Assembly: GCA_963734535.1 (NCBI GenBank)
Contig: CAVTHS010000010.1
Location: forward strand, 288,001-352,000
DNA from: an uncultured Chloroflexia bacterium
Lineage (GTDB): Bacteria; Chloroflexota; Limnocylindria; Limnocylindrales; CSP1-4
DNA length: 64,000 nt
Direction of reading: 5' to 3'
The translations under genes were made by a program, and so were the position numbers. Below, piece after piece: positions 1 through 64,000 of this stretch (positions are counted from its first letter, which is position 1; each line of letters opens with the position of its first letter). A model generated the notes under the pieces. The model ran no database searches. It saw only the letters and a program-made list of their open reading frames with translations, and was not told where the DNA came from.

Positions 1-437
1 GTGCAGGAATGCGACCGGCCCCTCGGCACCCGGCCGGGGCGATGCATCGATCAGCTGCACGCCATCGGAAGCGAGCCTGCCGAGCGTCGCCGCGATGTCG
101 GCGACCTCGAAGCAGACGTGGTGAAAGCCCTCGCCGCGGGTCTCCAGGAAGCGCGCTACGCCGGTCGTCGCGTCCGTCGGCTCGACGAGCTCGATCTTGA
201 CTTCGCCCACGGGCAGGAACGCGATGTTGACGCGGTCGAGAGGGATCGGGACGACCGGGCCGGGGCGAGCCCCAGGGTGTCGCGATAGAAGCGAAGGGCG
301 GCCGTCACCTCCCGCACGACGACGGCAACGTGGTGGACGCGACCAACGTCGGCAATGCCGGACGGCAGGCCGGCGAACGGCTCCGGTATCGGGGCTCCGC
401 GGGGATTCCCGGCGCCCGTCTCGAACGGCGGAGTCAC
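1..437 (-). CDS. mce: methylmalonyl-CoA epimerase (VOC family); 3' end runs off the window; one apparent frameshift near 260
   Basis: GTG start overlaps the mutase stop (GTGA). Translates [25 protein letters not shown], then in a shifted frame [16 protein letters not shown]...[20 protein letters not shown]. Lies next to the mutase. Confidence 0.88.
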
Positions 438-2122
438 ACGGTCACCAGCTCGCGATGCTCGCCCCAGGCGGCGCGAAGTCGATCCGAGATCTCCCCGACC
501 GTGGCGTAGGCGCGGACCGCCTCGATCAGCGCGGGCATCAGGTTCTCGTCGCCGCGAGCGCACTCCGCCACCCGCCGAAGCGCGGCGTTCCACGCGGCGG
601 GATCCCGTTCGGCGCGGACGCGTCGCAGCTCCACCACCTGGCGACGTTCGCCGTCGGGGTCGATCCGCTGGAGCGGCGGCGTCCGGTGGCCCTCGTCCTG
701 GAAGCGATTGACGCCGACGACCACCTGGCCCCCGTCCTCGATCGCGCGCTGGACCTGGTAGGACGATTCCTGGATCTGGCGCTGCTGAAAGCCGCCTTCG
801 ATCGCCGCGAGCGTCCCGCCCAGCGCCTCGATCTCGTCGAGGAGCTCCCGTGCCGCCGCCTCCAGCTGATCGGTGAGAGTCTCCACGTAGTAGCTGCCCG
901 CCAGCGGGTCGGGCGTCTCCGTGACGCCTGCTTCGTACGCCAGGATCTGCTGCGTCCGCAGCGCCAGCCGGGCGGCCTCCTCGGTCGGCAGGGCAAGGGC
1001 CTCATCACGCGAGTTCGTGTGCAGGCTCTGGGCCCCGCCCATGACCGCGGCGAGCGCCTGGACCGTCGTCCGCACCACGTTGTTGTCGATCGACTGGGCC
1101 GTCAGCGAGCTCCCCGCCGTCTGGACGTGGAAGCGGCACATCATGGACCGCGGGTCGCGAGCGCCGAATCGATCGTGCATGAGACGTGCCCACATGCGCC
1201 GCGCTGCGCGGAACTTGGCTACCTCCTCGAAGAGCTCGCTCCACGCCGCGAAGAAGAAGCTGAGCCGGCCCGCGAACGCGTCGACGTCCAGACCGCGGGC
1301 GACCGCCGCGTCGACGTAGGCGATCGCGTCGGCCATCGTGAAGGCCAGCTCCTGGGCGGCCGTCGCCCCGGCTTCGCGCATGTGGTAGCCGGAGATGCTG
1401 ATCGTGTTCCAGCGGGGCAGCTCGCGGGCCGAGAACTCGAAGATGTCGGTCACGAGGCGCATCGAGGGGCGCGGCGGGAAGATGTAGGTGCCGCGAGCGA
1501 TGTACTCCTTGAGGATGTCGTTCTGGGTCGTGCCCGCGACCCGCGCCCGGGGAACGCCCTGGTTCTCGGCCGCCGCCACGTACAGCGCCAGGAGGATCCC
1601 GGCGGTCGCGTTGATCGTCATCGAGGTGCTGACGTCGCCGAGCGGGATCCCGGCGAAGAGCGATTCCATGTCGGCAAGCGAGCAGACCGGCACGCCGACG
1701 CGACCGACCTCCCCCTCCGCCTCGTGGGCGTCGCTGTCGTAGCCCATCTGCGTCGGCAGGTCGAACGCGACCGACAGGCCTGTCTGGCCCTGCGCCAGGA
1801 GGTAGCGGAAGCGCTCGTTCGTCTCGGCTGCGGTCGCGAATCCCGCGTACTGGCGCATGGTCCAGAAGCGACCCCGGTACATGGTCGGCTGGACGCCCCG
1901 CGTGAACGGGTACTCCCCGGGGCGCCCCAGGTCGCGCGCCTCGTCCAGGCCGGCGACGTCCGCCGGCGTGTAGAGATCGGCGATCTCGATCCCGGACGAT
2001 GTCGCGAACCGCTCACGGCGCTCCGGGGTCGTGGCGATCGCCTTTGCTCGCGCCGTGGCGCGCCAGGTATCACGACCGGGATCGGGCCGGGGCGGGGGTG
2101 TCGCGGCGGCGTCGGTGGCCAT
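434..2122 (-). CDS. methylmalonyl-CoA mutase, large (substrate-binding) subunit without fused B12-binding domain
   Basis: Motifs [63 protein letters not shown]. Tyr in RQY and Arg in EYIARG indicate MCM rather than ICM specificity. Confidence 0.95.
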
Positions 2123-2133
2123 GGATGCTCCGC

Positions 2134-2838
2134 TCAGTGGATGACGACGAGAAGGTCGCCGACCTCGATCGTATCGCCAACGGCAACCCCGACGCGCTCG
2201 ACGGTGCCCTCTCGCGGTGCGCGGAGCTCGTTCTGCATCTTCATCGCCTCCACCACGAGGATCTGCTGGCCGGCCTCCACGCTGTCGCCCACGACCACTG
2301 ACACGGCCACCACCTGACCCGGGATGATCGCGCGAACCTCGACGGGGCCGCCGTGTGAGGCGACGCCGGCGCCGCGTCGCGCCCGCGCCCGGAGCACGGC
2401 CCGGCGCTCGAACTCAACCTCGACCTCGATCCGCCAGCCATCCACGACCACCTCGCGAAGCCGCGTGCCGTGGCCGGCGTCGACGCGGACCGGGCCGAGC
2501 TGGAGGTCGGTCCGGACGTCAGGGCCGGCAGGGTGGGATGCGGCGGATTCGACGAGCCGGGCCCGGACCTCGTCGAACCGCTCGAGGCGGACCGGGGCTG
2601 CGACGCCATCGACGACCGGGAGCGCTGGACCCCGGTCGCCGTCCTGCGGCAGGAGCGTGGACGCATCGGGAGGCGGCGCCAGGGTGATCGCAGGGTCGCC
2701 TTCGAGCCGGGCGGACGCCGCGACTCCGACGCGGACGGCTCGCGCGTCGATGTCGCCGTCCGGCACCTGGGGACCGCCCACATCTGGCGTCGGGCCGGCG
2801 ATCGTGGTCGGGGCCACATGGCGACGATCGTGGCTCAT
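2134..2838 (-). CDS. biotin carboxyl carrier protein subunit of acyl-CoA carboxylase
   Basis: C-terminal biotinyl domain with EAMKM biotinylation motif; lies in the carboxylase operon. Confidence 0.88.
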
Positions 2839-2869
2839 GGCAACCTGCGGGCGATGCGGCGATCGTGGC

Positions 2870-4513
2870 TCATCGCGGCCACCGGTCCACAGCTTGCGCT
2901 CGGCCGGCGGAACGCCAGCGCGGGTCACCGTCGACGGCGACCGCGCCATCCGAACCCTGCCGCGCCGTGCCCGGCCCCACGAGCGAGCCTGCGGCCGGCG
3001 CGACGGGTGCGCCCGAACCGTCGAGTGGGCCTGAGCCGCCCGACCCCGCGCCGCCAAGCTCCGCGAGGCCCGCGGCGAGCAGCGCAACCCGGACGGCCCG
3101 TGCCCGCGAGGCCGGGCCGTCCCAGTGTGCTTCGACCCACGTCGTGGCGAGCGCCGACGTGTCGATGAAGCCGGGCTCCGCGAGCATCGCCCGGTGAAAT
3201 GGGAGCGACGACTGGATGCCCCCGATCTCGGCCTCGTCGAGCGCGCGACGGAGCCGAGCCAGGGCCGTGGCGCGATCGGCAGCATGCACGATCAGCTTGC
3301 AGATCAGCGGGTCGTACTCCGGGGGAATCCGTTCGCCTGCCTCGACGGCCGTGTCGACCCGAATCCCCGGGCCAGCCGGCATCACCCACCGCGTGATCCG
3401 TCCCGGTGCCGGCGCAAAGACGCGCGCTGGATCCTCCGCCGATATCCGGACCTCGATCGCATGGCTCGTCGGACGCGCCGCTCGGTCGGCAGCCGCGAGA
3501 ACGCGCGGCGAGAGCGGTGCCCCGGCGGCCAGCCGGAACTGCTCGGCCACGAGGTCGAGCCCCGACACCAGCTCGGTCACCGGGTGCTCCACCTGGAGCC
3601 GCGTGTTCACCTCGAGGAACCAGAACGACCCGTCGCGGTCGCACAGGAACTCCACCGTCGCCGCGTTCTGGAGCCCGGCCGCGGCGCCGAGCCGCACCGC
3701 CATCGCGTGGAGCCGGCGCCGATCCGTTTCCACCAGCCCGGGCGCGGGCGCCTCCTCGATCAGCTTCTGGTGCCGTCGCTGGGTCGAGCAGTCTCGCTCG
3801 CCCAGCGCGATGACCTGGCCCGTCGCGTCGCCGAGGAGCTGGACCTCGATGTGTCGCGCCGGCATGATCTCGCGCTCCAGGTAGACGGCTCCGTCGCCGA
3901 ACGACGCGGCTGCCTCGCGCGAGCCGGCGATCAGCGCGGCGGGCAGCTCATCCGGCGAGACGACGCGACGGATTCCCCGTCCACCGCCACCAGCCGCGGC
4001 CTTGACGAGGAGGGGGAATCCGACGCCAACCGCGGCCGCGATGACCGCCTCCAGCTGGTCTGGCCTGTCGACCGCAACTGCCTCGAGCGTTCCAGGCACG
4101 TGTGGGACGTCGGCCAGGCGCGCGATCCGCCGCGCCGCGAGCTTGTCGCCGAGCGCGGCGATCACGGAAGGCGGCGGCCCGACGAAGACGAGCCCGGCCT
4201 GCTCCACGGCCACTGCGAAGGCGGCGCGCTCGGACAGGAAGCCATAGCCGGGATGGACGGCCTCGGCCCCGGACGCGACCGCGGCGGCGACGATGGCATC
4301 GATGCGCAGGTAGCTCTCGGCGGGCGACGCGGGCCCAAGCCGGATCGCGAGGTCCGCCGCGCGCACGTGCGCGGCCGACGCGTCCGCATCGGAGTAGACG
4401 GCGACTGCCTCCATCCCCATCTCGTGAGCCGCCCGAACGATCCGGAGCGCGATCTCGCCCCGGTTCGCGACAAGAATCCGCCGAAAGGGCGGGGCTGCAG
4501 CAGCGTCCTTCAC
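2870..4513 (-). CDS. accC: biotin carboxylase subunit of propionyl/acetyl-CoA carboxylase
   Basis: RILVANRGEIALR, HPGYGFLSE, KAAAGGGGRGIR, ERDCSTQRRHQKLIEEAP, FLEVNTRLQVEHPVTE. GTG start at 4513 is inferred. Confidence 0.93.
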   Translation of the reverse strand: MKDAAAAPPFRRILVANRGEIALRIVRAAHEMGMEAVAVYSDADASAAHVRAADLAIRLGPASPAESYLRIDAIVAAAVASGAEAVHPGYGFLSERAAFAVAVEQAGLVFVGPPPSVIAALGDKLAARRIARLADVPHVPGTLEAVAVDRPDQLEAVIAAAVGVGFPLLVKAAAGGGGRGIRRVVSPDELPAALIAGSREAAASFGDGAVYLEREIMPARHIEVQLLGDATGQVIALGERDCSTQRRHQKLIEEAPAPGLVETDRRRLHAMAVRLGAAAGLQNAATVEFLCDRDGSFWFLEVNTRLQVEHPVTELVSGLDLVAEQFRLAAGAPLSPRVLAAADRAARPTSHAIEVRISAEDPARVFAPAPGRITRWVMPAGPGIRVDTAVEAGERIPPEYDPLICKLIVHAADRATALARLRRALDEAEIGGIQSSLPFHRAMLAEPGFIDTSALATTWVEAHWDGPASRARAVRVALLAAGLAELGGAGSGGSGPLDGSGAPVAPAAGSLVGPGTARQGSDGAVAVDGDPRWRSAGRAQAVDRWPR

Positions 4514-4751
4514 GGACGCCGCTGCTTCGGGCCGTGTCGCCCCCGACCCCGTTCCCCGGGAAGACCGGTGCGCGAGGGGCCGGAGTGACCGGCACGCGAT
4601 GGGCCGGATCGTCTTTGCACAAAGACAGGCTGTTGCCCGCGAACGGGCCAGTTGGAGGCCGGCCGGCTCCCGGGGACGCGTTGACACCGCCGGACGCGCC
4701 GTCGCTCCCGAATGCGCGGGCGCCCCGCCGGGCCCATCCCTCCCCCGCCGC

Positions 4752-6305
<1,554 letters not shown>

Positions 6306-6398
6306 ATCGACCTCCTGGCGGCGCTCCGGTCTCGGGCCGTCAGCGCTGGGGCGCCATCATACGCAGCGGATCGCAATCCGGAGACTGGCGCACTGGTG

Positions 6399-6440
6399 TT
6401 ATCCACACAATCGTGAACATCTCCCCCGAAGTGTGGACAA
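6399..6440. promoter_or_regulatory. two inverted DnaA boxes in the pccB/parA divergent intergenic region
   Basis: TTATCCACA at 6399-6407 (perfect consensus) and TGTGGACAA (reverse complement TTGTCCACA) at 6432-6440. Confidence 0.7.
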
Positions 6441-6536
6441 CGCCCGTTCGCGGACTGGCGGTGGTGGGGTAGCATCTAGAACCCGCGGCGAGCCAGGAGG
6501 CCCGCCCCCTCGATGACACGCAGAGGTGATTCCCTG

Positions 6537-7310
6537 GTGGCACAGGTCATCGCGATCGCGAACCAGAAGGGCGGCGTCGGCAAGACGACAACCGCGATCA
6601 ACCTCGCGGGAGCCCTCGCAGAGCTTGGCCATCGCGTCCTTGCCGTCGACATGGACCCACAGGCGAACCTGACCGTCGGCCTCGGGATCAACCTTGGCCT
6701 GGTCGAGCGCTCGATCGCCCACATCCTCGACGACGGCGCTGCGGATCTTGGGAGCATCATCCTCGAAAGCCAGACGGAGCGAATCGACGTCGTTCCCTCG
6801 ACGCTCGAGCTCGCGTCGACCGAGGTCGAGCTCTTCTCTGCGATCGGGCGCGAGTACGCGCTTCGCGAAGCGCTGGACGACGGGGTCCGCTCGATCTACG
6901 ACTACATCCTGATCGACTGCCCGCCGACCCTGGGCCTGCTCACGATCAACGGCCTCGTCGCAGCGAACAGCGTGATCATCCCGGTGCAGACGCAGTACTA
7001 CGCGTTGAAGGGCCTGAATGCCCTGGTCAAAGTCATCACCACGATCCGGACCAAGCTGAACCGGGACCTCCGAATCCTCGGCCTGCTCCCGACTTTCTAC
7101 GACGGACGCACGATCCTGGGGCGCGAGATGCTCGACGAGCTGCGCGAGCTCGGCGAGCATCACGTCTTCAACGCGATCATCCGGAACACCGTGAAGCTGG
7201 GCGAGGCCCCCTTGACCGGTCGACCGATCACCGCCTACGCGGGCAGCTCCGAGGCAGCGCGGGCATTCCGAGAGCTCGCGAAGGAGGTCATCGAACTTGG
7301 CCAAGCCTGA
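6537..7310 (+). CDS. parA: ParA/Soj chromosome partitioning ATPase
   Basis: ANQKGGVGKTT deviant Walker A, VDMDPQANLT, ILIDCPP; GAGGTG RBS before GTG 6537. Confidence 0.95.
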   Translation: MAQVIAIANQKGGVGKTTTAINLAGALAELGHRVLAVDMDPQANLTVGLGINLGLVERSIAHILDDGAADLGSIILESQTERIDVVPSTLELASTEVELFSAIGREYALREALDDGVRSIYDYILIDCPPTLGLLTINGLVAANSVIIPVQTQYYALKGLNALVKVITTIRTKLNRDLRILGLLPTFYDGRTILGREMLDELRELGEHHVFNAIIRNTVKLGEAPLTGRPITAYAGSSEAARAFRELAKEVIELGQA

Positions 7311-8286
7311 CTTCCGCGCGTTCGCGGCGCGTCGCCTCTCCGAGGAACGCGAGCTTTCGCCATCCATCGTCAGTCTTCTCTCCGCCGAGGGCGGGAGGAC
7401 GAGCGGCGTCCGCAATGTGCCGCTCGACCGGATCGAGGCCAACCCCGAGAACCCGCGCCTGGTATTCGAGGAATCCGCGCTCGAAGAGCTGGCCGCATCG
7501 ATTCGCGAGCACGGCGTCCTCCAGCCGGTCCTGGTCCGGCCGCGCGGTCCGAACCTGTTCCAGCTCGTTGCCGGCGAGCGGCGCTGGCGTGCCGCCAGGA
7601 TCGCCGGGCTCGTTGCGATCCCCGCGCTCGTCGAGGACCTCGACGATGACGTCGCCCTCGAGATCGCGATCATCGAGAACCTGCAGCGCGAGGACCTCTC
7701 GCCGCTCGAGGAAGCCTCGATGTACGACCGGATGATCAAGGACCACGGCTACAGCGTCCGGAAGCTTGCTCAGAAGCTCGGCAAGGACAAGGGCTACCTG
7801 GAGAACCGGCTTCGACTGGCCGACGCCCCGCAGGAGGTCCGCGACCTGGTGTCTCTGCGCAAAGACACCCTCTCGCACGCCTACGAGCTGATGAAGATCG
7901 ACGACCCGAAGAAGCGCAAGCGACTGGCCGGCCAGGTCGCCCGGGGCGAGCTGTCGCTGGTCAAGTTGCGCGAGAAGATCGAGGGACGGCCGGCTCGGGC
8001 TGCGATGGTTGACGATGGACCCGACGACGCCGGCCCCGAAGGCGCAAGCATCCCCGAGGCGGCGGCACCGGCCGCCCCCACCGGCGATGACGCACTCGTC
8101 GTCGCGAAGAACCAGTTCCATGACGCCCTGGCCGGGCTCATCGCGGTCCTCCGCAGCCAGGAGTTCACGTCGTCGGTCTCGCCGAACGATCGGCAGAACC
8201 TGGCCAAGTACCTCACGATCTCGAAGCTCACCCTCGAGAACGTGATCACCGTGGTCCGCGGCCCGGGCACGCGCGACCGCGAATGA
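7297..8286 (+). CDS. parB: ParB/Spo0J partition protein
   Basis: LAASIREHGVLQPVLVR, LVAGERRWRAA, IENLQREDLSPLEEA followed by an HTH; overlaps the parA stop. Confidence 0.95.
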   Translation: MAKPDFRAFAARRLSEERELSPSIVSLLSAEGGRTSGVRNVPLDRIEANPENPRLVFEESALEELAASIREHGVLQPVLVRPRGPNLFQLVAGERRWRAARIAGLVAIPALVEDLDDDVALEIAIIENLQREDLSPLEEASMYDRMIKDHGYSVRKLAQKLGKDKGYLENRLRLADAPQEVRDLVSLRKDTLSHAYELMKIDDPKKRKRLAGQVARGELSLVKLREKIEGRPARAAMVDDGPDDAGPEGASIPEAAAPAAPTGDDALVVAKNQFHDALAGLIAVLRSQEFTSSVSPNDRQNLAKYLTISKLTLENVITVVRGPGTRDRE

Positions 8287-8333
8287 CGTCCTGAGGCGAG
8301 GGGCGTGGGTCCCTCCCCGACCTGCGGCGCGAA

Positions 8334-8359
8334 GAAGCCGGCGCTCGTGCGCCGGCTTC
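8334..8359. terminator. hairpin between convergent genes, likely terminator
   Basis: GAAGCCGGCGC-TCGT-GCGCCGGCTTC, an 11-bp perfect stem with only a weak U tract. Confidence 0.55.
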
Positions 8360-8405
8360 GTGCATTCGTCGACGGTCGGGCGACTGACCGCCGGCGATTG
8401 TTGCG

Positions 8406-8951
8406 TCAGCGAGTCGTGGGGGTCGGCGTCCGGGTCGGCGTGGGCGTTGGCGCGTGCACGGTGACCGGCTTCGTCGCCGCCGGCTTGCCGTGGCCGTGGT
8501 TCAGCTTGGCAATCGAGCTGACGTACGCGCCGTGATTGGCAAACCCGGCCGGAGTCGTGGCGTGGGCGGCCTCGGAGACCATCTTGCCGTGATTGTCAGG
8601 GTGCGGGGCGCCTGTTCCCGTCGTCGCGTCCACGTCGGGCGACTCGGCGGTCCTGGGCGACTGGGCGGTCCTGGGCGACTCGGTCGCCTTGGATGACTTC
8701 GTTGCCTCGGGCGTCTCGTTGGCCTCGGGCGTCTCGTTGGCCTCGGGCGTCTCGTTGGCCTCGGGCGTCTTCGTGCCGCTGGTCGCGTCCGGGCGCCCTG
8801 CGCGGACCGGGACGGTCTTGCCCGACGCAGCCCTTGCCGTGGCCAGCCCGTCCGCGGCTGCCTGGGGTGGCGCGCTCGCGGCGGCGAATACCGCGGTGGC
8901 GGACAGGGCGACAGCGGCAACAGCGGCAAGGATGCTCTTGGTTCGATGCAT
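8406..8951 (-). CDS. secreted low-complexity hypothetical protein
   Basis: Signal peptide MHRTKSILAAVAAVALSATAVFA; ETPEAN and SPRTA repeats; NHG motifs; PT-rich tail. Confidence 0.75.
   Translation of the reverse strand: MHRTKSILAAVAAVALSATAVFAAASAPPQAAADGLATARAASGKTVPVRAGRPDATSGTKTPEANETPEANETPEANETPEATKSSKATESPRTAQSPRTAESPDVDATTGTGAPHPDNHGKMVSEAAHATTPAGFANHGAYVSSIAKLNHGHGKPAATKPVTVHAPTPTPTRTPTPTTR
8637..8770. repeat. two in-frame 18-bp tandem repeat tracts
   Basis: GCCTCGGGCGTCTCGTTG about 3.7 copies (8704-8770) and GGCGACTSGGCGGTCCTG about 2.5 copies (8637-8684). Confidence 0.9.
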
Positions 8952-9078
8952 AGGTCCATGATCTCCGGTGTGGTGCGACCGTTTGCCGCGCATCTACGGA
9001 AACGATCCGGCGCAGGCTTCCGTTAGGGGCCTGGCCCGGACTTCCGGCGATCCGGGCGCCGGGACGTTCGTCCCACGG

Positions 9079-9915
9079 TCAGAGAAGGCCCACGGCAGCG
9101 AGCGACGCCACCCAGCCCGCCGCGAGGATCGCGAGCCCGATCGCCTGGACCTCCCACGCTCGCTGGAGCCGGCCGGCGAGCCCCAGGGCGAGGCCGGCCA
9201 CCAGCGTCGCCGCGCCAAGAGCGGTCACCCAGGTGCCGGGGATCCACCCGGCGAGCGCGATCGCGGACGTGGTCGCGACGGCCCCGACGGCGAGGCCAAG
9301 CAGCGCGCCGAGCCGGATCGCCCGGTCACGGCCGAGGGATGTCGCCACGGTGCGCGTGCGGCTCGCGGCGTCCCGCTCCGCGTCGGCCAGCGAGTTCGCG
9401 ATCGCCAGCGACGTGCCGCCGAGCACGCCGAGCCCGGCGAGCACCAGGATGGGTTCGGGCAGGTCCCCCGTCGCGCCAACCCAGGCGAAGACCGGGAGAA
9501 GGGGGATTCCCGCGGCATACGGCAGCCACGACCAGGGCGATGCCTTGAGGCGCAGGTCGTACGCGAGCCCGATGCCGTAGCCGGCGCAGGCCACGAGCGC
9601 GGTCGCCGGTCCGGCGAACCCGGCGAGGACCAGCCCCGCCAGCCCGCAGACGACCCCGACTCCGAGCGCGATTCGCGCGGTGACCCGGCCGTCGACGAGG
9701 GGCTTGGATCGGCCGGCGATCGCGTCCGCCGGCGCGTCGAGAAGGTCGTTGAACGTGCCGATCGAGAGCTGGATCAGCAGCATTGACGCCCCGAGGAGCA
9801 CGGCCCGGCCGACCAGGGCACCGGCGAGCAGGGCCAGGGCCAGCGTGACCGCGGCGTCCAGCGCCGACGGGAACGGATGAACCAGCCGCGCGAGGCCGGT
9901 CAGGACGCGGTTCAC
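9079..9915 (-). CDS. UbiA family prenyltransferase
   Basis: Multi-TM protein with Asp-rich motifs NDLLDAPAD...SKPL and NSLADAERD. Confidence 0.85.
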   Translation of the reverse strand: MNRVLTGLARLVHPFPSALDAAVTLALALLAGALVGRAVLLGASMLLIQLSIGTFNDLLDAPADAIAGRSKPLVDGRVTARIALGVGVVCGLAGLVLAGFAGPATALVACAGYGIGLAYDLRLKASPWSWLPYAAGIPLLPVFAWVGATGDLPEPILVLAGLGVLGGTSLAIANSLADAERDAASRTRTVATSLGRDRAIRLGALLGLAVGAVATTSAIALAGWIPGTWVTALGAATLVAGLALGLAGRLQRAWEVQAIGLAILAAGWVASLAAVGLL

Positions 9916-9921
9916 GCCTGC

Positions 9922-10287
9922 CTAGAGGTAGACGAGCTCCTCGAAGTTCTCGACGAGGTACTGGATGAGCTTCTCCCGGGGCTCGGGGAGCGCCGCACGC
10001 GTGCCTGCCACGAGGCAGTGGAGCGTGATCGCCGGGACCAGGAGCCGTCCCTGGCCGTCACGCCCGACCACGGCCGGCGGGCCGCCGCCGGCGGCGAAGA
10101 CCTTCGCGATCGCCGTGTCATCGGTGCCGGTCGCGGCGCGGTAGTCGTGGAGCACGGAAAGGACGCCTCGACGGATCGAGATGTCCCGCATCGCCTCGGC
10201 CGCCCACGCGTCGATCTGCGGATCCGGCTGCTCGGACAGCCGGGCGCGGTACTCGTCCCGGTTTGCCGCGAGTCCCGTCGCTCCCAC
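9922..10287 (-). CDS. hypothetical protein (121 aa)
   Basis: GGAGG RBS, GC-skewed third codon positions, globular composition; ends a few bases before ubiA. Confidence 0.7.
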   Translation of the reverse strand: MGATGLAANRDEYRARLSEQPDPQIDAWAAEAMRDISIRRGVLSVLHDYRAATGTDDTAIAKVFAAGGGPPAVVGRDGQGRLLVPAITLHCLVAGTRAALPEPREKLIQYLVENFEELVYL

Positions 10288-10383
10288 GTCTGGCCTGCCT
10301 CCTGTCGCCGTGCGCTGGTCGGGCCGAGTATCGCAGACGGGGCCGTTGTCTCGCTCACGGGCAACCTGAACAGAACGCCTGGT

Positions 10384-11131
10384 CTATTTCTCCGCCTCGC
10401 CCGCGACCCCGGGCGGCGGCGGTCGGCGATCCTCGGGCCAGTCGTTGAAGAGCTCGGTCATCCAGCGGCCCAGGCGCCCGGGCGGCTCCTCGTCCCGCCC
10501 GTCGGCGACGAGGTCGAGCATCGCGGTCCGGATCTGCCCCGTCAGGGTGTCGACCGCCTCGCGCGTCGGCCGGCCGGCCGGGAGGATCGGCTCCCCCACC
10601 CGGACCCGGATCGTCTTGCCCAGGCGCAGCCAGCCCGTTCCCGTCAGGCCGACCGGGATGACGGTGACGCCCGACCGGAGCGCGAAGAACGCCACGCCCT
10701 CGTTGACCGGCAGGAGCGCCCGCTCGCCTGCGTGAATGCGGCCCTCGGGCGCGATCGCAAGGTGCGCTCCGCTCGCGAGGACCGCCTCCACGCGGCGGGT
10801 CGCCTCGAGCAGGTTCGTGCGCTCGGGATTGAACGGGATGCCACGACCGGACCAGGTGATCAGCCGGTTGCGGAAGCCGGCGGACATGTCGGCCTCCCTC
10901 GGGCCGAAGAACCAGAGGTCCGGGCGTGCCGGCAACGCCGACACCACGCACGAACGGGTCCGCCCAGCTCTGGTGATTGAAGCAGAGGATCGCCGGGCCG
11001 GGCGGCAGCGGCGGGCCCTCGACGCGGATACGGAGGTAGGCACGAACCAGCACGCGGATGCCGATCGTCGTGAACCAGTACGGCACCCGACCGGGCCGGC
11101 GGACCGGGACCGGCGCGGCGCCCCTGGTCAT
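10384..11131 (-). CDS. plsC: lysophospholipid/1-acyl-glycerol-3-phosphate acyltransferase (frameshift near 10945)
   Basis: NHQSWAD (HX4D) motif in one frame; APEGR and VIPVGLTG in the shifted frame. Confidence 0.85.
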
Positions 11132-11586
11132 GCCTCCGTGGTCACGGGCCGCGATGGCGCGCCGCCAACGGGCGATGGACGCCCGTCGATGGCCGCGAAG
11201 ATGCCCTGGAGGAACGCGCCGACCGCGTCGGCATCCGCGTCGACCCCCCGCAGGACGACGCCCTCCACGGTCGCGCTGATGATCCGATGCGCCCCCTGGA
11301 CCTCCACCTGGACGTCACCAAGCTGGACCCGTGTCCACCGGACGAGCTTCCCCGCCGCCCGGGGGCCCTCCTGGGGCACGATCACGCGCACGTGGACCGT
11401 GACCAGGCCGGCGGGGGTCGCGGCGAGCAGCACCCAGCGCACGCCGGGGTCCTCGCCCCAGGCCACCCAGCAGTCGGGATCCGGCGTTGCCCCGAGCGTG
11501 ACGAGCGTCGCCTCGGCCACGGCGAGAACCTTCGGACCTGCCGCCGCGGGGATCGGCGCCACGGCACCCCACTCGCTGAGCCGCAT
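11128..11586 (-). CDS. hypothetical protein (152 aa, beta-rich, possibly PH-like)
   Basis: GGAGG RBS; MRLSEWGAVAP...; its stop overlaps the acyltransferase ATG (ATGA). Confidence 0.7.
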   Translation of the reverse strand: MRLSEWGAVAPIPAAAGPKVLAVAEATLVTLGATPDPDCWVAWGEDPGVRWVLLAATPAGLVTVHVRVIVPQEGPRAAGKLVRWTRVQLGDVQVEVQGAHRIISATVEGVVLRGVDADADAVGAFLQGIFAAIDGRPSPVGGAPSRPVTTEA

Positions 11587-11733
11587 CGTGGCCGGACCTC
11601 CGCTGCTCGAGCGCGCGTGCCGCGCGGACCCATCGAAGGCTATCACGAGGCCCTGGCCGGGAGGGCCGTTCGGCCGTTCACAACCTCCGCGGCGCCACGA
11701 TACCCTCGGGTGCCTACGGAGGGTCGTTCTGGC

Positions 11734-12722
11734 ATGTCGATCGATCGTCGTCTCGCCAACCTGGGAATCTTCCTGCTCATCCTCGGCGCGATTCCCCTGG
11801 CCGTCAGCCAGGGCTGGATCGCCCACGAGACCATCTCCCGGGCATGGGAGCTCTGGCCGCTGATCCTGATCGGGATCGGGATCGGGCTCATCCTTCGGCG
11901 CACGCCGTTCCACTTCCTGGGAGGGCTCCTGGTCGCGGCGACCTTCGGCACGATGTTCGGCTCGCTGCTCGCCGGCGGCCTCAGCCTCGGCGCGCTCGGC
12001 TGCGGCACCGCGGCCTCCTCGACGGACCCCGCCGTCCTCGACGAGCACGGCACGTTCGGGGCCGGGACGGTCAGCGTCGAGCTCAACGCGACCTGCGCCA
12101 GCATGGCGGTCGGGCCGGCTCCCGGCGCCGCCTGGGCCGTCACGGTCAACGGGCAGGCCAGCGGGCGACCGACGCTGGAGCAGGCGAGCGAATCGGCTCG
12201 CCGTACGCTCGACCAACCGGAACGTGACCATCCCGTTCGACAGCGGCCGCCGCTCTCGCTGGAACGTCACGCTGGGGACCGACACTCTCCTATTCGCTCG
12301 ACGTCAACCTCAACGCGGGCGAGGTGACCCTCGATCTCGCGGGCATCCGCGTCGATACGCTCGCTGCCCAGGGCAATGCGATCGGCAACTCGCGACTTCT
12401 CCTGCACGATGCGACCGTCGGTCGCCTGGAGGTGCAGGTCAACGCCGGCGATCTCAAGATCGGGCTGCCGGCCGGATCCGACCTCACCGGCCAGGTCCAG
12501 GCCAACGCCGCGTCCGTTGCGCTGTGCGCCGATCCTGGCACGGGGCTCCGATTGCGGAGCACCTCCACGCTGACGGGCGACAACTTCGCCGCCGCCGGGC
12601 TCGTCAAGTCCGGCACGACGTGGGAGTCGCCCGGGATCGGCTCCGCGACGCACGTCGTGGACCTCGCCCTGGAGGGCGCGGCCGCCAGCTTCACGCTCAA
12701 TCCTTCGGAGGGATGCCGGTGA
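11734..12722 (+). CDS. LiaF/DUF5668-like membrane protein with extracytoplasmic beta-repeat (toast-rack-like) domain; frameshifts near 12200 and 12290
   Basis: GIFLLILGAI...WELWPLILIGIGIGLIL TM motif, followed by repeated beta units (LDVNLNAGEVTLDL, LEVQVNAGDLKIGLP). Confidence 0.72.
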
Positions 12723-13372
12723 ACGACCGCATGTACCGCTCCGTCGACGACCGCGTCCTCGGCGGCGTCTGCGCGGGCCTCGCTGATCGACTCGACCTCG
12801 ACCCGGCGCTCGTCCGGATCGGCTACGCGATCCTGGCCCTGGTGACCGGGATCTTCCCACTGCTCATCCTCTACGTGATCATGGTCGTCGTGATCCCCGA
12901 AGAGCCGGCCTGGACCGGCGTGCGGCCCGTCGTCCCGCAGCCCGCAGGCCCCACGTGGCCGGGCACCGGGGGACCCGCCGCACCGATGGGGCCCGATGCG
13001 CAGGCCGCTTCGGCGGCCGGGGATTCCCCGGGTGCGGCCGGCCCGCAACCCGCCGCTCCCACGTCAGCGGACCCGGCCGCGGTTCCTGGCTGGATCCCGC
13101 CCGGCTACTCCGGTGGCTGGGACAACCAGACCTGGCGCGAGCAGCGCGGCGCGGCACGTGCGACACGGCGTGCCGAGCGGGCCGCCCGCCGCGCCGAGCG
13201 CCGCAACGACCCGGTCCCGGCGATCATCGGCGGCATCTTCCTGGTGGCCCTCGGAGCGTTCTTTCTCCTGCGGAACACCTTCGACATCGACTGGTCGGTC
13301 GTATGGCCGGTCGTCCTCATCGCGTTTGGGGTTGTGGTCCTGATCGCAGCGTTCCGACCCCGCTCCGGGTGA
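12719..13372 (+). CDS. pspC: PspC domain protein with C-terminal LiaF/DUF5668-like TM hairpin
   Basis: RMYRSVDDRVLGGVCAGLADRLDLDPALVRI; C-terminal DWSVVWPVVLIAFG. Confidence 0.9.
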   Translation: MNDRMYRSVDDRVLGGVCAGLADRLDLDPALVRIGYAILALVTGIFPLLILYVIMVVVIPEEPAWTGVRPVVPQPAGPTWPGTGGPAAPMGPDAQAASAAGDSPGAAGPQPAAPTSADPAAVPGWIPPGYSGGWDNQTWREQRGAARATRRAERAARRAERRNDPVPAIIGGIFLVALGAFFLLRNTFDIDWSVVWPVVLIAFGVVVLIAAFRPRSG

Positions 13373-14460
13373 CCGGCGCGCCGACGCTTGTCATCGCGGC
13401 AGCCGGCGCCGGCGTCATCGGCGGGCTGTTCCTGCTCGTCCGCGGATTGGCGGCGTTCCGGGCCGGCGAGGCCGTGCGCGGGACGAGCACGAGCAGGATC
13501 GAGTCGCTGGCAGCGGGCGAGGTCCGCCTGGTCGGGACGATCGCTCCGGGTCCCGTGACGCTCGTGTCAGCGCTCCAGAGCGTTCCGTGCGTCTACTACC
13601 ACGCCAGGATCGTGGAGGATCGAGGCCGCGAGCGGACCACCGCGCTGGACGATGAGCGCGCCGTCGGCTTCCTGCTGCGCGACGGATCGGGCACGCTGCG
13701 CGTCTTCCCTCGTGGCGCGCGCTGGGACGCGCCCACCTGCTTCGATGAGCAGACGGACTGGGCCGGTGACGACCCGCCGGGCCTTGACCGGAACTATGGC
13801 TCCGGGATGACTGCCGCCACGTTCGACCGCGACGCCGCGATCGCGGCGCTCCTTACGGTCCGTCGCCCCGATGGGAGGCCGGCGGACGATGAGCCGCCGG
13901 GCATCCTGGGCGGCGCGACCGTTCTCGGCAACGCCGGCCTTGGCGCGCGGCGCCACTACGAGGAGCGGCGGCTGGCGCCGGGTGACATCGTGACGATCGT
14001 CGGAAGCGCGGTCCCATTCGGCGACATCGAGGATCCGGCGACCGCGGACCGCGATGATCCCACTCGTGCGCTCGATGACCCGGAGGTGGCGCGAAGCCTT
14101 GCCGAGGCCCGCGCAGCGGGAATCCTGGCGAACTCACCGGAGGAAGCGTGGGGGAACGCCGCAATCCCCGGCTTCGGGGTCGGCCGGCCGACGCGCGCCC
14201 CGGACCTGGATCCCGAGGCACGTCCGATGCCGCTCGCGCCGGCCGGCACCGAGGCCGCCGCGGCGGCCGTCTTCGACATCCCCGCCGGCGAGCTCGTCAT
14301 GGCGGTCATGCCCGATCGTCCGCTCCTCGTCCGGTTCGGCAGCCCGGGCGAGGCCGTGGCGCGCGACCAGGGAGCGCTCACCCTGGGGCTCGGTGGGGCG
14401 CTGCTCGCGATCGTCGCCGCGCTCGTGCTCGCGCTGGCCCTCCAGGGGACGTTCGGGTGA
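13369..14460 (+). CDS. GIDE-domain membrane protein (LemA-associated)
   Basis: N- and C-terminal TM helices; TSTSRIESLAAGEVRLVG, PCVYY, FLLRDGSG, YEERRLAPGDIVTIVG; directly upstream of lemA. Confidence 0.75.
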   Translation: MTGAPTLVIAAAGAGVIGGLFLLVRGLAAFRAGEAVRGTSTSRIESLAAGEVRLVGTIAPGPVTLVSALQSVPCVYYHARIVEDRGRERTTALDDERAVGFLLRDGSGTLRVFPRGARWDAPTCFDEQTDWAGDDPPGLDRNYGSGMTAATFDRDAAIAALLTVRRPDGRPADDEPPGILGGATVLGNAGLGARRHYEERRLAPGDIVTIVGSAVPFGDIEDPATADRDDPTRALDDPEVARSLAEARAAGILANSPEEAWGNAAIPGFGVGRPTRAPDLDPEARPMPLAPAGTEAAAAAVFDIPAGELVMAVMPDRPLLVRFGSPGEAVARDQGALTLGLGGALLAIVAALVLALALQGTFG

Positions 14461-15119
14461 GCCCACTCGCCGGAGCCGCGCTCTTCGCGGTCCTCCTCGT
14501 GGCGCTCGTGGTCGCCTTCCTGCTCGTGATCACATACAACAGCGTGGTCGCCCTGCGCACGCGCATCGACAAAGCGTGGGGAAACGTCGAGGTCGCCCTC
14601 AAGCAGCGCCACGACCAGCTCGCGGAACTGGTCGCTGCCGTCCGGGACGTGATGGCGTTCGAGCAGGCTGTCCTCGGCGAGGTCGCCAGGCAGCGCGCGC
14701 GGTACTCCCCGCAGGCGCCGATCAGCGAGCAGGGCGCGGTCTCCGCAGCGACCAGTCGGGCCGTCCGCTCGCTCTTCGCGGTCGTCGAGAATTACCCGCA
14801 GGTTCGGTCGCAGGAGAACGTGCTCCGGCTGCAGGCGGAGATCGAGCGGCTCGAGCAGCAGATCGCGGACCGGCGCGAGCTCTACAACGACCAGGTCTAC
14901 CGCTACAACACGACGATCGGGCAGGTCCCGGCCGTGGTCCTGGCGGGGCTGCTGGGCTGGCTGCCGCGGGCGTTCTTCGATGCAGAGCCGGCAGCCGACG
15001 AACGCCCGTCGGTGGAGCTGCACCCGCTCGCCGGTCCGGGCGGGGACGACGCCGCACCGGGCCGTGGCGACGCTGGCTCGGCCGCCGCAGACCCGAACGG
15101 GGAGGGCACGGCCCGGTAG
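14457..15119 (+). CDS. lemA: LemA family protein
   Basis: TM then YNSVVALRTRIDKAWGNVEVALKQRHD, VENYPQ, RRELYNDQVYRYNT. Confidence 0.93.
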   Translation: MSPLAGAALFAVLLVALVVAFLLVITYNSVVALRTRIDKAWGNVEVALKQRHDQLAELVAAVRDVMAFEQAVLGEVARQRARYSPQAPISEQGAVSAATSRAVRSLFAVVENYPQVRSQENVLRLQAEIERLEQQIADRRELYNDQVYRYNTTIGQVPAVVLAGLLGWLPRAFFDAEPAADERPSVELHPLAGPGGDDAAPGRGDAGSAAADPNGEGTAR

Positions 15120-15170
15120 ACTGGCTGACACGCGGCGCCGACCGGGAGCGGCGCTGACGTGGAGGGAGCG

Positions 15171-16013
15171 ATGGTGACGACCGCCCCAGGCGGCGGAGGG
15201 CCGCCTGCCGCCGTGGCCGAGCCGGCCGCGACGATGGTGGCGGGAGAGCCGTTCGATGTCTCGGTCTCATACGAGGTTGTGGGGCCCGTGGACGCGCCGA
15301 CCCTCGTCTTCCTCCATGGAACTCGCGTGACCCGCGCGATGTGGGACCCGCAGGTCGCCGGCCTGTCAGACCGCTTTCGCGTCGTGACGGTGGACCTGCC
15401 GGGACACGGCGCACTCGCCGACATGACCTTCCGGATGGCGAGGGCGGTCACGATCGTGCGCTCGGTGATCGCTCGCAACGGCGGTCGAGCCGTCGTGATC
15501 GGCCAGTCGCTGGGCGGCTACGTCGCGATGGAGCTCGCCGCCGTCCACCCCGAGATGGTGGCGGGGCTGGTCCTCTGCAACTCCAGCACGGAGCCGCGGA
15601 CGGTGGCGCGCCGCGCGCCGCGTGCGGTGGGCGTCTACCTCGTGGACCGGGTCGGGGAGCGATACCTCGGGCGCGGCGCACCCGTGCATCCCGACGGGCC
15701 GCTGCGCGGTCCGGCGCCCCGTGCGACGAACGGCTGGCTCTTCAAGGGCGGGTATCGCGCGGTGGTCACCGCGCTGCGGACCTCGTTCCTGCCCCGGCTC
15801 GCCGGGTACCCGGGCCCGGCCCTCCTCGTGAACGGCGCCGACGACCCGCTCTTCCGGCGCGGCGAGCGCGACTTCCTGGCCGCCTGCTTCGACGGCCGCC
15901 TGCGCGTCATCGAGGGCGCCGGGCACCTGGTGAACAGCGAGAAGCCAGACGCCTTCAACGCCGCGATCCTCGAATTCGCGGAGACCGTGTTCAGGAGCCG
16001 GGCGGCGCGCTGA
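15171..16013 (+). CDS. alpha/beta fold hydrolase
   Basis: VFLHG, DLPGHG, GQSLGG nucleophile elbow, GADD, AGHLVN. Confidence 0.9.
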   Translation: MVTTAPGGGGPPAAVAEPAATMVAGEPFDVSVSYEVVGPVDAPTLVFLHGTRVTRAMWDPQVAGLSDRFRVVTVDLPGHGALADMTFRMARAVTIVRSVIARNGGRAVVIGQSLGGYVAMELAAVHPEMVAGLVLCNSSTEPRTVARRAPRAVGVYLVDRVGERYLGRGAPVHPDGPLRGPAPRATNGWLFKGGYRAVVTALRTSFLPRLAGYPGPALLVNGADDPLFRRGERDFLAACFDGRLRVIEGAGHLVNSEKPDAFNAAILEFAETVFRSRAAR

Positions 16014-17106
16014 CCCCCAGCACCTCCCGGACCTCGTGGGCGATCTCGAGGTCCTCGCGAGCGGCAACCACGAACGTGCGGACCGCAGCGCCGGGCGCGC
16101 CGATCTCTCGATCCTCGCCGGCGGCCCTGTTGCGCGCCTCGTCGACCGCGACGCCGAGGAAGGCGAGGTCGCCCGCGGCGCGTTCCCGCACGGCCGGAGC
16201 GTTCTCCCCCACCCCGCCGGTGAAGACGAGGGCGTCGAGGCCGCCGAGCGCGGCCGCCATCGCAGCCACGGCTGCCCGCAACCGGTGGTGGTAGACGTCG
16301 AGCGCGAGCACGGCGTCCGGCTCGCCGGCGGCGGCTGCAGCGAGGATCGCGCGCATGTCGGCCGTGCCCGCCAGGCCCAGGAGCCCCGATCGATGCTCGA
16401 GCGTCGCTGCGAGCTCCGCGGGCGGCATCCGGACGTGCTCCGCCAGCCAGAGGACCAGGCCCGGATCGATGCTGCCCGACCGGGTGGCCATGACGAGCCC
16501 GTCGAGCGGCGTGAAGCCCATCGTGGTGTCCAGGGAGCGTCCGTCGCGCACCGCGGCGAGCGATGCCCCGGCGCCGAGGTGGCAGGTCACGATCCGGAGG
16601 CCGGCGTCCCCGGTATCTCCGATGAGCTCGGCTGCCCGCCGCGACGCGTACGCGTGCGACAGGCCGTGGAAGCCGTACTTGCGAAGGTCCCAGCGCTTCC
16701 TCCACTCGTGCGGGATCGCGTACGTCGAGGCCGCGGCAGGCATCCCGGCATGGAAGGCCGTGTCGAAGCAGGCGACCGCCGGTACGTCCGGGAGGGTCGC
16801 CGTCACCGCCTCGAGCGCGGCGAGCGATTTCGGCTGGTGGAGCGGGGCGAGATCGGTCAGCGTCCGGAGCCGCTCGACCACCTCGCCGTCGATCCGGACC
16901 GGCCGCGCATACAGGGTCCCGCCGTGGACGATCCGGTGGCCGACGGCGTCCACCGCCCCGAATCCCTCGATGGCTCGCGCGACGGCGACGATGTCCGCCT
17001 GCCCGCGCGGGGCGGGCAGGTCCTCCGCCCCCGTGACCTGGTCGTCCGGGTCAAGGACGCGGAGCTTCAGGCTGCTCGACCCGGCGTTGACGACGAGGAT
17101 CCGCAT
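15991..17106 (-). CDS. ackA: acetate/propionate kinase
   Basis: NAGSSSLK, GHRIVHGG, FDTAFH, YGFHGLSH, DTTMGFTPLDG, FTGGVGEN. Confidence 0.95.
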   Translation of the reverse strand: MRILVVNAGSSSLKLRVLDPDDQVTGAEDLPAPRGQADIVAVARAIEGFGAVDAVGHRIVHGGTLYARPVRIDGEVVERLRTLTDLAPLHQPKSLAALEAVTATLPDVPAVACFDTAFHAGMPAAASTYAIPHEWRKRWDLRKYGFHGLSHAYASRRAAELIGDTGDAGLRIVTCHLGAGASLAAVRDGRSLDTTMGFTPLDGLVMATRSGSIDPGLVLWLAEHVRMPPAELAATLEHRSGLLGLAGTADMRAILAAAAAGEPDAVLALDVYHHRLRAAVAAMAAALGGLDALVFTGGVGENAPAVRERAAGDLAFLGVAVDEARNRAAGEDREIGAPGAAVRTFVVAAREDLEIAHEVREVLGVSAPPGS

Positions 17107-17120
17107 CTCAGCTCACCGCC

Positions 17121-19505
17121 TCAGTGTGGCCAGGCCCAGGTCCGGATCTCGGGCGCGTCCTCGCCTTCCAGGCGCGTGTACGCCCGTGCCCGCAGGCGCC
17201 GGTCCACCATCAGCTGGCGAACGTGCGCCGCCCGCGGCCCCAGGCCCGGCACGCGGTCGATCACGTCCATCACGAGGTGGAACCGGTCGAGGTCGTTGAG
17301 CATGACCATGTCGAACGGCGTGGTGGTGGTGCCCTCCTCCTTGTAGCCGCGAACGTGGATGTTGACGTGGTTCGTCCGGCGATAGGTCAGGCGGTGGATC
17401 AGCCACGGGTACCCGTGGTAGGCGAAGACAACCGGCTTGTCACGGGTGAAGAGCGAGTCGAACTCGGTCTCCGACATCCCGTGCGGGTGCTCGGTGGCAG
17501 GCTGCAGCCGCATCAGGTCCACGACGTTGACGACCCGAACCTTCAAGTCCGGGAGGTGCTGGCGGATCATGTCGACCGCGGCGAGCGTCTCGAGCGTCGG
17601 CGTGTCGCCGCAACAGGCCATGACCACGTCGGGCTCGCCGCCCTGGTCGTTGCTGGCCCAGTCCCAGATGCCGATGCCGCGCGTGCAATGGAGCACGGCC
17701 TGGTCCATCGAGAGCCAGTTCGGGGCCGGCTGCTTGCCGGCGACGATGACGTTGACGTACTGGCGGCTGCGCAGGCAGTGGTCGGCCACCGACAGGAGCG
17801 TGTTCGCGTCGGGCGGCAGATAGACCCGGATGACCTCGGACTTCTTGTTGACCACGTGGTCGATGAAGCCCGGGTCCTGGTGGCTGAAGCCATTGTGGTC
17901 CTGGCGCCAGACCAGCGAGCTCAGGACGTAGTTGAGCGACGCGATCGGTCGCCGCCACGGGATGCCGTTGGTCACCTTCAGCCACTTGGCATGCTGGTTG
18001 AACATCGAATCGATGATGTGGATGAAGGCTTCGTAGCAGTTGAAGAGGCCGTGGCGGCCGGTCAGGAGGTAGCCTTCGAGCCAGCCCTCGCACTGGTGCT
18101 CGGAGAGGACCTCCATCACGCGGCCCTCGGCGGCCTGGTGGTCGTCCGAGGGCAGGAGCTCCCCGTCGAACTGGCGGTCCGTCACCTCGAAGACGGCTCC
18201 GAGCCGGTTCGACGACGTCTCGTCGGGACCGAAGATCCGGAACGTGTCGCGGTTCCGGTCGATGACGTCGCGGAGGAACGTCCCGAGCACGCGCGTCGCC
18301 TCGGCGTTCGTGGCGCCCGGCGCGCTCACCTCCACCGCGTAGTCGCGGAAGTCGGGCAGCGCGAGGTCGCGCAGCAGCAGCCCGCCGTTCGCGTGCGGGT
18401 TGGCGCTCATCCGCCGGTAGCTTCGCGGCGGCAGCTCGGCCAGCTCCGGGACGAGTGCGCCATCGGCGTCGAAGAGCTCCTCCGGCCGGTAGCTCCGGAG
18501 CCAGCCCTCGAGGAGCGCGAGATGCTCGGGATTCGTCCGCACCTCCCCGAACGGGACCTGGTGCGCACGCCAGGAGCCCTCCGAGGGCAGGCCGTCGACC
18601 TCCTTCGGGCCCGTCCAGCCCTTCGGGCTTCGCAGCACGATCATGGGCCAGCGCGGGCGCTCGGTGACGCCGCCGTCGCGGGCCGCGCGCTGGATGTCGT
18701 GGATCTCGGTGACCACGGCGTCCATGGCGGCCGCCATCTGCTGGTGCATCAGCACGGGGTCGTCCCCGCTCACGAAGTACGGGTGATGCCCGTAGCCCTC
18801 CATGAGGGCCCGCAGCTCGTCCTCCGGGATCCGGGCCAGGACCGTGGGGTTGGCGATCTTGTAGCCGTTGAGGTGGAGGATCGGGAGGACCGCGCCGTCG
18901 CGGACGGGGTCGAGGAACTTGTTCGAGTGCCAGCTGGTGGCCAGCGGCCCTGTCTCCGCCTCGCCGTCGCCGACCACGCAGCAGACGATCAGGTCCGGGT
19001 TGTCGAACGCGGCACCGTATGCGTGCGAGAGCGCATAGCCCAGCTCGCCGCCCTCGTGGATCGAGCCCGGCGTCTCCGGCGCGACGTGGCTGGGGATCCC
19101 ACCGGGGAACGAGAACTGCCGGAAGAGCTGGCGCAGGCCGTCGGCGTCCCGGGTGATGCTCGGGTAGACCTCCGTGTACGTTCCCTCGAGGTATGCGTTC
19201 GCCACGATCGCGGGTCCGCCATGGCCCGGCCCGATGACGTAGATGGCGTCGAGGTCCCAGCTCCGGATCACCCGGTTCATGTGGGCGTAGACGAAATTGA
19301 GACCCGGCGTCGTGCCCCAGTGGCCCAGCAGGCGCGGCTTGCAGTGCTGGGGTGCGAGTGGCTCGCGGAGCAGCGGGTTGTCGAGCAGGTAGATCTGGCC
19401 GACCGAGAGATAGTTGGCGGCCCGCCAGTAGGCGTCGATCTGCTCCAGCTCGGCCGTCGCCAGCGGCCCGACGGGCTGAACCTTGGCGCGTCCCTGATGT
19501 GCCAT
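17121..19505 (-). CDS. xfp: xylulose-5-phosphate/fructose-6-phosphate phosphoketolase
   Basis: [52 protein letters not shown]; GGAGG RBS. Confidence 0.97.
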
Positions 19506-19997
19506 GCGATCCACCTCCGCGCACAGGGTAGCGTGTCCGTTCGTGCTCGTGAGGACCGTCCGCCGGGACGCCACGAGCGTCATTTCGCATGCGCGGCTAC
19601 ACTCCGCCCCCGGACGTGCCTGCCGACAGGCGGACACGCTCGATCTCGCGCCGCGTCGCCCCATGACGGGCGTCCGACCGGTCGCAACGTGCGTGCCGGG
19701 CTTCGCGGGCGTGAGCTAGCCAATGTCGTGTCCCCGCCCCACGGGGACGCCTGCATGGGCCAGTGCCGTTCCCGAAGTGGCCGGCGCCGACCCGATGCAG
19801 GAGCAATTCCCGCAGTGCCCGCGGGAACACGTGGAGTCGAACTGAACCGCTCGCTGCCCGGTCGCCGGGCGTCGCCCCGAACACGAGTGCGGCGCCCCTG
19901 GCCTGCCCGGTTCCGACCGGGTTCCCCCGCCTCGCCTCGCGAGGTCGGCACATTCCCCGGGACAGCGAATCCGCGGATCCCCGAAGGGAGCTACCCA

Positions 19998-20852
19998 TTG
20001 CTCGTCCATTTCCAACGCACGATTCCGAAACGCGTCGGTCGCATCGAATCGCTGGCCATCTCGATCCTCGCGGCCCTCGTGCTGGCGAGCGCAGGTGTGC
20101 CGTCGATCGCGGCGGTCGCAGCGTCCAACCCGTCCCCCTCCCCGGCACCGAGCGCGTCGCCCGCGCCGGGCGCATCTCCGTCACCCTCGCCGTCCGTGAT
20201 GCCGGGCGCGTCGGCGGTGCCGAGCGCGTCGCCTGCGCCAGGCGTGAGCCCTGCGCCGGGCGTGAGCCCATCGCCGTCCGCGAGCCCGGGCCAGCCGGGC
20301 GATCCGTCTCCGTCGGGCTCGGTCGACCCGACCGCGGCCGTGTCGCCCGGACCGACCGTGGCCGCCGCGGTGCTGCGGCCGACCCCGACCCTGACCCCGC
20401 CGCCGGGCGCCGTCGCCGCCTTCGCGGTGAAGGGCCAGCCGTACAGCCTGCCGGCCTTCGTCGCGCTCGGCACGTGGAAGGTGTCGAGCGTCTCGTTCTA
20501 CGGACCCGGCTTCTACTGCGTGCTGAACCGCGTCAAGGACTGCCTCCCGCAGCTCGGCCGCTCACCCTGGCCCAACGGAACGGCGTGCGGGGTCATGTAC
20601 ACACGCACGCTGGTCGGCGTCGCCAACAGGACGCTCCCCTGCGGAACGCTCGTTGCGTTCAGCTATCGCGGCCACACCGTGATCGCCCCGGTCGTCGACC
20701 GCGGGCCGTACGTGACCGGCCGCAACTGGGATCTCTCCGGCGGGCTCTGCCGCGCCCTCCAGCACTGTTTCACCGGCCCGATCCGCTGGACGATCGTGCA
20801 CCGCGCAATCGGCCCGGCCCTGCCGCTGCGGATCAGCCTCCGCCGCCTCTGA
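19998..20852 (+). CDS. secreted RlpA-like (double-psi beta barrel) protein with Pro/Ser-rich repeat linker
   Basis: TTG start after GAAGGGAG; signal peptide; (P)SASPAPG repeats; SFYGPG...GTACG...ANRTLPCGT...VVDRGPY...WDLS. Confidence 0.85.
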   Translation: MLVHFQRTIPKRVGRIESLAISILAALVLASAGVPSIAAVAASNPSPSPAPSASPAPGASPSPSPSVMPGASAVPSASPAPGVSPAPGVSPSPSASPGQPGDPSPSGSVDPTAAVSPGPTVAAAVLRPTPTLTPPPGAVAAFAVKGQPYSLPAFVALGTWKVSSVSFYGPGFYCVLNRVKDCLPQLGRSPWPNGTACGVMYTRTLVGVANRTLPCGTLVAFSYRGHTVIAPVVDRGPYVTGRNWDLSGGLCRALQHCFTGPIRWTIVHRAIGPALPLRISLRRL

Positions 20853-20973
20853 CGCGGGTCGCGAGCGGGCGCGCCTCGGCGGCGCGCCCTGCCCGCCACC
20901 GGCCGAGGCTTCAGACTGGGCCGGTGAGCCCGACACGGCGCCGCGCCGGACGCATGACCATCGCCGCCCGCCG

Positions 20974-21726
20974 ATGAGCCCGTTCGAGGCGATCGCGATC
21001 CTGGCCGCCGGCCTCGCGGCGGGCACGATCAACACCGTCGTCGGGTCGGGCTCGCTGATCACGTTCCCGACGCTCCTCGCCTTCGGGTATTCGCCGGTCG
21101 TGGCGAACGTCTCGAACACCGTGGGGCTCGTGGCAGGCTCGCTGAGCGGTGCGATCGGCTATCGCCGCGAGCTGACCGGCCAGCGCGGCAGGGCCATCCG
21201 CCTCGGGATCGCGGCGACCGCCGGCGGCCTGACCGGCGGGCTGCTGCTGCTCGCCCTCCCGGAGTCGGCGTTCGAGCGGATCGTGCCGATCCTCATCCTC
21301 GGCTCAGTGGTCCTCATCGCGATCCAGCCGCGACTGTCGCGGGCCATGGGCGACCGGCGGGTCGAGGGTGCGGAGCACACCGTGCCGCTCGTCATCACGA
21401 TCTTCCTGACCGGTGTCTATGGGGGTTACTTCGGGGCCGGCCAGGGGGTGATCATGATGGCCCTGCTGGCGACCTTCCTGCCCGATGCCCTCCAGCGGCT
21501 CAACGGCCTGAAGAACGTCCTCGCCGTGCTGATCAACGGCGTCGCGGCCATCCTGTTCGTCGCGGTTGCCCCGGTGGCATGGTCCCCGGCCATCCTCCTC
21601 GCGATCGGCGCGATCGCCGGGGGCCAGGTCGGCGCGCTCGTGGGCCGGCGCCTTCCCGCGAGCGCGCTGCGCCTCGCGATCATCGTGATCGGCACGTTCG
21701 TCGGCGTCCGTCTCCTGATCGCGTAG
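20974..21726 (+). CDS. TauE/SafE (sulfite exporter) family membrane protein
   Basis: AGTINTVVGSGSLITFP, GVYGGYFGAGQG; multiple TM segments. Confidence 0.9.
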   Translation: MSPFEAIAILAAGLAAGTINTVVGSGSLITFPTLLAFGYSPVVANVSNTVGLVAGSLSGAIGYRRELTGQRGRAIRLGIAATAGGLTGGLLLLALPESAFERIVPILILGSVVLIAIQPRLSRAMGDRRVEGAEHTVPLVITIFLTGVYGGYFGAGQGVIMMALLATFLPDALQRLNGLKNVLAVLINGVAAILFVAVAPVAWSPAILLAIGAIAGGQVGALVGRRLPASALRLAIIVIGTFVGVRLLIA

Positions 21727-22053
21727 GACACGAGCCGGTCGGACGACGCTCACCCTTGGGCGATCATCCGTGGTCATGGCCACGGGCCGCGGTAGAGGAA
21801 TGCCGAAGGCGCCAGCCACTGCGCTCACCGGCATCCGGCGAGTGTGTCCGCCGAGGCGCAGGAACGGAATACCGCTTGAACCGTCCTCTCGGGCTGATCC
21901 CGTTCGCGTCGGGCCGGGTCTCGGTGCCATTGGGCACAGGGCCAGGGCCGAATCGCAGTATCGGGCGTCGATCCGGACGCATAGCGTGATGAGGCGGCGA
22001 ATCGCCAGCGCCGGTTCGACGTTGGCTGCCGCACCGCCTGGAGGGCTTCACGC

Positions 22054-22356
22054 ATGCTGCCGAACCGCAGGATCCAGGTCGCAGCCGGGATGCTCGTGGT
22101 GACCGGGCTGGTTGCCGGCTGTGGTGGAGGGAGCCTCGAGGCCGCAAAGGTCGCCTCGTTGGTCAAGTCCGAGTTCGAGGCGCAGACCAAGAACGTGGTT
22201 ACCGAGATCACCTGCAACGGTGGTGCGGCGGTGAGCGTCGGCTCGACCATCGAGTGCCAGGGCAAGGGCCAGAACGGCCACGCCTACAAGTTCGAAGTCA
22301 AGCTCAAGGACGACAAGGGCGCGATCGCCTGGTCGTCAACGGACCTCAATCCTTGA
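22054..22356 (+). CDS. small lipoprotein, DUF4333-like
   Basis: Lipobox VAGC; ITC...VSVGSTIECQ pattern. Confidence 0.7.
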   Translation: MLPNRRIQVAAGMLVVTGLVAGCGGGSLEAAKVASLVKSEFEAQTKNVVTEITCNGGAAVSVGSTIECQGKGQNGHAYKFEVKLKDDKGAIAWSSTDLNP

Positions 22357-22555
22357 CGTTGCTCCGGGCGCGGGTGGCGCGGTCCTTGCCTCCCCAGAAC
22401 CTGACCGAACGTGCGGATGAAGCCGCCCGGGTCGCCTGGGTGCGCAACCAGTTCGACCGGATCGACGTCGACGACAGGCCAGGGGAGGCCGCTGCCGCGT
22501 GGCGGACAGAGGGAAACGAGATCGGCGGTACAGCCGGTCGACCGTACTGAGTGAG

Positions 22556-22630
22556 TGGCTCCGGCGGTAGGATTCGAACCTACGACCAAGCGATTAACAG
22601 TCGCCCGCTCTACCACTGAGCTACGCCGGA
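22556..22630 (-). tRNA. tRNA-Asn (GTT)
   Basis: TCCGGCGTAGCTCAGTGGTAGAGC...CT-GTT-AA...GGTTCGAATCC...GCCGGAGCCA; full cloverleaf with encoded CCA. Confidence 0.98.
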
Positions 22631-22819
22631 GCGGAGGCGCCCGCCGCGGTACGGGCCGGGCGCGCATCGGGCGGCCGGGGCCGCGCCGGCCGGAAGAATA
22701 GCATGGGATCCGGGCGTCGAGGGCGCCGGCCCGGGGCGTCCGGCCACGCGGACCCTCGTGCACGGATCCGCCGGTCCGGCCAGCGCCGAGCGCCACCCGC
22801 CGGATGCGATACTCCGGGG

Positions 22820-23782
22820 ATGAGCCTGATGTCCGTGGCGGACCTCGCTGCGTCGCTCGGCGATCCCGGCCTCCGGATCGCCGACGTGCGCTGGTCGCTG
22901 GCGGCTCCGGGTGGCGGGCGCACCGCATACTCGAGCGCGCACCTGCCGGGCGCGGTGTTCGTCGATCTCGAGACGGTGCTGACCGCGCCCGAAGGGCCGG
23001 GTCGCCATCCCCTCCCCGACCCGGCCACATTCGCTGCAGCCATGGCGGCGCTCGGGATCGGGCGGGGTCATCGCGTGGTGGCATACGACGACGCCGGCGG
23101 GACCGTGGCGGCGCGCCTCTGGTGGATGCTCGACGCGCTCGGGCATGCGCGCGTCGCCGTCCTCGACGGCGGGCTCGGCGCCTGGCGTGACGCCGGGTTG
23201 CCGCTGACCGCGGACGTCCCGACCCACGCCGCGGCCGAAATGGTGGCGACGCCCGGCCCCGGTGTTCCCTGGCCGGGGACGATCGATCGCCCGACGCTGG
23301 CTGCCCGGTTGCGCGACGTGCGGCTCCTGGACGCCCGGGCTCCGGAGCGCTACCGGGGCGAGATCGAGCCGATCGACGGGATCCCCGGTCACATTCCGAC
23401 CGCCGTGAGCCTGCCGACGTCCGAGCTCCTGCGCGGAGACGGGCGGTTCCTCGCGCCGGACGCACTCGCAGCGCGGTTCGCGGTCGCCAGGGCGGCGGAT
23501 CGGAGCGGACCCGACAGGACCGCCCGGAGCGTGGGTGGTGTCTCGGCGACCGTGAACGGCACCGGGCCCGAAGGTGCCGTCCGCGGGCCGGTCGTCGTCT
23601 CGTGCGGCAGCGGCGTGAACGCGTGCCAGCTCGCCCTCGCGATGCGCGAAGCCGGGCTCCCCGATCCGCTCCTCTATCCTGGGTCCTACAGCGACTGGAC
23701 CCGCTCGGGCATGCCCATCGCGGTCGGCGCCGAGCCAGGTCAGCCGCCGGTCCCGAATCTGGCGCCGGGCGGCACGGGCTGA
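22820..23782 (+). CDS. tandem-domain sulfurtransferase (rhodanese, SseA/MST-like)
   Basis: HLPGAVF, GRHPLP, ARLWWML, DARAPERY, GHIP, CGSGVNA active loop, YPGSYSDW. Confidence 0.92.
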   Translation: MSLMSVADLAASLGDPGLRIADVRWSLAAPGGGRTAYSSAHLPGAVFVDLETVLTAPEGPGRHPLPDPATFAAAMAALGIGRGHRVVAYDDAGGTVAARLWWMLDALGHARVAVLDGGLGAWRDAGLPLTADVPTHAAAEMVATPGPGVPWPGTIDRPTLAARLRDVRLLDARAPERYRGEIEPIDGIPGHIPTAVSLPTSELLRGDGRFLAPDALAARFAVARAADRSGPDRTARSVGGVSATVNGTGPEGAVRGPVVVSCGSGVNACQLALAMREAGLPDPLLYPGSYSDWTRSGMPIAVGAEPGQPPVPNLAPGGTG

Positions 23783-23950
23783 CGGACCCACGGCCTCCGA
23801 CTCAGGGTCGGCGACCGTCGTGCGACGGTGGGGCCGGTCTCCGGGTCGAGGACAGCGCCGGGATCGGTCGAGAGCGGCGCCTGCCCCCGACGACCGCAGT
23901 CCCTGATTCGCGACCATTCGGCGTACGCGCGGCGATAGACTACCGGCGCG

Positions 23951-24919
23951 ATGCGCACGCCCGGACTCTTCACGCGGTATGCGGGGAACCCGATCCTGAG
24001 CGCCGCCGACATGCCCTACCGGGCGAACACCGTCTTCAACGCCGCGGCGGCCGGGATCGACGGCGAGAGCCTCCTTCTCATGCGCGTCGAGGACCTCCGG
24101 GGCATCTCGCACCTGACCGTCGCGCGCAGCGACGACGGCCGAACCGGCTGGCGCATCGACCCCGAGCCCACGCTGATGCCGGATCCCGATCATCACCCGG
24201 AGGAGGTCTGGGGAATCGAGGATCCCCGCATCACCTGGCTGCCCGAGCGAGACGAGTGGGCCATCGCGTACACCGCATTCAGCCGGCGTGGGCCGCTGGT
24301 GTCGCTCGCTGTGACACGCGACTTCCGGCATTTCCACCGTCTCGGCCCGGCGATGCCGCCCGAGGACAAGGACGCCGCGCTCTTCCCGCGCAGGATCGAT
24401 GGCCGCTGGGCCCTCATCCATCGCCCGACGCCGCTCGCCGGCCCCGCCCACGTCTGGCTTGCATTCTCGCCCGACCTGCGCCACTGGGGCGACCACACGC
24501 TCCTCTTGCCCGCGCGCGAAGGCGCCTGGTGGGACGCCGGAAAGATCGGGCTGGGACCGCCACCCCTGGAGACGCCCGAGGGATGGCTGATGCTCTACCA
24601 CGGTGTCCGCTCAACGGCGAGCGGCTCGCTCTATCGGGCGGGCCTCGCGCTCCTCGACCTCGAGGATCCGCGCCATGTCCTCCACCGAACGGACGAGTGG
24701 GTGTTCGGGCCGCAGGACTCCTATGAGCAGACCGGCGACGTCGGAGGCGTCGTCTTCCCTTGCGGCTGGATCCACGACCCGATCACGGATGAGGTCCGGG
24801 TCTACTACGGCGCGGCCGACTCAGCGATCGCGCTCGCAACGGCGACCCTCGCGGACCTCGTTGCATATGTCCGATCCTGCCCGCGGCCCGAGCACCGGCG
24901 GGTGGCCGAACGGCGCTGA
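23951..24919 (+). CDS. GH130-family glycoside phosphorylase/hydrolase
   Basis: NPIL, VFNAAA, GIEDPRIT, DKDAALFP, LIHRP, LYHGV, VVFPCG. Confidence 0.9.
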   Translation: MRTPGLFTRYAGNPILSAADMPYRANTVFNAAAAGIDGESLLLMRVEDLRGISHLTVARSDDGRTGWRIDPEPTLMPDPDHHPEEVWGIEDPRITWLPERDEWAIAYTAFSRRGPLVSLAVTRDFRHFHRLGPAMPPEDKDAALFPRRIDGRWALIHRPTPLAGPAHVWLAFSPDLRHWGDHTLLLPAREGAWWDAGKIGLGPPPLETPEGWLMLYHGVRSTASGSLYRAGLALLDLEDPRHVLHRTDEWVFGPQDSYEQTGDVGGVVFPCGWIHDPITDEVRVYYGAADSAIALATATLADLVAYVRSCPRPEHRRVAERR

Positions 24920-27285
24920 CGGAGCTCGCGCACCCGCTCGACCGAGAGGAGCCAGGCCAGCGTTGACTCGGCTCCCTGGTTCGGGTTCGCCCCGCTTGGC
25001 GCCAGGCCATCCCGACAGCCGCCCGTGCCCGGGTCGGCCAGCCAGATCCCGAGGTCGTTGGCGCCCAGGAACCAGCCCAGCGCTCGTTCGGCAGTGACCG
25101 CCCAGTGGTCGTCCCGGGTCGCATCCCACGCGAGCGCGGCCGCGGAGACGATCGAAGCGGGCTCGATCGGCTGCTGATCCCACGCGGCGGTCCGCGACCC
25201 GCGCGACCACCACCCGAGGTTGCCGATCGGCCGAATCCAACCGCCGGTTGTCGTCTCGGCCTCGACAAGCCAGGTCAGGACCTCGAGACCGAGGTCGACG
25301 GTCGCCGGACGGCCGAGCGCCGTCCCGGCCGCGATGAGCGCCTCCGGCAGGGCTCCGTTGTCATAGGTACAGCGCTCCTCCGGCCACGGCCAGCCCGGGT
25401 CGGCCCATGCGGCGCGCCGGATCGAGGTCTCGAGCAAGAACGCGAGCGGTTCCAGGTGTTCGGCCGCCATCGCCGCGGAGTCGGGGTCGGCGAGGGCCGC
25501 GGCGCAACCCAGGATCGCGTAGGCGCGAGGGCGGGCCCAAACCAGGGCGCGCGCGGCCGGGAGCGCCGCGGCGAGGAGCCCACGCGCGGCGACGGTCATC
25601 GACCGGTCGGGGCACCGGGCCACGGCCTCTCCCAGCGCGTGGATGGCCCGTCCGTGCGCGTCCTCGGAACCGACCTCGTCGAGCCAGGTCCCGTCCTGGG
25701 CCCGAAAGTTCCGGAATCGACCACGAGCCGGGTTGAAGGCCGCATCCAGGACCGCGAGGTCGTGACGGATCGCTACAGCCACCGACGCCCCGGGGTCGAC
25801 CTCCCCGTGCCGAAGGTCCACGCGGAGCATGCGAGCCACGTCGTCCGTGCAGGACCCGTCCCGCGGATCCGGCAACCGGCCGTTGGCGAACTGGTGGATC
25901 CCGATCGCGGTCCGGAGCTCGTCGAGGTGCCGGCGCGCCAGTGGCAGGTCAACCGGCGTCTGCGCCCGAGTCGCAGCCATGCGGTGCGCCGGGTGCCCGG
26001 CGTGCGCCGCCGTCGGGGCGGCCCGGGACCCGGCAGACGGGTCCGGCCACGGGTGCTCAACGGTCGCGGCCTCGTCCACGGCCCGCGCGAACAACCGGGT
26101 GTACTCGAGCGCCACATTCGGCCACAGCATGGAGCGCCCAAGTTCGCGGCCCCGCCGGCGAAGCGTTTCGCGCACCTCGTCGTCGGTCAGGATGGACGCG
26201 AGCGCGCTGGACAGCGCAGCGGGGTCCTCGAATGGGACCAGCACGCCGCGGCCGTCCCGAAGCAGCTCGCACGCGTGTGCGTATGGGGTCGATATGACGG
26301 CGGCTCCAGCCGCGAGCGCGTAGGCGAGCGTGCCGGACGACATCTGCTGCGCGTCCCGGTACGGGGTCACGAACACGTCGGCGGCCACGAGCCAGGCCGC
26401 AAGCTCCGGGTCGCCCAGGTATCGGTCCACGAAGCGCACCCGGTTGGCGAGCCCGAGCTCGCAGGCGAGCTCGCGGAGATCATCGCGGTAGCGTTCGCCG
26501 GACTGGCGCCGGACCTCGGGGTGCGTGGCGCCGACGACGGCGACCGTTGCGTCAGGCACCTGGTCCACGATCCGGTGCACGGCATCCAGGATGAGCTCGA
26601 TGTTCTTCGACGGGCCGAGCAGCCCGAAGGTCAGGATGACCTTGGCGCCATCGAGCCCGAGCTCTGCGCGCACGCGGGATCGTTCGACGCCACTGAAGTC
26701 CGGGACGCCGTGCGGGACCACCGCAACCCGATCGCCGTCGGCGCCATACCGCTCCACCAGGACGGAGCGCCCGCGTTCGCTGATCGTGACGAGCGTCGCC
26801 GAGCGAGCGGCGAGATCGCGGACGATCCGGGCCTGGCCTGCGGTGGGCCGGGCGAGAATCGTATGAAGGGTGGTCACGAGCGGGATGGACAGACGATCGA
26901 CGAGGTCCAGGACGTGGCGCCCATTGGGACCGCCGAACAGCCCGAACTCGTGCTGCAGGCAGAGGACCTCTGCGCCATCGGCGACCAGGTCCATCGCCAG
27001 GCGGCGATACGCGCCCCGATCGTCGGCCCGCAGCCGGTATCGGACCTCGGGCGGGTAGACAGGCGCGTCGACCGCCGGATCCAGGGCCGCAACGCTGATG
27101 GGAGCGTGGGGACCGGCGCTTGAGCGGAGTCCCTCCACCAGGTCACGCGCGAATGTCGCGATCCCGCACTGGCGCGGGACATAGGTCGACAGGACGACGA
27201 TGCGGGGCAGCCGGGCGGCCTTCGCCTGCCGTGCCCCGGTTGCGCCGGTCGGCCATCGACCAGGGCTCGTCCCGATCGCGTCCAT
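24805..27285 (-). CDS. GT4 glycosyltransferase fused to a C-terminal helical domain
   Basis: STYVPRQCGIATF, QHEFGLFGG, FGLLGPSK, SGTLAYA; C-terminal CTDD, SEDAHGRA, YDN, DQQPIE, NQGAESTLAWL. Confidence 0.9.
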   Translation of the reverse strand: MDAIGTSPGRWPTGATGARQAKAARLPRIVVLSTYVPRQCGIATFARDLVEGLRSSAGPHAPISVAALDPAVDAPVYPPEVRYRLRADDRGAYRRLAMDLVADGAEVLCLQHEFGLFGGPNGRHVLDLVDRLSIPLVTTLHTILARPTAGQARIVRDLAARSATLVTISERGRSVLVERYGADGDRVAVVPHGVPDFSGVERSRVRAELGLDGAKVILTFGLLGPSKNIELILDAVHRIVDQVPDATVAVVGATHPEVRRQSGERYRDDLRELACELGLANRVRFVDRYLGDPELAAWLVAADVFVTPYRDAQQMSSGTLAYALAAGAAVISTPYAHACELLRDGRGVLVPFEDPAALSSALASILTDDEVRETLRRRGRELGRSMLWPNVALEYTRLFARAVDEAATVEHPWPDPSAGSRAAPTAAHAGHPAHRMAATRAQTPVDLPLARRHLDELRTAIGIHQFANGRLPDPRDGSCTDDVARMLRVDLRHGEVDPGASVAVAIRHDLAVLDAAFNPARGRFRNFRAQDGTWLDEVGSEDAHGRAIHALGEAVARCPDRSMTVAARGLLAAALPAARALVWARPRAYAILGCAAALADPDSAAMAAEHLEPLAFLLETSIRRAAWADPGWPWPEERCTYDNGALPEALIAAGTALGRPATVDLGLEVLTWLVEAETTTGGWIRPIGNLGWWSRGSRTAAWDQQPIEPASIVSAAALAWDATRDDHWAVTAERALGWFLGANDLGIWLADPGTGGCRDGLAPSGANPNQGAESTLAWLLSVERVRELRQRRSATRRCSGRGQDRTYATRSARVAVASAIAESAAP

Positions 27286-27661
27286 CCGCCATCTCCTCGC
27301 ACGCCTTCGCGGTTCGGAAGGCGTGGCGTGGTCGGCGAAGTCAGCGAGTTCGAACCGGGCTCTGGTCCGAGACGGGAGTGCGCCGAGCGCCGCGCTTGGG
27401 CCCTCAACAGAGAAGGCCGGGCGGAGGTGTAGCGCCCGGCCACAGGGCACGCGGGCGGGGTGACCCCGCTTCACGCTGCCGGCTGCATCCAGCCGTACCG
27501 ATGGCCAATGCCGGATTTCATTATCCCACCGGGTGGAAGGGCAGGACCCGGGACCGGGACGTGTCGGGGCCGGGGACCTGTCGCGGCAGCGGACCTTCTG
27601 GCGCCGTGCCGACCCCGGCGAACCTGGTCGCGTAACTGGTCGATGAGGCGCCATCGTCATC

Positions 27662-28324
27662 ATGGCCTTCGTGGGAACGCGAAGCAGCGCCGCATCGTTG
27701 GGCGCCGATCGGGCACGACGACTCGTGGGCGAGCTGACCACGGAGCTGCGGCGCGCGCGCATCGATCGCTGTCTCAGCCAGGTCGAGGTCGGGCGTGCCG
27801 TTGGGTTGGGCGGGACCCAGGTGTGCCGAATCGAGCGCGGCCAATCGCCCGGAGTCTCGATCGTCGTGCTCTGCCGTCTCCTCGCGGCGGTCGGGCTCGA
27901 GCTGTCCGCGCGCGCCTACCCTGCCGGGGAGCCCATCCGCGACCGCGCCCACGCGGCCGTGCTCGGCCGGTTCCGAGCTCGCCTGCACGGCTCGCTCCGC
28001 TGGCGCCTGGAGGTACCGTTCCCGATCCCCGGCGACCTCCGGGCATGGGACGGATACGTCGATGGCCGGGGCTGGCGGGTCGGAGTCGAGGCCGAGACGC
28101 GACCGGGTGATCTCCAGGCGCTCCAGCGACGCCTGGCACTCAAGCTGCGGGACGGCGGAGTCGACGCGCTGATCCTGCTGCTGTCCGACACGCGCCACAA
28201 CCGCGAGCTCCTGCGTGCTCATGGGGACGAGCTCGTGGAGCGATTCCCTGTCCCGGGGCGCCGCGCGGTGGAGCTCCTCGCGGCCGGAGTCAGTCCGGGC
28301 GGAAACGCGATCGTCCTGCTGTGA
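27662..28324 (+). CDS. XRE-type HTH fused to a putative restriction-endonuclease-like (PD-(D/E)XK) domain
   Basis: LRRARIDRCLSQVEVGRAVGLGGTQVCRIERG (XRE HTH); C-terminal LEVP...AWD...VGVEAETR acidic motif on an alpha/beta pattern. Confidence 0.75.
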   Translation: MAFVGTRSSAASLGADRARRLVGELTTELRRARIDRCLSQVEVGRAVGLGGTQVCRIERGQSPGVSIVVLCRLLAAVGLELSARAYPAGEPIRDRAHAAVLGRFRARLHGSLRWRLEVPFPIPGDLRAWDGYVDGRGWRVGVEAETRPGDLQALQRRLALKLRDGGVDALILLLSDTRHNRELLRAHGDELVERFPVPGRRAVELLAAGVSPGGNAIVLL

Positions 28325-28372
28325 GATGCCCTGATCGTGGTGCCAGGCCCCGGTGCACGGCCAATGGCGCCG

Positions 28373-28483
28373 GGCGCCTTGCGGCCGTAGGTGCCCTGCG
28401 GCCGCGGTGCCTTGCGGCCGCGGTGCCTTGCGGCCGCGGTGCCTTGCGGCCGCGGTGCCTTGCGGCCGCGATCGCCTTGCGGC
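28373..28483. repeat. 16-bp tandem repeat array, about 7 units
   Basis: GGTGCCTTGCGGCCGC: four perfect copies (28406-28469), one 1-mismatch copy and two degenerate end copies. Intergenic, no spacers. Confidence 0.95.
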
Positions 28484-28739
28484 AAATGCATCATCCTGCT
28501 CGTCACGTAGCCCCAGGTCAGGCGAGGGCGTCAGGATCCTGCGCGTGGCGAAAGGATCTGCCCGATTCCACCTCCGTCGGGGCCGAAACCGCGCCGTCCG
28601 GCCCCCGACAGACGCCCCGGTGCCGGTCCTGTCGGTCGGAGCGTGCATCTGCCGCAGCGCTCGGTCGAATCCATGCGCCGGCTGCACCGAATCGACGAGT
28701 GGTCCAGCGAAACGGCAGGCAGTCTCGGCCTCGGCGCCT

Positions 28740-29156
28740 TTACTCCACGGGGACCAGGTGCACCGCGATCCCGTAGACCTCGCCGTCGCCGATGTCGCGC
28801 CGCGGGGCGATCGTGAGCCGCCACGACGACCCGCGCAGCGTGATGCGGCCCGCGAGGGGCCGGCCCTCGCGATAGGCGAGATCCATCAGCGCGAAGGCGG
28901 TTCGGGGCAGGTCGAGGAGCGCCTCGGCCGCCGGCAGCCCGACGATCCCCGCGCCGAAGAGCTCGCGGAACGGCGGGTTCCCGTGGACGACGACGTGGCC
29001 CCGGCCATAGAGAAGCCCGGCCGGGTGCTGGACCGGCGGACCGGTCCCGGCGCCCGCGGCAGCCGCGTCCCCGGCGATCGGCCCCGCGCCGTCCGGGGCG
29101 GCGGCGCCTCCCGCGGCACCCGCGTCTCCGGCGTTCGGCCCCGCGCCGTCCGCCAT
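28740..29156 (-). CDS. small PAS-fold-like hypothetical protein with Gly/Ala-rich N-terminus
   Basis: GGAG RBS 15 bp after the rpoD stop; [15 protein letters not shown]...[10 protein letters not shown]...LTIAPRRD...YGIAVHL resembles PAS_4. Confidence 0.6.
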
Positions 29157-29170
29157 CTCCGCCTGCTCCC

Positions 29171-30909
29171 CTATTCCAGGTAGTCCTTGAGCTTGCGCGA
29201 GCGGGACGGGTGGCGCAGCTTGCGGAGTGCCTTCGCCTCGATCTGGCGAATCCGCTCGCGGGTGACGTTGAACTCCTTGCCGACCTCCTCGAGGGTGCGG
29301 GCGCGCCCATCCTCCAGGCCGAAGCGGAGCTGCAGGACCCGACGCTCGCGGCCGGTCAGCGAATCGAGCACCGCCTCCACCTGCTCCTTGAGGAGCTGGT
29401 GCGACGCAGCCTCGGCCGGGGCCAGCGCACCCGCGATCCTCGATGAAGTCGCCGAGATGGGAGTCCTCCTCCTCGCCGATCGGGGTCTCCAGCGAGACCG
29501 GCTCCTGGCTGACCTTGATGATCTCGCGGACCTTCTCCGGGGTGACCACGACCTCCTGGCCCTTGGACATCGCCTCGGCGATCTCCTCGACCGTCGGCTC
29601 GCGGCCCAGCTCCTGGAGCAGCTGCCGCGAGACGCGGATGAGCCGGTTGATCGTCTCCACCATGTGGACCGGGATCCGGATGGTGCGGGCCTGGTCGGCG
29701 ATGGCACGGGTGATCGCCTGCCGGATCCACCACGTGGCGTACGTGGAGAACTTGAAGCCCTTCTCGTAGTCGAACTTCTCGACCGCCCGGATCAGGCCGA
29801 TGTTCCCCTCCTGGATCAGGTCCAGGAAGCTCATCCCGCGGCCGATGTACTTCTTCGCGATGGACACGACCAGGCGCAGGTTCGCCGACGTCAGCTGCTC
29901 GCGCGCGTCGCGGCCGATCCGCACGATCTCGCCCTTGCGGTGGGCGAGCTTCGTGTTGAGCGGGACCTCCGGGTCGTAGCCCATGCGCTTGAGCAGGTCG
30001 GCATCGTGGCCGCCCATGACCCAGCGCTCGAGCGCCGGGAAGGCAACCTCGTCGCGGGTCCAGTCGTAGATCGCCCGCAGGCCCACGTTGTCGCGCGAGT
30101 CGAGGTCCCCGTTGTGGACCGCCAGGTAGGCCCAGTCGAGCAGGGTGACGAACGAATCCGCGTCCAGCTTCTCGGCGTACTCGCCCAGGTGACGGCGCGC
30201 CTCCTTGAGGCGCTCCTTGGTGCCCTCCGACGCGACGTCGCGGCCGGCCTTGACCAGGTGGAAGTCCGGGTGCGGCACAAGGAGGTCCGCGGCGCCCTCG
30301 TCGGCGAGCGCCACGCGCACCATCAGGTGCGCCTCGTCGCCGAGCGGCAGGCGGTGCTGCGGCTTCGCGGTCCGGGTCTTGCGCTCGGTGTCGTGGAGCG
30401 TCCACTCGTGGAGGCTGACGATCGCCTTCGCGGGGGCCTCGACCATCCATTCGCCGAGCTCGATCGCCTTGGCCAGGACGATCTCCTCCTCGGCGGTCAG
30501 GAGGGCCACCTTTCCGATCTCCTTGAGGTACATGCGGACCGGGTCGTCGATCCCGATCATGTCGGCCGAGAGCGCCTCGAGCTCCTCCGCGGTGGGCTCC
30601 TCGAGCACCTTCGGGTCGAGCTTCGCGGGCACCTCCGGCACGGGCGCGTCCGCCGGCAAGCTCCGAGGACGCATCCCCGTTCCCGCCGGCAAGGTCGTCG
30701 TCGGCCACGACCAGCTCCGGGAGGCCCGGCTCCGCGCCGAGGTCCAGGTCGTCGTCCTCGTCCGCTTCGGGCACGATGACGGCGACCGCGCCGGCCGCCT
30801 TGCTCGCGGCATTGACGGCCTTCACCTCGGCGGCGGCGGCGCGGCGTCGGCGCGGGCTGGCGGCAAGCACCGCCTCCACCAGCTGGCGGTCCATGGGATC
30901 CTGGGTCAC
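29171..30909 (-). CDS. rpoD: primary RNA polymerase sigma-70 factor (apparent frameshifts near 29430 and 30670)
   Basis: [12 protein letters not shown] (1.2), [63 protein letters not shown]...[18 protein letters not shown]; coupled to dnaG. Confidence 0.95.
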
Positions 30910-32927
30910 GATCGTCCTCCTGCGGCGCGGGCTGCGGCCGGGCGGTTGAGCAGGCTTGCCTGCTCCATCCGCCGCTGCAGCGATCTACGGGTCTCGTTGT
31001 GGTGTTGTTCGTCGGTCATGAGGCGCTCGATGGTCGGTCGGTCGTTCGCCCGCTCGGCCTCGCCGAGCTCCACGCGGGTCCAGCGGGTTCGCTCCTCCAG
31101 CCTGTCGAGCTCCAGGCGGAGCAGGCACTGCTCGATCCCCTGTGACGCGACGCGGAGATCCGTGGTGCCGGCATCCGTGCCCGCGTCGCGCCGCTCGAGG
31201 AGCGCGACGAGGAGCGCCTGCGTCTCCGGATCCGCCGCGAGGCGGGCGAAGACACGCTCGGTCGTGTAGGGCGGATCCTCCCGGAGCGCGAGCATCGCGG
31301 TCCAGAGCTCGCGGGCCGGCTGGCTCGGCAGGTCGGCCGGGGCAAGCCGTTCGGCCGTGGCCCCCTGCGTCTCGGGGACCGAGAGGAGAAAGCGGAGCAG
31401 GTCGCGCTCCACCGGGTCGATGGCCCGGAGGACGGCCTTCGGATCGAATGCGTCGGGCGAGGCGAGCACCGATGCCGCCGAGATCCGGCCCTCGCCGGCC
31501 CCGGCCGATCCGCCGCGAGCGGCCTCGGGCGCGCGGTGCAGCGACTCGAGGAGCACGCGCTCCTCCACGCCCGACACCTGGCGGAGCTGCTGGAGGTAGC
31601 CGTCGCGGAGGACCGGGTTCCGGACCGTTCGAAGCGTGGGAAGGATCGCGTCGATGAAACGCGCCCGACCGCCGGTGGTGCGCAGGTCGGCCGATCGGGC
31701 ATGGAACTCGATCAGGTACTCCACGATCGGCGCGGCCGTGCGGATCGCCTCGCGCCACGTGTCGGGCGCGTCACGGATCACCTCGTCGGGATCCTTGCCG
31801 TCCGGCAGCCGGGCAACCCGGACCTCGTCGAGCTCCACGCCCGCGTCGGCCGCCGCGAGCTGGCGCGTCAGCTGCTCCAGGGCGGTCACTCCCAGGGTCC
31901 CGGCACGCTCCCCCGCCGGATCAACGTCGTAGGCAAGCACGATCTTCTTCGCGGCGTAGCGGGTCAGCAGGGCCACCTGGCCCGGCGTGAGCGCGGTGCC
32001 CAGGCTGGCGACCACGTTGTCGAAACCGGCCTGGTGAGCCATGAGCGCGTCCGTGTATCCCTCCACGATCACCGCGATCCCCGACTTCCGGATGGCCGCC
32101 TTGGCGCGGTCCAGCGGGTAGAGCGTGCGGCTCTTGTCGAAGACCGGCGTCGCCGGGGAGTTGAGGTACTTCGGGCCGTCGGGATCCGGGGCGGGCTGGG
32201 CGGCGCGGGCAGGCTCGCCGGCCGCGGGCTGGTTACCGGCGTCCCCAGCGGTCCCGGCCGTCGGCGGCGGCGCCGGCAGGATGCGACCGCCGATGCCCGT
32301 GGCATTGCCCGTCGCGTCGCGGATCGGGAAGAGGACCCGGCCCCGGAAGCGGTCGTAGACGCCCCGCCCGCTCCGGCGCGGCATCGCGAGGCCAACCTCG
32401 GTCAGCTCGGCCGCGCCGATCTGGCGCTTGCGCTCCAACGTGCGGACCAGGGCGTCCCAGTCCGGCGGCGCGAAGCCAAGCTGGGCGCGCTCGATCGACT
32501 CGTCGGTGAAGCCGCGGCCGCGCAGGTAGGCGAGCGCCGCGGCGCCCGTCTCGCTGTTCATCAGGACCGCGTGGTAGAAGGCGAACGAGGTGTCGAGGAC
32601 CTCGTGGAGGCGCTTGCGGTGGGCATCCTCGCGGGAGGTCCGCTCGTCGATCTCCACCCCGGCGCGCTGCGCGAGCCGGCGGAGCGCCTCGGGGAAGGCG
32701 ATCCCGTCGCGGCGCATGACGAACGAGAAGATGTCGCCGCCCTCGCCGCAGCCGAAGCAGTGCCACGTCTCGCGGGCAGGCGTCACGATGAAGCTGGGCG
32801 TCTTCTCGCCGTGGAACGGGCAGAGACCCTTGAGCGTGGTGCCGGCCTTCTTCAGCTGCACGGTCTCGCCGACCACGTCGACGACCGTGAGCTTGCTCTT
32901 GACTTCCGCAGCGACCCCGACGGCCAA
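30906..32927 (-). CDS. dnaG: DNA primase
   Basis: CPFHGEKTPSF...CFGC zinc finger, FRGRVLFPI, PKYLNSP, VEGYTD, YDVDPAG, KDPDE; GGAGG RBS before TTG. Confidence 0.96.
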   Translation of the reverse strand: MAVGVAAEVKSKLTVVDVVGETVQLKKAGTTLKGLCPFHGEKTPSFIVTPARETWHCFGCGEGGDIFSFVMRRDGIAFPEALRRLAQRAGVEIDERTSREDAHRKRLHEVLDTSFAFYHAVLMNSETGAAALAYLRGRGFTDESIERAQLGFAPPDWDALVRTLERKRQIGAAELTEVGLAMPRRSGRGVYDRFRGRVLFPIRDATGNATGIGGRILPAPPPTAGTAGDAGNQPAAGEPARAAQPAPDPDGPKYLNSPATPVFDKSRTLYPLDRAKAAIRKSGIAVIVEGYTDALMAHQAGFDNVVASLGTALTPGQVALLTRYAAKKIVLAYDVDPAGERAGTLGVTALEQLTRQLAAADAGVELDEVRVARLPDGKDPDEVIRDAPDTWREAIRTAAPIVEYLIEFHARSADLRTTGGRARFIDAILPTLRTVRNPVLRDGYLQQLRQVSGVEERVLLESLHRAPEAARGGSAGAGEGRISAASVLASPDAFDPKAVLRAIDPVERDLLRFLLSVPETQGATAERLAPADLPSQPARELWTAMLALREDPPYTTERVFARLAADPETQALLVALLERRDAGTDAGTTDLRVASQGIEQCLLRLELDRLEERTRWTRVELGEAERANDRPTIERLMTDEQHHNETRRSLQRRMEQASLLNRPAAARAAGGRS

Positions 32928-33014
32928 CCTGCCTCCTCGCCCTTCTGCCGTGCCGGCTGAGCTCGTCTGTGCTGCTCGCCTCGCCCGCGAGCGCCGACAG
33001 CCGGACACCGAAAC

Positions 33015-33037
33015 GGCGTGTCAAGCCTTGACACGCC
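33015..33037. promoter_or_regulatory. perfect 23-bp palindrome downstream of the dnaG promoter
   Basis: GGCGTGTCAAG-C-CTTGACACGCC. Confidence 0.6.
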
Positions 33038-33050
33038 CTTCTCTGTCGAG

Positions 33051-33079
33051 ATTGTGCGCGTCGATGACTCGCTTGTCAA
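33051..33079 (-). promoter_or_regulatory. sigma-70 promoter for dnaG-rpoD
   Basis: TTGACA (33079-33074), 17 bp spacer, CACAAT (33056-33051). Confidence 0.7.
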
Positions 33080-33271
33080 GGGGTTGTCAATACCCCTGGG
33101 GAGTACCGCGGAGTGCGGGTGGTGGCATCCTCGATGTGTCCGCTGGACCCTGACATGCCCGTGTCCTGCCGACAGGGGGTTGTTCGAGGTTGCCGAACCC
33201 GAGGGGGGAGTTGCCGCGGCGACTGTTCGCCGTCACGATGCGACGGTCGTGAGCACCATCGAGGAGGGGTG

Positions 33272-33668
33272 ATGAGCGAGCGCCAGACGATCGACAACGT
33301 GCTCGCCGCCGCGCGGGATCGGATCAAGCGGCTCGAACCCGAAGCCGCCCATCGAGCGATGGCCGACGGCGCGCTCCTGATCGACACGCGCTGCGCCGAG
33401 GACCGCCGGAAGACGGGGGTGATCCCCGGCTCCGTTCACGTCCCGCTCTCGGTCCTGTTCTGGCGCCTCGACCCGAGCTCGGGCTACGACGACCCGGCGC
33501 TGTCCGACCTCGCGCGCCCGGTCGATTCTCATGTGCGCCCACGGCTACTCGTCCAGCATCGCCGCTGCGACGCTGGTCGACCTCGGGTTCGCGAGCGTCG
33601 GTGATGTGATCGGCGGATTCGAGGCGTGGGCGGCCGCCGGGTTGCCGGTGCTGTCCGAGGGGCGCTGA
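33272..33668 (+). CDS. single-domain rhodanese (frameshift near 33525)
   Basis: LLIDTR, GVIPGS, WRLDP; shifted frame MCAHGYSSSIAAATLVDLGF...DVIGGFEAW; GAGGAGG RBS. Confidence 0.85.
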
Positions 33669-33797
33669 GGCTCTCCGAGCCAGAGCCCGGCGCTACGCGT
33701 CGTCCTGCGGAGCGAAAACCCCGTAGTCCTGCGGTGGTTCGCCTCGCCCCGGCCGCCCTACCGTCCGGGCATCGGAGCGCACCGCAGGAGTCAGGAC

Positions 33798-34560
33798 ATG
33801 CTCGACCTCGCACCCTCCACAGGACCAGTCCCGCCGCCGTCGGCCGTCGACGCCGTTGCCACGGGACTCGGTCGGACGTTCGTCGACGCCATCGTCGCCG
33901 GGGACTTCGATCGGCTCGAAACGCTGCTCGCGCCTGACGTGCGGTTCCGCGCGATCATCCCCGACGAATACCAGGAAGCCTCGACGGCCGCCGGCGCCCG
34001 CGCGCTCATCGAGGACTGGTTCGGCGGGACGGACCCCGGGAGCTGCTCGGCTCGACGGTCGAGCTTGTCGGCGACCGGCTGGCGCTCGGATACCGGCTCG
34101 AGCTGACCGAGGACGGCGAGCGGCGCATCGTCGAGCAGCACGTCGCAGCGACCGTCGATGGCGCGTCGATCCGCGACCTCGCCCTCGTCTGCTCCGGCTT
34201 CCGGCCGCTCGCCGCGGACCCGGCAGCGCGGTCGGACGCCACCGCGCGGACGCCTCGCCGGGGATGACCGCCACGCCGAGGCGCCGGCGTTCACGCCGGC
34301 CGCCCGCCTCGACGCAACGGGCCTGTCGTGCGCGACCTTGACCCCGACGATCTCCGCCACGGTCCGCGGGCTCGACGTCGGCGCCGTCCTGGAGATCGTC
34401 ACCGACGACCCCGAGGCGGAGGAGGGCCTGCGGTCCTGGACGAGGCTCACCGGCAATGAGCTCGTCGCGGCCGAGGCCGGACCCGGGTCTGTCCGCCGCT
34501 TCCAGCATTCGTCGATCGCCGCGGGACGCGGCTACCGACCACCAGGAAAGGGACCGACTG
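33798..34560 (+). CDS. SnoaL/NTF2-like domain followed by TusA-like sulfur carrier domain (2-3 frameshifts; 3' end uncertain)
   Basis: FVDAIVAGDFDRLETLLAPDVRFRA...VCSGFRP, then LDATGLSCATLTP...VLEIVTDDPEAEEGLRSWTRLTGNELV. Confidence 0.7.
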
Positions 34561-34920
34561 ATGGCCACGATCATCGTCAACGCAACGCACGGGCCGGAGG
34601 ATCCGGAGCGGGCGACCCTGGCGTTCATCACCGGCAACGTGGCCGCGACCGCCGACCAGGACGCGATCGTGCTGCTCACGATCGAGGGCGCCTGGCTCGG
34701 GGTGCGAGGACGCGCCGACGTCGTCGCGCACCCCGGCATGCCGGCCCTCCGCGACGTGATGGCGCAGTTCGTCGCCGCCGGTGGCCGGATCTGGGCGTGC
34801 GGCGCGTGCACCAAGCCGCGGGCCATCACGCAGGATGACCTCGTGGAGGGGGCCACGATCGTGACGGCCGCCCAGGTCGTGGAGCTTCTTGCATCGGGCG
34901 CTGCTTCGCTTACCTTCTGA
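34561..34920 (+). CDS. DsrE family protein
   Basis: [29 protein letters not shown]; AGGAAAGGGA RBS. Confidence 0.88.
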
Positions 34921-34925
34921 GCCTG

Positions 34926-37853
34926 ATGCGAACCGTCGGGCTGATCGGTCGCGAGCACGAGGCCAGGGAGCTTCGCGCCGCCGCCTCCGCTGCGAGGCGG
35001 CGGCGCGGCGGCCTGGTCCTCGTCGCCGGAGACGCCGGGATCGGCAAGACAGCCCTCGTCGAGCGGACGCTGGAGGGCCGCCTGCCGATCGTCCTGCGCG
35101 GGGCCGCCCGGGCCTCCGGCTCCGCCCCGTTCGACCCGCTCGTCGCGGCGATCCGGTCCCATCCCCGCTGGCCGGCGATCGCCGCCGAGCTGCTTCGCGA
35201 CGTCCGGCGTCAGCGGCGCGGCCCGGGACGCCATCCGCTCGCTGTTCGGCGAGCTCGCACCCTCGGGTGGCCCGCGCGCGACCGATGCGGTGACGGCGGG
35301 GCCGGCCACCGACGGCGACCCGAACGCGACTCGCGACGCCGTGTGCCGGCTCGTCGTCGAGCTCGCCCGGATCGAGCCGCTGGCGGTCGTTCTCGACGAC
35401 CTGCAGCGCGCCGACCACGCGACGATCGACGCGTTGCCCAGCCTCGCCCGGTCGGCGGCACGGGAGCCGCTGCTGGTCGTCGGGATCTACCGGACCGACG
35501 AGATGCCGCGCTCGAGCCCGGTCCGGCGCCTGCGCGTCGAGCTGCGGCGGGACGGCCGACTGCACGAGATCGCCCTCGGCCCGCTCGACGCCGCGTCGAC
35601 CGCCGCGCTCGCGGCCCGGACCCTCGGCGCCCGACCGGACGACCTCCTGGCCCAACGGCTCTTCGACCGGAGCCAGGGCCTGCCGCTGTTCGTGGAGGAG
35701 CTGTCCGCGGCGCTCCTCGCCGACGAGGCGATCGTGATCGCCGACGGCGTCGCGACGCTCGTCCGCGACGACCTGCCCATCCCGGAGACGCTGCGCGACA
35801 GCATCCTCATCCGCGCCGACGGCATGCCGGCCGCCGAGCGGGAGGCGCTGGCGACGGCCGCGCTCCTCGGCGACGAGGTGGACGCGACGATCGTCGACGA
35901 GCTGGCTGGCGGGGACGACGCCTGGAGGCGCGCCGGGGTCGAGCGCGGGATCCTCGTCGCCCACGGAGAGGGCAGCGTCGCGTTCCGGCACGGGCTCGTG
36001 CGCGAGGTCCTGCTCGACGATCTGCCCTCGGCAGAGCGACGGACCCAGCATCGCCGGATCGCCGAGATCCTCGCGGCCCGCGGCGCGGAGCCGCTCGTCG
36101 TGGCCGAGCACTGGCTCCGCGCGGGCGAGACACACGAGGCCGTCGCCTGGCTCCTCTCCGCAGCCGAGGCGTCACGCCGCGTCCACGCGTACCGGGATGC
36201 CGCGAGCGCCTACCGGCGGGCGCTCGACGAGGACCGGGGCACGCTCGATTCGCCGCTCGACGTCCTCGAGCGCCTCGCCGTCGTGCCTCGAGCTGTCCGG
36301 GGGCCTCGGCGAGGCGGCGAGGACATGGGAGACGGCCGCCGCGTCGCGGAGGCGGACGGACGGCCCGATCTCGCCGGGGAGGACCAGCGGCGTCGCGCTC
36401 GGGTGCTCGAGGTCCAGGGCCGCTGGGCGCGGGCGATCGAGGCCCGACTTGCGGCCGTCACGGGGTTCGAGGCGGCGGGGCGTCCGGCGGAGGCGGCGAC
36501 GGAACGGCTGGCCGCCGCGGCCCATCTCCGGTCGGCGGCGGACTTCACGGCGGCGCTCGGGCTCCTGGACCTCGCCCGCACGGAGGCGCGCGAGGCAGGT
36601 CGGGCGGACCTCGAGGCGCGGGCGATCGGGCTCGAGGGGAACGTCCTCGCCCGGATGGGACAGGGCCGACGAGGGTCTCCCGCTCGTTCGCCAGGGCCTG
36701 TCGCTCGCGCTCGACGGCGGGCACACGACGGCGGCGGCCGAGCTGTTCCAGCGCCTCGCCGACTCCCTGGAGCACGCGGGCAGCTACGACCCGGCGCAGG
36801 GCGGCATACCTCGAAGGCGCCGACTACTGCCGGACGCGGTCCATCGAGCTCGACGGCCCAGCTCTGCCTGGCCTGCATGTCGGTGGTGCTGTGGCAGACT
36901 GGCGACTGGTCGGGGGCCGAGCGGACCTCGCGGGAGGTGATCGCCTCGGCGGATGCGGCGCAGCACGCGCGCGCCGTCGCGGAGGGGATCCTCGGGATCG
37001 TGGCCGCGCTCCGCGGCAGCGCCGGCCGGGCGCGGCCGCACCTCGAGGCGTCCCTGCATGCCGCCCGCCGGATCGAGCTTGCGGCCATGGAGCTCATCTC
37101 GAGCTGGGGCCTTGCCCTCTGCGATCGCCTCGATGGCGACGAGGCCGGCGCGGTCGAACGGTGCCGCCGGCTCCTTGCGCGCTGGGAGCGCACCGAGGAG
37201 CGGCACTACGTCGTGCCGGCCCTCCGCTGGGCCGCGACCGTGTTCGCCGAGCAGAGCGACGCGGCGGGGGTCCGTGCGTGCGCCGACGCGCTCGCGCGGA
37301 TCGCCGCCCAGACCGCGCAGCCCGAGGCCATCGCGGCGCTGGCGACGACGCTCGGCGAGGCCGCCTCGCTCGAGGGCGACGCGGACGCCGCGGCGCGCAC
37401 TTCGCCAGCGCGCTCGACGCCATCTCCGTCCGTGACCTGCCGCTCGAGCGCGCGGAGATCGGACGGCGCGCCGGCGTCGCCCTGGTCCGCGTCGGCCGCC
37501 GGGACGACGGGGTCGGGGCGCTGGTTGCGGCCGCCCGCACGGCACGCCGCCTGGGTGCCACCCCGCTCGGCGTCATGATCGCGGCGGACCTGGCTGCCCT
37601 CGGCGAGCCGGTCGAGCGCCGGCTCGGCAGCCGGGAGGCGCGTCGGCTGGCCGACCGGGGCCTGACCCGGCGGGAGCTCGAGGTGATCCGGCACGTCGGG
37701 CACGGCCTCACGAGCCGGGAGATCGGTGAGGCGCTGTTCATCAGCCGGCGCACCGTCGAGATGCACGTCGGCAGCGCGCTCACGAAGCTCGACTGCCGGA
37801 CGCGCGCCGAGGCGGTCCAGCGGGTCGCCACGCTCGGCTTGCTGGCGACCTAG
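34926..37853 (+). CDS. large ATP-binding LuxR-family (LAL/MalT-like) regulator; about 7 apparent frameshifts
   Basis: [15 protein letters not shown] Walker [11 protein letters not shown] Walker [13 protein letters not shown]-like helices, LTRRELEV...[16 protein letters not shown]. Confidence 0.88.
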
Positions 37854-38050
37854 ACGAACGCGAGAAGTGTGAGCATGGCTGTCCTCGGAGCCTGGCGATG
37901 AGGCGCGGGTGACGGTCACCGTTCTGGAGCCTGCCGGACACGGTCGTGATCCGGCCAGCGCAACGCACGCCTGACCGGAGGTGCTTTCGCAACGCTTACC
38001 CGGGAGACTCGTATGATTGTTCGCATATGGGCAGGTTTCAGTAGAATTCG

Positions 38051-38743
38051 ATGAACACCGAAGGGAAGAGCGGGGCCCGCTGGATCGGCCTTGGCGAAGC
38101 GAGCGCGATGCTCGGGATCGCGCCCCCGACGCTGCGCCGGTGGGCCGACGACGGCAGGATCCCGGTCTTCACCACACCAGGTGGCCATCGCCGGTTCTCC
38201 CGGACGGCCATCACGGCGCTGCTTCCCGTGGATCGCGCCCGCCGGCCGACGCTGGCGCGTCTGGGCGCCTCGCCCGAGCGCATCGCTCGGGCCTACCGGG
38301 GCCTGCATGGAGCCGGAGACCCGGCGCACGCCTCCTGGATCGACGGGCTGTCTCCCGAGCGCCGGATCATCTTCCGGGACCGCGGTCGCGCGCTGGTCGC
38401 CGTCCTGCTCGTGTACCTGGACGCGCCGGATGCGGCGGCGGCGAACGTCCGCCTGCAGGATGCGAAGCGGCTGGCGGCAGCCTACGGGCGCGAGGTCGCG
38501 GAACTGGGATGGTCGATGACCGAGGCCGTCGAGAGCTTCCTGCGATTCCGCGCGCCATTCACCGAGGCCCTGGCGGCAGTGGCCCGCCGCCGCGGGCTCG
38601 ACACGCGAGAGGCGACCGATCTCCTCTCCCATGCCGAGGCGGCCACCGACTCACTCCTCGTTGCGCTCGTGACTGGCCATTCGCTGGCCACCGGGGAGCG
38701 CGATGTCTCCCGCGCCAGGTCCCAGGCCCTGTCTGCAGAATGA
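38051..38743 (+). CDS. HTH_17 (excisionase/MerR/BldC-like) regulator with all-helical C-terminal domain
   Basis: LGEASAMLGIAPPTLRRWADDGRIPVFTTPGGHRRF; stop overlaps the hemA ATG. Confidence 0.85.
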   Translation: MNTEGKSGARWIGLGEASAMLGIAPPTLRRWADDGRIPVFTTPGGHRRFSRTAITALLPVDRARRPTLARLGASPERIARAYRGLHGAGDPAHASWIDGLSPERRIIFRDRGRALVAVLLVYLDAPDAAAANVRLQDAKRLAAAYGREVAELGWSMTEAVESFLRFRAPFTEALAAVARRRGLDTREATDLLSHAEAATDSLLVALVTGHSLATGERDVSRARSQALSAE

Positions 38744-39905
38744 GCTCGGCACGCGTCGTCGCGCCTCGCGCAGGCCCCGGTCGCCAGTCGACCATGGCCG
38801 GCATCCGCGCGATCACGGCCGATGCGGCAGTGATGGATTCCGCGGCCGTGACCGTCTCGCGGCTGCGCTGCGTGCGGCCGGCCTTGACGGCGGCCTCCTC
38901 CTCGAGACATGTCACCGGGTGGAGTACTACGGCGCCGGGACGCCCCGCGCGCTGGCTCGCGAGCTGCCAGCCAGGGGTGCCCGCGTCCTCGACGGCGTGG
39001 CCGCTGTGCGCCACCTGCTGCGCGTCGCCGCCGGGCTCGAGAGCGCGGTCGTCGGCGAGGACCAGATCCTCTCGCAGCTGCGCCGAGCCGCGGACGAGCT
39101 CGAGCCGGGGTCGACCGACCCCGTGCTCCACCGCCTTGCGCAATGCGCCCTGGGCCTCGGGAGACGCGTCCGGCGCACGGCGCGACCACGGGAGCGCGGC
39201 CTGGCCTCGACGGCGCTCACCTGGCTTGCGCCACGGATCGGCGGCTGGCCGCACGCCCGGATCCTCGTCGTCGGGGCGGGAGGCATGGGGACGGCGGCGG
39301 CGATCGCGGCGCGGCGCCGCGGCTCCGATGTCACCGTCGCGACCCGCACGCCACGGCAATTGGCCGGGGGCCTTTCGGCGATCGGCCTCGACGCCGCGGC
39401 GCGACTGGCCCCCGAGGTCGATGGAATCGTCGTTGCCCTCGGCGGGCCGTGGCTCCAGCTCGGCACGTTGACGACGCCGCTGCCGCCGATCGTGGACCTG
39501 TCCGCGCCCCCCGCCGTGCCCGCCACGATCCGCGAGACATCGACGACCATCGACATCGACGGGCTGTTCACGCTCGGTCGCGACGCTCGGCACATCTCCT
39601 CCGTCTTCGTCGCGCGGGCCGAGGCGGAGGTCGTCGCCGCCGAAGCCGCATTCCTGCGCTGGGTCGCCTCGCGACCGTCGGCGACAGCCGCGCGACGGCT
39701 TCGCGACCAGGGTCGACGGCACGCCGAGCTGCGGGCAGAAGCCGCGCTGCGCCGGCTCCCGGGCCTCGACGATCGCGGGCAGGCGATCGTGCGACGACTG
39801 GCCGCGCAGGTCGCCGCGGACTTGCTCCACGCCCCGCTGTCCCGGCTCGGCACGGACGCCTCGGGCCAAGCCAACGAGGCGGTCCGAATCCTGTTCGACG
39901 TGTGA
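38740..39905 (+). CDS. hemA: glutamyl-tRNA reductase (frameshift near 38850)
   Basis: ETCHRVEYY, VAAGLESAVVGEDQIL, VVGAGGMG, DLSAP. Confidence 0.88.
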
Positions 39906-40789
39906 TCACGCTCCGGTTGGGAACGCGCGGATCCACGCTTGCGCGAACACAGGCGGGAATCGTCGCCGAGATGCTGGTGAGCCGTGGCTCCCGCGTCGAG
40001 ATCGTGACGATCGTCACCGCGGGCGATGTGCGTGCCGTGGACACCGCGTGGGGCGAGGGAGCGTTCGTCGGCGCGCTGGAGCGGGCGCTCCTCGAGGGGC
40101 GGATCGACCTTGCGACCCATTCGGCCAAGGACGTCCCGCTTGACACGGCGCTGCCCATCGCCGCGTATCCGGTCCGCGAAGAGTCGCGCGACGTCCTCGT
40201 GACGCGCGCCGGGGGGCTCAGCCTCGCCTCGCTGCCCGAGGGTGCCGTCGTGGGCACCGACAGCCCCCGTCGAGCCGGGTTCCTTCGGGCCGAGCGCCCT
40301 GACCTGCGAGTCGTCCCCCTTCATGGGAACGTCGACACGCGACTTCGCCGGCTCGATGCCGGCGACGTCGACGCCCTGATCCTTGCTGCCGCCGGGCTCC
40401 GACGCCTTGGCCTGGCGGATCGCATCGATGTCGTTCTCGACGCCCGTGTGATGCCCCCGGCCCCGGGCCAAGGCGCGCTCGCGGTCCAGGTGCGGAATGG
40501 TGGCGACGACGTCGCCGCGCGCGTCGGTGAGATCGACGACACGGCGGTGCGAGCCGCCGTCGTGTGCGAGCGGGCGACGCTCGCGGCTGCGGGCGGTGGG
40601 TGCCGGGCGCCGCTCGGCGCGACCGCTGAGATCGTCGCCGAGCAGATCCGGCTGACAGCCGGTTTCGTGGCCGAGGATGGGAGGGGCAGGCTCATCGTGG
40701 AGCGGGACGCTCCCCGGACCGATGCGCTGCGGCTGGCCGAGGAGACCGCCTCCGCGTTCCTCGCCGCCGGCTATCGAGGCGGATCATGA
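39902..40789 (+). CDS. hemC: hydroxymethylbilane synthase
   Basis: LGTRGSTLARTQ, HSAKDVP, GNVDTRL, PAPGQGAL, GGGC cofactor Cys. Confidence 0.95.
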   Translation: MITLRLGTRGSTLARTQAGIVAEMLVSRGSRVEIVTIVTAGDVRAVDTAWGEGAFVGALERALLEGRIDLATHSAKDVPLDTALPIAAYPVREESRDVLVTRAGGLSLASLPEGAVVGTDSPRRAGFLRAERPDLRVVPLHGNVDTRLRRLDAGDVDALILAAAGLRRLGLADRIDVVLDARVMPPAPGQGALAVQVRNGGDDVAARVGEIDDTAVRAAVVCERATLAAAGGGCRAPLGATAEIVAEQIRLTAGFVAEDGRGRLIVERDAPRTDALRLAEETASAFLAAGYRGGS

Positions 40790-41565
40790 CCCCCACGGTC
40801 CTGTCGACACGACCTGAAGGAGATCGGGACGCGCTGGTCACGGCCCTCCGAGCCGCCGGCCTCCACTGCCTGGCGGTCCCGACCGTTGCCACGGTCGCGG
40901 TCGGGGGAACGGACCTGCTCGAGGCCCTCGCGTGCCTGCCGGACGGCGGCTGGGTGGGGGTCACGAGCCGGGCGGGCGCGCGTGCCGCGCTCGACGCGCT
41001 CCGGGACGCGGGCAGAAGTCCCGCAGACCTGCGGTGGGCAAGTGTGGGTTCGGCGACGACGTCCACGCTCGCCGGTGCAGGCGTTCGCGTGGAGGTCGAG
41101 GCCGCGGACTCGGGCGGCGCAGCCCTGGGCCACGCCATCGAGCCGGGGCGGGATCTGAGCGGGATCCAGCTCGTGCTGCCCCGCTCGGATCTCGCCTCCG
41201 CGGACCTGACAACGGTGCTCCGCCGCCGCGGAGCCACGGTCTACGACGTCGTCGCATACCGGACGATCGAGGGTCCGCCTGCGAACCTCCTGTCGCTGCG
41301 CCGCGCGCTCTCGCAGCCGGACCTGGCCGCCATCGTCTTTGCCTCGGGATCGGCCGTCCGGGGGCTCGTCGCCCTCGCCGGAGATGCCGCCGCGGCCGCG
41401 CTGGGCCGGACAGCCCTCGTCTCCATCGGCCCGTCGACGAGCCGCGTCCTCCGCGGCCTCGGCATGGAGGTGGCCGCCGAGGCCGCGGCGCCGACCGTCT
41501 CCGGTCTCGTCGAGGCCGTCCTCGCGACCATCCCCGCTCCCCTCCGCGATCGCGAAAGGTCGTAA
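40786..41565 (+). CDS. hemD: uroporphyrinogen-III synthase
   Basis: VLSTRP, VTSRAG, VGSAT, VAYRT, FASGSAV, SIGPST. Confidence 0.9.
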   Translation: MTPTVLSTRPEGDRDALVTALRAAGLHCLAVPTVATVAVGGTDLLEALACLPDGGWVGVTSRAGARAALDALRDAGRSPADLRWASVGSATTSTLAGAGVRVEVEAADSGGAALGHAIEPGRDLSGIQLVLPRSDLASADLTTVLRRRGATVYDVVAYRTIEGPPANLLSLRRALSQPDLAAIVFASGSAVRGLVALAGDAAAAALGRTALVSIGPSTSRVLRGLGMEVAAEAAAPTVSGLVEAVLATIPAPLRDRERS

Positions 41566-41567
41566 CC

Positions 41568-42596
41568 GTGACTTCGATCATCGACCCCAGCCCAGGCGCG
41601 CGATCTGCCGCCTCGGATCTCCCCGTCAGCCACCGCCTCCGGCGCCTCCGCACAACCCCGGCGATGCGCTCGCTCGTGCGCGAGACGCGCCTGGTGCCCG
41701 CCCGACTCGTCGCGCCGCTGTTCGTTCACGACGTGCCGGGCACCTCTCCGATCGAGAGCCTTCGCGGTCAGCAACGGCTCGACGTCCCGGCGACCGTGGC
41801 GACGGCTCGCGAGCTGGCCACGCTCGGGGTCGGCGGCGTGCTCCTGTTCGGGATCCCGGCGGTCAAGGACCCGAATGGCATCGCCGCCGCCGATCCGGAA
41901 GGGCCGGTTGCACGCGCTCTGCGGGCGCTTCGCGAGGCGACGCTCCCGCTCGTGCTCATCGCCGACGTCTGCCTCTGCGAGTACACGACTCACGGCCACT
42001 GCGGGGTGCTCGACGGCGAGCGGATCGCGAACGACGCGTCGCTCCCTCGCCTCTCTGATGCCGCCGTCACGTACGCGCGCGCGGGCGCCGACATCGTCGC
42101 CCCGTCCGCGATGCTGGACGGCCAGGTTGCGGCGATCCGGGCCGGCCTCGACCATGCCGGCCTGGTCGATACGGCGATCCTCGCCTATGCCTCGAAGCAC
42201 GCGTCGGGCCTCTACGGCCCGTTCCGTCATGCCGCCGGTTCGATGCCCGCGTTCGGCGACCGCCGCTCCCACCAGATGGACCCGGCGAATGGTCGCGAGG
42301 CACTTCGCGAGATGGCCACGGACGTCGCCGAGGGCGCCGACATGCTCATGGTGAAGCCCGCCATCACCTCGCTCGACCTGCTGGCCCGCGCCCGTGAGCG
42401 CTTCGATGTCCCGCTGGCGGCGTACCAGGTCTCGGGAGAGCTGGCGATGCTGGAGGCCGCGGCCGAACGTGGCTGGCTCGACCGCCGGCGCGTGGGCCTG
42501 GAGCTGCTGACCGCGCTTGCCCGCGGGGGCGCCGACCTGCTGATCACGTACCTCGCGGCCGACGCGGCCCGGTGGCTGGAGGATCCCGATGCCTGA
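41568..42596 (+). CDS. hemB: porphobilinogen synthase (Zn-type)
   Basis: RLRRLR, DVCLCEYTTHGHCG, APSAMLDG, MVKPA, AYQVSGE. Confidence 0.96.
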   Translation: MTSIIDPSPGARSAASDLPVSHRLRRLRTTPAMRSLVRETRLVPARLVAPLFVHDVPGTSPIESLRGQQRLDVPATVATARELATLGVGGVLLFGIPAVKDPNGIAAADPEGPVARALRALREATLPLVLIADVCLCEYTTHGHCGVLDGERIANDASLPRLSDAAVTYARAGADIVAPSAMLDGQVAAIRAGLDHAGLVDTAILAYASKHASGLYGPFRHAAGSMPAFGDRRSHQMDPANGREALREMATDVAEGADMLMVKPAITSLDLLARARERFDVPLAAYQVSGELAMLEAAAERGWLDRRRVGLELLTALARGGADLLITYLAADAARWLEDPDA

Positions 42597-43368
42597 TTCG
42601 TACGTTCATGCGCTGGCCCTCGGCCTCGACCCGGCGTGGCGTCGCCTCCCGGCGGATGAGCGGCGCGAGACGGCCGCCGCATTTGCGGAGGCGGTCGCGA
42701 CCGACGAACGCGTGCGGACGGAGACGTATTCCATGATCGGGCTCAAGACGGGCGTCGACCTGCTCGTCTGGCGGCTCGGCCCTTCGTTGGACGTGCTTGA
42801 GGTGGCGGCAGCGCGGGCGCTTCGGACCGGGATTGGTGGCTGGCTGTCCGTCCGGCAGAGCTTCGTCGGGCTGATCCGTGGCTCGCAGTACGTGGCCAGG
42901 CCGAGCAGCCAGGAGCAGTCCCTGTTCGACGGCGACCGGTCCCGCTACCTGATCGTCTATCCGTTCACCAAGTCGACCGACTGGTACCTCACTGCGAAGG
43001 AGGTCCGCCAGGGCTCGATGAACGAGCACATGAAGGTAGGGCACGACTACCCGCAGGTTCGCCAGCTGCTGGCCTACTCGTTCGGCCTCGACGACCAGGA
43101 CTTCCTGGTGGCCTACGAGACCGATGATCTGCCGGCGTTCTCGTCGCTCGTCCACAACCTCCGCAGCACCGAAGGTCGCCGATCGACGGTCCGCGACACG
43201 CCGATCCTCGCCGCCATCCACCGCCCGATCGGCGAGATCCTGGCGATGCTCGGCGCAGCCGAGAACGGGGTGCCGGCGACGCGAGGGACGGGTGCGGCTC
43301 CCTCCGCCACCTCGGGCCGGGTCGAGGCGCCCGTCCTGGCCGGGCCTGGCGCCGGGGAGGACCGTTGA
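42589..43368 (+). CDS. hemQ: coproheme decarboxylase (chlorite dismutase family, ChdC/HemQ)
   Basis: YPFTK (catalytic Tyr/Lys), DWY, proximal EH, distal Gln in VRQLL..SFGLDD; inside the heme operon. Confidence 0.85.
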   Translation: MPDSYVHALALGLDPAWRRLPADERRETAAAFAEAVATDERVRTETYSMIGLKTGVDLLVWRLGPSLDVLEVAAARALRTGIGGWLSVRQSFVGLIRGSQYVARPSSQEQSLFDGDRSRYLIVYPFTKSTDWYLTAKEVRQGSMNEHMKVGHDYPQVRQLLAYSFGLDDQDFLVAYETDDLPAFSSLVHNLRSTEGRRSTVRDTPILAAIHRPIGEILAMLGAAENGVPATRGTGAAPSATSGRVEAPVLAGPGAGEDR

Positions 43369-44648
43369 CGGAGCTCGGCCCGATTTCGGACGACCTTCGC
43401 GCGCGCGCCGCGGACCTCTTTCCCGGCGGGGTCAACAGCCCCGTCCGCGCATATCGCGCTGTCGGCGGCGCTCCGCCGATCCTGGTGCGTGGCGCGGGCG
43501 CCACTGTGTGGGACGCGGACGGGACCGCGTACCTCGACTACGTCGCGGCGTTCGGACCGCTCCCCCTCGGCCACGGTCACCCGGCGGTGGTCCAGGCGAT
43601 CCACGACGAGGCTGTCAACGGGGGTCCCTTCGGCGCGACGGGGCCGCTCGAGGTGGAGCTCGGACAGCGTATCCGCGAGGCGATGCCGTCCGTGGAGCGG
43701 CTGCGGTTCGTGAGCTCCGGGACCGAGGCGGTGATGAGCGTGCTTCGCGTCGCTCGGGCGGCGACAGGTCGCGACCTGGTGCTCAAGTTCGAGGGCGGCT
43801 ACCACGGCCACGCGGACGCCCTCCTGGCGAAGGCGGGATCCGGGCTTGCGACCCTTGCGATGCCCGCCAGCGGCGGCGTGCCCCGAGCCGTCGCCGGCAC
43901 GACTCGCCTCGCCCGCTACAACGACCTCGAGAGCGTGCGCGACGCGTTCGAGGCCGAACCGCACGGGATCGCGGCGGTCATCGTCGAGCCGGTCGCGGCG
44001 AACATGGGCGTCGTACCGCCGGTCACGGGGTTCCTCGACGGCCTGCGGGAGCTGGCGACCCGGTATGGCGCGCTTCTTGTCTTCGACGAGGTCATCACTG
44101 GGTTCCGCGTCGCACGCGGCGGTGCCCAGGCCTGGACAGGGGTGAGGCCGGACCTGACGACGCTCGGCAAGGTCATCGGGGGCGGGATGCCCGTCGGCGC
44201 GTATGGCGGCCGGGCGGACCTCATCGACCTCGTCGCGCCTGCCGGGCCCGTCTACCAGGCCGGGACCCTCTCCGGACACCCGGTCGCGATGGCAGCCGGG
44301 ATCGCGGCCCTGGACGCCCTGACCGGCGAGGCGTACGCACGGCTCGAGTCGCTGGGTGCGCTGCTCGAGGCAGGCCTCTCGGACGCGGTGCACCTGACCG
44401 CCCGGGCGGCGAGCGTGGCCCGCGTGGGCTCGCTCCTGACGCTGTTCTTCCGCCCGTGGGCGCCGCGGGACTTCGACGAGGTCGCCGAGTGCGACGGCGA
44501 GGCATACGCGCGGTTCTTCCGGGCGATGCGCGAGGAGGGAATCCTGCTCCCGCCGTCCCAGCAGGAGGCGTGGTTCGTGTCGACCGCCCACACCGAGGCG
44601 GATGTGAAGCGCACGATCGAGGCGGCCGGCCGGGCGCTGGCGACATGA
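43365..44648 (+). CDS. hemL: glutamate-1-semialdehyde 2,1-aminomutase
   Basis: PGGVNSPVRA, SSGTEA, GYHGHAD, FDEVITGFR, GKVIGGGMP, YQAGTLSG. Confidence 0.96.
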   Translation: MTELGPISDDLRARAADLFPGGVNSPVRAYRAVGGAPPILVRGAGATVWDADGTAYLDYVAAFGPLPLGHGHPAVVQAIHDEAVNGGPFGATGPLEVELGQRIREAMPSVERLRFVSSGTEAVMSVLRVARAATGRDLVLKFEGGYHGHADALLAKAGSGLATLAMPASGGVPRAVAGTTRLARYNDLESVRDAFEAEPHGIAAVIVEPVAANMGVVPPVTGFLDGLRELATRYGALLVFDEVITGFRVARGGAQAWTGVRPDLTTLGKVIGGGMPVGAYGGRADLIDLVAPAGPVYQAGTLSGHPVAMAAGIAALDALTGEAYARLESLGALLEAGLSDAVHLTARAASVARVGSLLTLFFRPWAPRDFDEVAECDGEAYARFFRAMREEGILLPPSQQEAWFVSTAHTEADVKRTIEAAGRALAT

Positions 44649-45709
44649 GCGCCCAATTCCTCCAGGCCTGCCGGCGGGAGCCGGTCGATGCGACCCCGGT
44701 CTGGTTCATGCGCCAGGCCGGACGCAGCCTCCCCGAGTACCGGGCCATCCGCGAGCGGGCCAGCCTGCTCGAGATCACGCGGGATGCCGCGCTGTGCGCC
44801 GAGGTGACCCTGCAGCCGGTGCGGCGGCTGGGCGTGGATGCCGCGATCATCTTCGCGGACATCACGTCGCCACTCCCGGGGATGGGCGTGGCGCTCGACA
44901 TCCACGACGGCGTCGGCCCGGTGATCGCGGATCCAGTCCGCTCGATGGCGCAGGTCGACGCGCTCCGGGCGTTCGACGCCCGCGCTTCCGTCGGGCCCAT
45001 GCTCGAGGCGATCTCGATCGCGTCCCGGGAGGCGGGCGTCCCGGTGATCGGCTTCGCCGGGGCGCCCTTCACGCTGGCGTCGTACCTGGTCGAGGGCCGG
45101 TCCGCGCGTGACCCGCTTCGTCTCAAGACACTGATGCGGGCGGAGCCGGCGACGTTCGACGCGCTCCTCGCCCGGATCGTCGACATGACGGTCGCGTACC
45201 TCGCCGCGCAGGTCGCGGCCGGGGCGCACGTCGTGCAGCTGTTCGACTCCTGGATCGGGTCGCTCGCGCCCGCCGAATACGACGAGCACGTCGCCCCGCA
45301 CGTTCTCCGCCTGTTCGCCGGCCTCGCCGGGCTCGGTGTCCCATCGATCCACTTTGGTGGCGGGGCTTCCGGTCTGCTCGAACGCCTGGCGGCGGCCGGC
45401 GGCGACGTGATTGGCCTCGACTGGCGAGTCGAGCTTGGCGCGGCGTGGGCACGGATCCCGGGACGAGCGATCCAGGGGAACCTCGACCCGTCGGCGCTCC
45501 TCGGGCCATTCGACGTGACGGCCGCCCAGGCACGGCTGATCCTCGAGGCGGCTGCGGGACGGCCGGGGCATGTCTTCAACCTTGGGCATGGCGTGCTGCC
45601 CGCGACCGACCCCGACGACCTCCGTCGGCTGGTCGACCTCGTGCACGAGCACGCGGCCGTCGCCGCCACCGTGCCCGAGGCAGACGCCCGATTCTCGTCC
45701 AGGCCATGA
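44645..45709 (+). CDS. hemE: uroporphyrinogen decarboxylase (canonical copy)
   Basis: PVWFMRQAGR, AIIFADI, GAPFTLASYLVEG, QLFDSW, QGNLDP, FNLGHG. Confidence 0.95.
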   Translation: MSAQFLQACRREPVDATPVWFMRQAGRSLPEYRAIRERASLLEITRDAALCAEVTLQPVRRLGVDAAIIFADITSPLPGMGVALDIHDGVGPVIADPVRSMAQVDALRAFDARASVGPMLEAISIASREAGVPVIGFAGAPFTLASYLVEGRSARDPLRLKTLMRAEPATFDALLARIVDMTVAYLAAQVAAGAHVVQLFDSWIGSLAPAEYDEHVAPHVLRLFAGLAGLGVPSIHFGGGASGLLERLAAAGGDVIGLDWRVELGAAWARIPGRAIQGNLDPSALLGPFDVTAAQARLILEAAAGRPGHVFNLGHGVLPATDPDDLRRLVDLVHEHAAVAATVPEADARFSSRP

Positions 45710-46734
45710 CGGGCCGCACGAGGATGCTCGCTGCCGCCCGCGGCGAGCCTGTCGACCGAACGCCAGTCTGGTTCATGCGCCAGGCGGGCTCCGTGGTGCC
45801 GGCGTACCGACGGATGCGCGAACGTTGGTCCGTGCTGGAGATAGCGCGCACACCAGAGCTGTGCGCGGAAGCCACCTTGGCCGCCGCCGAGACATTCGGG
45901 ACGGACGCGGCCGTGATGTTCGCGGACGTGCTCCTCCCGCTGGGCCCGATGGGCGTGGAGTTCGAGCTGACGACCGACGGCCCGGTGATCGCCAATCCCG
46001 TCCGGTCCGCAGCCGACGTGTCCCGCCTCCGGCGCATCGACCCAGAGGCGGACGCCGGCTTCGTCCTCCAGGCGATCCGCCATGTCCGCCGGGCGATGGG
46101 TGGCTCGCGGGCGGTGGTCGGCCTGGCGGGCGGACCCTTCACGCTGGCCGCCTATCTCGTCGAGGGCGGCGCCTCCCGCGACTACGTGAAGACCCGGGCC
46201 TTCATGCACGCCGACCCGGTCGCCTTCGGCAGTCTGCTTGACCTGCTCGCGGACGTCACGGGTGCCTACCTCGCGGCGCAGTCACGCGCGGGGGCGGACC
46301 TCGTGCAGCTGTTCGACACGCATGCCGGGCAGCTGGACCCCGCGACCTATGCGGCCGTCGTCGCGCCCCGCACCCGGCGCGTCCTCGATGCCGTCCCCTC
46401 CGAGACGCCGACCATCCATTTCGCCATCCATGCTGGGTCGCTCCTGCCCGAGATGGCCGCAGCCGGTGGCGACGTGATCGGCATCGACCACCGCCAGTCG
46501 CTGGCACACGCGCGCACGGTTCTCGGGTCCAACCGCGCGGTCCAGGGAAACCTGGACTCGGCCCGCCTGCTGGCCGGCTGGGAAGCCGTCCGGAGCGGGG
46601 CCGACGCGATCCTGGCGGCGGCTGGCGATCGCGGTCACATCTTCAACCTGGGCCACGGGGTTGCCCCCGAGACGGATCCCGGCCTTCTCGGCGCCCTCGC
46701 GGCGCACGTGCACGAACGGAGTCAGCGCGCATGA
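45706..46734 (+). CDS. hemE: second uroporphyrinogen decarboxylase paralog (RQAGS variant)
   Basis: PVWFMRQAGS, FADV, GGPFTLAAYLVEG, QLFDTH, QGNLDS, FNLGHG; ATGA overlaps on both sides. Confidence 0.88.
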   Translation: MTGRTRMLAAARGEPVDRTPVWFMRQAGSVVPAYRRMRERWSVLEIARTPELCAEATLAAAETFGTDAAVMFADVLLPLGPMGVEFELTTDGPVIANPVRSAADVSRLRRIDPEADAGFVLQAIRHVRRAMGGSRAVVGLAGGPFTLAAYLVEGGASRDYVKTRAFMHADPVAFGSLLDLLADVTGAYLAAQSRAGADLVQLFDTHAGQLDPATYAAVVAPRTRRVLDAVPSETPTIHFAIHAGSLLPEMAAAGGDVIGIDHRQSLAHARTVLGSNRAVQGNLDSARLLAGWEAVRSGADAILAAAGDRGHIFNLGHGVAPETDPGLLGALAAHVHERSQRA

Positions 46735-47660
46735 GCTTTGGCGTTCTCCTCATGACGTACGGGTCGCCGAGAGACCTGGACGACGTCCCGCGGTACCTTG
46801 CCGCGGTGCGCGGGGGCCGTCCCGCCGACCCGGATCTCGTCACGGAGTTCCGGCGGCGCTACGAGGTGATCGGCGGGTCGCCCCTCGTCGAGATCACCGA
46901 GCGCCAGGCCGCGGCCCTCGAGGCTGCCCTGGGAGGGCGGGCGATCGTGCGGGCCGCAATGCGCTTCTCCGACCCGTCGATCGAGACGGCACTTGCGACG
47001 CTCGCTGCGCTCGGGGTCGCCGACGTCGCAGCGATCGTCATGTCTCCGCAGTACAGCCCCCTCCTGATGGGCGGGTATGGGCGTGCCATCGATGCGGCGG
47101 TGGCGAGCCTCGGCACTGGCGCGCCGTGCGTGCGCGTGGCCGGGGCGTGGCACCTCGAGCCCGGCTTCGTCGGCGCGCTCGCAGAGCGCGTCACCGAAGC
47201 GCTCAACCGCGTCCCTGCCGCCGCGCGCAAGACCATCCCGGTCCTTCTTACTGCGCACAGCCTCCCGCGTCGCGTGGCGGAGCAGGAGCCCGACTATCTC
47301 GGGCAGCTGGCCGCGACCGCGGGCGCAATCGCGGACGCTGCAGGTCTTGCCGCCGACCGTTGGCGGTTCTGCTGGCAGAGCGCGGGCCACGAGCCCGGCG
47401 AGTGGATGTCGCCCGACTTTGCTGACCTCATGCCGCTGCTGGCGGCCGAGGGACACCGGCGCGTCCTCGTGGCCCCCATCCAATTCCTGGCGGACCACCT
47501 TGAGATCCTCTACGACGTGGCGATCGGGGCCCGCGAGCAGGCCGAGGCCGCGGGCCTGGAGTTCGACCGCATTGAGTCCCTGAACGTCGCGCCTCCTTTT
47601 GTCGGGGCCCTCGCGGCCGTCGCCGAGAGGACCCTCGCCCGGGTCGATTCGGGCGCCTGA
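46731..47660 (+). CDS. hemH: coproporphyrin ferrochelatase (CpfC/HemH)
   Basis: LLMTYGSP, RRRYEVIGGSPL, TAHSLP, WQSAG, FLADHLEILYD. Confidence 0.95.
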   Translation: MSFGVLLMTYGSPRDLDDVPRYLAAVRGGRPADPDLVTEFRRRYEVIGGSPLVEITERQAAALEAALGGRAIVRAAMRFSDPSIETALATLAALGVADVAAIVMSPQYSPLLMGGYGRAIDAAVASLGTGAPCVRVAGAWHLEPGFVGALAERVTEALNRVPAAARKTIPVLLTAHSLPRRVAEQEPDYLGQLAATAGAIADAAGLAADRWRFCWQSAGHEPGEWMSPDFADLMPLLAAEGHRRVLVAPIQFLADHLEILYDVAIGAREQAEAAGLEFDRIESLNVAPPFVGALAAVAERTLARVDSGA

Positions 47661-47742
47661 TCGAGTCGCCGACCGGCGTGTTGGGCAGCACCTGGAGGAC
47701 GACATCGCGATCTTCGGGTCGTGTCTCCCGGACCACGGTGGA

Positions 47743-48321
47743 TCAGATGTGCTGCGCCCCCATCGACCCGGTCGCGTCGACCGCGGGTCCCGTGGCGCCC
47801 TCGCCCCAGGCCGGATCGGCGATCCGCTCTCCGGCCCGCTCCGCGTCGACCCGACGGACCCGGAGCGCCTGGTCGACGCGGAGCAGACGGAAGCCCTGCT
47901 GGTCGCCGCCCGTGAACCGGGCCGCAACCGCGTGCATCGGGACCAGTTCGGGCCGGTCGACCCCGTAGACCCGCCCCTCGTGCACGATGGTGGCGGACCC
48001 GCTCGCCAGCACGTTCTGGAGCCAGTTCGTGCGTGACCCGTACACGAGCGCGATCAGGAATCCGTCGTCGGCGGCCACGACCCCGACGGGCGTTTCGTAC
48101 GCTCGACCCGAGGTCCGGCCGCGATGTCGGATCACGGACGCGTAGGCTCCGGGCGTGCCCGCCGATCGCATCTGCTTCGGGTTTATGATCGCGCGCTGGA
48201 GCCGGATGAGGGGGCTGAGAACGAGCGAGGACTTCGCCCTCATCCCCAGCACGAACACGACCGCGATCACCAGGAGTCCCATGGCGAGGGCGCCCGCGAA
48301 GGTCGCCATTTGCATCAACAT
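47743..48321 (-). CDS. nitroreductase-family deazaflavin (F420)-dependent oxidoreductase with N-terminal TM
   Basis: IRHRGRTSGRAYETPV, IALVYGSRTNWLQNVLASG. Confidence 0.8.
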   Translation of the reverse strand: MLMQMATFAGALAMGLLVIAVVFVLGMRAKSSLVLSPLIRLQRAIINPKQMRSAGTPGAYASVIRHRGRTSGRAYETPVGVVAADDGFLIALVYGSRTNWLQNVLASGSATIVHEGRVYGVDRPELVPMHAVAARFTGGDQQGFRLLRVDQALRVRRVDAERAGERIADPAWGEGATGPAVDATGSMGAQHI

Positions 48322-48346
48322 CGGTTGCTTCCTCAATCCGTCGCGG

Positions 48347-48397
48347 CTACACTGTAAGCCTACGGCGTATGCTATGACTACGCCGTAAGCCTGTCAA
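48347..48397 (-). promoter_or_regulatory. sigma-70 promoter overlapped by three TetR-type operator boxes
   Basis: TTGACA (48397-48392), N17, TAGCAT (48374-48369); boxes CTACACTGTAAG, CTACGGCGTATG and CTACGCCGTAAG. Confidence 0.7.
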
Positions 48398-48411
48398 GAG
48401 GTGGGATTCGG

Positions 48412-49095
48412 ATGACGAAGCCGCTGACGCCGTCCGCTCGAACCGCGGCTCGCCGGAGACCGCTCAGCCGGGACCGCGTCCTCCGGGCGGCCATCCGGCT
48501 GGCGGACGAGGGCGGCCTCGGTTCCGTCTCGATGCGCAAGCTCGGCCAGGTGCTGCGGGTCGAGGCGATGTCCCTCTACAAGCACGTGGCCAACAAGGAC
48601 GACATCCTCGACGGCATCGCCGATCTCGTCGTGGGCGACTTCGAGGTGCCGTCCCGGGCCGTCGACTGGAAGATGGCCGTCCGCAGGAGTGCGATCTCGG
48701 CCCACCAGGCCCTTCTGCTCCACCCGTGGGCCAGCAGCCTCATCGAGTCCCGGCTCTCCACCGGTCCAGCGAGGCTGCGCTACCTGGACGCCATGATCGG
48801 CATCCTCTCCGCCGAGGGATTCGCGCTGCCGGTGGTTGTTCGCGCGATCATGGCGCTGGACAGCCACACCTACGGCTTCGTGCTCCAGGAGATGGCCTGG
48901 CCGTTCGAGACCGAGAACGCTCCGGCGATGGCGGCGACCTTCGCCCGGGGTCTTCCCGCGGGCGAGTATCCGAACCTCCTCGCGATGGCCGAGATGGCGG
49001 CGACGACTCATGGCGGCGCCATGGTCGACTTCGAGTTCGGGCTGGATCTCATCCTCGACGGCCTCGAGCGGCTCCGGGACACCGCCGGACACTGA
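48412..49095 (+). CDS. TetR/AcrR family regulator (TetR_C type)
   Basis: LSRDRVLRAAIRLADEGGLGSVSMRKLG...SLYKHV; FEFGLDLILDGL. Confidence 0.93.
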   Translation: MTKPLTPSARTAARRRPLSRDRVLRAAIRLADEGGLGSVSMRKLGQVLRVEAMSLYKHVANKDDILDGIADLVVGDFEVPSRAVDWKMAVRRSAISAHQALLLHPWASSLIESRLSTGPARLRYLDAMIGILSAEGFALPVVVRAIMALDSHTYGFVLQEMAWPFETENAPAMAATFARGLPAGEYPNLLAMAEMAATTHGGAMVDFEFGLDLILDGLERLRDTAGH

Positions 49096-49196
49096 TCCGG
49101 GTGGCGCGACACCCGGCATGGCGAGGCGGCGGGCAGTGCCCGGCCCGACCTCGCGATGTTCCCTTCGGCATGGCGACCGCAAGCGGACGAGATCCC

Positions 49197-49712
49197 TCAG
49201 CAATCGAAGACGAACCAGCACAGCTCGTTGCGCAGCCGCTGGTCGTCGAGCACCAGGTCCCGAATCTCGTGGGGGAGCCGGGCGCGCTGCCAGAGGCACT
49301 CCAGGCGGCCGGCCTCCACGCGCTCATCGTCAAGCGCAGCCGCCCGCGCCGCCCGGATCGCGTAGGCGGCGGCACCGAGCTCGTGAGCCGCCACATGGCC
49401 CACCGCCGCGGCCTGGCCGGCAGCGTACGCGGCGTGGCGGGCGGCTCCAACCAGGCCGCTGGCCGCCGCGTTTGCATGGCCAGCCGCCGTGCGGGCCTCC
49501 GCCCAGGTGATCTCACCCCGCGCCCAGGCACGCCCGAGCTCGATCGCGCGTCGGGGACGGTCGTCCTGGGGCCGCGCCTGCTCGAAGTGATGGAGCACGT
49601 GCTGGGCGCAGTCGGCCGCCCACATCGCGAGCAGGTGATGATCGTCGTCCCCGAGGCTCCCGCCGCGACGCACGGTGATGAACCGAGGATCACGGATCCT
49701 GGGGAGGATCAC
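49197..49712 (-). CDS. Imm5-like putative immunity protein
   Basis: WAADCAQHVL...DDRPRRAI...AARHAAYAAGQAAAVGHV...ECLWQ. Confidence 0.75.
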   Translation of the reverse strand: MILPRIRDPRFITVRRGGSLGDDDHHLLAMWAADCAQHVLHHFEQARPQDDRPRRAIELGRAWARGEITWAEARTAAGHANAAASGLVGAARHAAYAAGQAAAVGHVAAHELGAAAYAIRAARAAALDDERVEAGRLECLWQRARLPHEIRDLVLDDQRLRNELCWFVFDC

Positions 49713-49753
49713 AGCCTGCCCAGCCGTGGCAGGCCGCGGGGCATGCTTCAGGT

Positions 49754-49990
49754 TCAGCGGGCCCGGTGCCCGGCGATCCTGCGGGTGCCGATGCGGAGAT
49801 GGAGAAGCTGCCTCACCGCGGCCCAGGGGCTCTGCGGGGCGGGGCTCCCGACGCGTCGCGCGCCGGACGGTTCGGTGGAGCGCTCCGGCGAGGCAACCCT
49901 CGCCATCCGCTCGCGGGCCATCTGTGCCCGCTGCTCGTCCTGGTACCGCTTGACCTGCCGGAACGTGTCTTCGGGTGTCATCGGGAACAT
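49754..49990 (-). CDS. small hypothetical protein (78 aa)
   Basis: GGAGG RBS before ATG; helical N-terminus MFPMTPEDTFRQVKRYQDEQRAQMARER. Confidence 0.5.
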   Translation of the reverse strand: MFPMTPEDTFRQVKRYQDEQRAQMARERMARVASPERSTEPSGARRVGSPAPQSPWAAVRQLLHLRIGTRRIAGHRAR

Positions 49991-50346
49991 CGTCTCGCCC
50001 TCCATTCGGCGTCCGTGTCTCTGCGGACATCGTGGGCGTTCGACCGAGAGAAGGGTTATCGAGGCGCGGACAGCCAGCGCGTCGATCTCGAGGCGCCGCC
50101 ACGGTGGTCGGGGCGACCATCGGGGTGTCGAATGGGTGACGCCTGTCAACCATGCTTCGCCCGGGGCACGGCGAGGTACGACTTCTGTCACGACGGCACG
50201 GGCTTCATCACACGGGCCGACCTTCGCCGCGCGGCCCGGTCGGGCATCGCCAGCGGTCAGGTCACGGCCACGACGCGCAGCTCGGGAGAGAGCTGGACGA
50301 CTTCAGTAGTTGCGGACCTGCCCGGACCCCTCAGGAAGTCGGGGTG

Positions 50347-51195
50347 TCAGCCGTCGTCGTGACGCGTCCACCGGAATGTCCGCAAGCCGATCACGAGCCC
50401 GATGACGAGCCATGCGACCAGGACGGCCGCGATCGCGCCGTGCTCCCAGGAACCACCCACTTCCATGGTCTCGGCACTGGATGGGAGGAAGACCGAGCGC
50501 ATGCCCTGGGCGATCCACTTGAGCGGGAACACCGAGGCGATCTGCTGCATCCAGGCGGGCAGCTTGTCGTACTCGAAGAAGACCCCGGAGATGAACTGGA
50601 GGATGAGGACGATGGGGTTCACGATCGAGCTTGACGCGCGCCCTGAACGGGGCACGGACGAGAACCCGATCCCGCATACGCAGCCGGTCGCCGTCGCGAG
50701 CACGAAGACCCATGCGAAGGTCCCCCACGCCGATGCGGTGGACGGCAGCGACACGCCGAACAGCGTCGTGGCGACGGCGAGGAGGATCAGGCTCTGCGCA
50801 AGGCAGGTCACGAGCGCCAGCCCGATCTTGCCGAGGAAGTAGGACGCTGCCGGCATCGGTGTGCCGCGCAGGCGCTTGAGTCCGCCCTCGTCCCGCTCGA
50901 TGGCGATCGTGTTCACGATGTTCTCGAAGCTCAGGAGGACCACGCCGGTCGCGATCATGCCGGGCAGGAACCACTGCGCGAAGGAGAAGCCGGGCGCGGG
51001 CCCCACGCTGGCACCATCCTGGCCCATGACAGTCGCGAAGATCCCCAGCATGATCACCGGGTAGGCGAAGGTGACGACCACGGCCCGGCGCTCACGGAAG
51101 AACAAGCGCAGCTCGAGCGTGACCCGCGCGACACCCAGGTCCACCGCGGAGGGGAGCGTCCGCGAGCGCCGGAGCGGTGCGCCCGTGGCGCTCAA
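50347..51195 (-). CDS. ABC-2 type exporter permease
   Basis: ERDEGGLKRLRGTP, FISGVFF, LPAWMQQIASVFPLKW; six TM segments. Confidence 0.92.
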   Translation of the reverse strand: MSATGAPLRRSRTLPSAVDLGVARVTLELRLFFRERRAVVVTFAYPVIMLGIFATVMGQDGASVGPAPGFSFAQWFLPGMIATGVVLLSFENIVNTIAIERDEGGLKRLRGTPMPAASYFLGKIGLALVTCLAQSLILLAVATTLFGVSLPSTASAWGTFAWVFVLATATGCVCGIGFSSVPRSGRASSSIVNPIVLILQFISGVFFEYDKLPAWMQQIASVFPLKWIAQGMRSVFLPSSAETMEVGGSWEHGAIAAVLVAWLVIGLVIGLRTFRWTRHDDG

Positions 51196-52124
51196 CGGAG
51201 GGTCCTCGCCAGCTCACGCGCGTCCTGCGGAGCAGGGGCCGCCGGCGCGTCGATCATCGAGAGGTAGACATCCTCGAGACTCGGCCGCAGGACCTCGAGT
51301 CCCGGAACCTCATCCTCCTCGCCAAGACCGAGCTGCGTCCTGAGCTCGCGGACGAACCCGTTGGGCGTGTCGGTTCGCTCCTCGCGATGGCGGACGGGCT
51401 CGCCGTCGAGCGCCGGTTCGGTCCAGCGCACGATGGCACGCCGATCCACCCGGCCACCGAGGTCGGCGGGTGTGTTCAGCGCCAGGACCCGGCCGTCACG
51501 CACGACGGCAACTCGGTCGGCCAGGTGCTCGGCTTCGTCGAGGTAGTGGGTCGTGAGTAGAATCGTGGTGCCGCCATCGCGCAATCCGGTCAGCAGGTCC
51601 CAGAATGATCGGCGGGCTTCCGGATCGAACCCGGTCGTCGGCTCGTCGAGGAAGAGCAGCTCGGGACGGCCGATGATGCCAAGCGCCACATCGAGGCGCC
51701 GACGCTGGCCCCCGGAGAGCTGGCGGGTACGGGTCTGAACCTTCTCGGTCAGGCCGACCGCGTCGATCACCTCGTCAGCGTCGCGTGCGTCCGGGTAGTA
51801 GCGGGCGAAGTGATGCACCAGCTCCCCGACGGTTGCCTCGGCCTGATCGTTGGCCGACTGCAAGACGATCCCGATCCGCGAGCGCCAGGCGCGGTCGGCA
51901 TGCGCAGGGTCGACTCCCAGCACGCTCACCGAGCCCCCGTCCCGCCTCCGGAACCCCTCGAGGATCTCGACGGTCGTGGTCTTGCCGGCCCCATTCGGGC
52001 CGAGAACGGCGAAGATCTCGCCTCGCTGGACCGACAGGTCGAGCCCGTCAACTGCCCGCTTGTTGCCGTAGCGCTTTTGCAGGCCGTGGACGTCGACGGC
52101 GAGATCCGGGCTGGTGGTCGGCAT
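51192..52124 (-). CDS. ABC exporter ATP-binding protein
   Basis: GPNGAGKTT, LSGGQRRR, LDEPTTG, TTHY. Confidence 0.95.
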   Translation of the reverse strand: MPTTSPDLAVDVHGLQKRYGNKRAVDGLDLSVQRGEIFAVLGPNGAGKTTTVEILEGFRRRDGGSVSVLGVDPAHADRAWRSRIGIVLQSANDQAEATVGELVHHFARYYPDARDADEVIDAVGLTEKVQTRTRQLSGGQRRRLDVALGIIGRPELLFLDEPTTGFDPEARRSFWDLLTGLRDGGTTILLTTHYLDEAEHLADRVAVVRDGRVLALNTPADLGGRVDRRAIVRWTEPALDGEPVRHREERTDTPNGFVRELRTQLGLGEEDEVPGLEVLRPSLEDVYLSMIDAPAAPAPQDARELARTLR

Positions 52125-52294
52125 GACGCGATGCTGGCCGGAGCGCCCATGTCCCGCCAGTGACGGATGACCCGGTTCTGCAGCCGGATTGTCCCGCTGT
52201 GGCGAGTGCGTGGCCTGGCCCGGCCACAGGGTCAGGCCGGCCCTGCTTCTCTCACGTGCGGCGGCCGCGTCGCGCCTGCGCCAGACTGGTCGCC

Positions 52295-52822
52295 ATGGAC
52301 CATGCCGACCACGTCAGGTTGCTCCGTGATGGCGTCCATGGAGGTGGGACAACCTGGGCTGACCTCGGGTCCGGTGAGGGGGCGTTCACCCTTGCCCTCG
52401 CGGACCTCCTCGGACCGATCGGCTCAATCCACTCGGTCGATCGGGACGGTCGCGCCGTCGGGGTCCAGGTGCGGGCGCTCCGTGAGGCGTTCCCGAGCAT
52501 CGGCGTCACGCCTGTCGTGGCCGACTTCACGATGCCGCTGAATCTGCCGCCGCTCGACGGGATCGTCATGGCGAACTCGCTCCATTTCGTGCGGGACAAG
52601 CTTGGCGTCCTCGGTCTCGCCCGGGGCTACCTGCGCCCGGCGGGTCGCCTCGTTCTCGTCGAATACGACACTGACCACGGCAACCAGTGGGTCCCCTTCC
52701 CGCTCACGTTCCGGTCCTGGGCGAAGCTGGCAACGGAAGCAGGCTTCCGCGAGACCCGGCTGCTGGCGTCGGTCCCGAGCCGGTTCCTCGGGTCGATCTA
52801 CTCGGCGGTGAGCCTGCGCTGA
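52295..52822 (+). CDS. class I SAM-dependent methyltransferase
   Basis: ADLGSGEG, VADF, DGIVMANSLHF, LRPAGRLVLVEY. Confidence 0.88.
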   Translation: MDHADHVRLLRDGVHGGGTTWADLGSGEGAFTLALADLLGPIGSIHSVDRDGRAVGVQVRALREAFPSIGVTPVVADFTMPLNLPPLDGIVMANSLHFVRDKLGVLGLARGYLRPAGRLVLVEYDTDHGNQWVPFPLTFRSWAKLATEAGFRETRLLASVPSRFLGSIYSAVSLR

Positions 52823-53158
52823 GCGGGTCCGGGGCCCTTGGGGGCGCGTCGAGATGTTCGACCGCGCCGTCCGTGACAAGCTCGGCGTCGCCGCGGATCT
52901 GGACGAATCGCGAGGTGTCGTCCGGGTCGACGATGAGGAGGCTGACCTTCGGATCGGCGAGCACGTTGCGCCCCTTCCGGCGTTGCAGGGTGGTGTTGAC
53001 CCGGGCGCACTCGCCGTCGTGGTCGACCCAGACCAGGCTCGACTGCGGCTGGCCGCCGGGGAGCATCGTCGTGAGCACCCCGCAGATCGGGCGGGTGAGA
53101 AGGTCGAGGTGCGAGACCGGGATATGGGGAGCGTCTCGGTCGCCGCGACCGCGGTCAT
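52819..53158 (-). pseudogene. PPOX-class F420-dependent oxidoreductase, apparently 3'-truncated
   Basis: LTTMLPGGQPQSSLVW...RKGRNVLADPKVSL...VQIRG; homology stops at EHLDA, next to the convergent methyltransferase stop. Confidence 0.6.
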
Positions 53159-53627
53159 CGCGCCCCTCCCCCTGCCGTCGCATCGAGCGCGACGACCTGC
53201 ATGGGCTGGATCCTGCAGAGCACCGGCGTCTCGCGCCCGCGAACTCCGCCGGGATGCACTCCCCGAAGTAGCGCACGGGCCGTCCGGCATATTTCGAGGC
53301 CAGGCCCTCGAGGTGCTCGAGCGCGCCCTCCTCGGTCATCTCGACCACGGTGCCGCGGATCTCGAGATAGCGGAGCGGCTGGCGCGGGCCGTGGCAGAGC
53401 AGCGTCAGCTTCGGCTCGCGCCGCATGTTCCGCTCCTTCGCGAAGCCGCGCATCGTGTTGACCCGGACGAAGGTGCCATCGAAGTCGCACCACACGACCG
53501 AGGTCTGGGGGTACCCGTCGGCCATCACCGTGGTGAGCGCGGCGACACGCGGGCATTGGCGTCCGGTGGGCCGGCGGCGCTGGGATCGCTCCTCCGCCTC
53601 CAGCAGCTCGCACGGGCGACGGCGCAT
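53155..53627 (-). CDS. PPOX-class F420-dependent oxidoreductase (start uncertain, frameshift near 53235)
   Basis: ALTTVMADGYPQTSVVW...KERNMRREP...YLEIRG...LASKY; its stop overlaps the next ATG. Confidence 0.7.
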
Positions 53628-53870
53628 GCGGCCGGGACCTACCAGGACGGGTTCCGCGTCCTGCGGGCCATCGTGCGAGCCGCGCCGATCCTCGACTGAT
53701 AGCGCCGGTCGTCGGGCGGCCGCTCGGCCCATTACGCGGCGTCATGACAGGGTTCGCTCTCACGCGCAGATTGGGCTTCATGGCGACCCGCCGAGGTCGT
53801 CTGCATGGCGTGGGACCGGCCGAATGGGCCGCGCCCGGCCGAAGGGACGCGTGAACGCCCTGGGTGGGAT

Positions 53871-55493
53871 GTGGTGAGGCGACCCGCGGTCGCGATCCGA
53901 GACGCGTCCGGAGCACGGTTCCGGGGGCTGCTGGAGGCGGCCCCTGACGCCATGGTGGTCGTGGACAAGGACGGCGAGATCGTCCTGCTCAACGTGCAGG
54001 CGGAGAAGCAGTTCGGCTACCGCCGCGACGAGCTGGTCGGCCAGCCGGTCACGAACATCATCCCGGTGGGCTTCGCCGAACGGCTGATCGCCGACGACCT
54101 GCGCTCCGCGGCCGAGGCCCTGGCCCAGCAGATCGGCACCGGCATCGAGCTCTCCGGGCGGCGCAAGGACGGCAGCGAGTTCCCGATCGAGATCATGCTG
54201 AGCCCCCTCGAGAGCGCCGAGGGGATCCTCGTCACGGCGGCCATCCGCAACATCAGCGTGCGCAAGGAGGCCGAGGGCCAGCTCCTCCAGGCCCAGAAGC
54301 TCGAGTCGATCGGGAGGCTGGCCGGCGGGATCGCCCACGACTTCAACAACATGCTCTTCGTCATCAACGGGCATGCCGAGATGCTCGACCAGGACCTGGC
54401 GCCGGAGCATCGCGCCACGCTCGATCTCGACGAGACGCTTCGCAACGTCCGGGCCATCCGGGAAGCGGGAGAACGGGCTGCCACGCTCACGGCCCAGCTC
54501 CTTGCCTTCAGCCGCCAGCAGGTCATCAGCCCGACGGTGCTCGACCTCAACGCGGCCATCGATGGCATCGAGCCGATGGTGCGGAAGCTGATCGGCGAGA
54601 ACATGCGGCTCGTCGTCAAGCTCGGGCGACGACGCCGGTCACATCCGCGCGGACGCGGGCCAGCTCGACCAGATCCTCGTCAATCTCGTCGTCAACGCCC
54701 GCGACGCGATGCCGGACGGCGGAACGGTGACGATCGAGACCGGGACGGCAGATGGTCGACGCGCAAGTATGCGACCGAGCATTTCGATGCGAAGCCCGGC
54801 GCCGTACGTCCTGCTCGTCGTCAGCGACACCGGGATCGGGATGGATCGCACGATGCGGGAGCGCATCTTCGAGCCCTTCTTCACGACGAAGCAGATCGGC
54901 AAGGGGACCGGCCTCGGGCTCGCCACCGCCTACGGAATCGTCCACCAGGCGGGCGGCCACGTCTGGGTCTACTCCGAGCCCGGCCTGGGGTCGACGTTCA
55001 AGCTCTACTTCCCGCGCGTCGACGCCCCGGGATCGACGGAGGAGCCCGCCGCGTCCCCGTCCCCCCGCCCTCGGAACCGGCACGGTCCTCGTCGTCGAGG
55101 ACGAGCCGGTGGTTCGCGACATGACCACGCAGATGCTCGTCCGGGCCGGCTATCACGTGATCGCGGTCGCCGAGGGCGCCGACGCCATCGCGCGGCTGGC
55201 GCGGCTCGAGGAGCCCGATCGACGTGCTCGTCACCGACGTCATCATGGCGCACATGTCCGGCATCGAGCTCGCCGGGCTCGTGATGGATCAGTATCCGGA
55301 CGTCGGCGTCGTGATGCTTTCCGGCTACACCGCCGAGACCCTCGACCTGGAGCGCGTCACGACGCGAGGCGCGACGTTCGTGCCCAAACCCGTGACGTCC
55401 GGCCAGCTCGTCCTCGCGGTCCAGCAGGCCCAGGCGGTGCGACGGGCCAGCGGGACTCGGGGCCGCGGGCCGATCACGAATGGGAGCTCGTGA
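53871..55493 (+). CDS. PAS-histidine kinase-receiver hybrid (several frameshifts)
   Basis: PAS ([12 protein letters not shown]), [12 protein letters not shown]-box, [29 protein letters not shown]...TDVIM...PKP. Confidence 0.88.
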
Positions 55494-57914
55494 ACGTGGA
55501 GACGACGGCGCCAGACGCCCCGGTTCTGATCGTCGACGACGATGCCGCCGCGCGCGAGCTCGTCGCGACACAGCTCCGACGCGAAGGGTTCGAGACGCGC
55601 GAGGCGGCGAGCGGCGAGGCTGCGCTGCGGCTCATCGCGGCCGAGGCCATCGGCCTCGTCATCCTCGACATGCGCATGCCCGGCCTATCGGGCACCGATG
55701 TCGATCCTCGCGCTCCGCGAGCAGCCCGACACGGCAACCCTCCCGATCATGGTGCTGACGGGCAAGGGCGACGAGTACTCGCTCGCCGCGAGTCTCGGCG
55801 TCGGCGCGGACGACTACCTGACGAAGCCGATCCGGCTCGACGAGCTGGTCGCGCGGGTCCGGGCGCACCTGCGCGGCGTGCGGGTCGCTGCCGAGCAGGC
55901 CGAGCGCGAGAGCGAGGAGCGGTACCGGGCGCTCGTCGAGCAGTCGGCGGACGGCATCCTCGTCTCCGACCAAACCCGCCGCTACGTCGTGGCGAATCCG
56001 GCCATCTGCCGGATGCTGGGCTACACGCGCGACGAGCTCCTGTCGATGTACTCGCCGAGCCTGAGCGCCGACGACGACCCGCTGAGCCCCGACGACATGG
56101 ACGTTCGACTGGCCGAGACCGCGGCCGGGACCGGGCTCGTCGTGCAGCGACGCTACAGGCGCAGTGACGGATCGAGCCTGTCGGCGGAGGTGACCTTCTC
56201 CCAGCTGCCCGATGGGCGCCTGCAGCGCAACATCCGGGATATCGGCGAGCGTCTGGCCGCCGACGCGGAGCGGACGAGACTCGCGTCGGCCGTCGAGCAG
56301 ACTGCCGACGCGATCTGGATGAACGACCTCTCGGGCATCATCACCTACGTCAACCCCGCCTTCAGCCGGGCCTACGGGTACGAGCGGTCCGAGATCGTCG
56401 GCCGGTACGCGGGCATCCTCGACAGTGGCCAGCATGAGCCCGCGTTCTTCTCGGCCATCTGGGCCGCGGTGCGCACGGGGCGGACCTGGACGGGCACGAT
56501 CGTCAACCGGCGCAAGGACGGCAGCCCGATCGAAGTGGAATTGGTCATCTCGGCGATTTGCGATGCCGAGGATCAGTTGACGGGGTACGTCCAGGCCGAC
56601 CGGGACGTCACGCACGAGCGGCAGCTCGAGGGTGCCCTCGCGCGGGATGCCCGGGAGCGCGAGACGATCGAGACAGCCCTCGCGCGGATCGACCCGGAGG
56701 CGTCGGCCGAGGAGATCGCGACCGAGGCGTGTGCGGTCATCAACGGGCTTCCCGGCGTCGATTCCACCATGGCGGTCGCGCTCGACGAGGTGGAGGGCAG
56801 CGTGCTCGCAGTGGTCGGACAGCTTACGACCACCTTCGTCGCGGGTACGCCAGTCGCGGCGAGCCGCGTGGCATACCTGCGCGAGCGGGCGTCCGGCGGC
56901 CTGTGGTACGAGGAATGGCGGCCGGGTCCGGAAAGTGGGCTGTGGGCGGATGCCATCACGGCCACCGGGCTTCGCGCGGCCGCGTACGGCCCCTTGCGCA
57001 GCGCGAGGGGCGTGATCGGCGTCGTCGGCATCGCGAGCCACGACACCGCGACAGCGTCGGCCCTTGTCGAGCACATGCCGGCATTGGCCGCATTTGCCTC
57101 GATCCTCGGGGCGTTGTTGGGTCCGAAGCTCGAGGATCGACGACGCGCGGGTGATCAGCGGACCCAGATCCAAGAGATCCTCGACGCGTCCGCCTTCACG
57201 CCATTCTTCCAGCCGATCGTCGACCTCCGCACGGGCGCCGTCGTCGGGTACGAGGCGCTGAGCCGCTTCGCGGATGGCGTGCCACCGGATACCCGGTTCA
57301 CCGCGGCGGCGAGAGCCGGGCTCGGTATCGAGCTGGAGCTCGCAACGCTCCGGGCGGCGATCGCGGCCGCGGCCAGTGTCCTGCCGCCGGCCGCGTATTT
57401 GAGCCTCAATGCCTCGCCTCGGCTCATCTTCTCGGGCGAGCTCCGATCACTCCTCGGCGGCATCGAGCGACCGCTCGTCCTCGAGATCACGGAGCACGTG
57501 GCGATCGCGGACTACCCGGCGTTGCGAGCGGAGCTGACGACATTGGGGCCGACCGTCCGTCTCGCGGTGGACGATGCAGGGGCGGGCTACGCCAGCTTCC
57601 GCCACATCCTCGAGCTCTCGCCCAACCTCGTGAAGCTCGACATCGGGCTCATCCGCGGGATCGACGCCGACCCCGCCCGCCAGGCGCTGCTTGCCGGAAT
57701 GGCGTACTTCGCGGTAAAGCGCAAGATCCGCCTCGTCGCCGAAGGAATCGAGACCGGCAAAGAGCTCGAGGTCCTCCGTTCGCTCGCGATCCCGTACGGA
57801 CAGGGCTATCTCCTGGGCCGACCCCAGGATGGCCGGGGGCCCGGGCCGTGGCCGGCCGCCGTCACGCTCACGACACGGCCGGCGAAGGCGCGCAGGTCTC
57901 GCGCGCGACGCTGA
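55490..57914 (+). CDS. REC-PAS-PAS-GAF-like-EAL c-di-GMP phosphodiesterase (frameshift near 55700)
   Basis: LIVDDD...LDMRMP...DYLTKP; two PAS domains; YEALSRF, LEITE, VDDAGAGY, KLD, VAEGIET, QGY. Confidence 0.9.
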
Positions 57915-58113
57915 CGCCGAACCGGCGCCCTGCTCGACGCGCGGATCGAGCCGAACGCCTCGGCCTCCCCGTCGAGGGCCGGGGCCGGTGGGCGGAGAAG
58001 TGCCCGTGGCCGGCACCGGGTAGGCTGCCCGGGACGAGCCGGCCCCGGACGGTCGTCGGCCGCGGTCGCGGCAGGAGCCACGGCCCGGGGCGCACGGGAG
58101 GCCGCCCATCTTC

Positions 58114-59482
58114 ATGGACGAGCAGTTCGACTTCGTGGTCATCGGAGCCGGTCCGGCCGGCGAGGCCGCCACCTACCTGGCGCGTGCCCGCGGCGCGACG
58201 GTCGCCGTGGCCGACCGGGAGCTGTTCGGTGGGTCGTGCCCCTTCTGGGCGTGCATGCCGTCCAAGACCCTGCTGCACGCGGCGGCGGTCCACGCGGGCG
58301 GCGGGGACTACGACTGGCCACGGGCCTCCGCCCGCCGCGACTACATGATCAGCCGCGAGGGGACCGACTTCCCGAGCGACGCCGGCCACGTGTCCGGGCT
58401 CGCGGGAGCGGGCGCGGTCACGATCCGCGGAGCCGCCCGAATCGCCGGCGCGGGCCGCGTCGTCGTCACGCATGACGGCGCGGAGCACGAGCTGCGGGCC
58501 CGCAACATCGTGGTCGCGGTCGGGTCGCAATCCAGGGTCCCGGCCATCGACGGCCTCGACGCGATCAGGCCCTGGACCAACCGCGAGGCGACCAGCACAC
58601 GCGACGCTGCCCGCGAGCCTGGTGATCCTGGGCGGCGGTCCGACCGGCGTGGAGCTGGCACAGGTGTTCGCCCGCTATGGCGTGCCGACCGCCCTCGTCG
58701 CGTCGCAGCCGCGCATCAACCCGAAGGGCCATCCGCGCAACTCGGCGGCGCTCGAGGCGACCCTTCGCGCAGACGGCGTGGAGATCCGGACCGGCGTTCG
58801 TGCCATCCGGGTGCGGGCGCGGGCCGCGGCATCGGGCGCGCACGTGATCGATCTCGCCGACGGCACCACCGTCGAGGGCCACGAGGTCCTCCTGGCGGTC
58901 GGGCGGACGCTGCCGCTCGCGGGCCTCGGCCTCGAGACGCTCGGCATCGACGTATCCGGCGGCGCGCTCACGGTGGGACCGGACCTCCGGATCGCTCCGA
59001 GCGTCTTCGTGGCGGGCGACCCGGCCGGCCCCGAGATGCACACGCACCTCGCGCACTACCAGGGCGAGATGGCGGTGCGGATCGCCCTCGGCGACGACGT
59101 CCTCCCGGACTACCGGGCCATCCCGAACGCGGTCTACACGGATCCCGAGGTCGCCGGCGTCGGCCGGTCTCTCGAGGAGGCGCTCGCGGCCGGGTATGAC
59201 GCGTTCGAGGAGGTGACCGACCTCGCGACGACGGCGAAGGGTTACGTCGCCGAGGCCAGCGGCCACGTGACGATCGTCGTGGATCGCGCGACGCGGACGC
59301 TCCTCGGCGCCTTCATCGCGGGCCCAGCTGCGTCCGAGGTGATCCACGAGGCAGTGCTTGCCATCAGGACGCGGACCACCCTCGAGGTCCTCGCCGATAC
59401 GATCCACGCGTTCCCGACGACGGCTCGCGCGATGGGCGGGCTCTTCGCCCAGGCGGTCGCCACCCTCGATACGGCTCCGTGA
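58114..59482 (+). CDS. pyridine nucleotide-disulfide oxidoreductase class I (frameshift near 58600)
   Basis: GAGPAG, GGSCPFWACMPSK redox CxxxxC, GGGPTGVE, AGD, YTDPE, HAFPT. Confidence 0.9.
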
Positions 59483-60475
59483 CCGCTCCGGGCCACGGGG
59501 ACGAACAGGGGGCCCTGATCACGTCCCGCATCGCGCCGATCAGGATCCCGGACGAGTTCACCGTCTGGGCCGCCAGCGACGTCCACGGCCAGCTGCGCGC
59601 GGTCGATCGGCTGCTCCGCGCAGCCGGCCTGTCCGATGGCGCGGACCGCTGGGTCGCGCCTCCCGCGACGGCCCTCGTGGTGACCGGGGACGTCGTGGAC
59701 CGGGGCCCCGACTCGTTGCGGCTGGTCCGGCGCCTTGCCTCGCTCCGCGCACAGGCGGGGGCCGCGGGCGGGCTGGTCGCGATCCTCGGTGGCAACCACG
59801 AGGCGCAGGTCCTCGGCGGGCTCGATGGCCAGCCGGAGATCTTCCGCGCGCTGATGGCATTCGGCGGGGGCGCGACGCTCCTGTCCGCCGGACTGCGCCC
59901 GGACGAGTGGGAGGGCCGCTCGCCCGCCGAGATCGCGGCTCGCGTGGACGAGCGTGCGCCCGACCTCCGACCGACGCTCTGGACGTTCGCACCGTACGCG
60001 CGCTGGGGAGACGTGCTGCTGGTGCACGGCGGTCCGGTGCCGAACCAGGAGCTGGACCGGTTCGAGCGGAGCGCCGACCGGTTGTGGATTCGCGACGGGT
60101 TCTTCGCCTCGCCGGATCGCTTCCCCGATGCCGGGGCCTGGGCGCCTTACCGGAAGGCCGGCCTGGGCAGGGTGGTCTTCGGGCACACGCCGGTTGACGT
60201 CCCGACGCTCTTCCATGCCGGGCATGCCCTCAACCTCGACACGTGGCGTGGCAGGCAGGTCACGCTGGCCCGGCTCGATCCGGGGCGGGAGCTGCGCGAT
60301 GCGGTCTTCCTCTCCGAGCCGGCCGAGCCGCGCGCCGATCGCCGACGCGCCGGTCTCGGCCGAGGAGATCCGACGCTTCGACGCCGAGCTGCCCGCCGTG
60401 GTCGATGCGTGGGTGGCGCGTCGGCAGGGCCTCGCCGTTCAGCCGGCCGGGCGGACGACCTCGTACCGGGGGTAG
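59479..60475 (+). CDS. calcineurin-like metallophosphoesterase (frameshift near 60335)
   Basis: SDVHG, GDVVDRGPDS, GNHE, VHGG, FGHTP, LDT. Confidence 0.88.
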
Positions 60476-60575
60476 TTCACGCCGGAGCCGAGCGTCCGGG
60501 TCTCGAGGAGCCGCAGCCCGACGCGGTTCTCGAGCGCCTGGAGGAAGGGCGTGCCGGCTCCCAGGATCACCGGGC

Positions 60576-61289
60576 TCATGGATGGGCGGATCTCGTCGAT
60601 CCGCGCGGATCCACGCGTTTGTCGGGCTCATCGTCGAGGATCTCGAGGCCGAGCTCCGCCGCGAGGAGCGGAGCAAGATCGTGGAGCTGCGCCCGGCTCA
60701 CGATCGCGCCGCGCAGGCTCTCGACGCCGATCAGCGACCGCAGCCTGGCACCCGACAGGTCGACCTTCGAGAGCGTGGCTCCCGCGACGTTGAGCTCGTC
60801 GACCGTGCAGTCGACGAGGCCGACCGAGCGCAGCTGGGCGGATCGGACGTCCAGGGTGCCGATCTCGCAGTCCTCGAAGACCACGTCCTCGAGCCGCGCG
60901 CCCGAGAGGTTCACGAAGCCGAGCTTGCTGCGGCGCACGCGAATGCCGGCCCACGTCGCACCGCTCAGCGTCACTGCGCCAAGACGGCTCCCGGCTATGC
61001 CGGAATCGCGCCAGGCGGTATCGGAGAGGTCGACGCTCGCCCCGTGGACCTCGGCGAGCAGCGATTCCACGACGCGAGCGCGCTGCATCGAGAGGCCGTC
61101 GAGGCAGCACCGCTGCAGGCGGCACTCCAGGAACCTGGCATCGCTGGCGTCCTGGCCCGTGAAGTCGCGGTCGACGAAATCGATCGCGTCATAGTCGCGG
61201 CGCGGCTCGAGCCCGCCTCCCACGAAACGGGTGAGATGTGGCAACGCGGCCGCTCGCTCCGCGGTGGCCCGCCGCGCATCCTTCCTCAT
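60576..61289 (-). CDS. pentapeptide repeat protein
   Basis: Repeating 5-residue units (VNLSG ARLED VVFED; VDLSG ARLRS); start overlaps the upstream DGC stop. Confidence 0.85.
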   Translation of the reverse strand: MRKDARRATAERAAALPHLTRFVGGGLEPRRDYDAIDFVDRDFTGQDASDARFLECRLQRCCLDGLSMQRARVVESLLAEVHGASVDLSDTAWRDSGIAGSRLGAVTLSGATWAGIRVRRSKLGFVNLSGARLEDVVFEDCEIGTLDVRSAQLRSVGLVDCTVDELNVAGATLSKVDLSGARLRSLIGVESLRGAIVSRAQLHDLAPLLAAELGLEILDDEPDKRVDPRGSTRSAHP

Positions 61290-62941
61290 CCTGTCGCGTC
61301 CCCTCCGCCGTGTGCATGCGCCGCCGTGAAGGTTCGGGCATCCACGTCGCCTCGATCCACGCCATCCTGCCCGCCGAGCCGCTGGGTGTGCTTCGCCTCG
61401 TACATGTGTCGATCTGCCTCGCCGATCAGCTCGTCGAGCGTGCGCGGGCGCTCCGGGTCGAACATCGCGGCCCCGACGCTCAGCGACAGCGCAAACGCGC
61501 GGCCCGGCATCTCGTTCGCCCGCGCCAGGGCGTCCTCGACACGCGTCAGGAGCCTGTCTCCGTCGGTTGGCGAGACCTCTGTCGCGAGGATCGCGAACTC
61601 GTCGCCGCCGAATCGTGCGACCAGGTCGGCCGCCCGAAACGTCCCGTTTCTCAGCAGGTCGGCGGTCTCCCGAAGCGCCCGATCCCCGGCCTCGTGGCCC
61701 AGGCGGTCGTTGATCTCCTTGAGGCCGTCGAGGTCTGCGAAGAGGAGCCAGAGCCGGTTCCGCGTCCGGATCGACGTGCGCAGCTGCTGCTCGGCGAGCG
61801 TCGAGAAGCCGCGCCTGTTCAACAAACCCGTGAGCCCGTCGGTGAGAGAAAGCGTTCGGATGGTCTCGACCATCTGGTGTCGCTCGGTGACCTCGCGCAG
61901 GACAACGAGCGAGCCCGCATCGCGCCGCCTCTCGTCGGCGATCGCGCTCACGCGGACGTCGAACCATCGCTCGCCCTCCGATGCGAGCGCCGACGGGGCA
62001 TGCTCGGTCCGCCCGGGTTGCCCGGGGCTCATCGGGATCTCGGCCTCCCGTTGGCCCGACTCCTGGCAGACCGCGACGAGGTCCGGGTAACGGTGGAGCA
62101 CGTCGGCGAGCGCCATGCCCCAACGAATCGGCCCCGATCCCGAGCAGCTTGATCGCCGAGGCGTTGACGGCCGCGATCCGCCGCTCGGGATCCAGCACGA
62201 GCACCGAGTCCGCAAATGAATCGACGAGCATCGGCCAGGCGACCGGCACGACATCGAGCAAGCGGGATCGGAGGACCGCCCATGCGCCGATGAGCCCCGA
62301 GATCGCGAACGCGATCGAGCTCAGGTCCGCGTGCACGGATGCCTCCCAGCCCCGCGACGTACGAGGACGCTTCCAGCGACGGGCGCGAGCGACCCGACGA
62401 TGACGATCCGCATCCGCGCCGAATACACCGGTGGGTATCGGTAGATGCCCGCGACCAGCGCGAGCAGCCCCATCCCGATGAGCGCGTACGCGTAGGCGGC
62501 CCCCGCCCAGAACCACGGACCGTGCTGGTATACCGCTGTGACACCCCACGCGTCGATGAGCGTGACGGACGACCAGAGCAGGTGGTGCCACTCGTTCGTG
62601 GCGGCCATGCCGACGGAGATTGCCGGTACGAGCAGCAGCAGCGCGGTCCGAGCGCCCGTCAGCCATCCGTCCTGGCGGGTCCAGGCGAGCACGAACAGCA
62701 GGTAGAGGACGGGCGCACTCTCGATTCCCGGGTACGCCACGACCGACCAGGCGATCTTCGTCGACCGGTCGAGCGCTGACGCCTCGAGCGCGTTTGCGAT
62801 CAGCCACCAGCCCACGGCGAGCATGAGAAGCGCGAGCTCGCGGGCGCCCGCCAGGTGGCGCCGACGCCATGCGACGATCGCGACCGCGACGGCCACGGCA
62901 GCGGAGGCGACGTACGACACGACGAGGGGGTTCAGCTGCAC
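61286..62941 (-). CDS. membrane diguanylate cyclase: HisKA_7TM-type sensor + PAS + GGDEF (frameshifts near 62360 and 62120)
   Basis: 7TM with TNEWHHLLW/HGPWF; DGLTGLLNRR, DLDGLKEIND..GHEAGD, ARFGGDEF, ADRHMYEAK. Confidence 0.9.
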
Positions 62942-63021
62942 GAGTGCTCCGGAAGCGGGCTGGGACGTCGTCGCGAAGCGGCCCCTATCCTATCCGGCCG
63001 CCCGGACGCGCGATCCAGAAT

Positions 63022-63056
63022 CGTGACGACGCGTCATGGCGTGACCACACGTCATG
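63022..63056. promoter_or_regulatory. two tandem CGTGAC-N5-GTCATG dyad boxes in a divergent intergenic region
   Basis: CGTGACgacgcGTCATG (63022-63038) and CGTGACcacacGTCATG (63040-63056). Confidence 0.5.
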
Positions 63057-63174
63057 ACGGTTGCCGCGCCCCGGCATAGAGTGCCGTGGCAGCGCGTGAT
63101 CGCCTCGGCTTGCCGCGCGACGCGGGCGATCGCGAGAAGCGAACCCTTCCCGGATGCCACGTGGGTGAGCACAG

Positions 63175-64000
63175 ATGGCCGACGATCCAGACGCAGCGAC
63201 CCAGCCGACCGGTGAGGCCGGGCTTCGGGCGCTCGTCGAGGGCATCCCCGGCGTGGTCTACCGGCGTCAGGCACGGCCGCCCTGGCGCTTCGCCTACCTG
63301 AGCCACGCGGTCGAGTCGATCGCCGGGTACCGGGCGACGGACCTGGTCACCGCCGGGGCGATGCCGGACGCGCTCCTGCCGGCGCCCGAGGACGTGCCCG
63401 CGTTCGCGGAGGCCGTGGCCGCTGCGGTCAACGCCGGCCATTCATATGCGCTCGAGTACCGCGTCCGTCACGCGGACGGGTCCACGCGATGGATCGCCGA
63501 TCGCGGCCATCCCGGGGGTGGCGGGAGCATCGCCGCGACCTGGATCGACGGCGTGCTCTTCGACATCACGGAGCGCAGGCAGGTGGAGCTGGTGCGGACC
63601 GAGGGACCGGCGGTCCTCGAGGCGCTCATGAACACGACCCCGGACCATGTCTACTTCAAGGACGCGGACAGCCGCTTCACGATGATCAGCAGGGCGTTGG
63701 CGACGTCGTTCGGCCTGGGCGATCCGTCGAAGGCGGTTGGCACGTCCGATTTCGACTTCTTCACGGAAGAACACGCGCGGTCTGCATTCGAGGATGAGCA
63801 GGAGATCATGCGGACGAGCGTGCCCGTCGTGGATCTCGAGGAACGGGAGACGTGGCCAGACGGCCACGAGACGTGGGTGTCAACGACCAAGCTCGCCCGC
63901 ACCGATCACGCGGGGAACGTCGTCGGCACCTTCGGGATCTCCCGCGACATCACGGGACGCAAGCAGGCGCAACGGGAGCTTCTCGAGGCCGAGGGTCGAT
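63175..64000 (+). CDS. multi-PAS signalling protein (partial, runs off the window; absent from the ORF track because it has no stop)
   Basis: MADDPD...LVEGIPGVVYR...EYRVRHADGSTRWIADRG...FDITER; second PAS PDHVYFKD...GTFGISRDIT. Confidence 0.85.
   Translation, partial: MADDPDAATQPTGEAGLRALVEGIPGVVYRRQARPPWRFAYLSHAVESIAGYRATDLVTAGAMPDALLPAPEDVPAFAEAVAAAVNAGHSYALEYRVRHADGSTRWIADRGHPGGGGSIAATWIDGVLFDITERRQVELVRTEGPAVLEALMNTTPDHVYFKDADSRFTMISRALATSFGLGDPSKAVGTSDFDFFTEEHARSAFEDEQEIMRTSVPVVDLEERETWPDGHETWVSTTKLARTDHAGNVVGTFGISRDITGRKQAQRELLEAEGR

Follow-up and report, generated by a model that had tools for sequence, protein, structure and literature searches.

A second hemE gene, old and well kept but altered in its substrate pocket, lies between hemE and hemH in a soil Chloroflexota genome

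Introduction

Uroporphyrinogen decarboxylase (UroD or HemE) is usually a single, highly conserved and cofactor-free enzyme. All four decarboxylations take place within a single pocket. Two coproporphyrinogen III oxidases are known, CgoX (HemY) and CgoN (YtpQ). To our knowledge, neither of the plant UroD paralogs, HEME1 and HEME2, has lost the equivalent of human Arg41. These paralogs occur together in one organism (PMC13004804). In PMC3510221, the residues named as binding the substrate are Arg37, Arg41 and His339; Phe154 is given as a contact for coproporphyrinogen, and His220 of human UROD is also named.

Here, we describe a heme gene cluster in a window of 64,000 nucleotides from an uncultured soil Chloroflexota bacterium. 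Between hemE and hemH it has a further hemE, which is old, well kept and changed in its substrate pocket. We call the products E (type E1) and E' (type E2). E and E' are two UroD paralogs in one organism, as in plants (PMC13004804), but the plant pair is eukaryotic and not in tandem. The type of cluster bearing E2 regularly lacks HemY.

Results

Organisation of the heme gene cluster

As the earlier note on this DNA had proposed, the genes are ordered hemA-C-D-B-Q-L-E-E'-H, and each has family or profile matches (Table 1). The regulator gene 5' of hemA is a recurrent neighbour; in tblastn searches it adjoined hemA at 20/20 loci of one set and 7/8 of another. The hemA product scored 100.3 bits with TIGR01035, under the cut-off of 209.55. 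The hemC domain starts at residue 335 of ORF 38909-40789, and the hemB domain comprises residues 234-548 of ORF 40932-42596. The HemQ-like protein reached only 103.8 bits with NF042928 (HemQ_actino, cut-off 235), and was hence assigned from its family and context.

Translation showed that the hemE, hemE' and hemH reading frames are intact. Stop and start codons overlap as ATGA at 44645, 45706 and 46731. Those at 45706 (E/E') and 46731 (E'/hemH) are the overlaps originally described on both sides of E'. Contigs from a sequencing run bridge E/E' (45116-46376) and E'/hemH/downstream DNA (46380-48207); as this run probably comes from the source sample itself, these contigs give no independent support. 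Completeness of the genome is 89.9%, and contamination is 7.1%. Its sole ferrochelatase is the H2-type hemH product.

Table 1. Genes of the heme cluster, with coordinates in the window.
Feature	Coordinates	Strand	Matches
MerR/HTH_17-type regulator	38051..38743	+	Pfam HTH_17 40.1 bits, MerR 35.4 bits
hemA, glutamyl-tRNA reductase	38703..39905 (start codon not settled)	+	GlutR_N 78.1 bits, GlutR_dimer 37 bits
hemC, hydroxymethylbilane synthase	39911..40789 (start approximate)	+	Porphobil_deam 210.1 bits; TIGR00212 259.9 (cut-off 164)
hemD, uroporphyrinogen-III synthase	40786..41565	+	PF02602 HEM4 137.8 bits
hemB, porphobilinogen synthase	41631..42596 (start approximate)	+	PF00490 ALAD 412.6 bits; NF006762 414 (cut-off 297)
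hemQ-like, chlorite dismutase family, presumed coproheme decarboxylase	42589..43368	+	PF06778 161.3 bits
hemL, glutamate-1-semialdehyde aminomutase	43365..44648	+	NF000818 565.8 bits (cut-off 398)
hemE (E1), canonical uroporphyrinogen decarboxylase, clade A	44645..45709 (354 aa)	+	TIGR01464 379.5 (cut-off 302.95); PF01208 389.4 bits
hemE' (E2), paralogous UroD, remodelled pocket	45706..46734 (342 aa)	+	TIGR01464 328.8 (cut-off 302.95); PF01208 357.7 bits
hemH, H2-type ferrochelatase	46731..47660 (309 aa)	+	PF00762 216.3 bits; TIGR00109 174.7 (cut-off 124.6)

E' is a full-length UroD with a remodelled pocket

The description of the second HemE as full-length and diverged was correct. E' is 50% identical to E. 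Both proteins exceed the TIGR01464 equivalog cut-off and match PF01208 along its whole length; the PF01208 match of E' spans positions 3-345 of 346. Matches to the canonical enzymes were also full-length (274.8 bits for B. subtilis HemE, 2INF; 204.3 bits for human UROD, 1R3Q).

We compared E' with its relatives by alignment. Residues R25, D74, Y150 and H317 are in columns invariant among 15 sequences, and the same letters occur in the solved enzymes 2INF, 4WSH and 6W2O. Translation and alignment bore out the reported retention of the Asp, Tyr and His, alongside the changes from RQAGR in E to RQAGS in E' and from FDSW to FDTH. We take R25, R38, D74, Y150 and H317 to correspond to human R37, R50, D86, Y164 and H339. 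The second Arg of RQAGR is presumably the equivalent of human Arg41, and E' has S29 at this place. Thus, one feature of canonical HemE proteins, the second substrate-binding Arg, is absent from E'. In the GF(A/S)G strand, Leu replaces the invariant Phe, and there are further clade-specific changes; the remodelled pocket residues are S29, L140, G143, A240 and T205-H206. Conversely, the three aligned solved bacterial UroDs have R at the second-Arg place and F at the pocket-Phe place. The FDTH motif is not truly anomalous: Thr occupies the position in 6W2O and, taking human His220 to align with the FDTH His, human UROD has His there.

The MtaA/CmuA corrinoid methyltransferases belong to the same Pfam superfamily. 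With TIGR01463, E' scored 92.7 bits and E scored 67.9 bits. The value for E' is far under the cut-off of 235.4, and E' is therefore not an MtaA/CmuA member.

E2 forms an old clade under purifying selection

Two trees were built: a small one with 51 rows, and a large one with 165 rows that covers 127 genomes and was made with FastTree only. In the small tree, clade B had an SH-aLRT support of 97, and E2 one of 99. The large tree assigns E' to B2, a clade of 39 rows with support 99 that lies inside B1, the single HemEs of H2-type clusters, with B1 rows diverging earlier. In both trees, E is in clade A2 and E' in B2. E2 is present in 39 of the 127 genomes and is accompanied by a clade-A copy in all 39, although in G415 this copy is broken across two frames and in G232, G283 and G389 it is a partial row. 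In none of the 127 genomes is E2 the sole HemE, which sets it apart from canonical HemE.

Orthologs of E' in other genera are 64-81% identical. In pairwise comparisons among related genomes, E' had a dN/dS of 0.14-0.23 and E1 one of 0.16-0.30, these ratios being rough since dS of 0.7-0.9 at 72% GC is near saturation. For the two closest pairs, dN/dS was 0.09 and 0.13 for E2 versus 0.16 and 0.17 for E1. Purifying selection on E2 is as strong as on E. E' is thus neither a plain recent duplicate nor a decaying one.

Substitutions specific to E2

At the second-Arg position, the E2 rows have G (23), S (5) or R (10). The Arg is lost in 28/38 rows and, because ten retain it, the loss does not define the clade. 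Elsewhere the position is R in 42/42 B1 rows, in all 79 clade-A rows with a letter there and in 138 of 141 broad HemE representatives showing the motif. A DNA pattern for the variant motif matched 30/401 family genomes; the reversed control matched none. Further E2 changes affect columns that are otherwise 92-100% conserved: P60A, F111 to V/L/I, F140 to I/L/V, A143G, G240 to V/A and R330 to D/A. The G-type subclade additionally has G318A and P321R. B1 proteins are the nearest kin of E2 and are likewise encoded directly upstream of an H2-type hemH. Unlike E2, they keep RQAGR and have intact conserved pocket columns. As the sole HemE, B1 must be a working decarboxylase.

Loss of the Arg and the pocket Phe is equally compatible with a non-catalytic binder.

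E2 genes adjoin an H2-type ferrochelatase gene

Of 36 full E2 rows, 33 have an H2-type hemH within 400 bp 3' of E2, and in two others the contig ends too soon to tell. For clade-B HemE as a whole, an H2-type gene follows in 73/74 rows with room downstream. A congener, G019, has a hemE 84% identical to this E, together with H1 and hemY pieces; the genome studied here has E' and H2 in place of H1 and hemY. In G415 and G115, E' is apart from E1, in a separate MerR-hemA-hemQ-E'-hemH module, away from an E1-H1-hemY cluster. A separate module of this kind fits a separately regulated isozyme as well as it fits a partner of E1.

HemY can be missing with or without E2

The set of genes for a coproporphyrin-dependent pathway is incomplete here: two UroDs, a ferrochelatase and a HemQ-like protein are present, whereas CgoX and CgoN were not found. 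In this 90%-complete genome, the best match to the HemY profile TIGR00562 had 30.8 bits (cut-off 97.85) and covered the FAD motif only. Using the congener HemY, tblastn gave only short matches in this genome (at most 135 aa, best E 0.001), and those inspected fall on the N-terminal FAD-binding part. Searches of the same genome found no CgoN/DUF1444, HemJ, HemF or true HemG, and no match to HemN_C. Thus hemY and hemF, noted earlier as missing from the cluster, were not found elsewhere in the assembled genome either. Matches to the amine oxidase family were one flavoprotein and CrtO/CrtI-like proteins. The ORF after the flavoprotein gene starts, to our eye, like DUF1365, an arrangement that we assume to be that of cyclopropane-fatty-acid gene clusters. 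CgoX and CgoN, which catalyse the step for which no gene was found in this genome, are FAD enzymes unrelated to E'. E' has no flavin-binding motif, and its fold is that of a cofactor-free decarboxylase.

We also looked for hemY in the 126 family genomes on the large tree, outgroup G060 being excluded. It is missing from 67, all of which carry clade-B HemE; conversely, 44/44 genomes with only clade A have hemY. In 79 genomes, clade-B HemE occurs without clade A or with a tandem, A2-type copy; hemY was not found in 66 of these (41/43 B1-only, 25/35 A2+B2, and G093), and at least 17 of these 66 are 90% complete or more. H1 ferrochelatase was present in all 19 hemY-positive genomes checked, and hemY was missing in 21/21 H2-only genomes. 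Lack of hemY is a trait of every HemE-B/H2-only genome, with or without E2.

The earlier note had raised a link between the E and E' pair and absence of hemY. The two are not specifically tied: of the 43 genomes that have one clade-B HemE but lack E2, 41 are also without hemY, and 13/39 E2 genomes have it, including three of the four closest E' relatives. Hence, E2 is not required for lack of HemY, and E' alone does not explain it. What stands of the proposed link is that hemY was not found in the present genome; its presence tracks H1 (19/19 versus 0/21), not E'.

Discussion

E2 is old, selected and always found with a canonical copy, and its link to hemY is only partial. Hence, the most likely role for E2, which we put forward tentatively, is that of a specialised UroD paralog that would partner E1, act on later intermediates or the product, and feed H2. 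The E2 clade would have arisen within one family of Limnocylindria-like Chloroflexota, from a HemE natively adjoining an H2-type ferrochelatase. A canonical clade-A E1 upstream may have freed the native copy to specialise. E2 would then have kept R25, R38, D74, Y150 and H317, which presumably hold and protonate the macrocycle, and lost the carboxylate-binding Arg (R41 equivalent, to S/G/A) and the invariant pocket Phe (F154 equivalent, to L/I/V). Judging from these residues, E2 should still bind porphyrinogen. It probably acts alongside E1 or follows it, taking either the product or intermediates that have already lost some carboxyl groups and so carry less charge. It might work alone or as an E1/E2 dimer, with coproporphyrinogen passed toward H2.

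Other roles for E2 can be considered. A mostly non-catalytic porphyrinogen-binding subunit or carrier, dimerising with E1 or docking on H2, could hand over coproporphyrin(ogen). Loss of the substrate-binding Arg and invariant Phe, the constant canonical companion (39/39), and the place directly upstream of hemH (33/36 rows, with an ATGA overlap here) suit this role. It is nonetheless unlikely: the Asp, Tyr, His and first Arg are all kept, although a protein that only carries would have no use for them, and purifying selection equals that on E1. We also doubt that E2 is an ordinary UroD isozyme, used for regulation or dosage in an alternative terminal module (hemA-hemQ-E2-hemH) under other conditions. 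E2 scores above the equivalog cut-off, G415 and G115 have such a module, and plants also have two UroD genes (PMC13004804). Conversely, an ordinary isozyme should not show consistent changes at columns 92-100% conserved in other HemEs and near-universal in the wider family, and E2 never stands alone. Least credible is that E' is a decaying or strain-specific duplicate and that hemY merely escaped an incomplete bin. In favour of this, completeness is 89.9%, the genome alone among 36 congeners has two full-length HemE matches (PF01208 search), and in G182 the E2 copy contains an in-frame TAG and falls into two reading frames. However, the E' ORF is intact with a low dN/dS, the clade is old and present in 39/127 genomes, orthologs occur in other genera, and hemY is missing from 66/79 comparable genomes, at least 17 of the 66 being 90% complete or more. 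For E', this reading, which the earlier note had also raised, is largely refuted.

The remaining idea is that E2, or clade-B HemE generally with H2, takes over or circumvents the step at which HemY normally oxidises coproporphyrinogen. The distribution is in its favour: 67/67 hemY-less family genomes have clade-B HemE, clade-A-only genomes all have hemY, hemY-less genomes have H2 only (21/21), hemY always accompanies H1 (19/19), and E' and H2 here replace the H1 and hemY of G019. CgoN, HemJ, HemF and true HemG were also not found. Even so, we rate the idea as improbable, and for E' itself it is weakened. The support is distributional, from mutually related genomes, 41 of which lack both hemY and E2. 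B1 differs from clade A by conservative changes only, with no new catalytic-type residue, and UroD has no redox cofactor. Moreover, as H1 and hemY are one gene apart in a shared cluster, physical linkage may fully account for their association. A broader proposal is possible, if rather doubtful: HemE-B/H2 clusters may serve a coproporphyrin-type pathway free of CgoX and CgoN, with a novel coproporphyrinogen III oxidation tied to the module. Candidates would be clade-B HemE with E2 as a specialised form, H2, HemQ through a peroxidase-like side reaction, or a new enzyme encoded elsewhere.

A widespread, selected second UroD with a rebuilt pocket, abundant in soil metagenomes, is a natural experiment. 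E2 could show how four decarboxylations, or hand-over of an unstable product, can be divided. In addition, hemQ and hemH are present, and no known coproporphyrinogen oxidase was found, in 67 genomes of a single family. This contradicts the view, stated in a 2026 review, that known enzymes cover all heme-making organisms (PMC13564367), and makes a search for another oxidase concrete. In soil metagenomes, the changed motif occurs in 61 of the 119 nearest protein clusters.

Two tandem hemE genes in the heme cluster

The window carries a single co-directional heme cluster, at 38.0-47.7 kb. The positions of its genes, and of other features discussed below, are listed in the table. ATGA overlaps occur at the last three cluster junctions. 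The products of the upstream hemE (E) and of the second hemE (E') both match PF01208 end to end and are 50% identical to each other. Against TIGR01464, which has an equivalog cut-off of 302.95 bits, E scored 379.5 bits and E' 328.8 bits. E has the motifs RQAGR and FDSW; the equivalents in E' are RQAGS and FDTH. Residues R25, R38, D74, Y150 and H317 are kept in E'.

Coordinates of the heme cluster genes, flanking genes and related loci
Feature	Location	Strand	Remark
MerR/HTH_17 regulator	window 38051-38743	+	230 aa, directly 5' of hemA
hemA, hemC, hemD, hemB	window, between MerR regulator and hemQ-like gene		co-directional
hemQ-like gene	window, between hemB and hemL		chlorite-dismutase family
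hemL	window, between hemQ-like gene and hemE
hemE (E)	window 44645-45709
second hemE (E')	window 45706-46734
hemH	window 46731-47660
LuxR-family regulator	window 34926-37853	+	975-aa ORF
Sigma-70 factor and DnaG primase	window 28740-33008	-
Imm-5-like protein and TetR regulator	window 49197-50153 and 48412-49095	- and +	listed together
Partial URO-D-family match	G000 C10:167889-168623		outside window
MerR-hemA-hemQ-E'-hemH(H2) module	L217 7324-11934		genome G415
MerR-hemA-hemQ-E'-hemH(H2) module	L219		genome G115
Gene x	L218 10573-10983		between H1 and hemY
E1 of G415	L218 8610-9624		two frames
E2 of G182	C2:236093-237109		in-frame TAG, two reading frames
hemY of G019	L039 about 18577-19958; C2:121576-122957		three frames

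The window lies on contig C10 of the source genome, G000, which comprises 3.2 Mb in 14 contigs (72% G+C; completeness 89.9%, contamination 7.1%). Contigs from one sequencing run bridge both the E/E' and the E'/hemH junctions. This run is probably the source sample; hence, it shows only that a second assembler makes the same gene joins.

No known coproporphyrinogen oxidase found in genome G000

The earlier note described the gene order, the ATGA overlaps, the motifs and a missing oxidase, and was right wherever sequence alone can decide. Elsewhere in the 89.9%-complete genome no hemY was found either, and the HemY/CgoX, CgoN and HemG models were all without a real match. The best TIGR00562 (HemY/CgoX) score was 30.8 bits, from the FAD motif only. 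A tblastn search of the genome with a congener's HemY gave only short matches (≤135 aa, best E 0.001), and those inspected fall on the N-terminal FAD-binding part of the query. DUF1444/CgoN, HemJ and HemF were not found in the genome, and HemN_C had no match. Flavodoxin_5 proteins were rejected as HemG, the best scoring 36.3 bits against a HemG-model cut-off of 142. The genome has one ferrochelatase gene only.

Other candidates were also set aside. A 424-aa amine-oxidase-like ORF on contig C7 has as its next neighbour what, by eye, we take to be DUF1365; the arrangement is presumably that of cyclopropane-fatty-acid gene clusters. Three CrtO/CrtI-like flavoproteins scored far under every cut-off. 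One of the three, the CrtO-like L254, is present in 13/13 hemY-positive genomes of genus g8 and absent from five hemY-negative genomes; thus, it does not track hemY absence. Clusters have no conserved gene in common 3' of hemH, and the sole conserved neighbour is the MerR-type regulator 5' of hemA. A neighbour that the window cluster has in common with the G415 and G115 modules described below proved to be the sigma-70 factor.

Two types of heme cluster

Cluster layouts were obtained from 28 fetched loci, on which the operon proteins and a HemY were placed. Type I clusters read hemA-C-D-B-L-E-H1-x-hemY, and their ferrochelatase (H1) is just 39-48% identical to the window hemH. Type II clusters read MerR-hemA-C-D-B-Q-L-[E]-E-H2, without hemY, and their ferrochelatase (H2) is 52-100% identical to the window hemH. 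ORF reading confirmed hemB in both types. In G000, E' and H2 stand where the congener G019 has H1 and hemY; G019 has one H1, a hemY in three frame pieces and an E1 84% identical to the window E. Genomes G415 and G115 have a type I cluster plus, elsewhere, a compact MerR-hemA-hemQ-E'-H2 module. The E', hemQ and hemH of these modules are 79-82% identical to those of the window. Each genome has a complete E1-H1-hemY cluster and the extra module, and thus GluTR, UroD and ferrochelatase in duplicate.

Gene x, seen as a 136-aa ORF in L218, has no Pfam match and lies in a gap of ~1.3 kb; the H1-hemY gaps of other type I clusters are of similar size. The MerR/HTH_17-type regulator occupies the same place 5' of hemA in both cluster types (27/28 loci checked), and is likely a heme-operon regulator in this Chloroflexota family. 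The broken hemY of G019, E1 of G415 and E2 of G182 are either real pseudogenes or long-read assembly indel errors.

E' belongs to an old HemE clade

A PF01208 search of 36 congeners found 17 genomes with one full-length HemE each (398.8-413.8 bits); G000 alone has two. The first impression, of a strain-specific copy, was refuted by a tight group of database proteins 64-81% identical to E' and by tandem genes across the family. RQAGS/A and FDTHA are common to E' relatives at 68-81% identity. HemE is found in 163/401 family genomes, many with two adjacent matches. The family tallies over 401 genomes (HemE, HemY and codon pattern) include the unpublished-flagged G145, G199, G251 and G400, none of whose loci were used. 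Judging by the names on the nearest proteins and records, the family is Limnocylindria-like. In genome and metagenome contig collections, where patterns were generic, nearly all matches listed were ordinary HemEs; the useful E' relative among them was L048 (64% identical).

Phylogeny placed these proteins in two clades, A and B, on which a 51-row IQ-TREE tree and a 165-row tree, built with FastTree only, concur. Clade A unites the type I cluster HemE (A1) with the upstream tandem copy (A2), to which the window E belongs. Clade B, with support of 97 and 100 on the two trees, comprises B1, 43 rows from type II clusters with one HemE, and B2, hereafter E2, the downstream tandem copies including E' (39 rows, support 99). 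The 165 rows represent 127 genomes, namely G002, the outgroup G060 and 125 of the 163 HemE-positive family genomes. The tree excludes the four unpublished-flagged genomes and HemE-positive genomes without listed or fetched matches; the second HemE matches of G135, G361, G377 and G393 lie beyond the fetched stretches and hence are unclassified. Hence, E2 is old, spread across many genera and derived from the HemE natively adjoining H2.

Gene neighbourhoods follow the clades. An H2-type hemH lies within 400 bp 3' of E2 in 33/36 full rows, two more having no room before the contig end, and of B1 in 40/43, the remaining three having no room. The next gene after a clade-A row is either an H1-type hemH (41 rows) or E2. 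A clade-A copy is present in 39/39 E2 genomes; it is split over two frames in G415 and a partial row in G232, G283 and G389. All genomes are metagenome bins and mutually related; hence, the genomes counted do not represent independent events.

Heme synthesis genes are patchy, and heme auxotrophy seems common. A sister family of 1.0-1.4-Mb genomes has hemE in 1/24. Within genus g1, HemE occurs in 11/31 genomes; those without it include near-complete two-contig genomes.

HemY accompanies the H1 ferrochelatase

HemY was detected, at E up to 1e-15, in 91/401 family genomes. Its distribution over the HemE classes of the genomes on the tree is tabulated below.

HemY in genomes grouped by HemE clade
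HemE content	Genomes	hemY+	hemY-
A1 only	40	40	0
A2 only	4	4	0
A1 + E2	3	3	0
A2 + E2	35	10	25
G093 (basal A + E2)	1	0	1
B1 only	43	2	41

The window hemH was also used to search a 40-genome panel. An H1-type gene was present in 19/19 hemY-positive genomes, and in 13 of these H1 and hemY share a contig, within about 3 kb. The hemY-negative genomes, G000 included, have H2 only (21/21). Thus, HemY occurs together with H1, at a distance of one gene, and is lacking where the HemE-B/H2 module is the only one, whether E2 is present or not. Completeness is ≥90% in at least 17 of these hemY-less genomes, which rules out incomplete bins as the explanation.

A remodelled pocket in a gene under selection

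At the second Arg of RQAGR, E2 rows show G (23 rows), S (5) or R (10); B1 and clade-A rows show R throughout (42/42 and 79/79). The wider HemE family was sampled by 150 representatives, of which 141 show the motif and 138 have R at the position. The loss of this Arg, correctly seen in E' by the earlier note, extends to 28 E2 rows (S or G). A residue other than R was found in 61 of the 119 nearest clusters, making E2 a common protein of metagenomes. Of the 401 family genomes, 30 matched a codon pattern for the variant motif and 0 matched its reversed control.

Further columns, with a conservation of 92-100% across clades A and B1, are changed in the derived E2 group: F140 to I/L/V, A143G, G240 to V/A, P60A, F111 to V/L/I and R330 to D/A. 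The G-type E2 subclade additionally has G318A, L320P and P321R. In the solved UroDs 2INF, 4WSH and 6W2O, the second-Arg and F140 places are occupied by R and F. The change from FDSW to FDTH, also listed in the earlier note, does not exceed normal variation: FDTW is found in 6W2O, and human UROD has His at the fourth place. The second Arg and F140 presumably correspond to human UROD Arg41 and Phe154. Passages of PMC3510221 give Arg37, Arg41 and His339 as substrate-binding residues, and list Phe154 and His220 among contacts of coproporphyrinogen.

E' orthologs gave pairwise dN/dS values of 0.14-0.23, and E1 gave 0.16-0.30; for the two closest pairs it was 0.09 and 0.13 (E2) and 0.16 and 0.17 (E1), all rough ratios because dS is near saturation. 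These values place E' under selection. The possibility of a strain-specific decaying duplicate, raised earlier, was not borne out, and decay is excluded.

Possible roles of E2

On the best-supported reading, inferred from sequence as are all our statements on E2 activity, E2 would be a UroD that has undergone sub- or neo-functionalisation. It would need a canonical partner gene and would still bind a porphyrinogen, in a less cationic, reshaped pocket. Its plausible site of action would be on later intermediates or in product hand-over towards H2. Solved UroDs are homodimers, and dimer formation would be expected of any UroD pair. That E2 is instead a carrier, or a plain UroD isozyme, has lower odds. 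So has an oxidase role, in line with which the E+E' pair had been proposed to replace HemY. No such rule was found: 41 hemY-less genomes are without E2, 13 E2 genomes have hemY, and so do three of the four closest E' relatives. The same 41 genomes argue against an oxidase, as does clade B1, which differs from clade A only conservatively and has no new catalytic-type residues.

The wider puzzle is a whole cluster type that has hemQ and hemH and neither CgoX nor CgoN. A statement in a 2026 review (PMC13564367) is that the known enzymes of three pathways cover all known heme-synthesising organisms; this cluster type stands against that statement. CgoN is described, in a passage of PMC10965808, as almost confined to Bacillaceae. 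No candidate oxidase was found among the cluster neighbours, the one CrtO-like flavoprotein profiled or the clade B1 residues. The oxidation may be spontaneous, peroxidatic, due to the module itself or due to an unlinked new enzyme. In the literature, supplements aside, we found no account of tandem bacterial hemE paralogs or of CgoX-less coproporphyrin pathways in Chloroflexota.

Other genes in and near the window

A third, partial URO-D-family match in G000 scored 83.6 bits (profile positions 105-343). Relatives have several comparable matches of 60-100 bits per genome; these are probably URO-D-like methyltransferase-type proteins, not HemE. On the 3' side of hemH, a TetR-family regulator adjoins a putative immunity protein of Imm-5-like type (114.5 bits); neither is related to the heme cluster. 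The large LuxR-family regulator 5' of the cluster has an N-terminal AAA_16 ATPase domain. At ~6-10 kb 5' of the cluster, and ~5 kb from the MerR gene, are the genes for DnaG primase and the housekeeping sigma-70 factor, whose presence supports a chromosomal contig.
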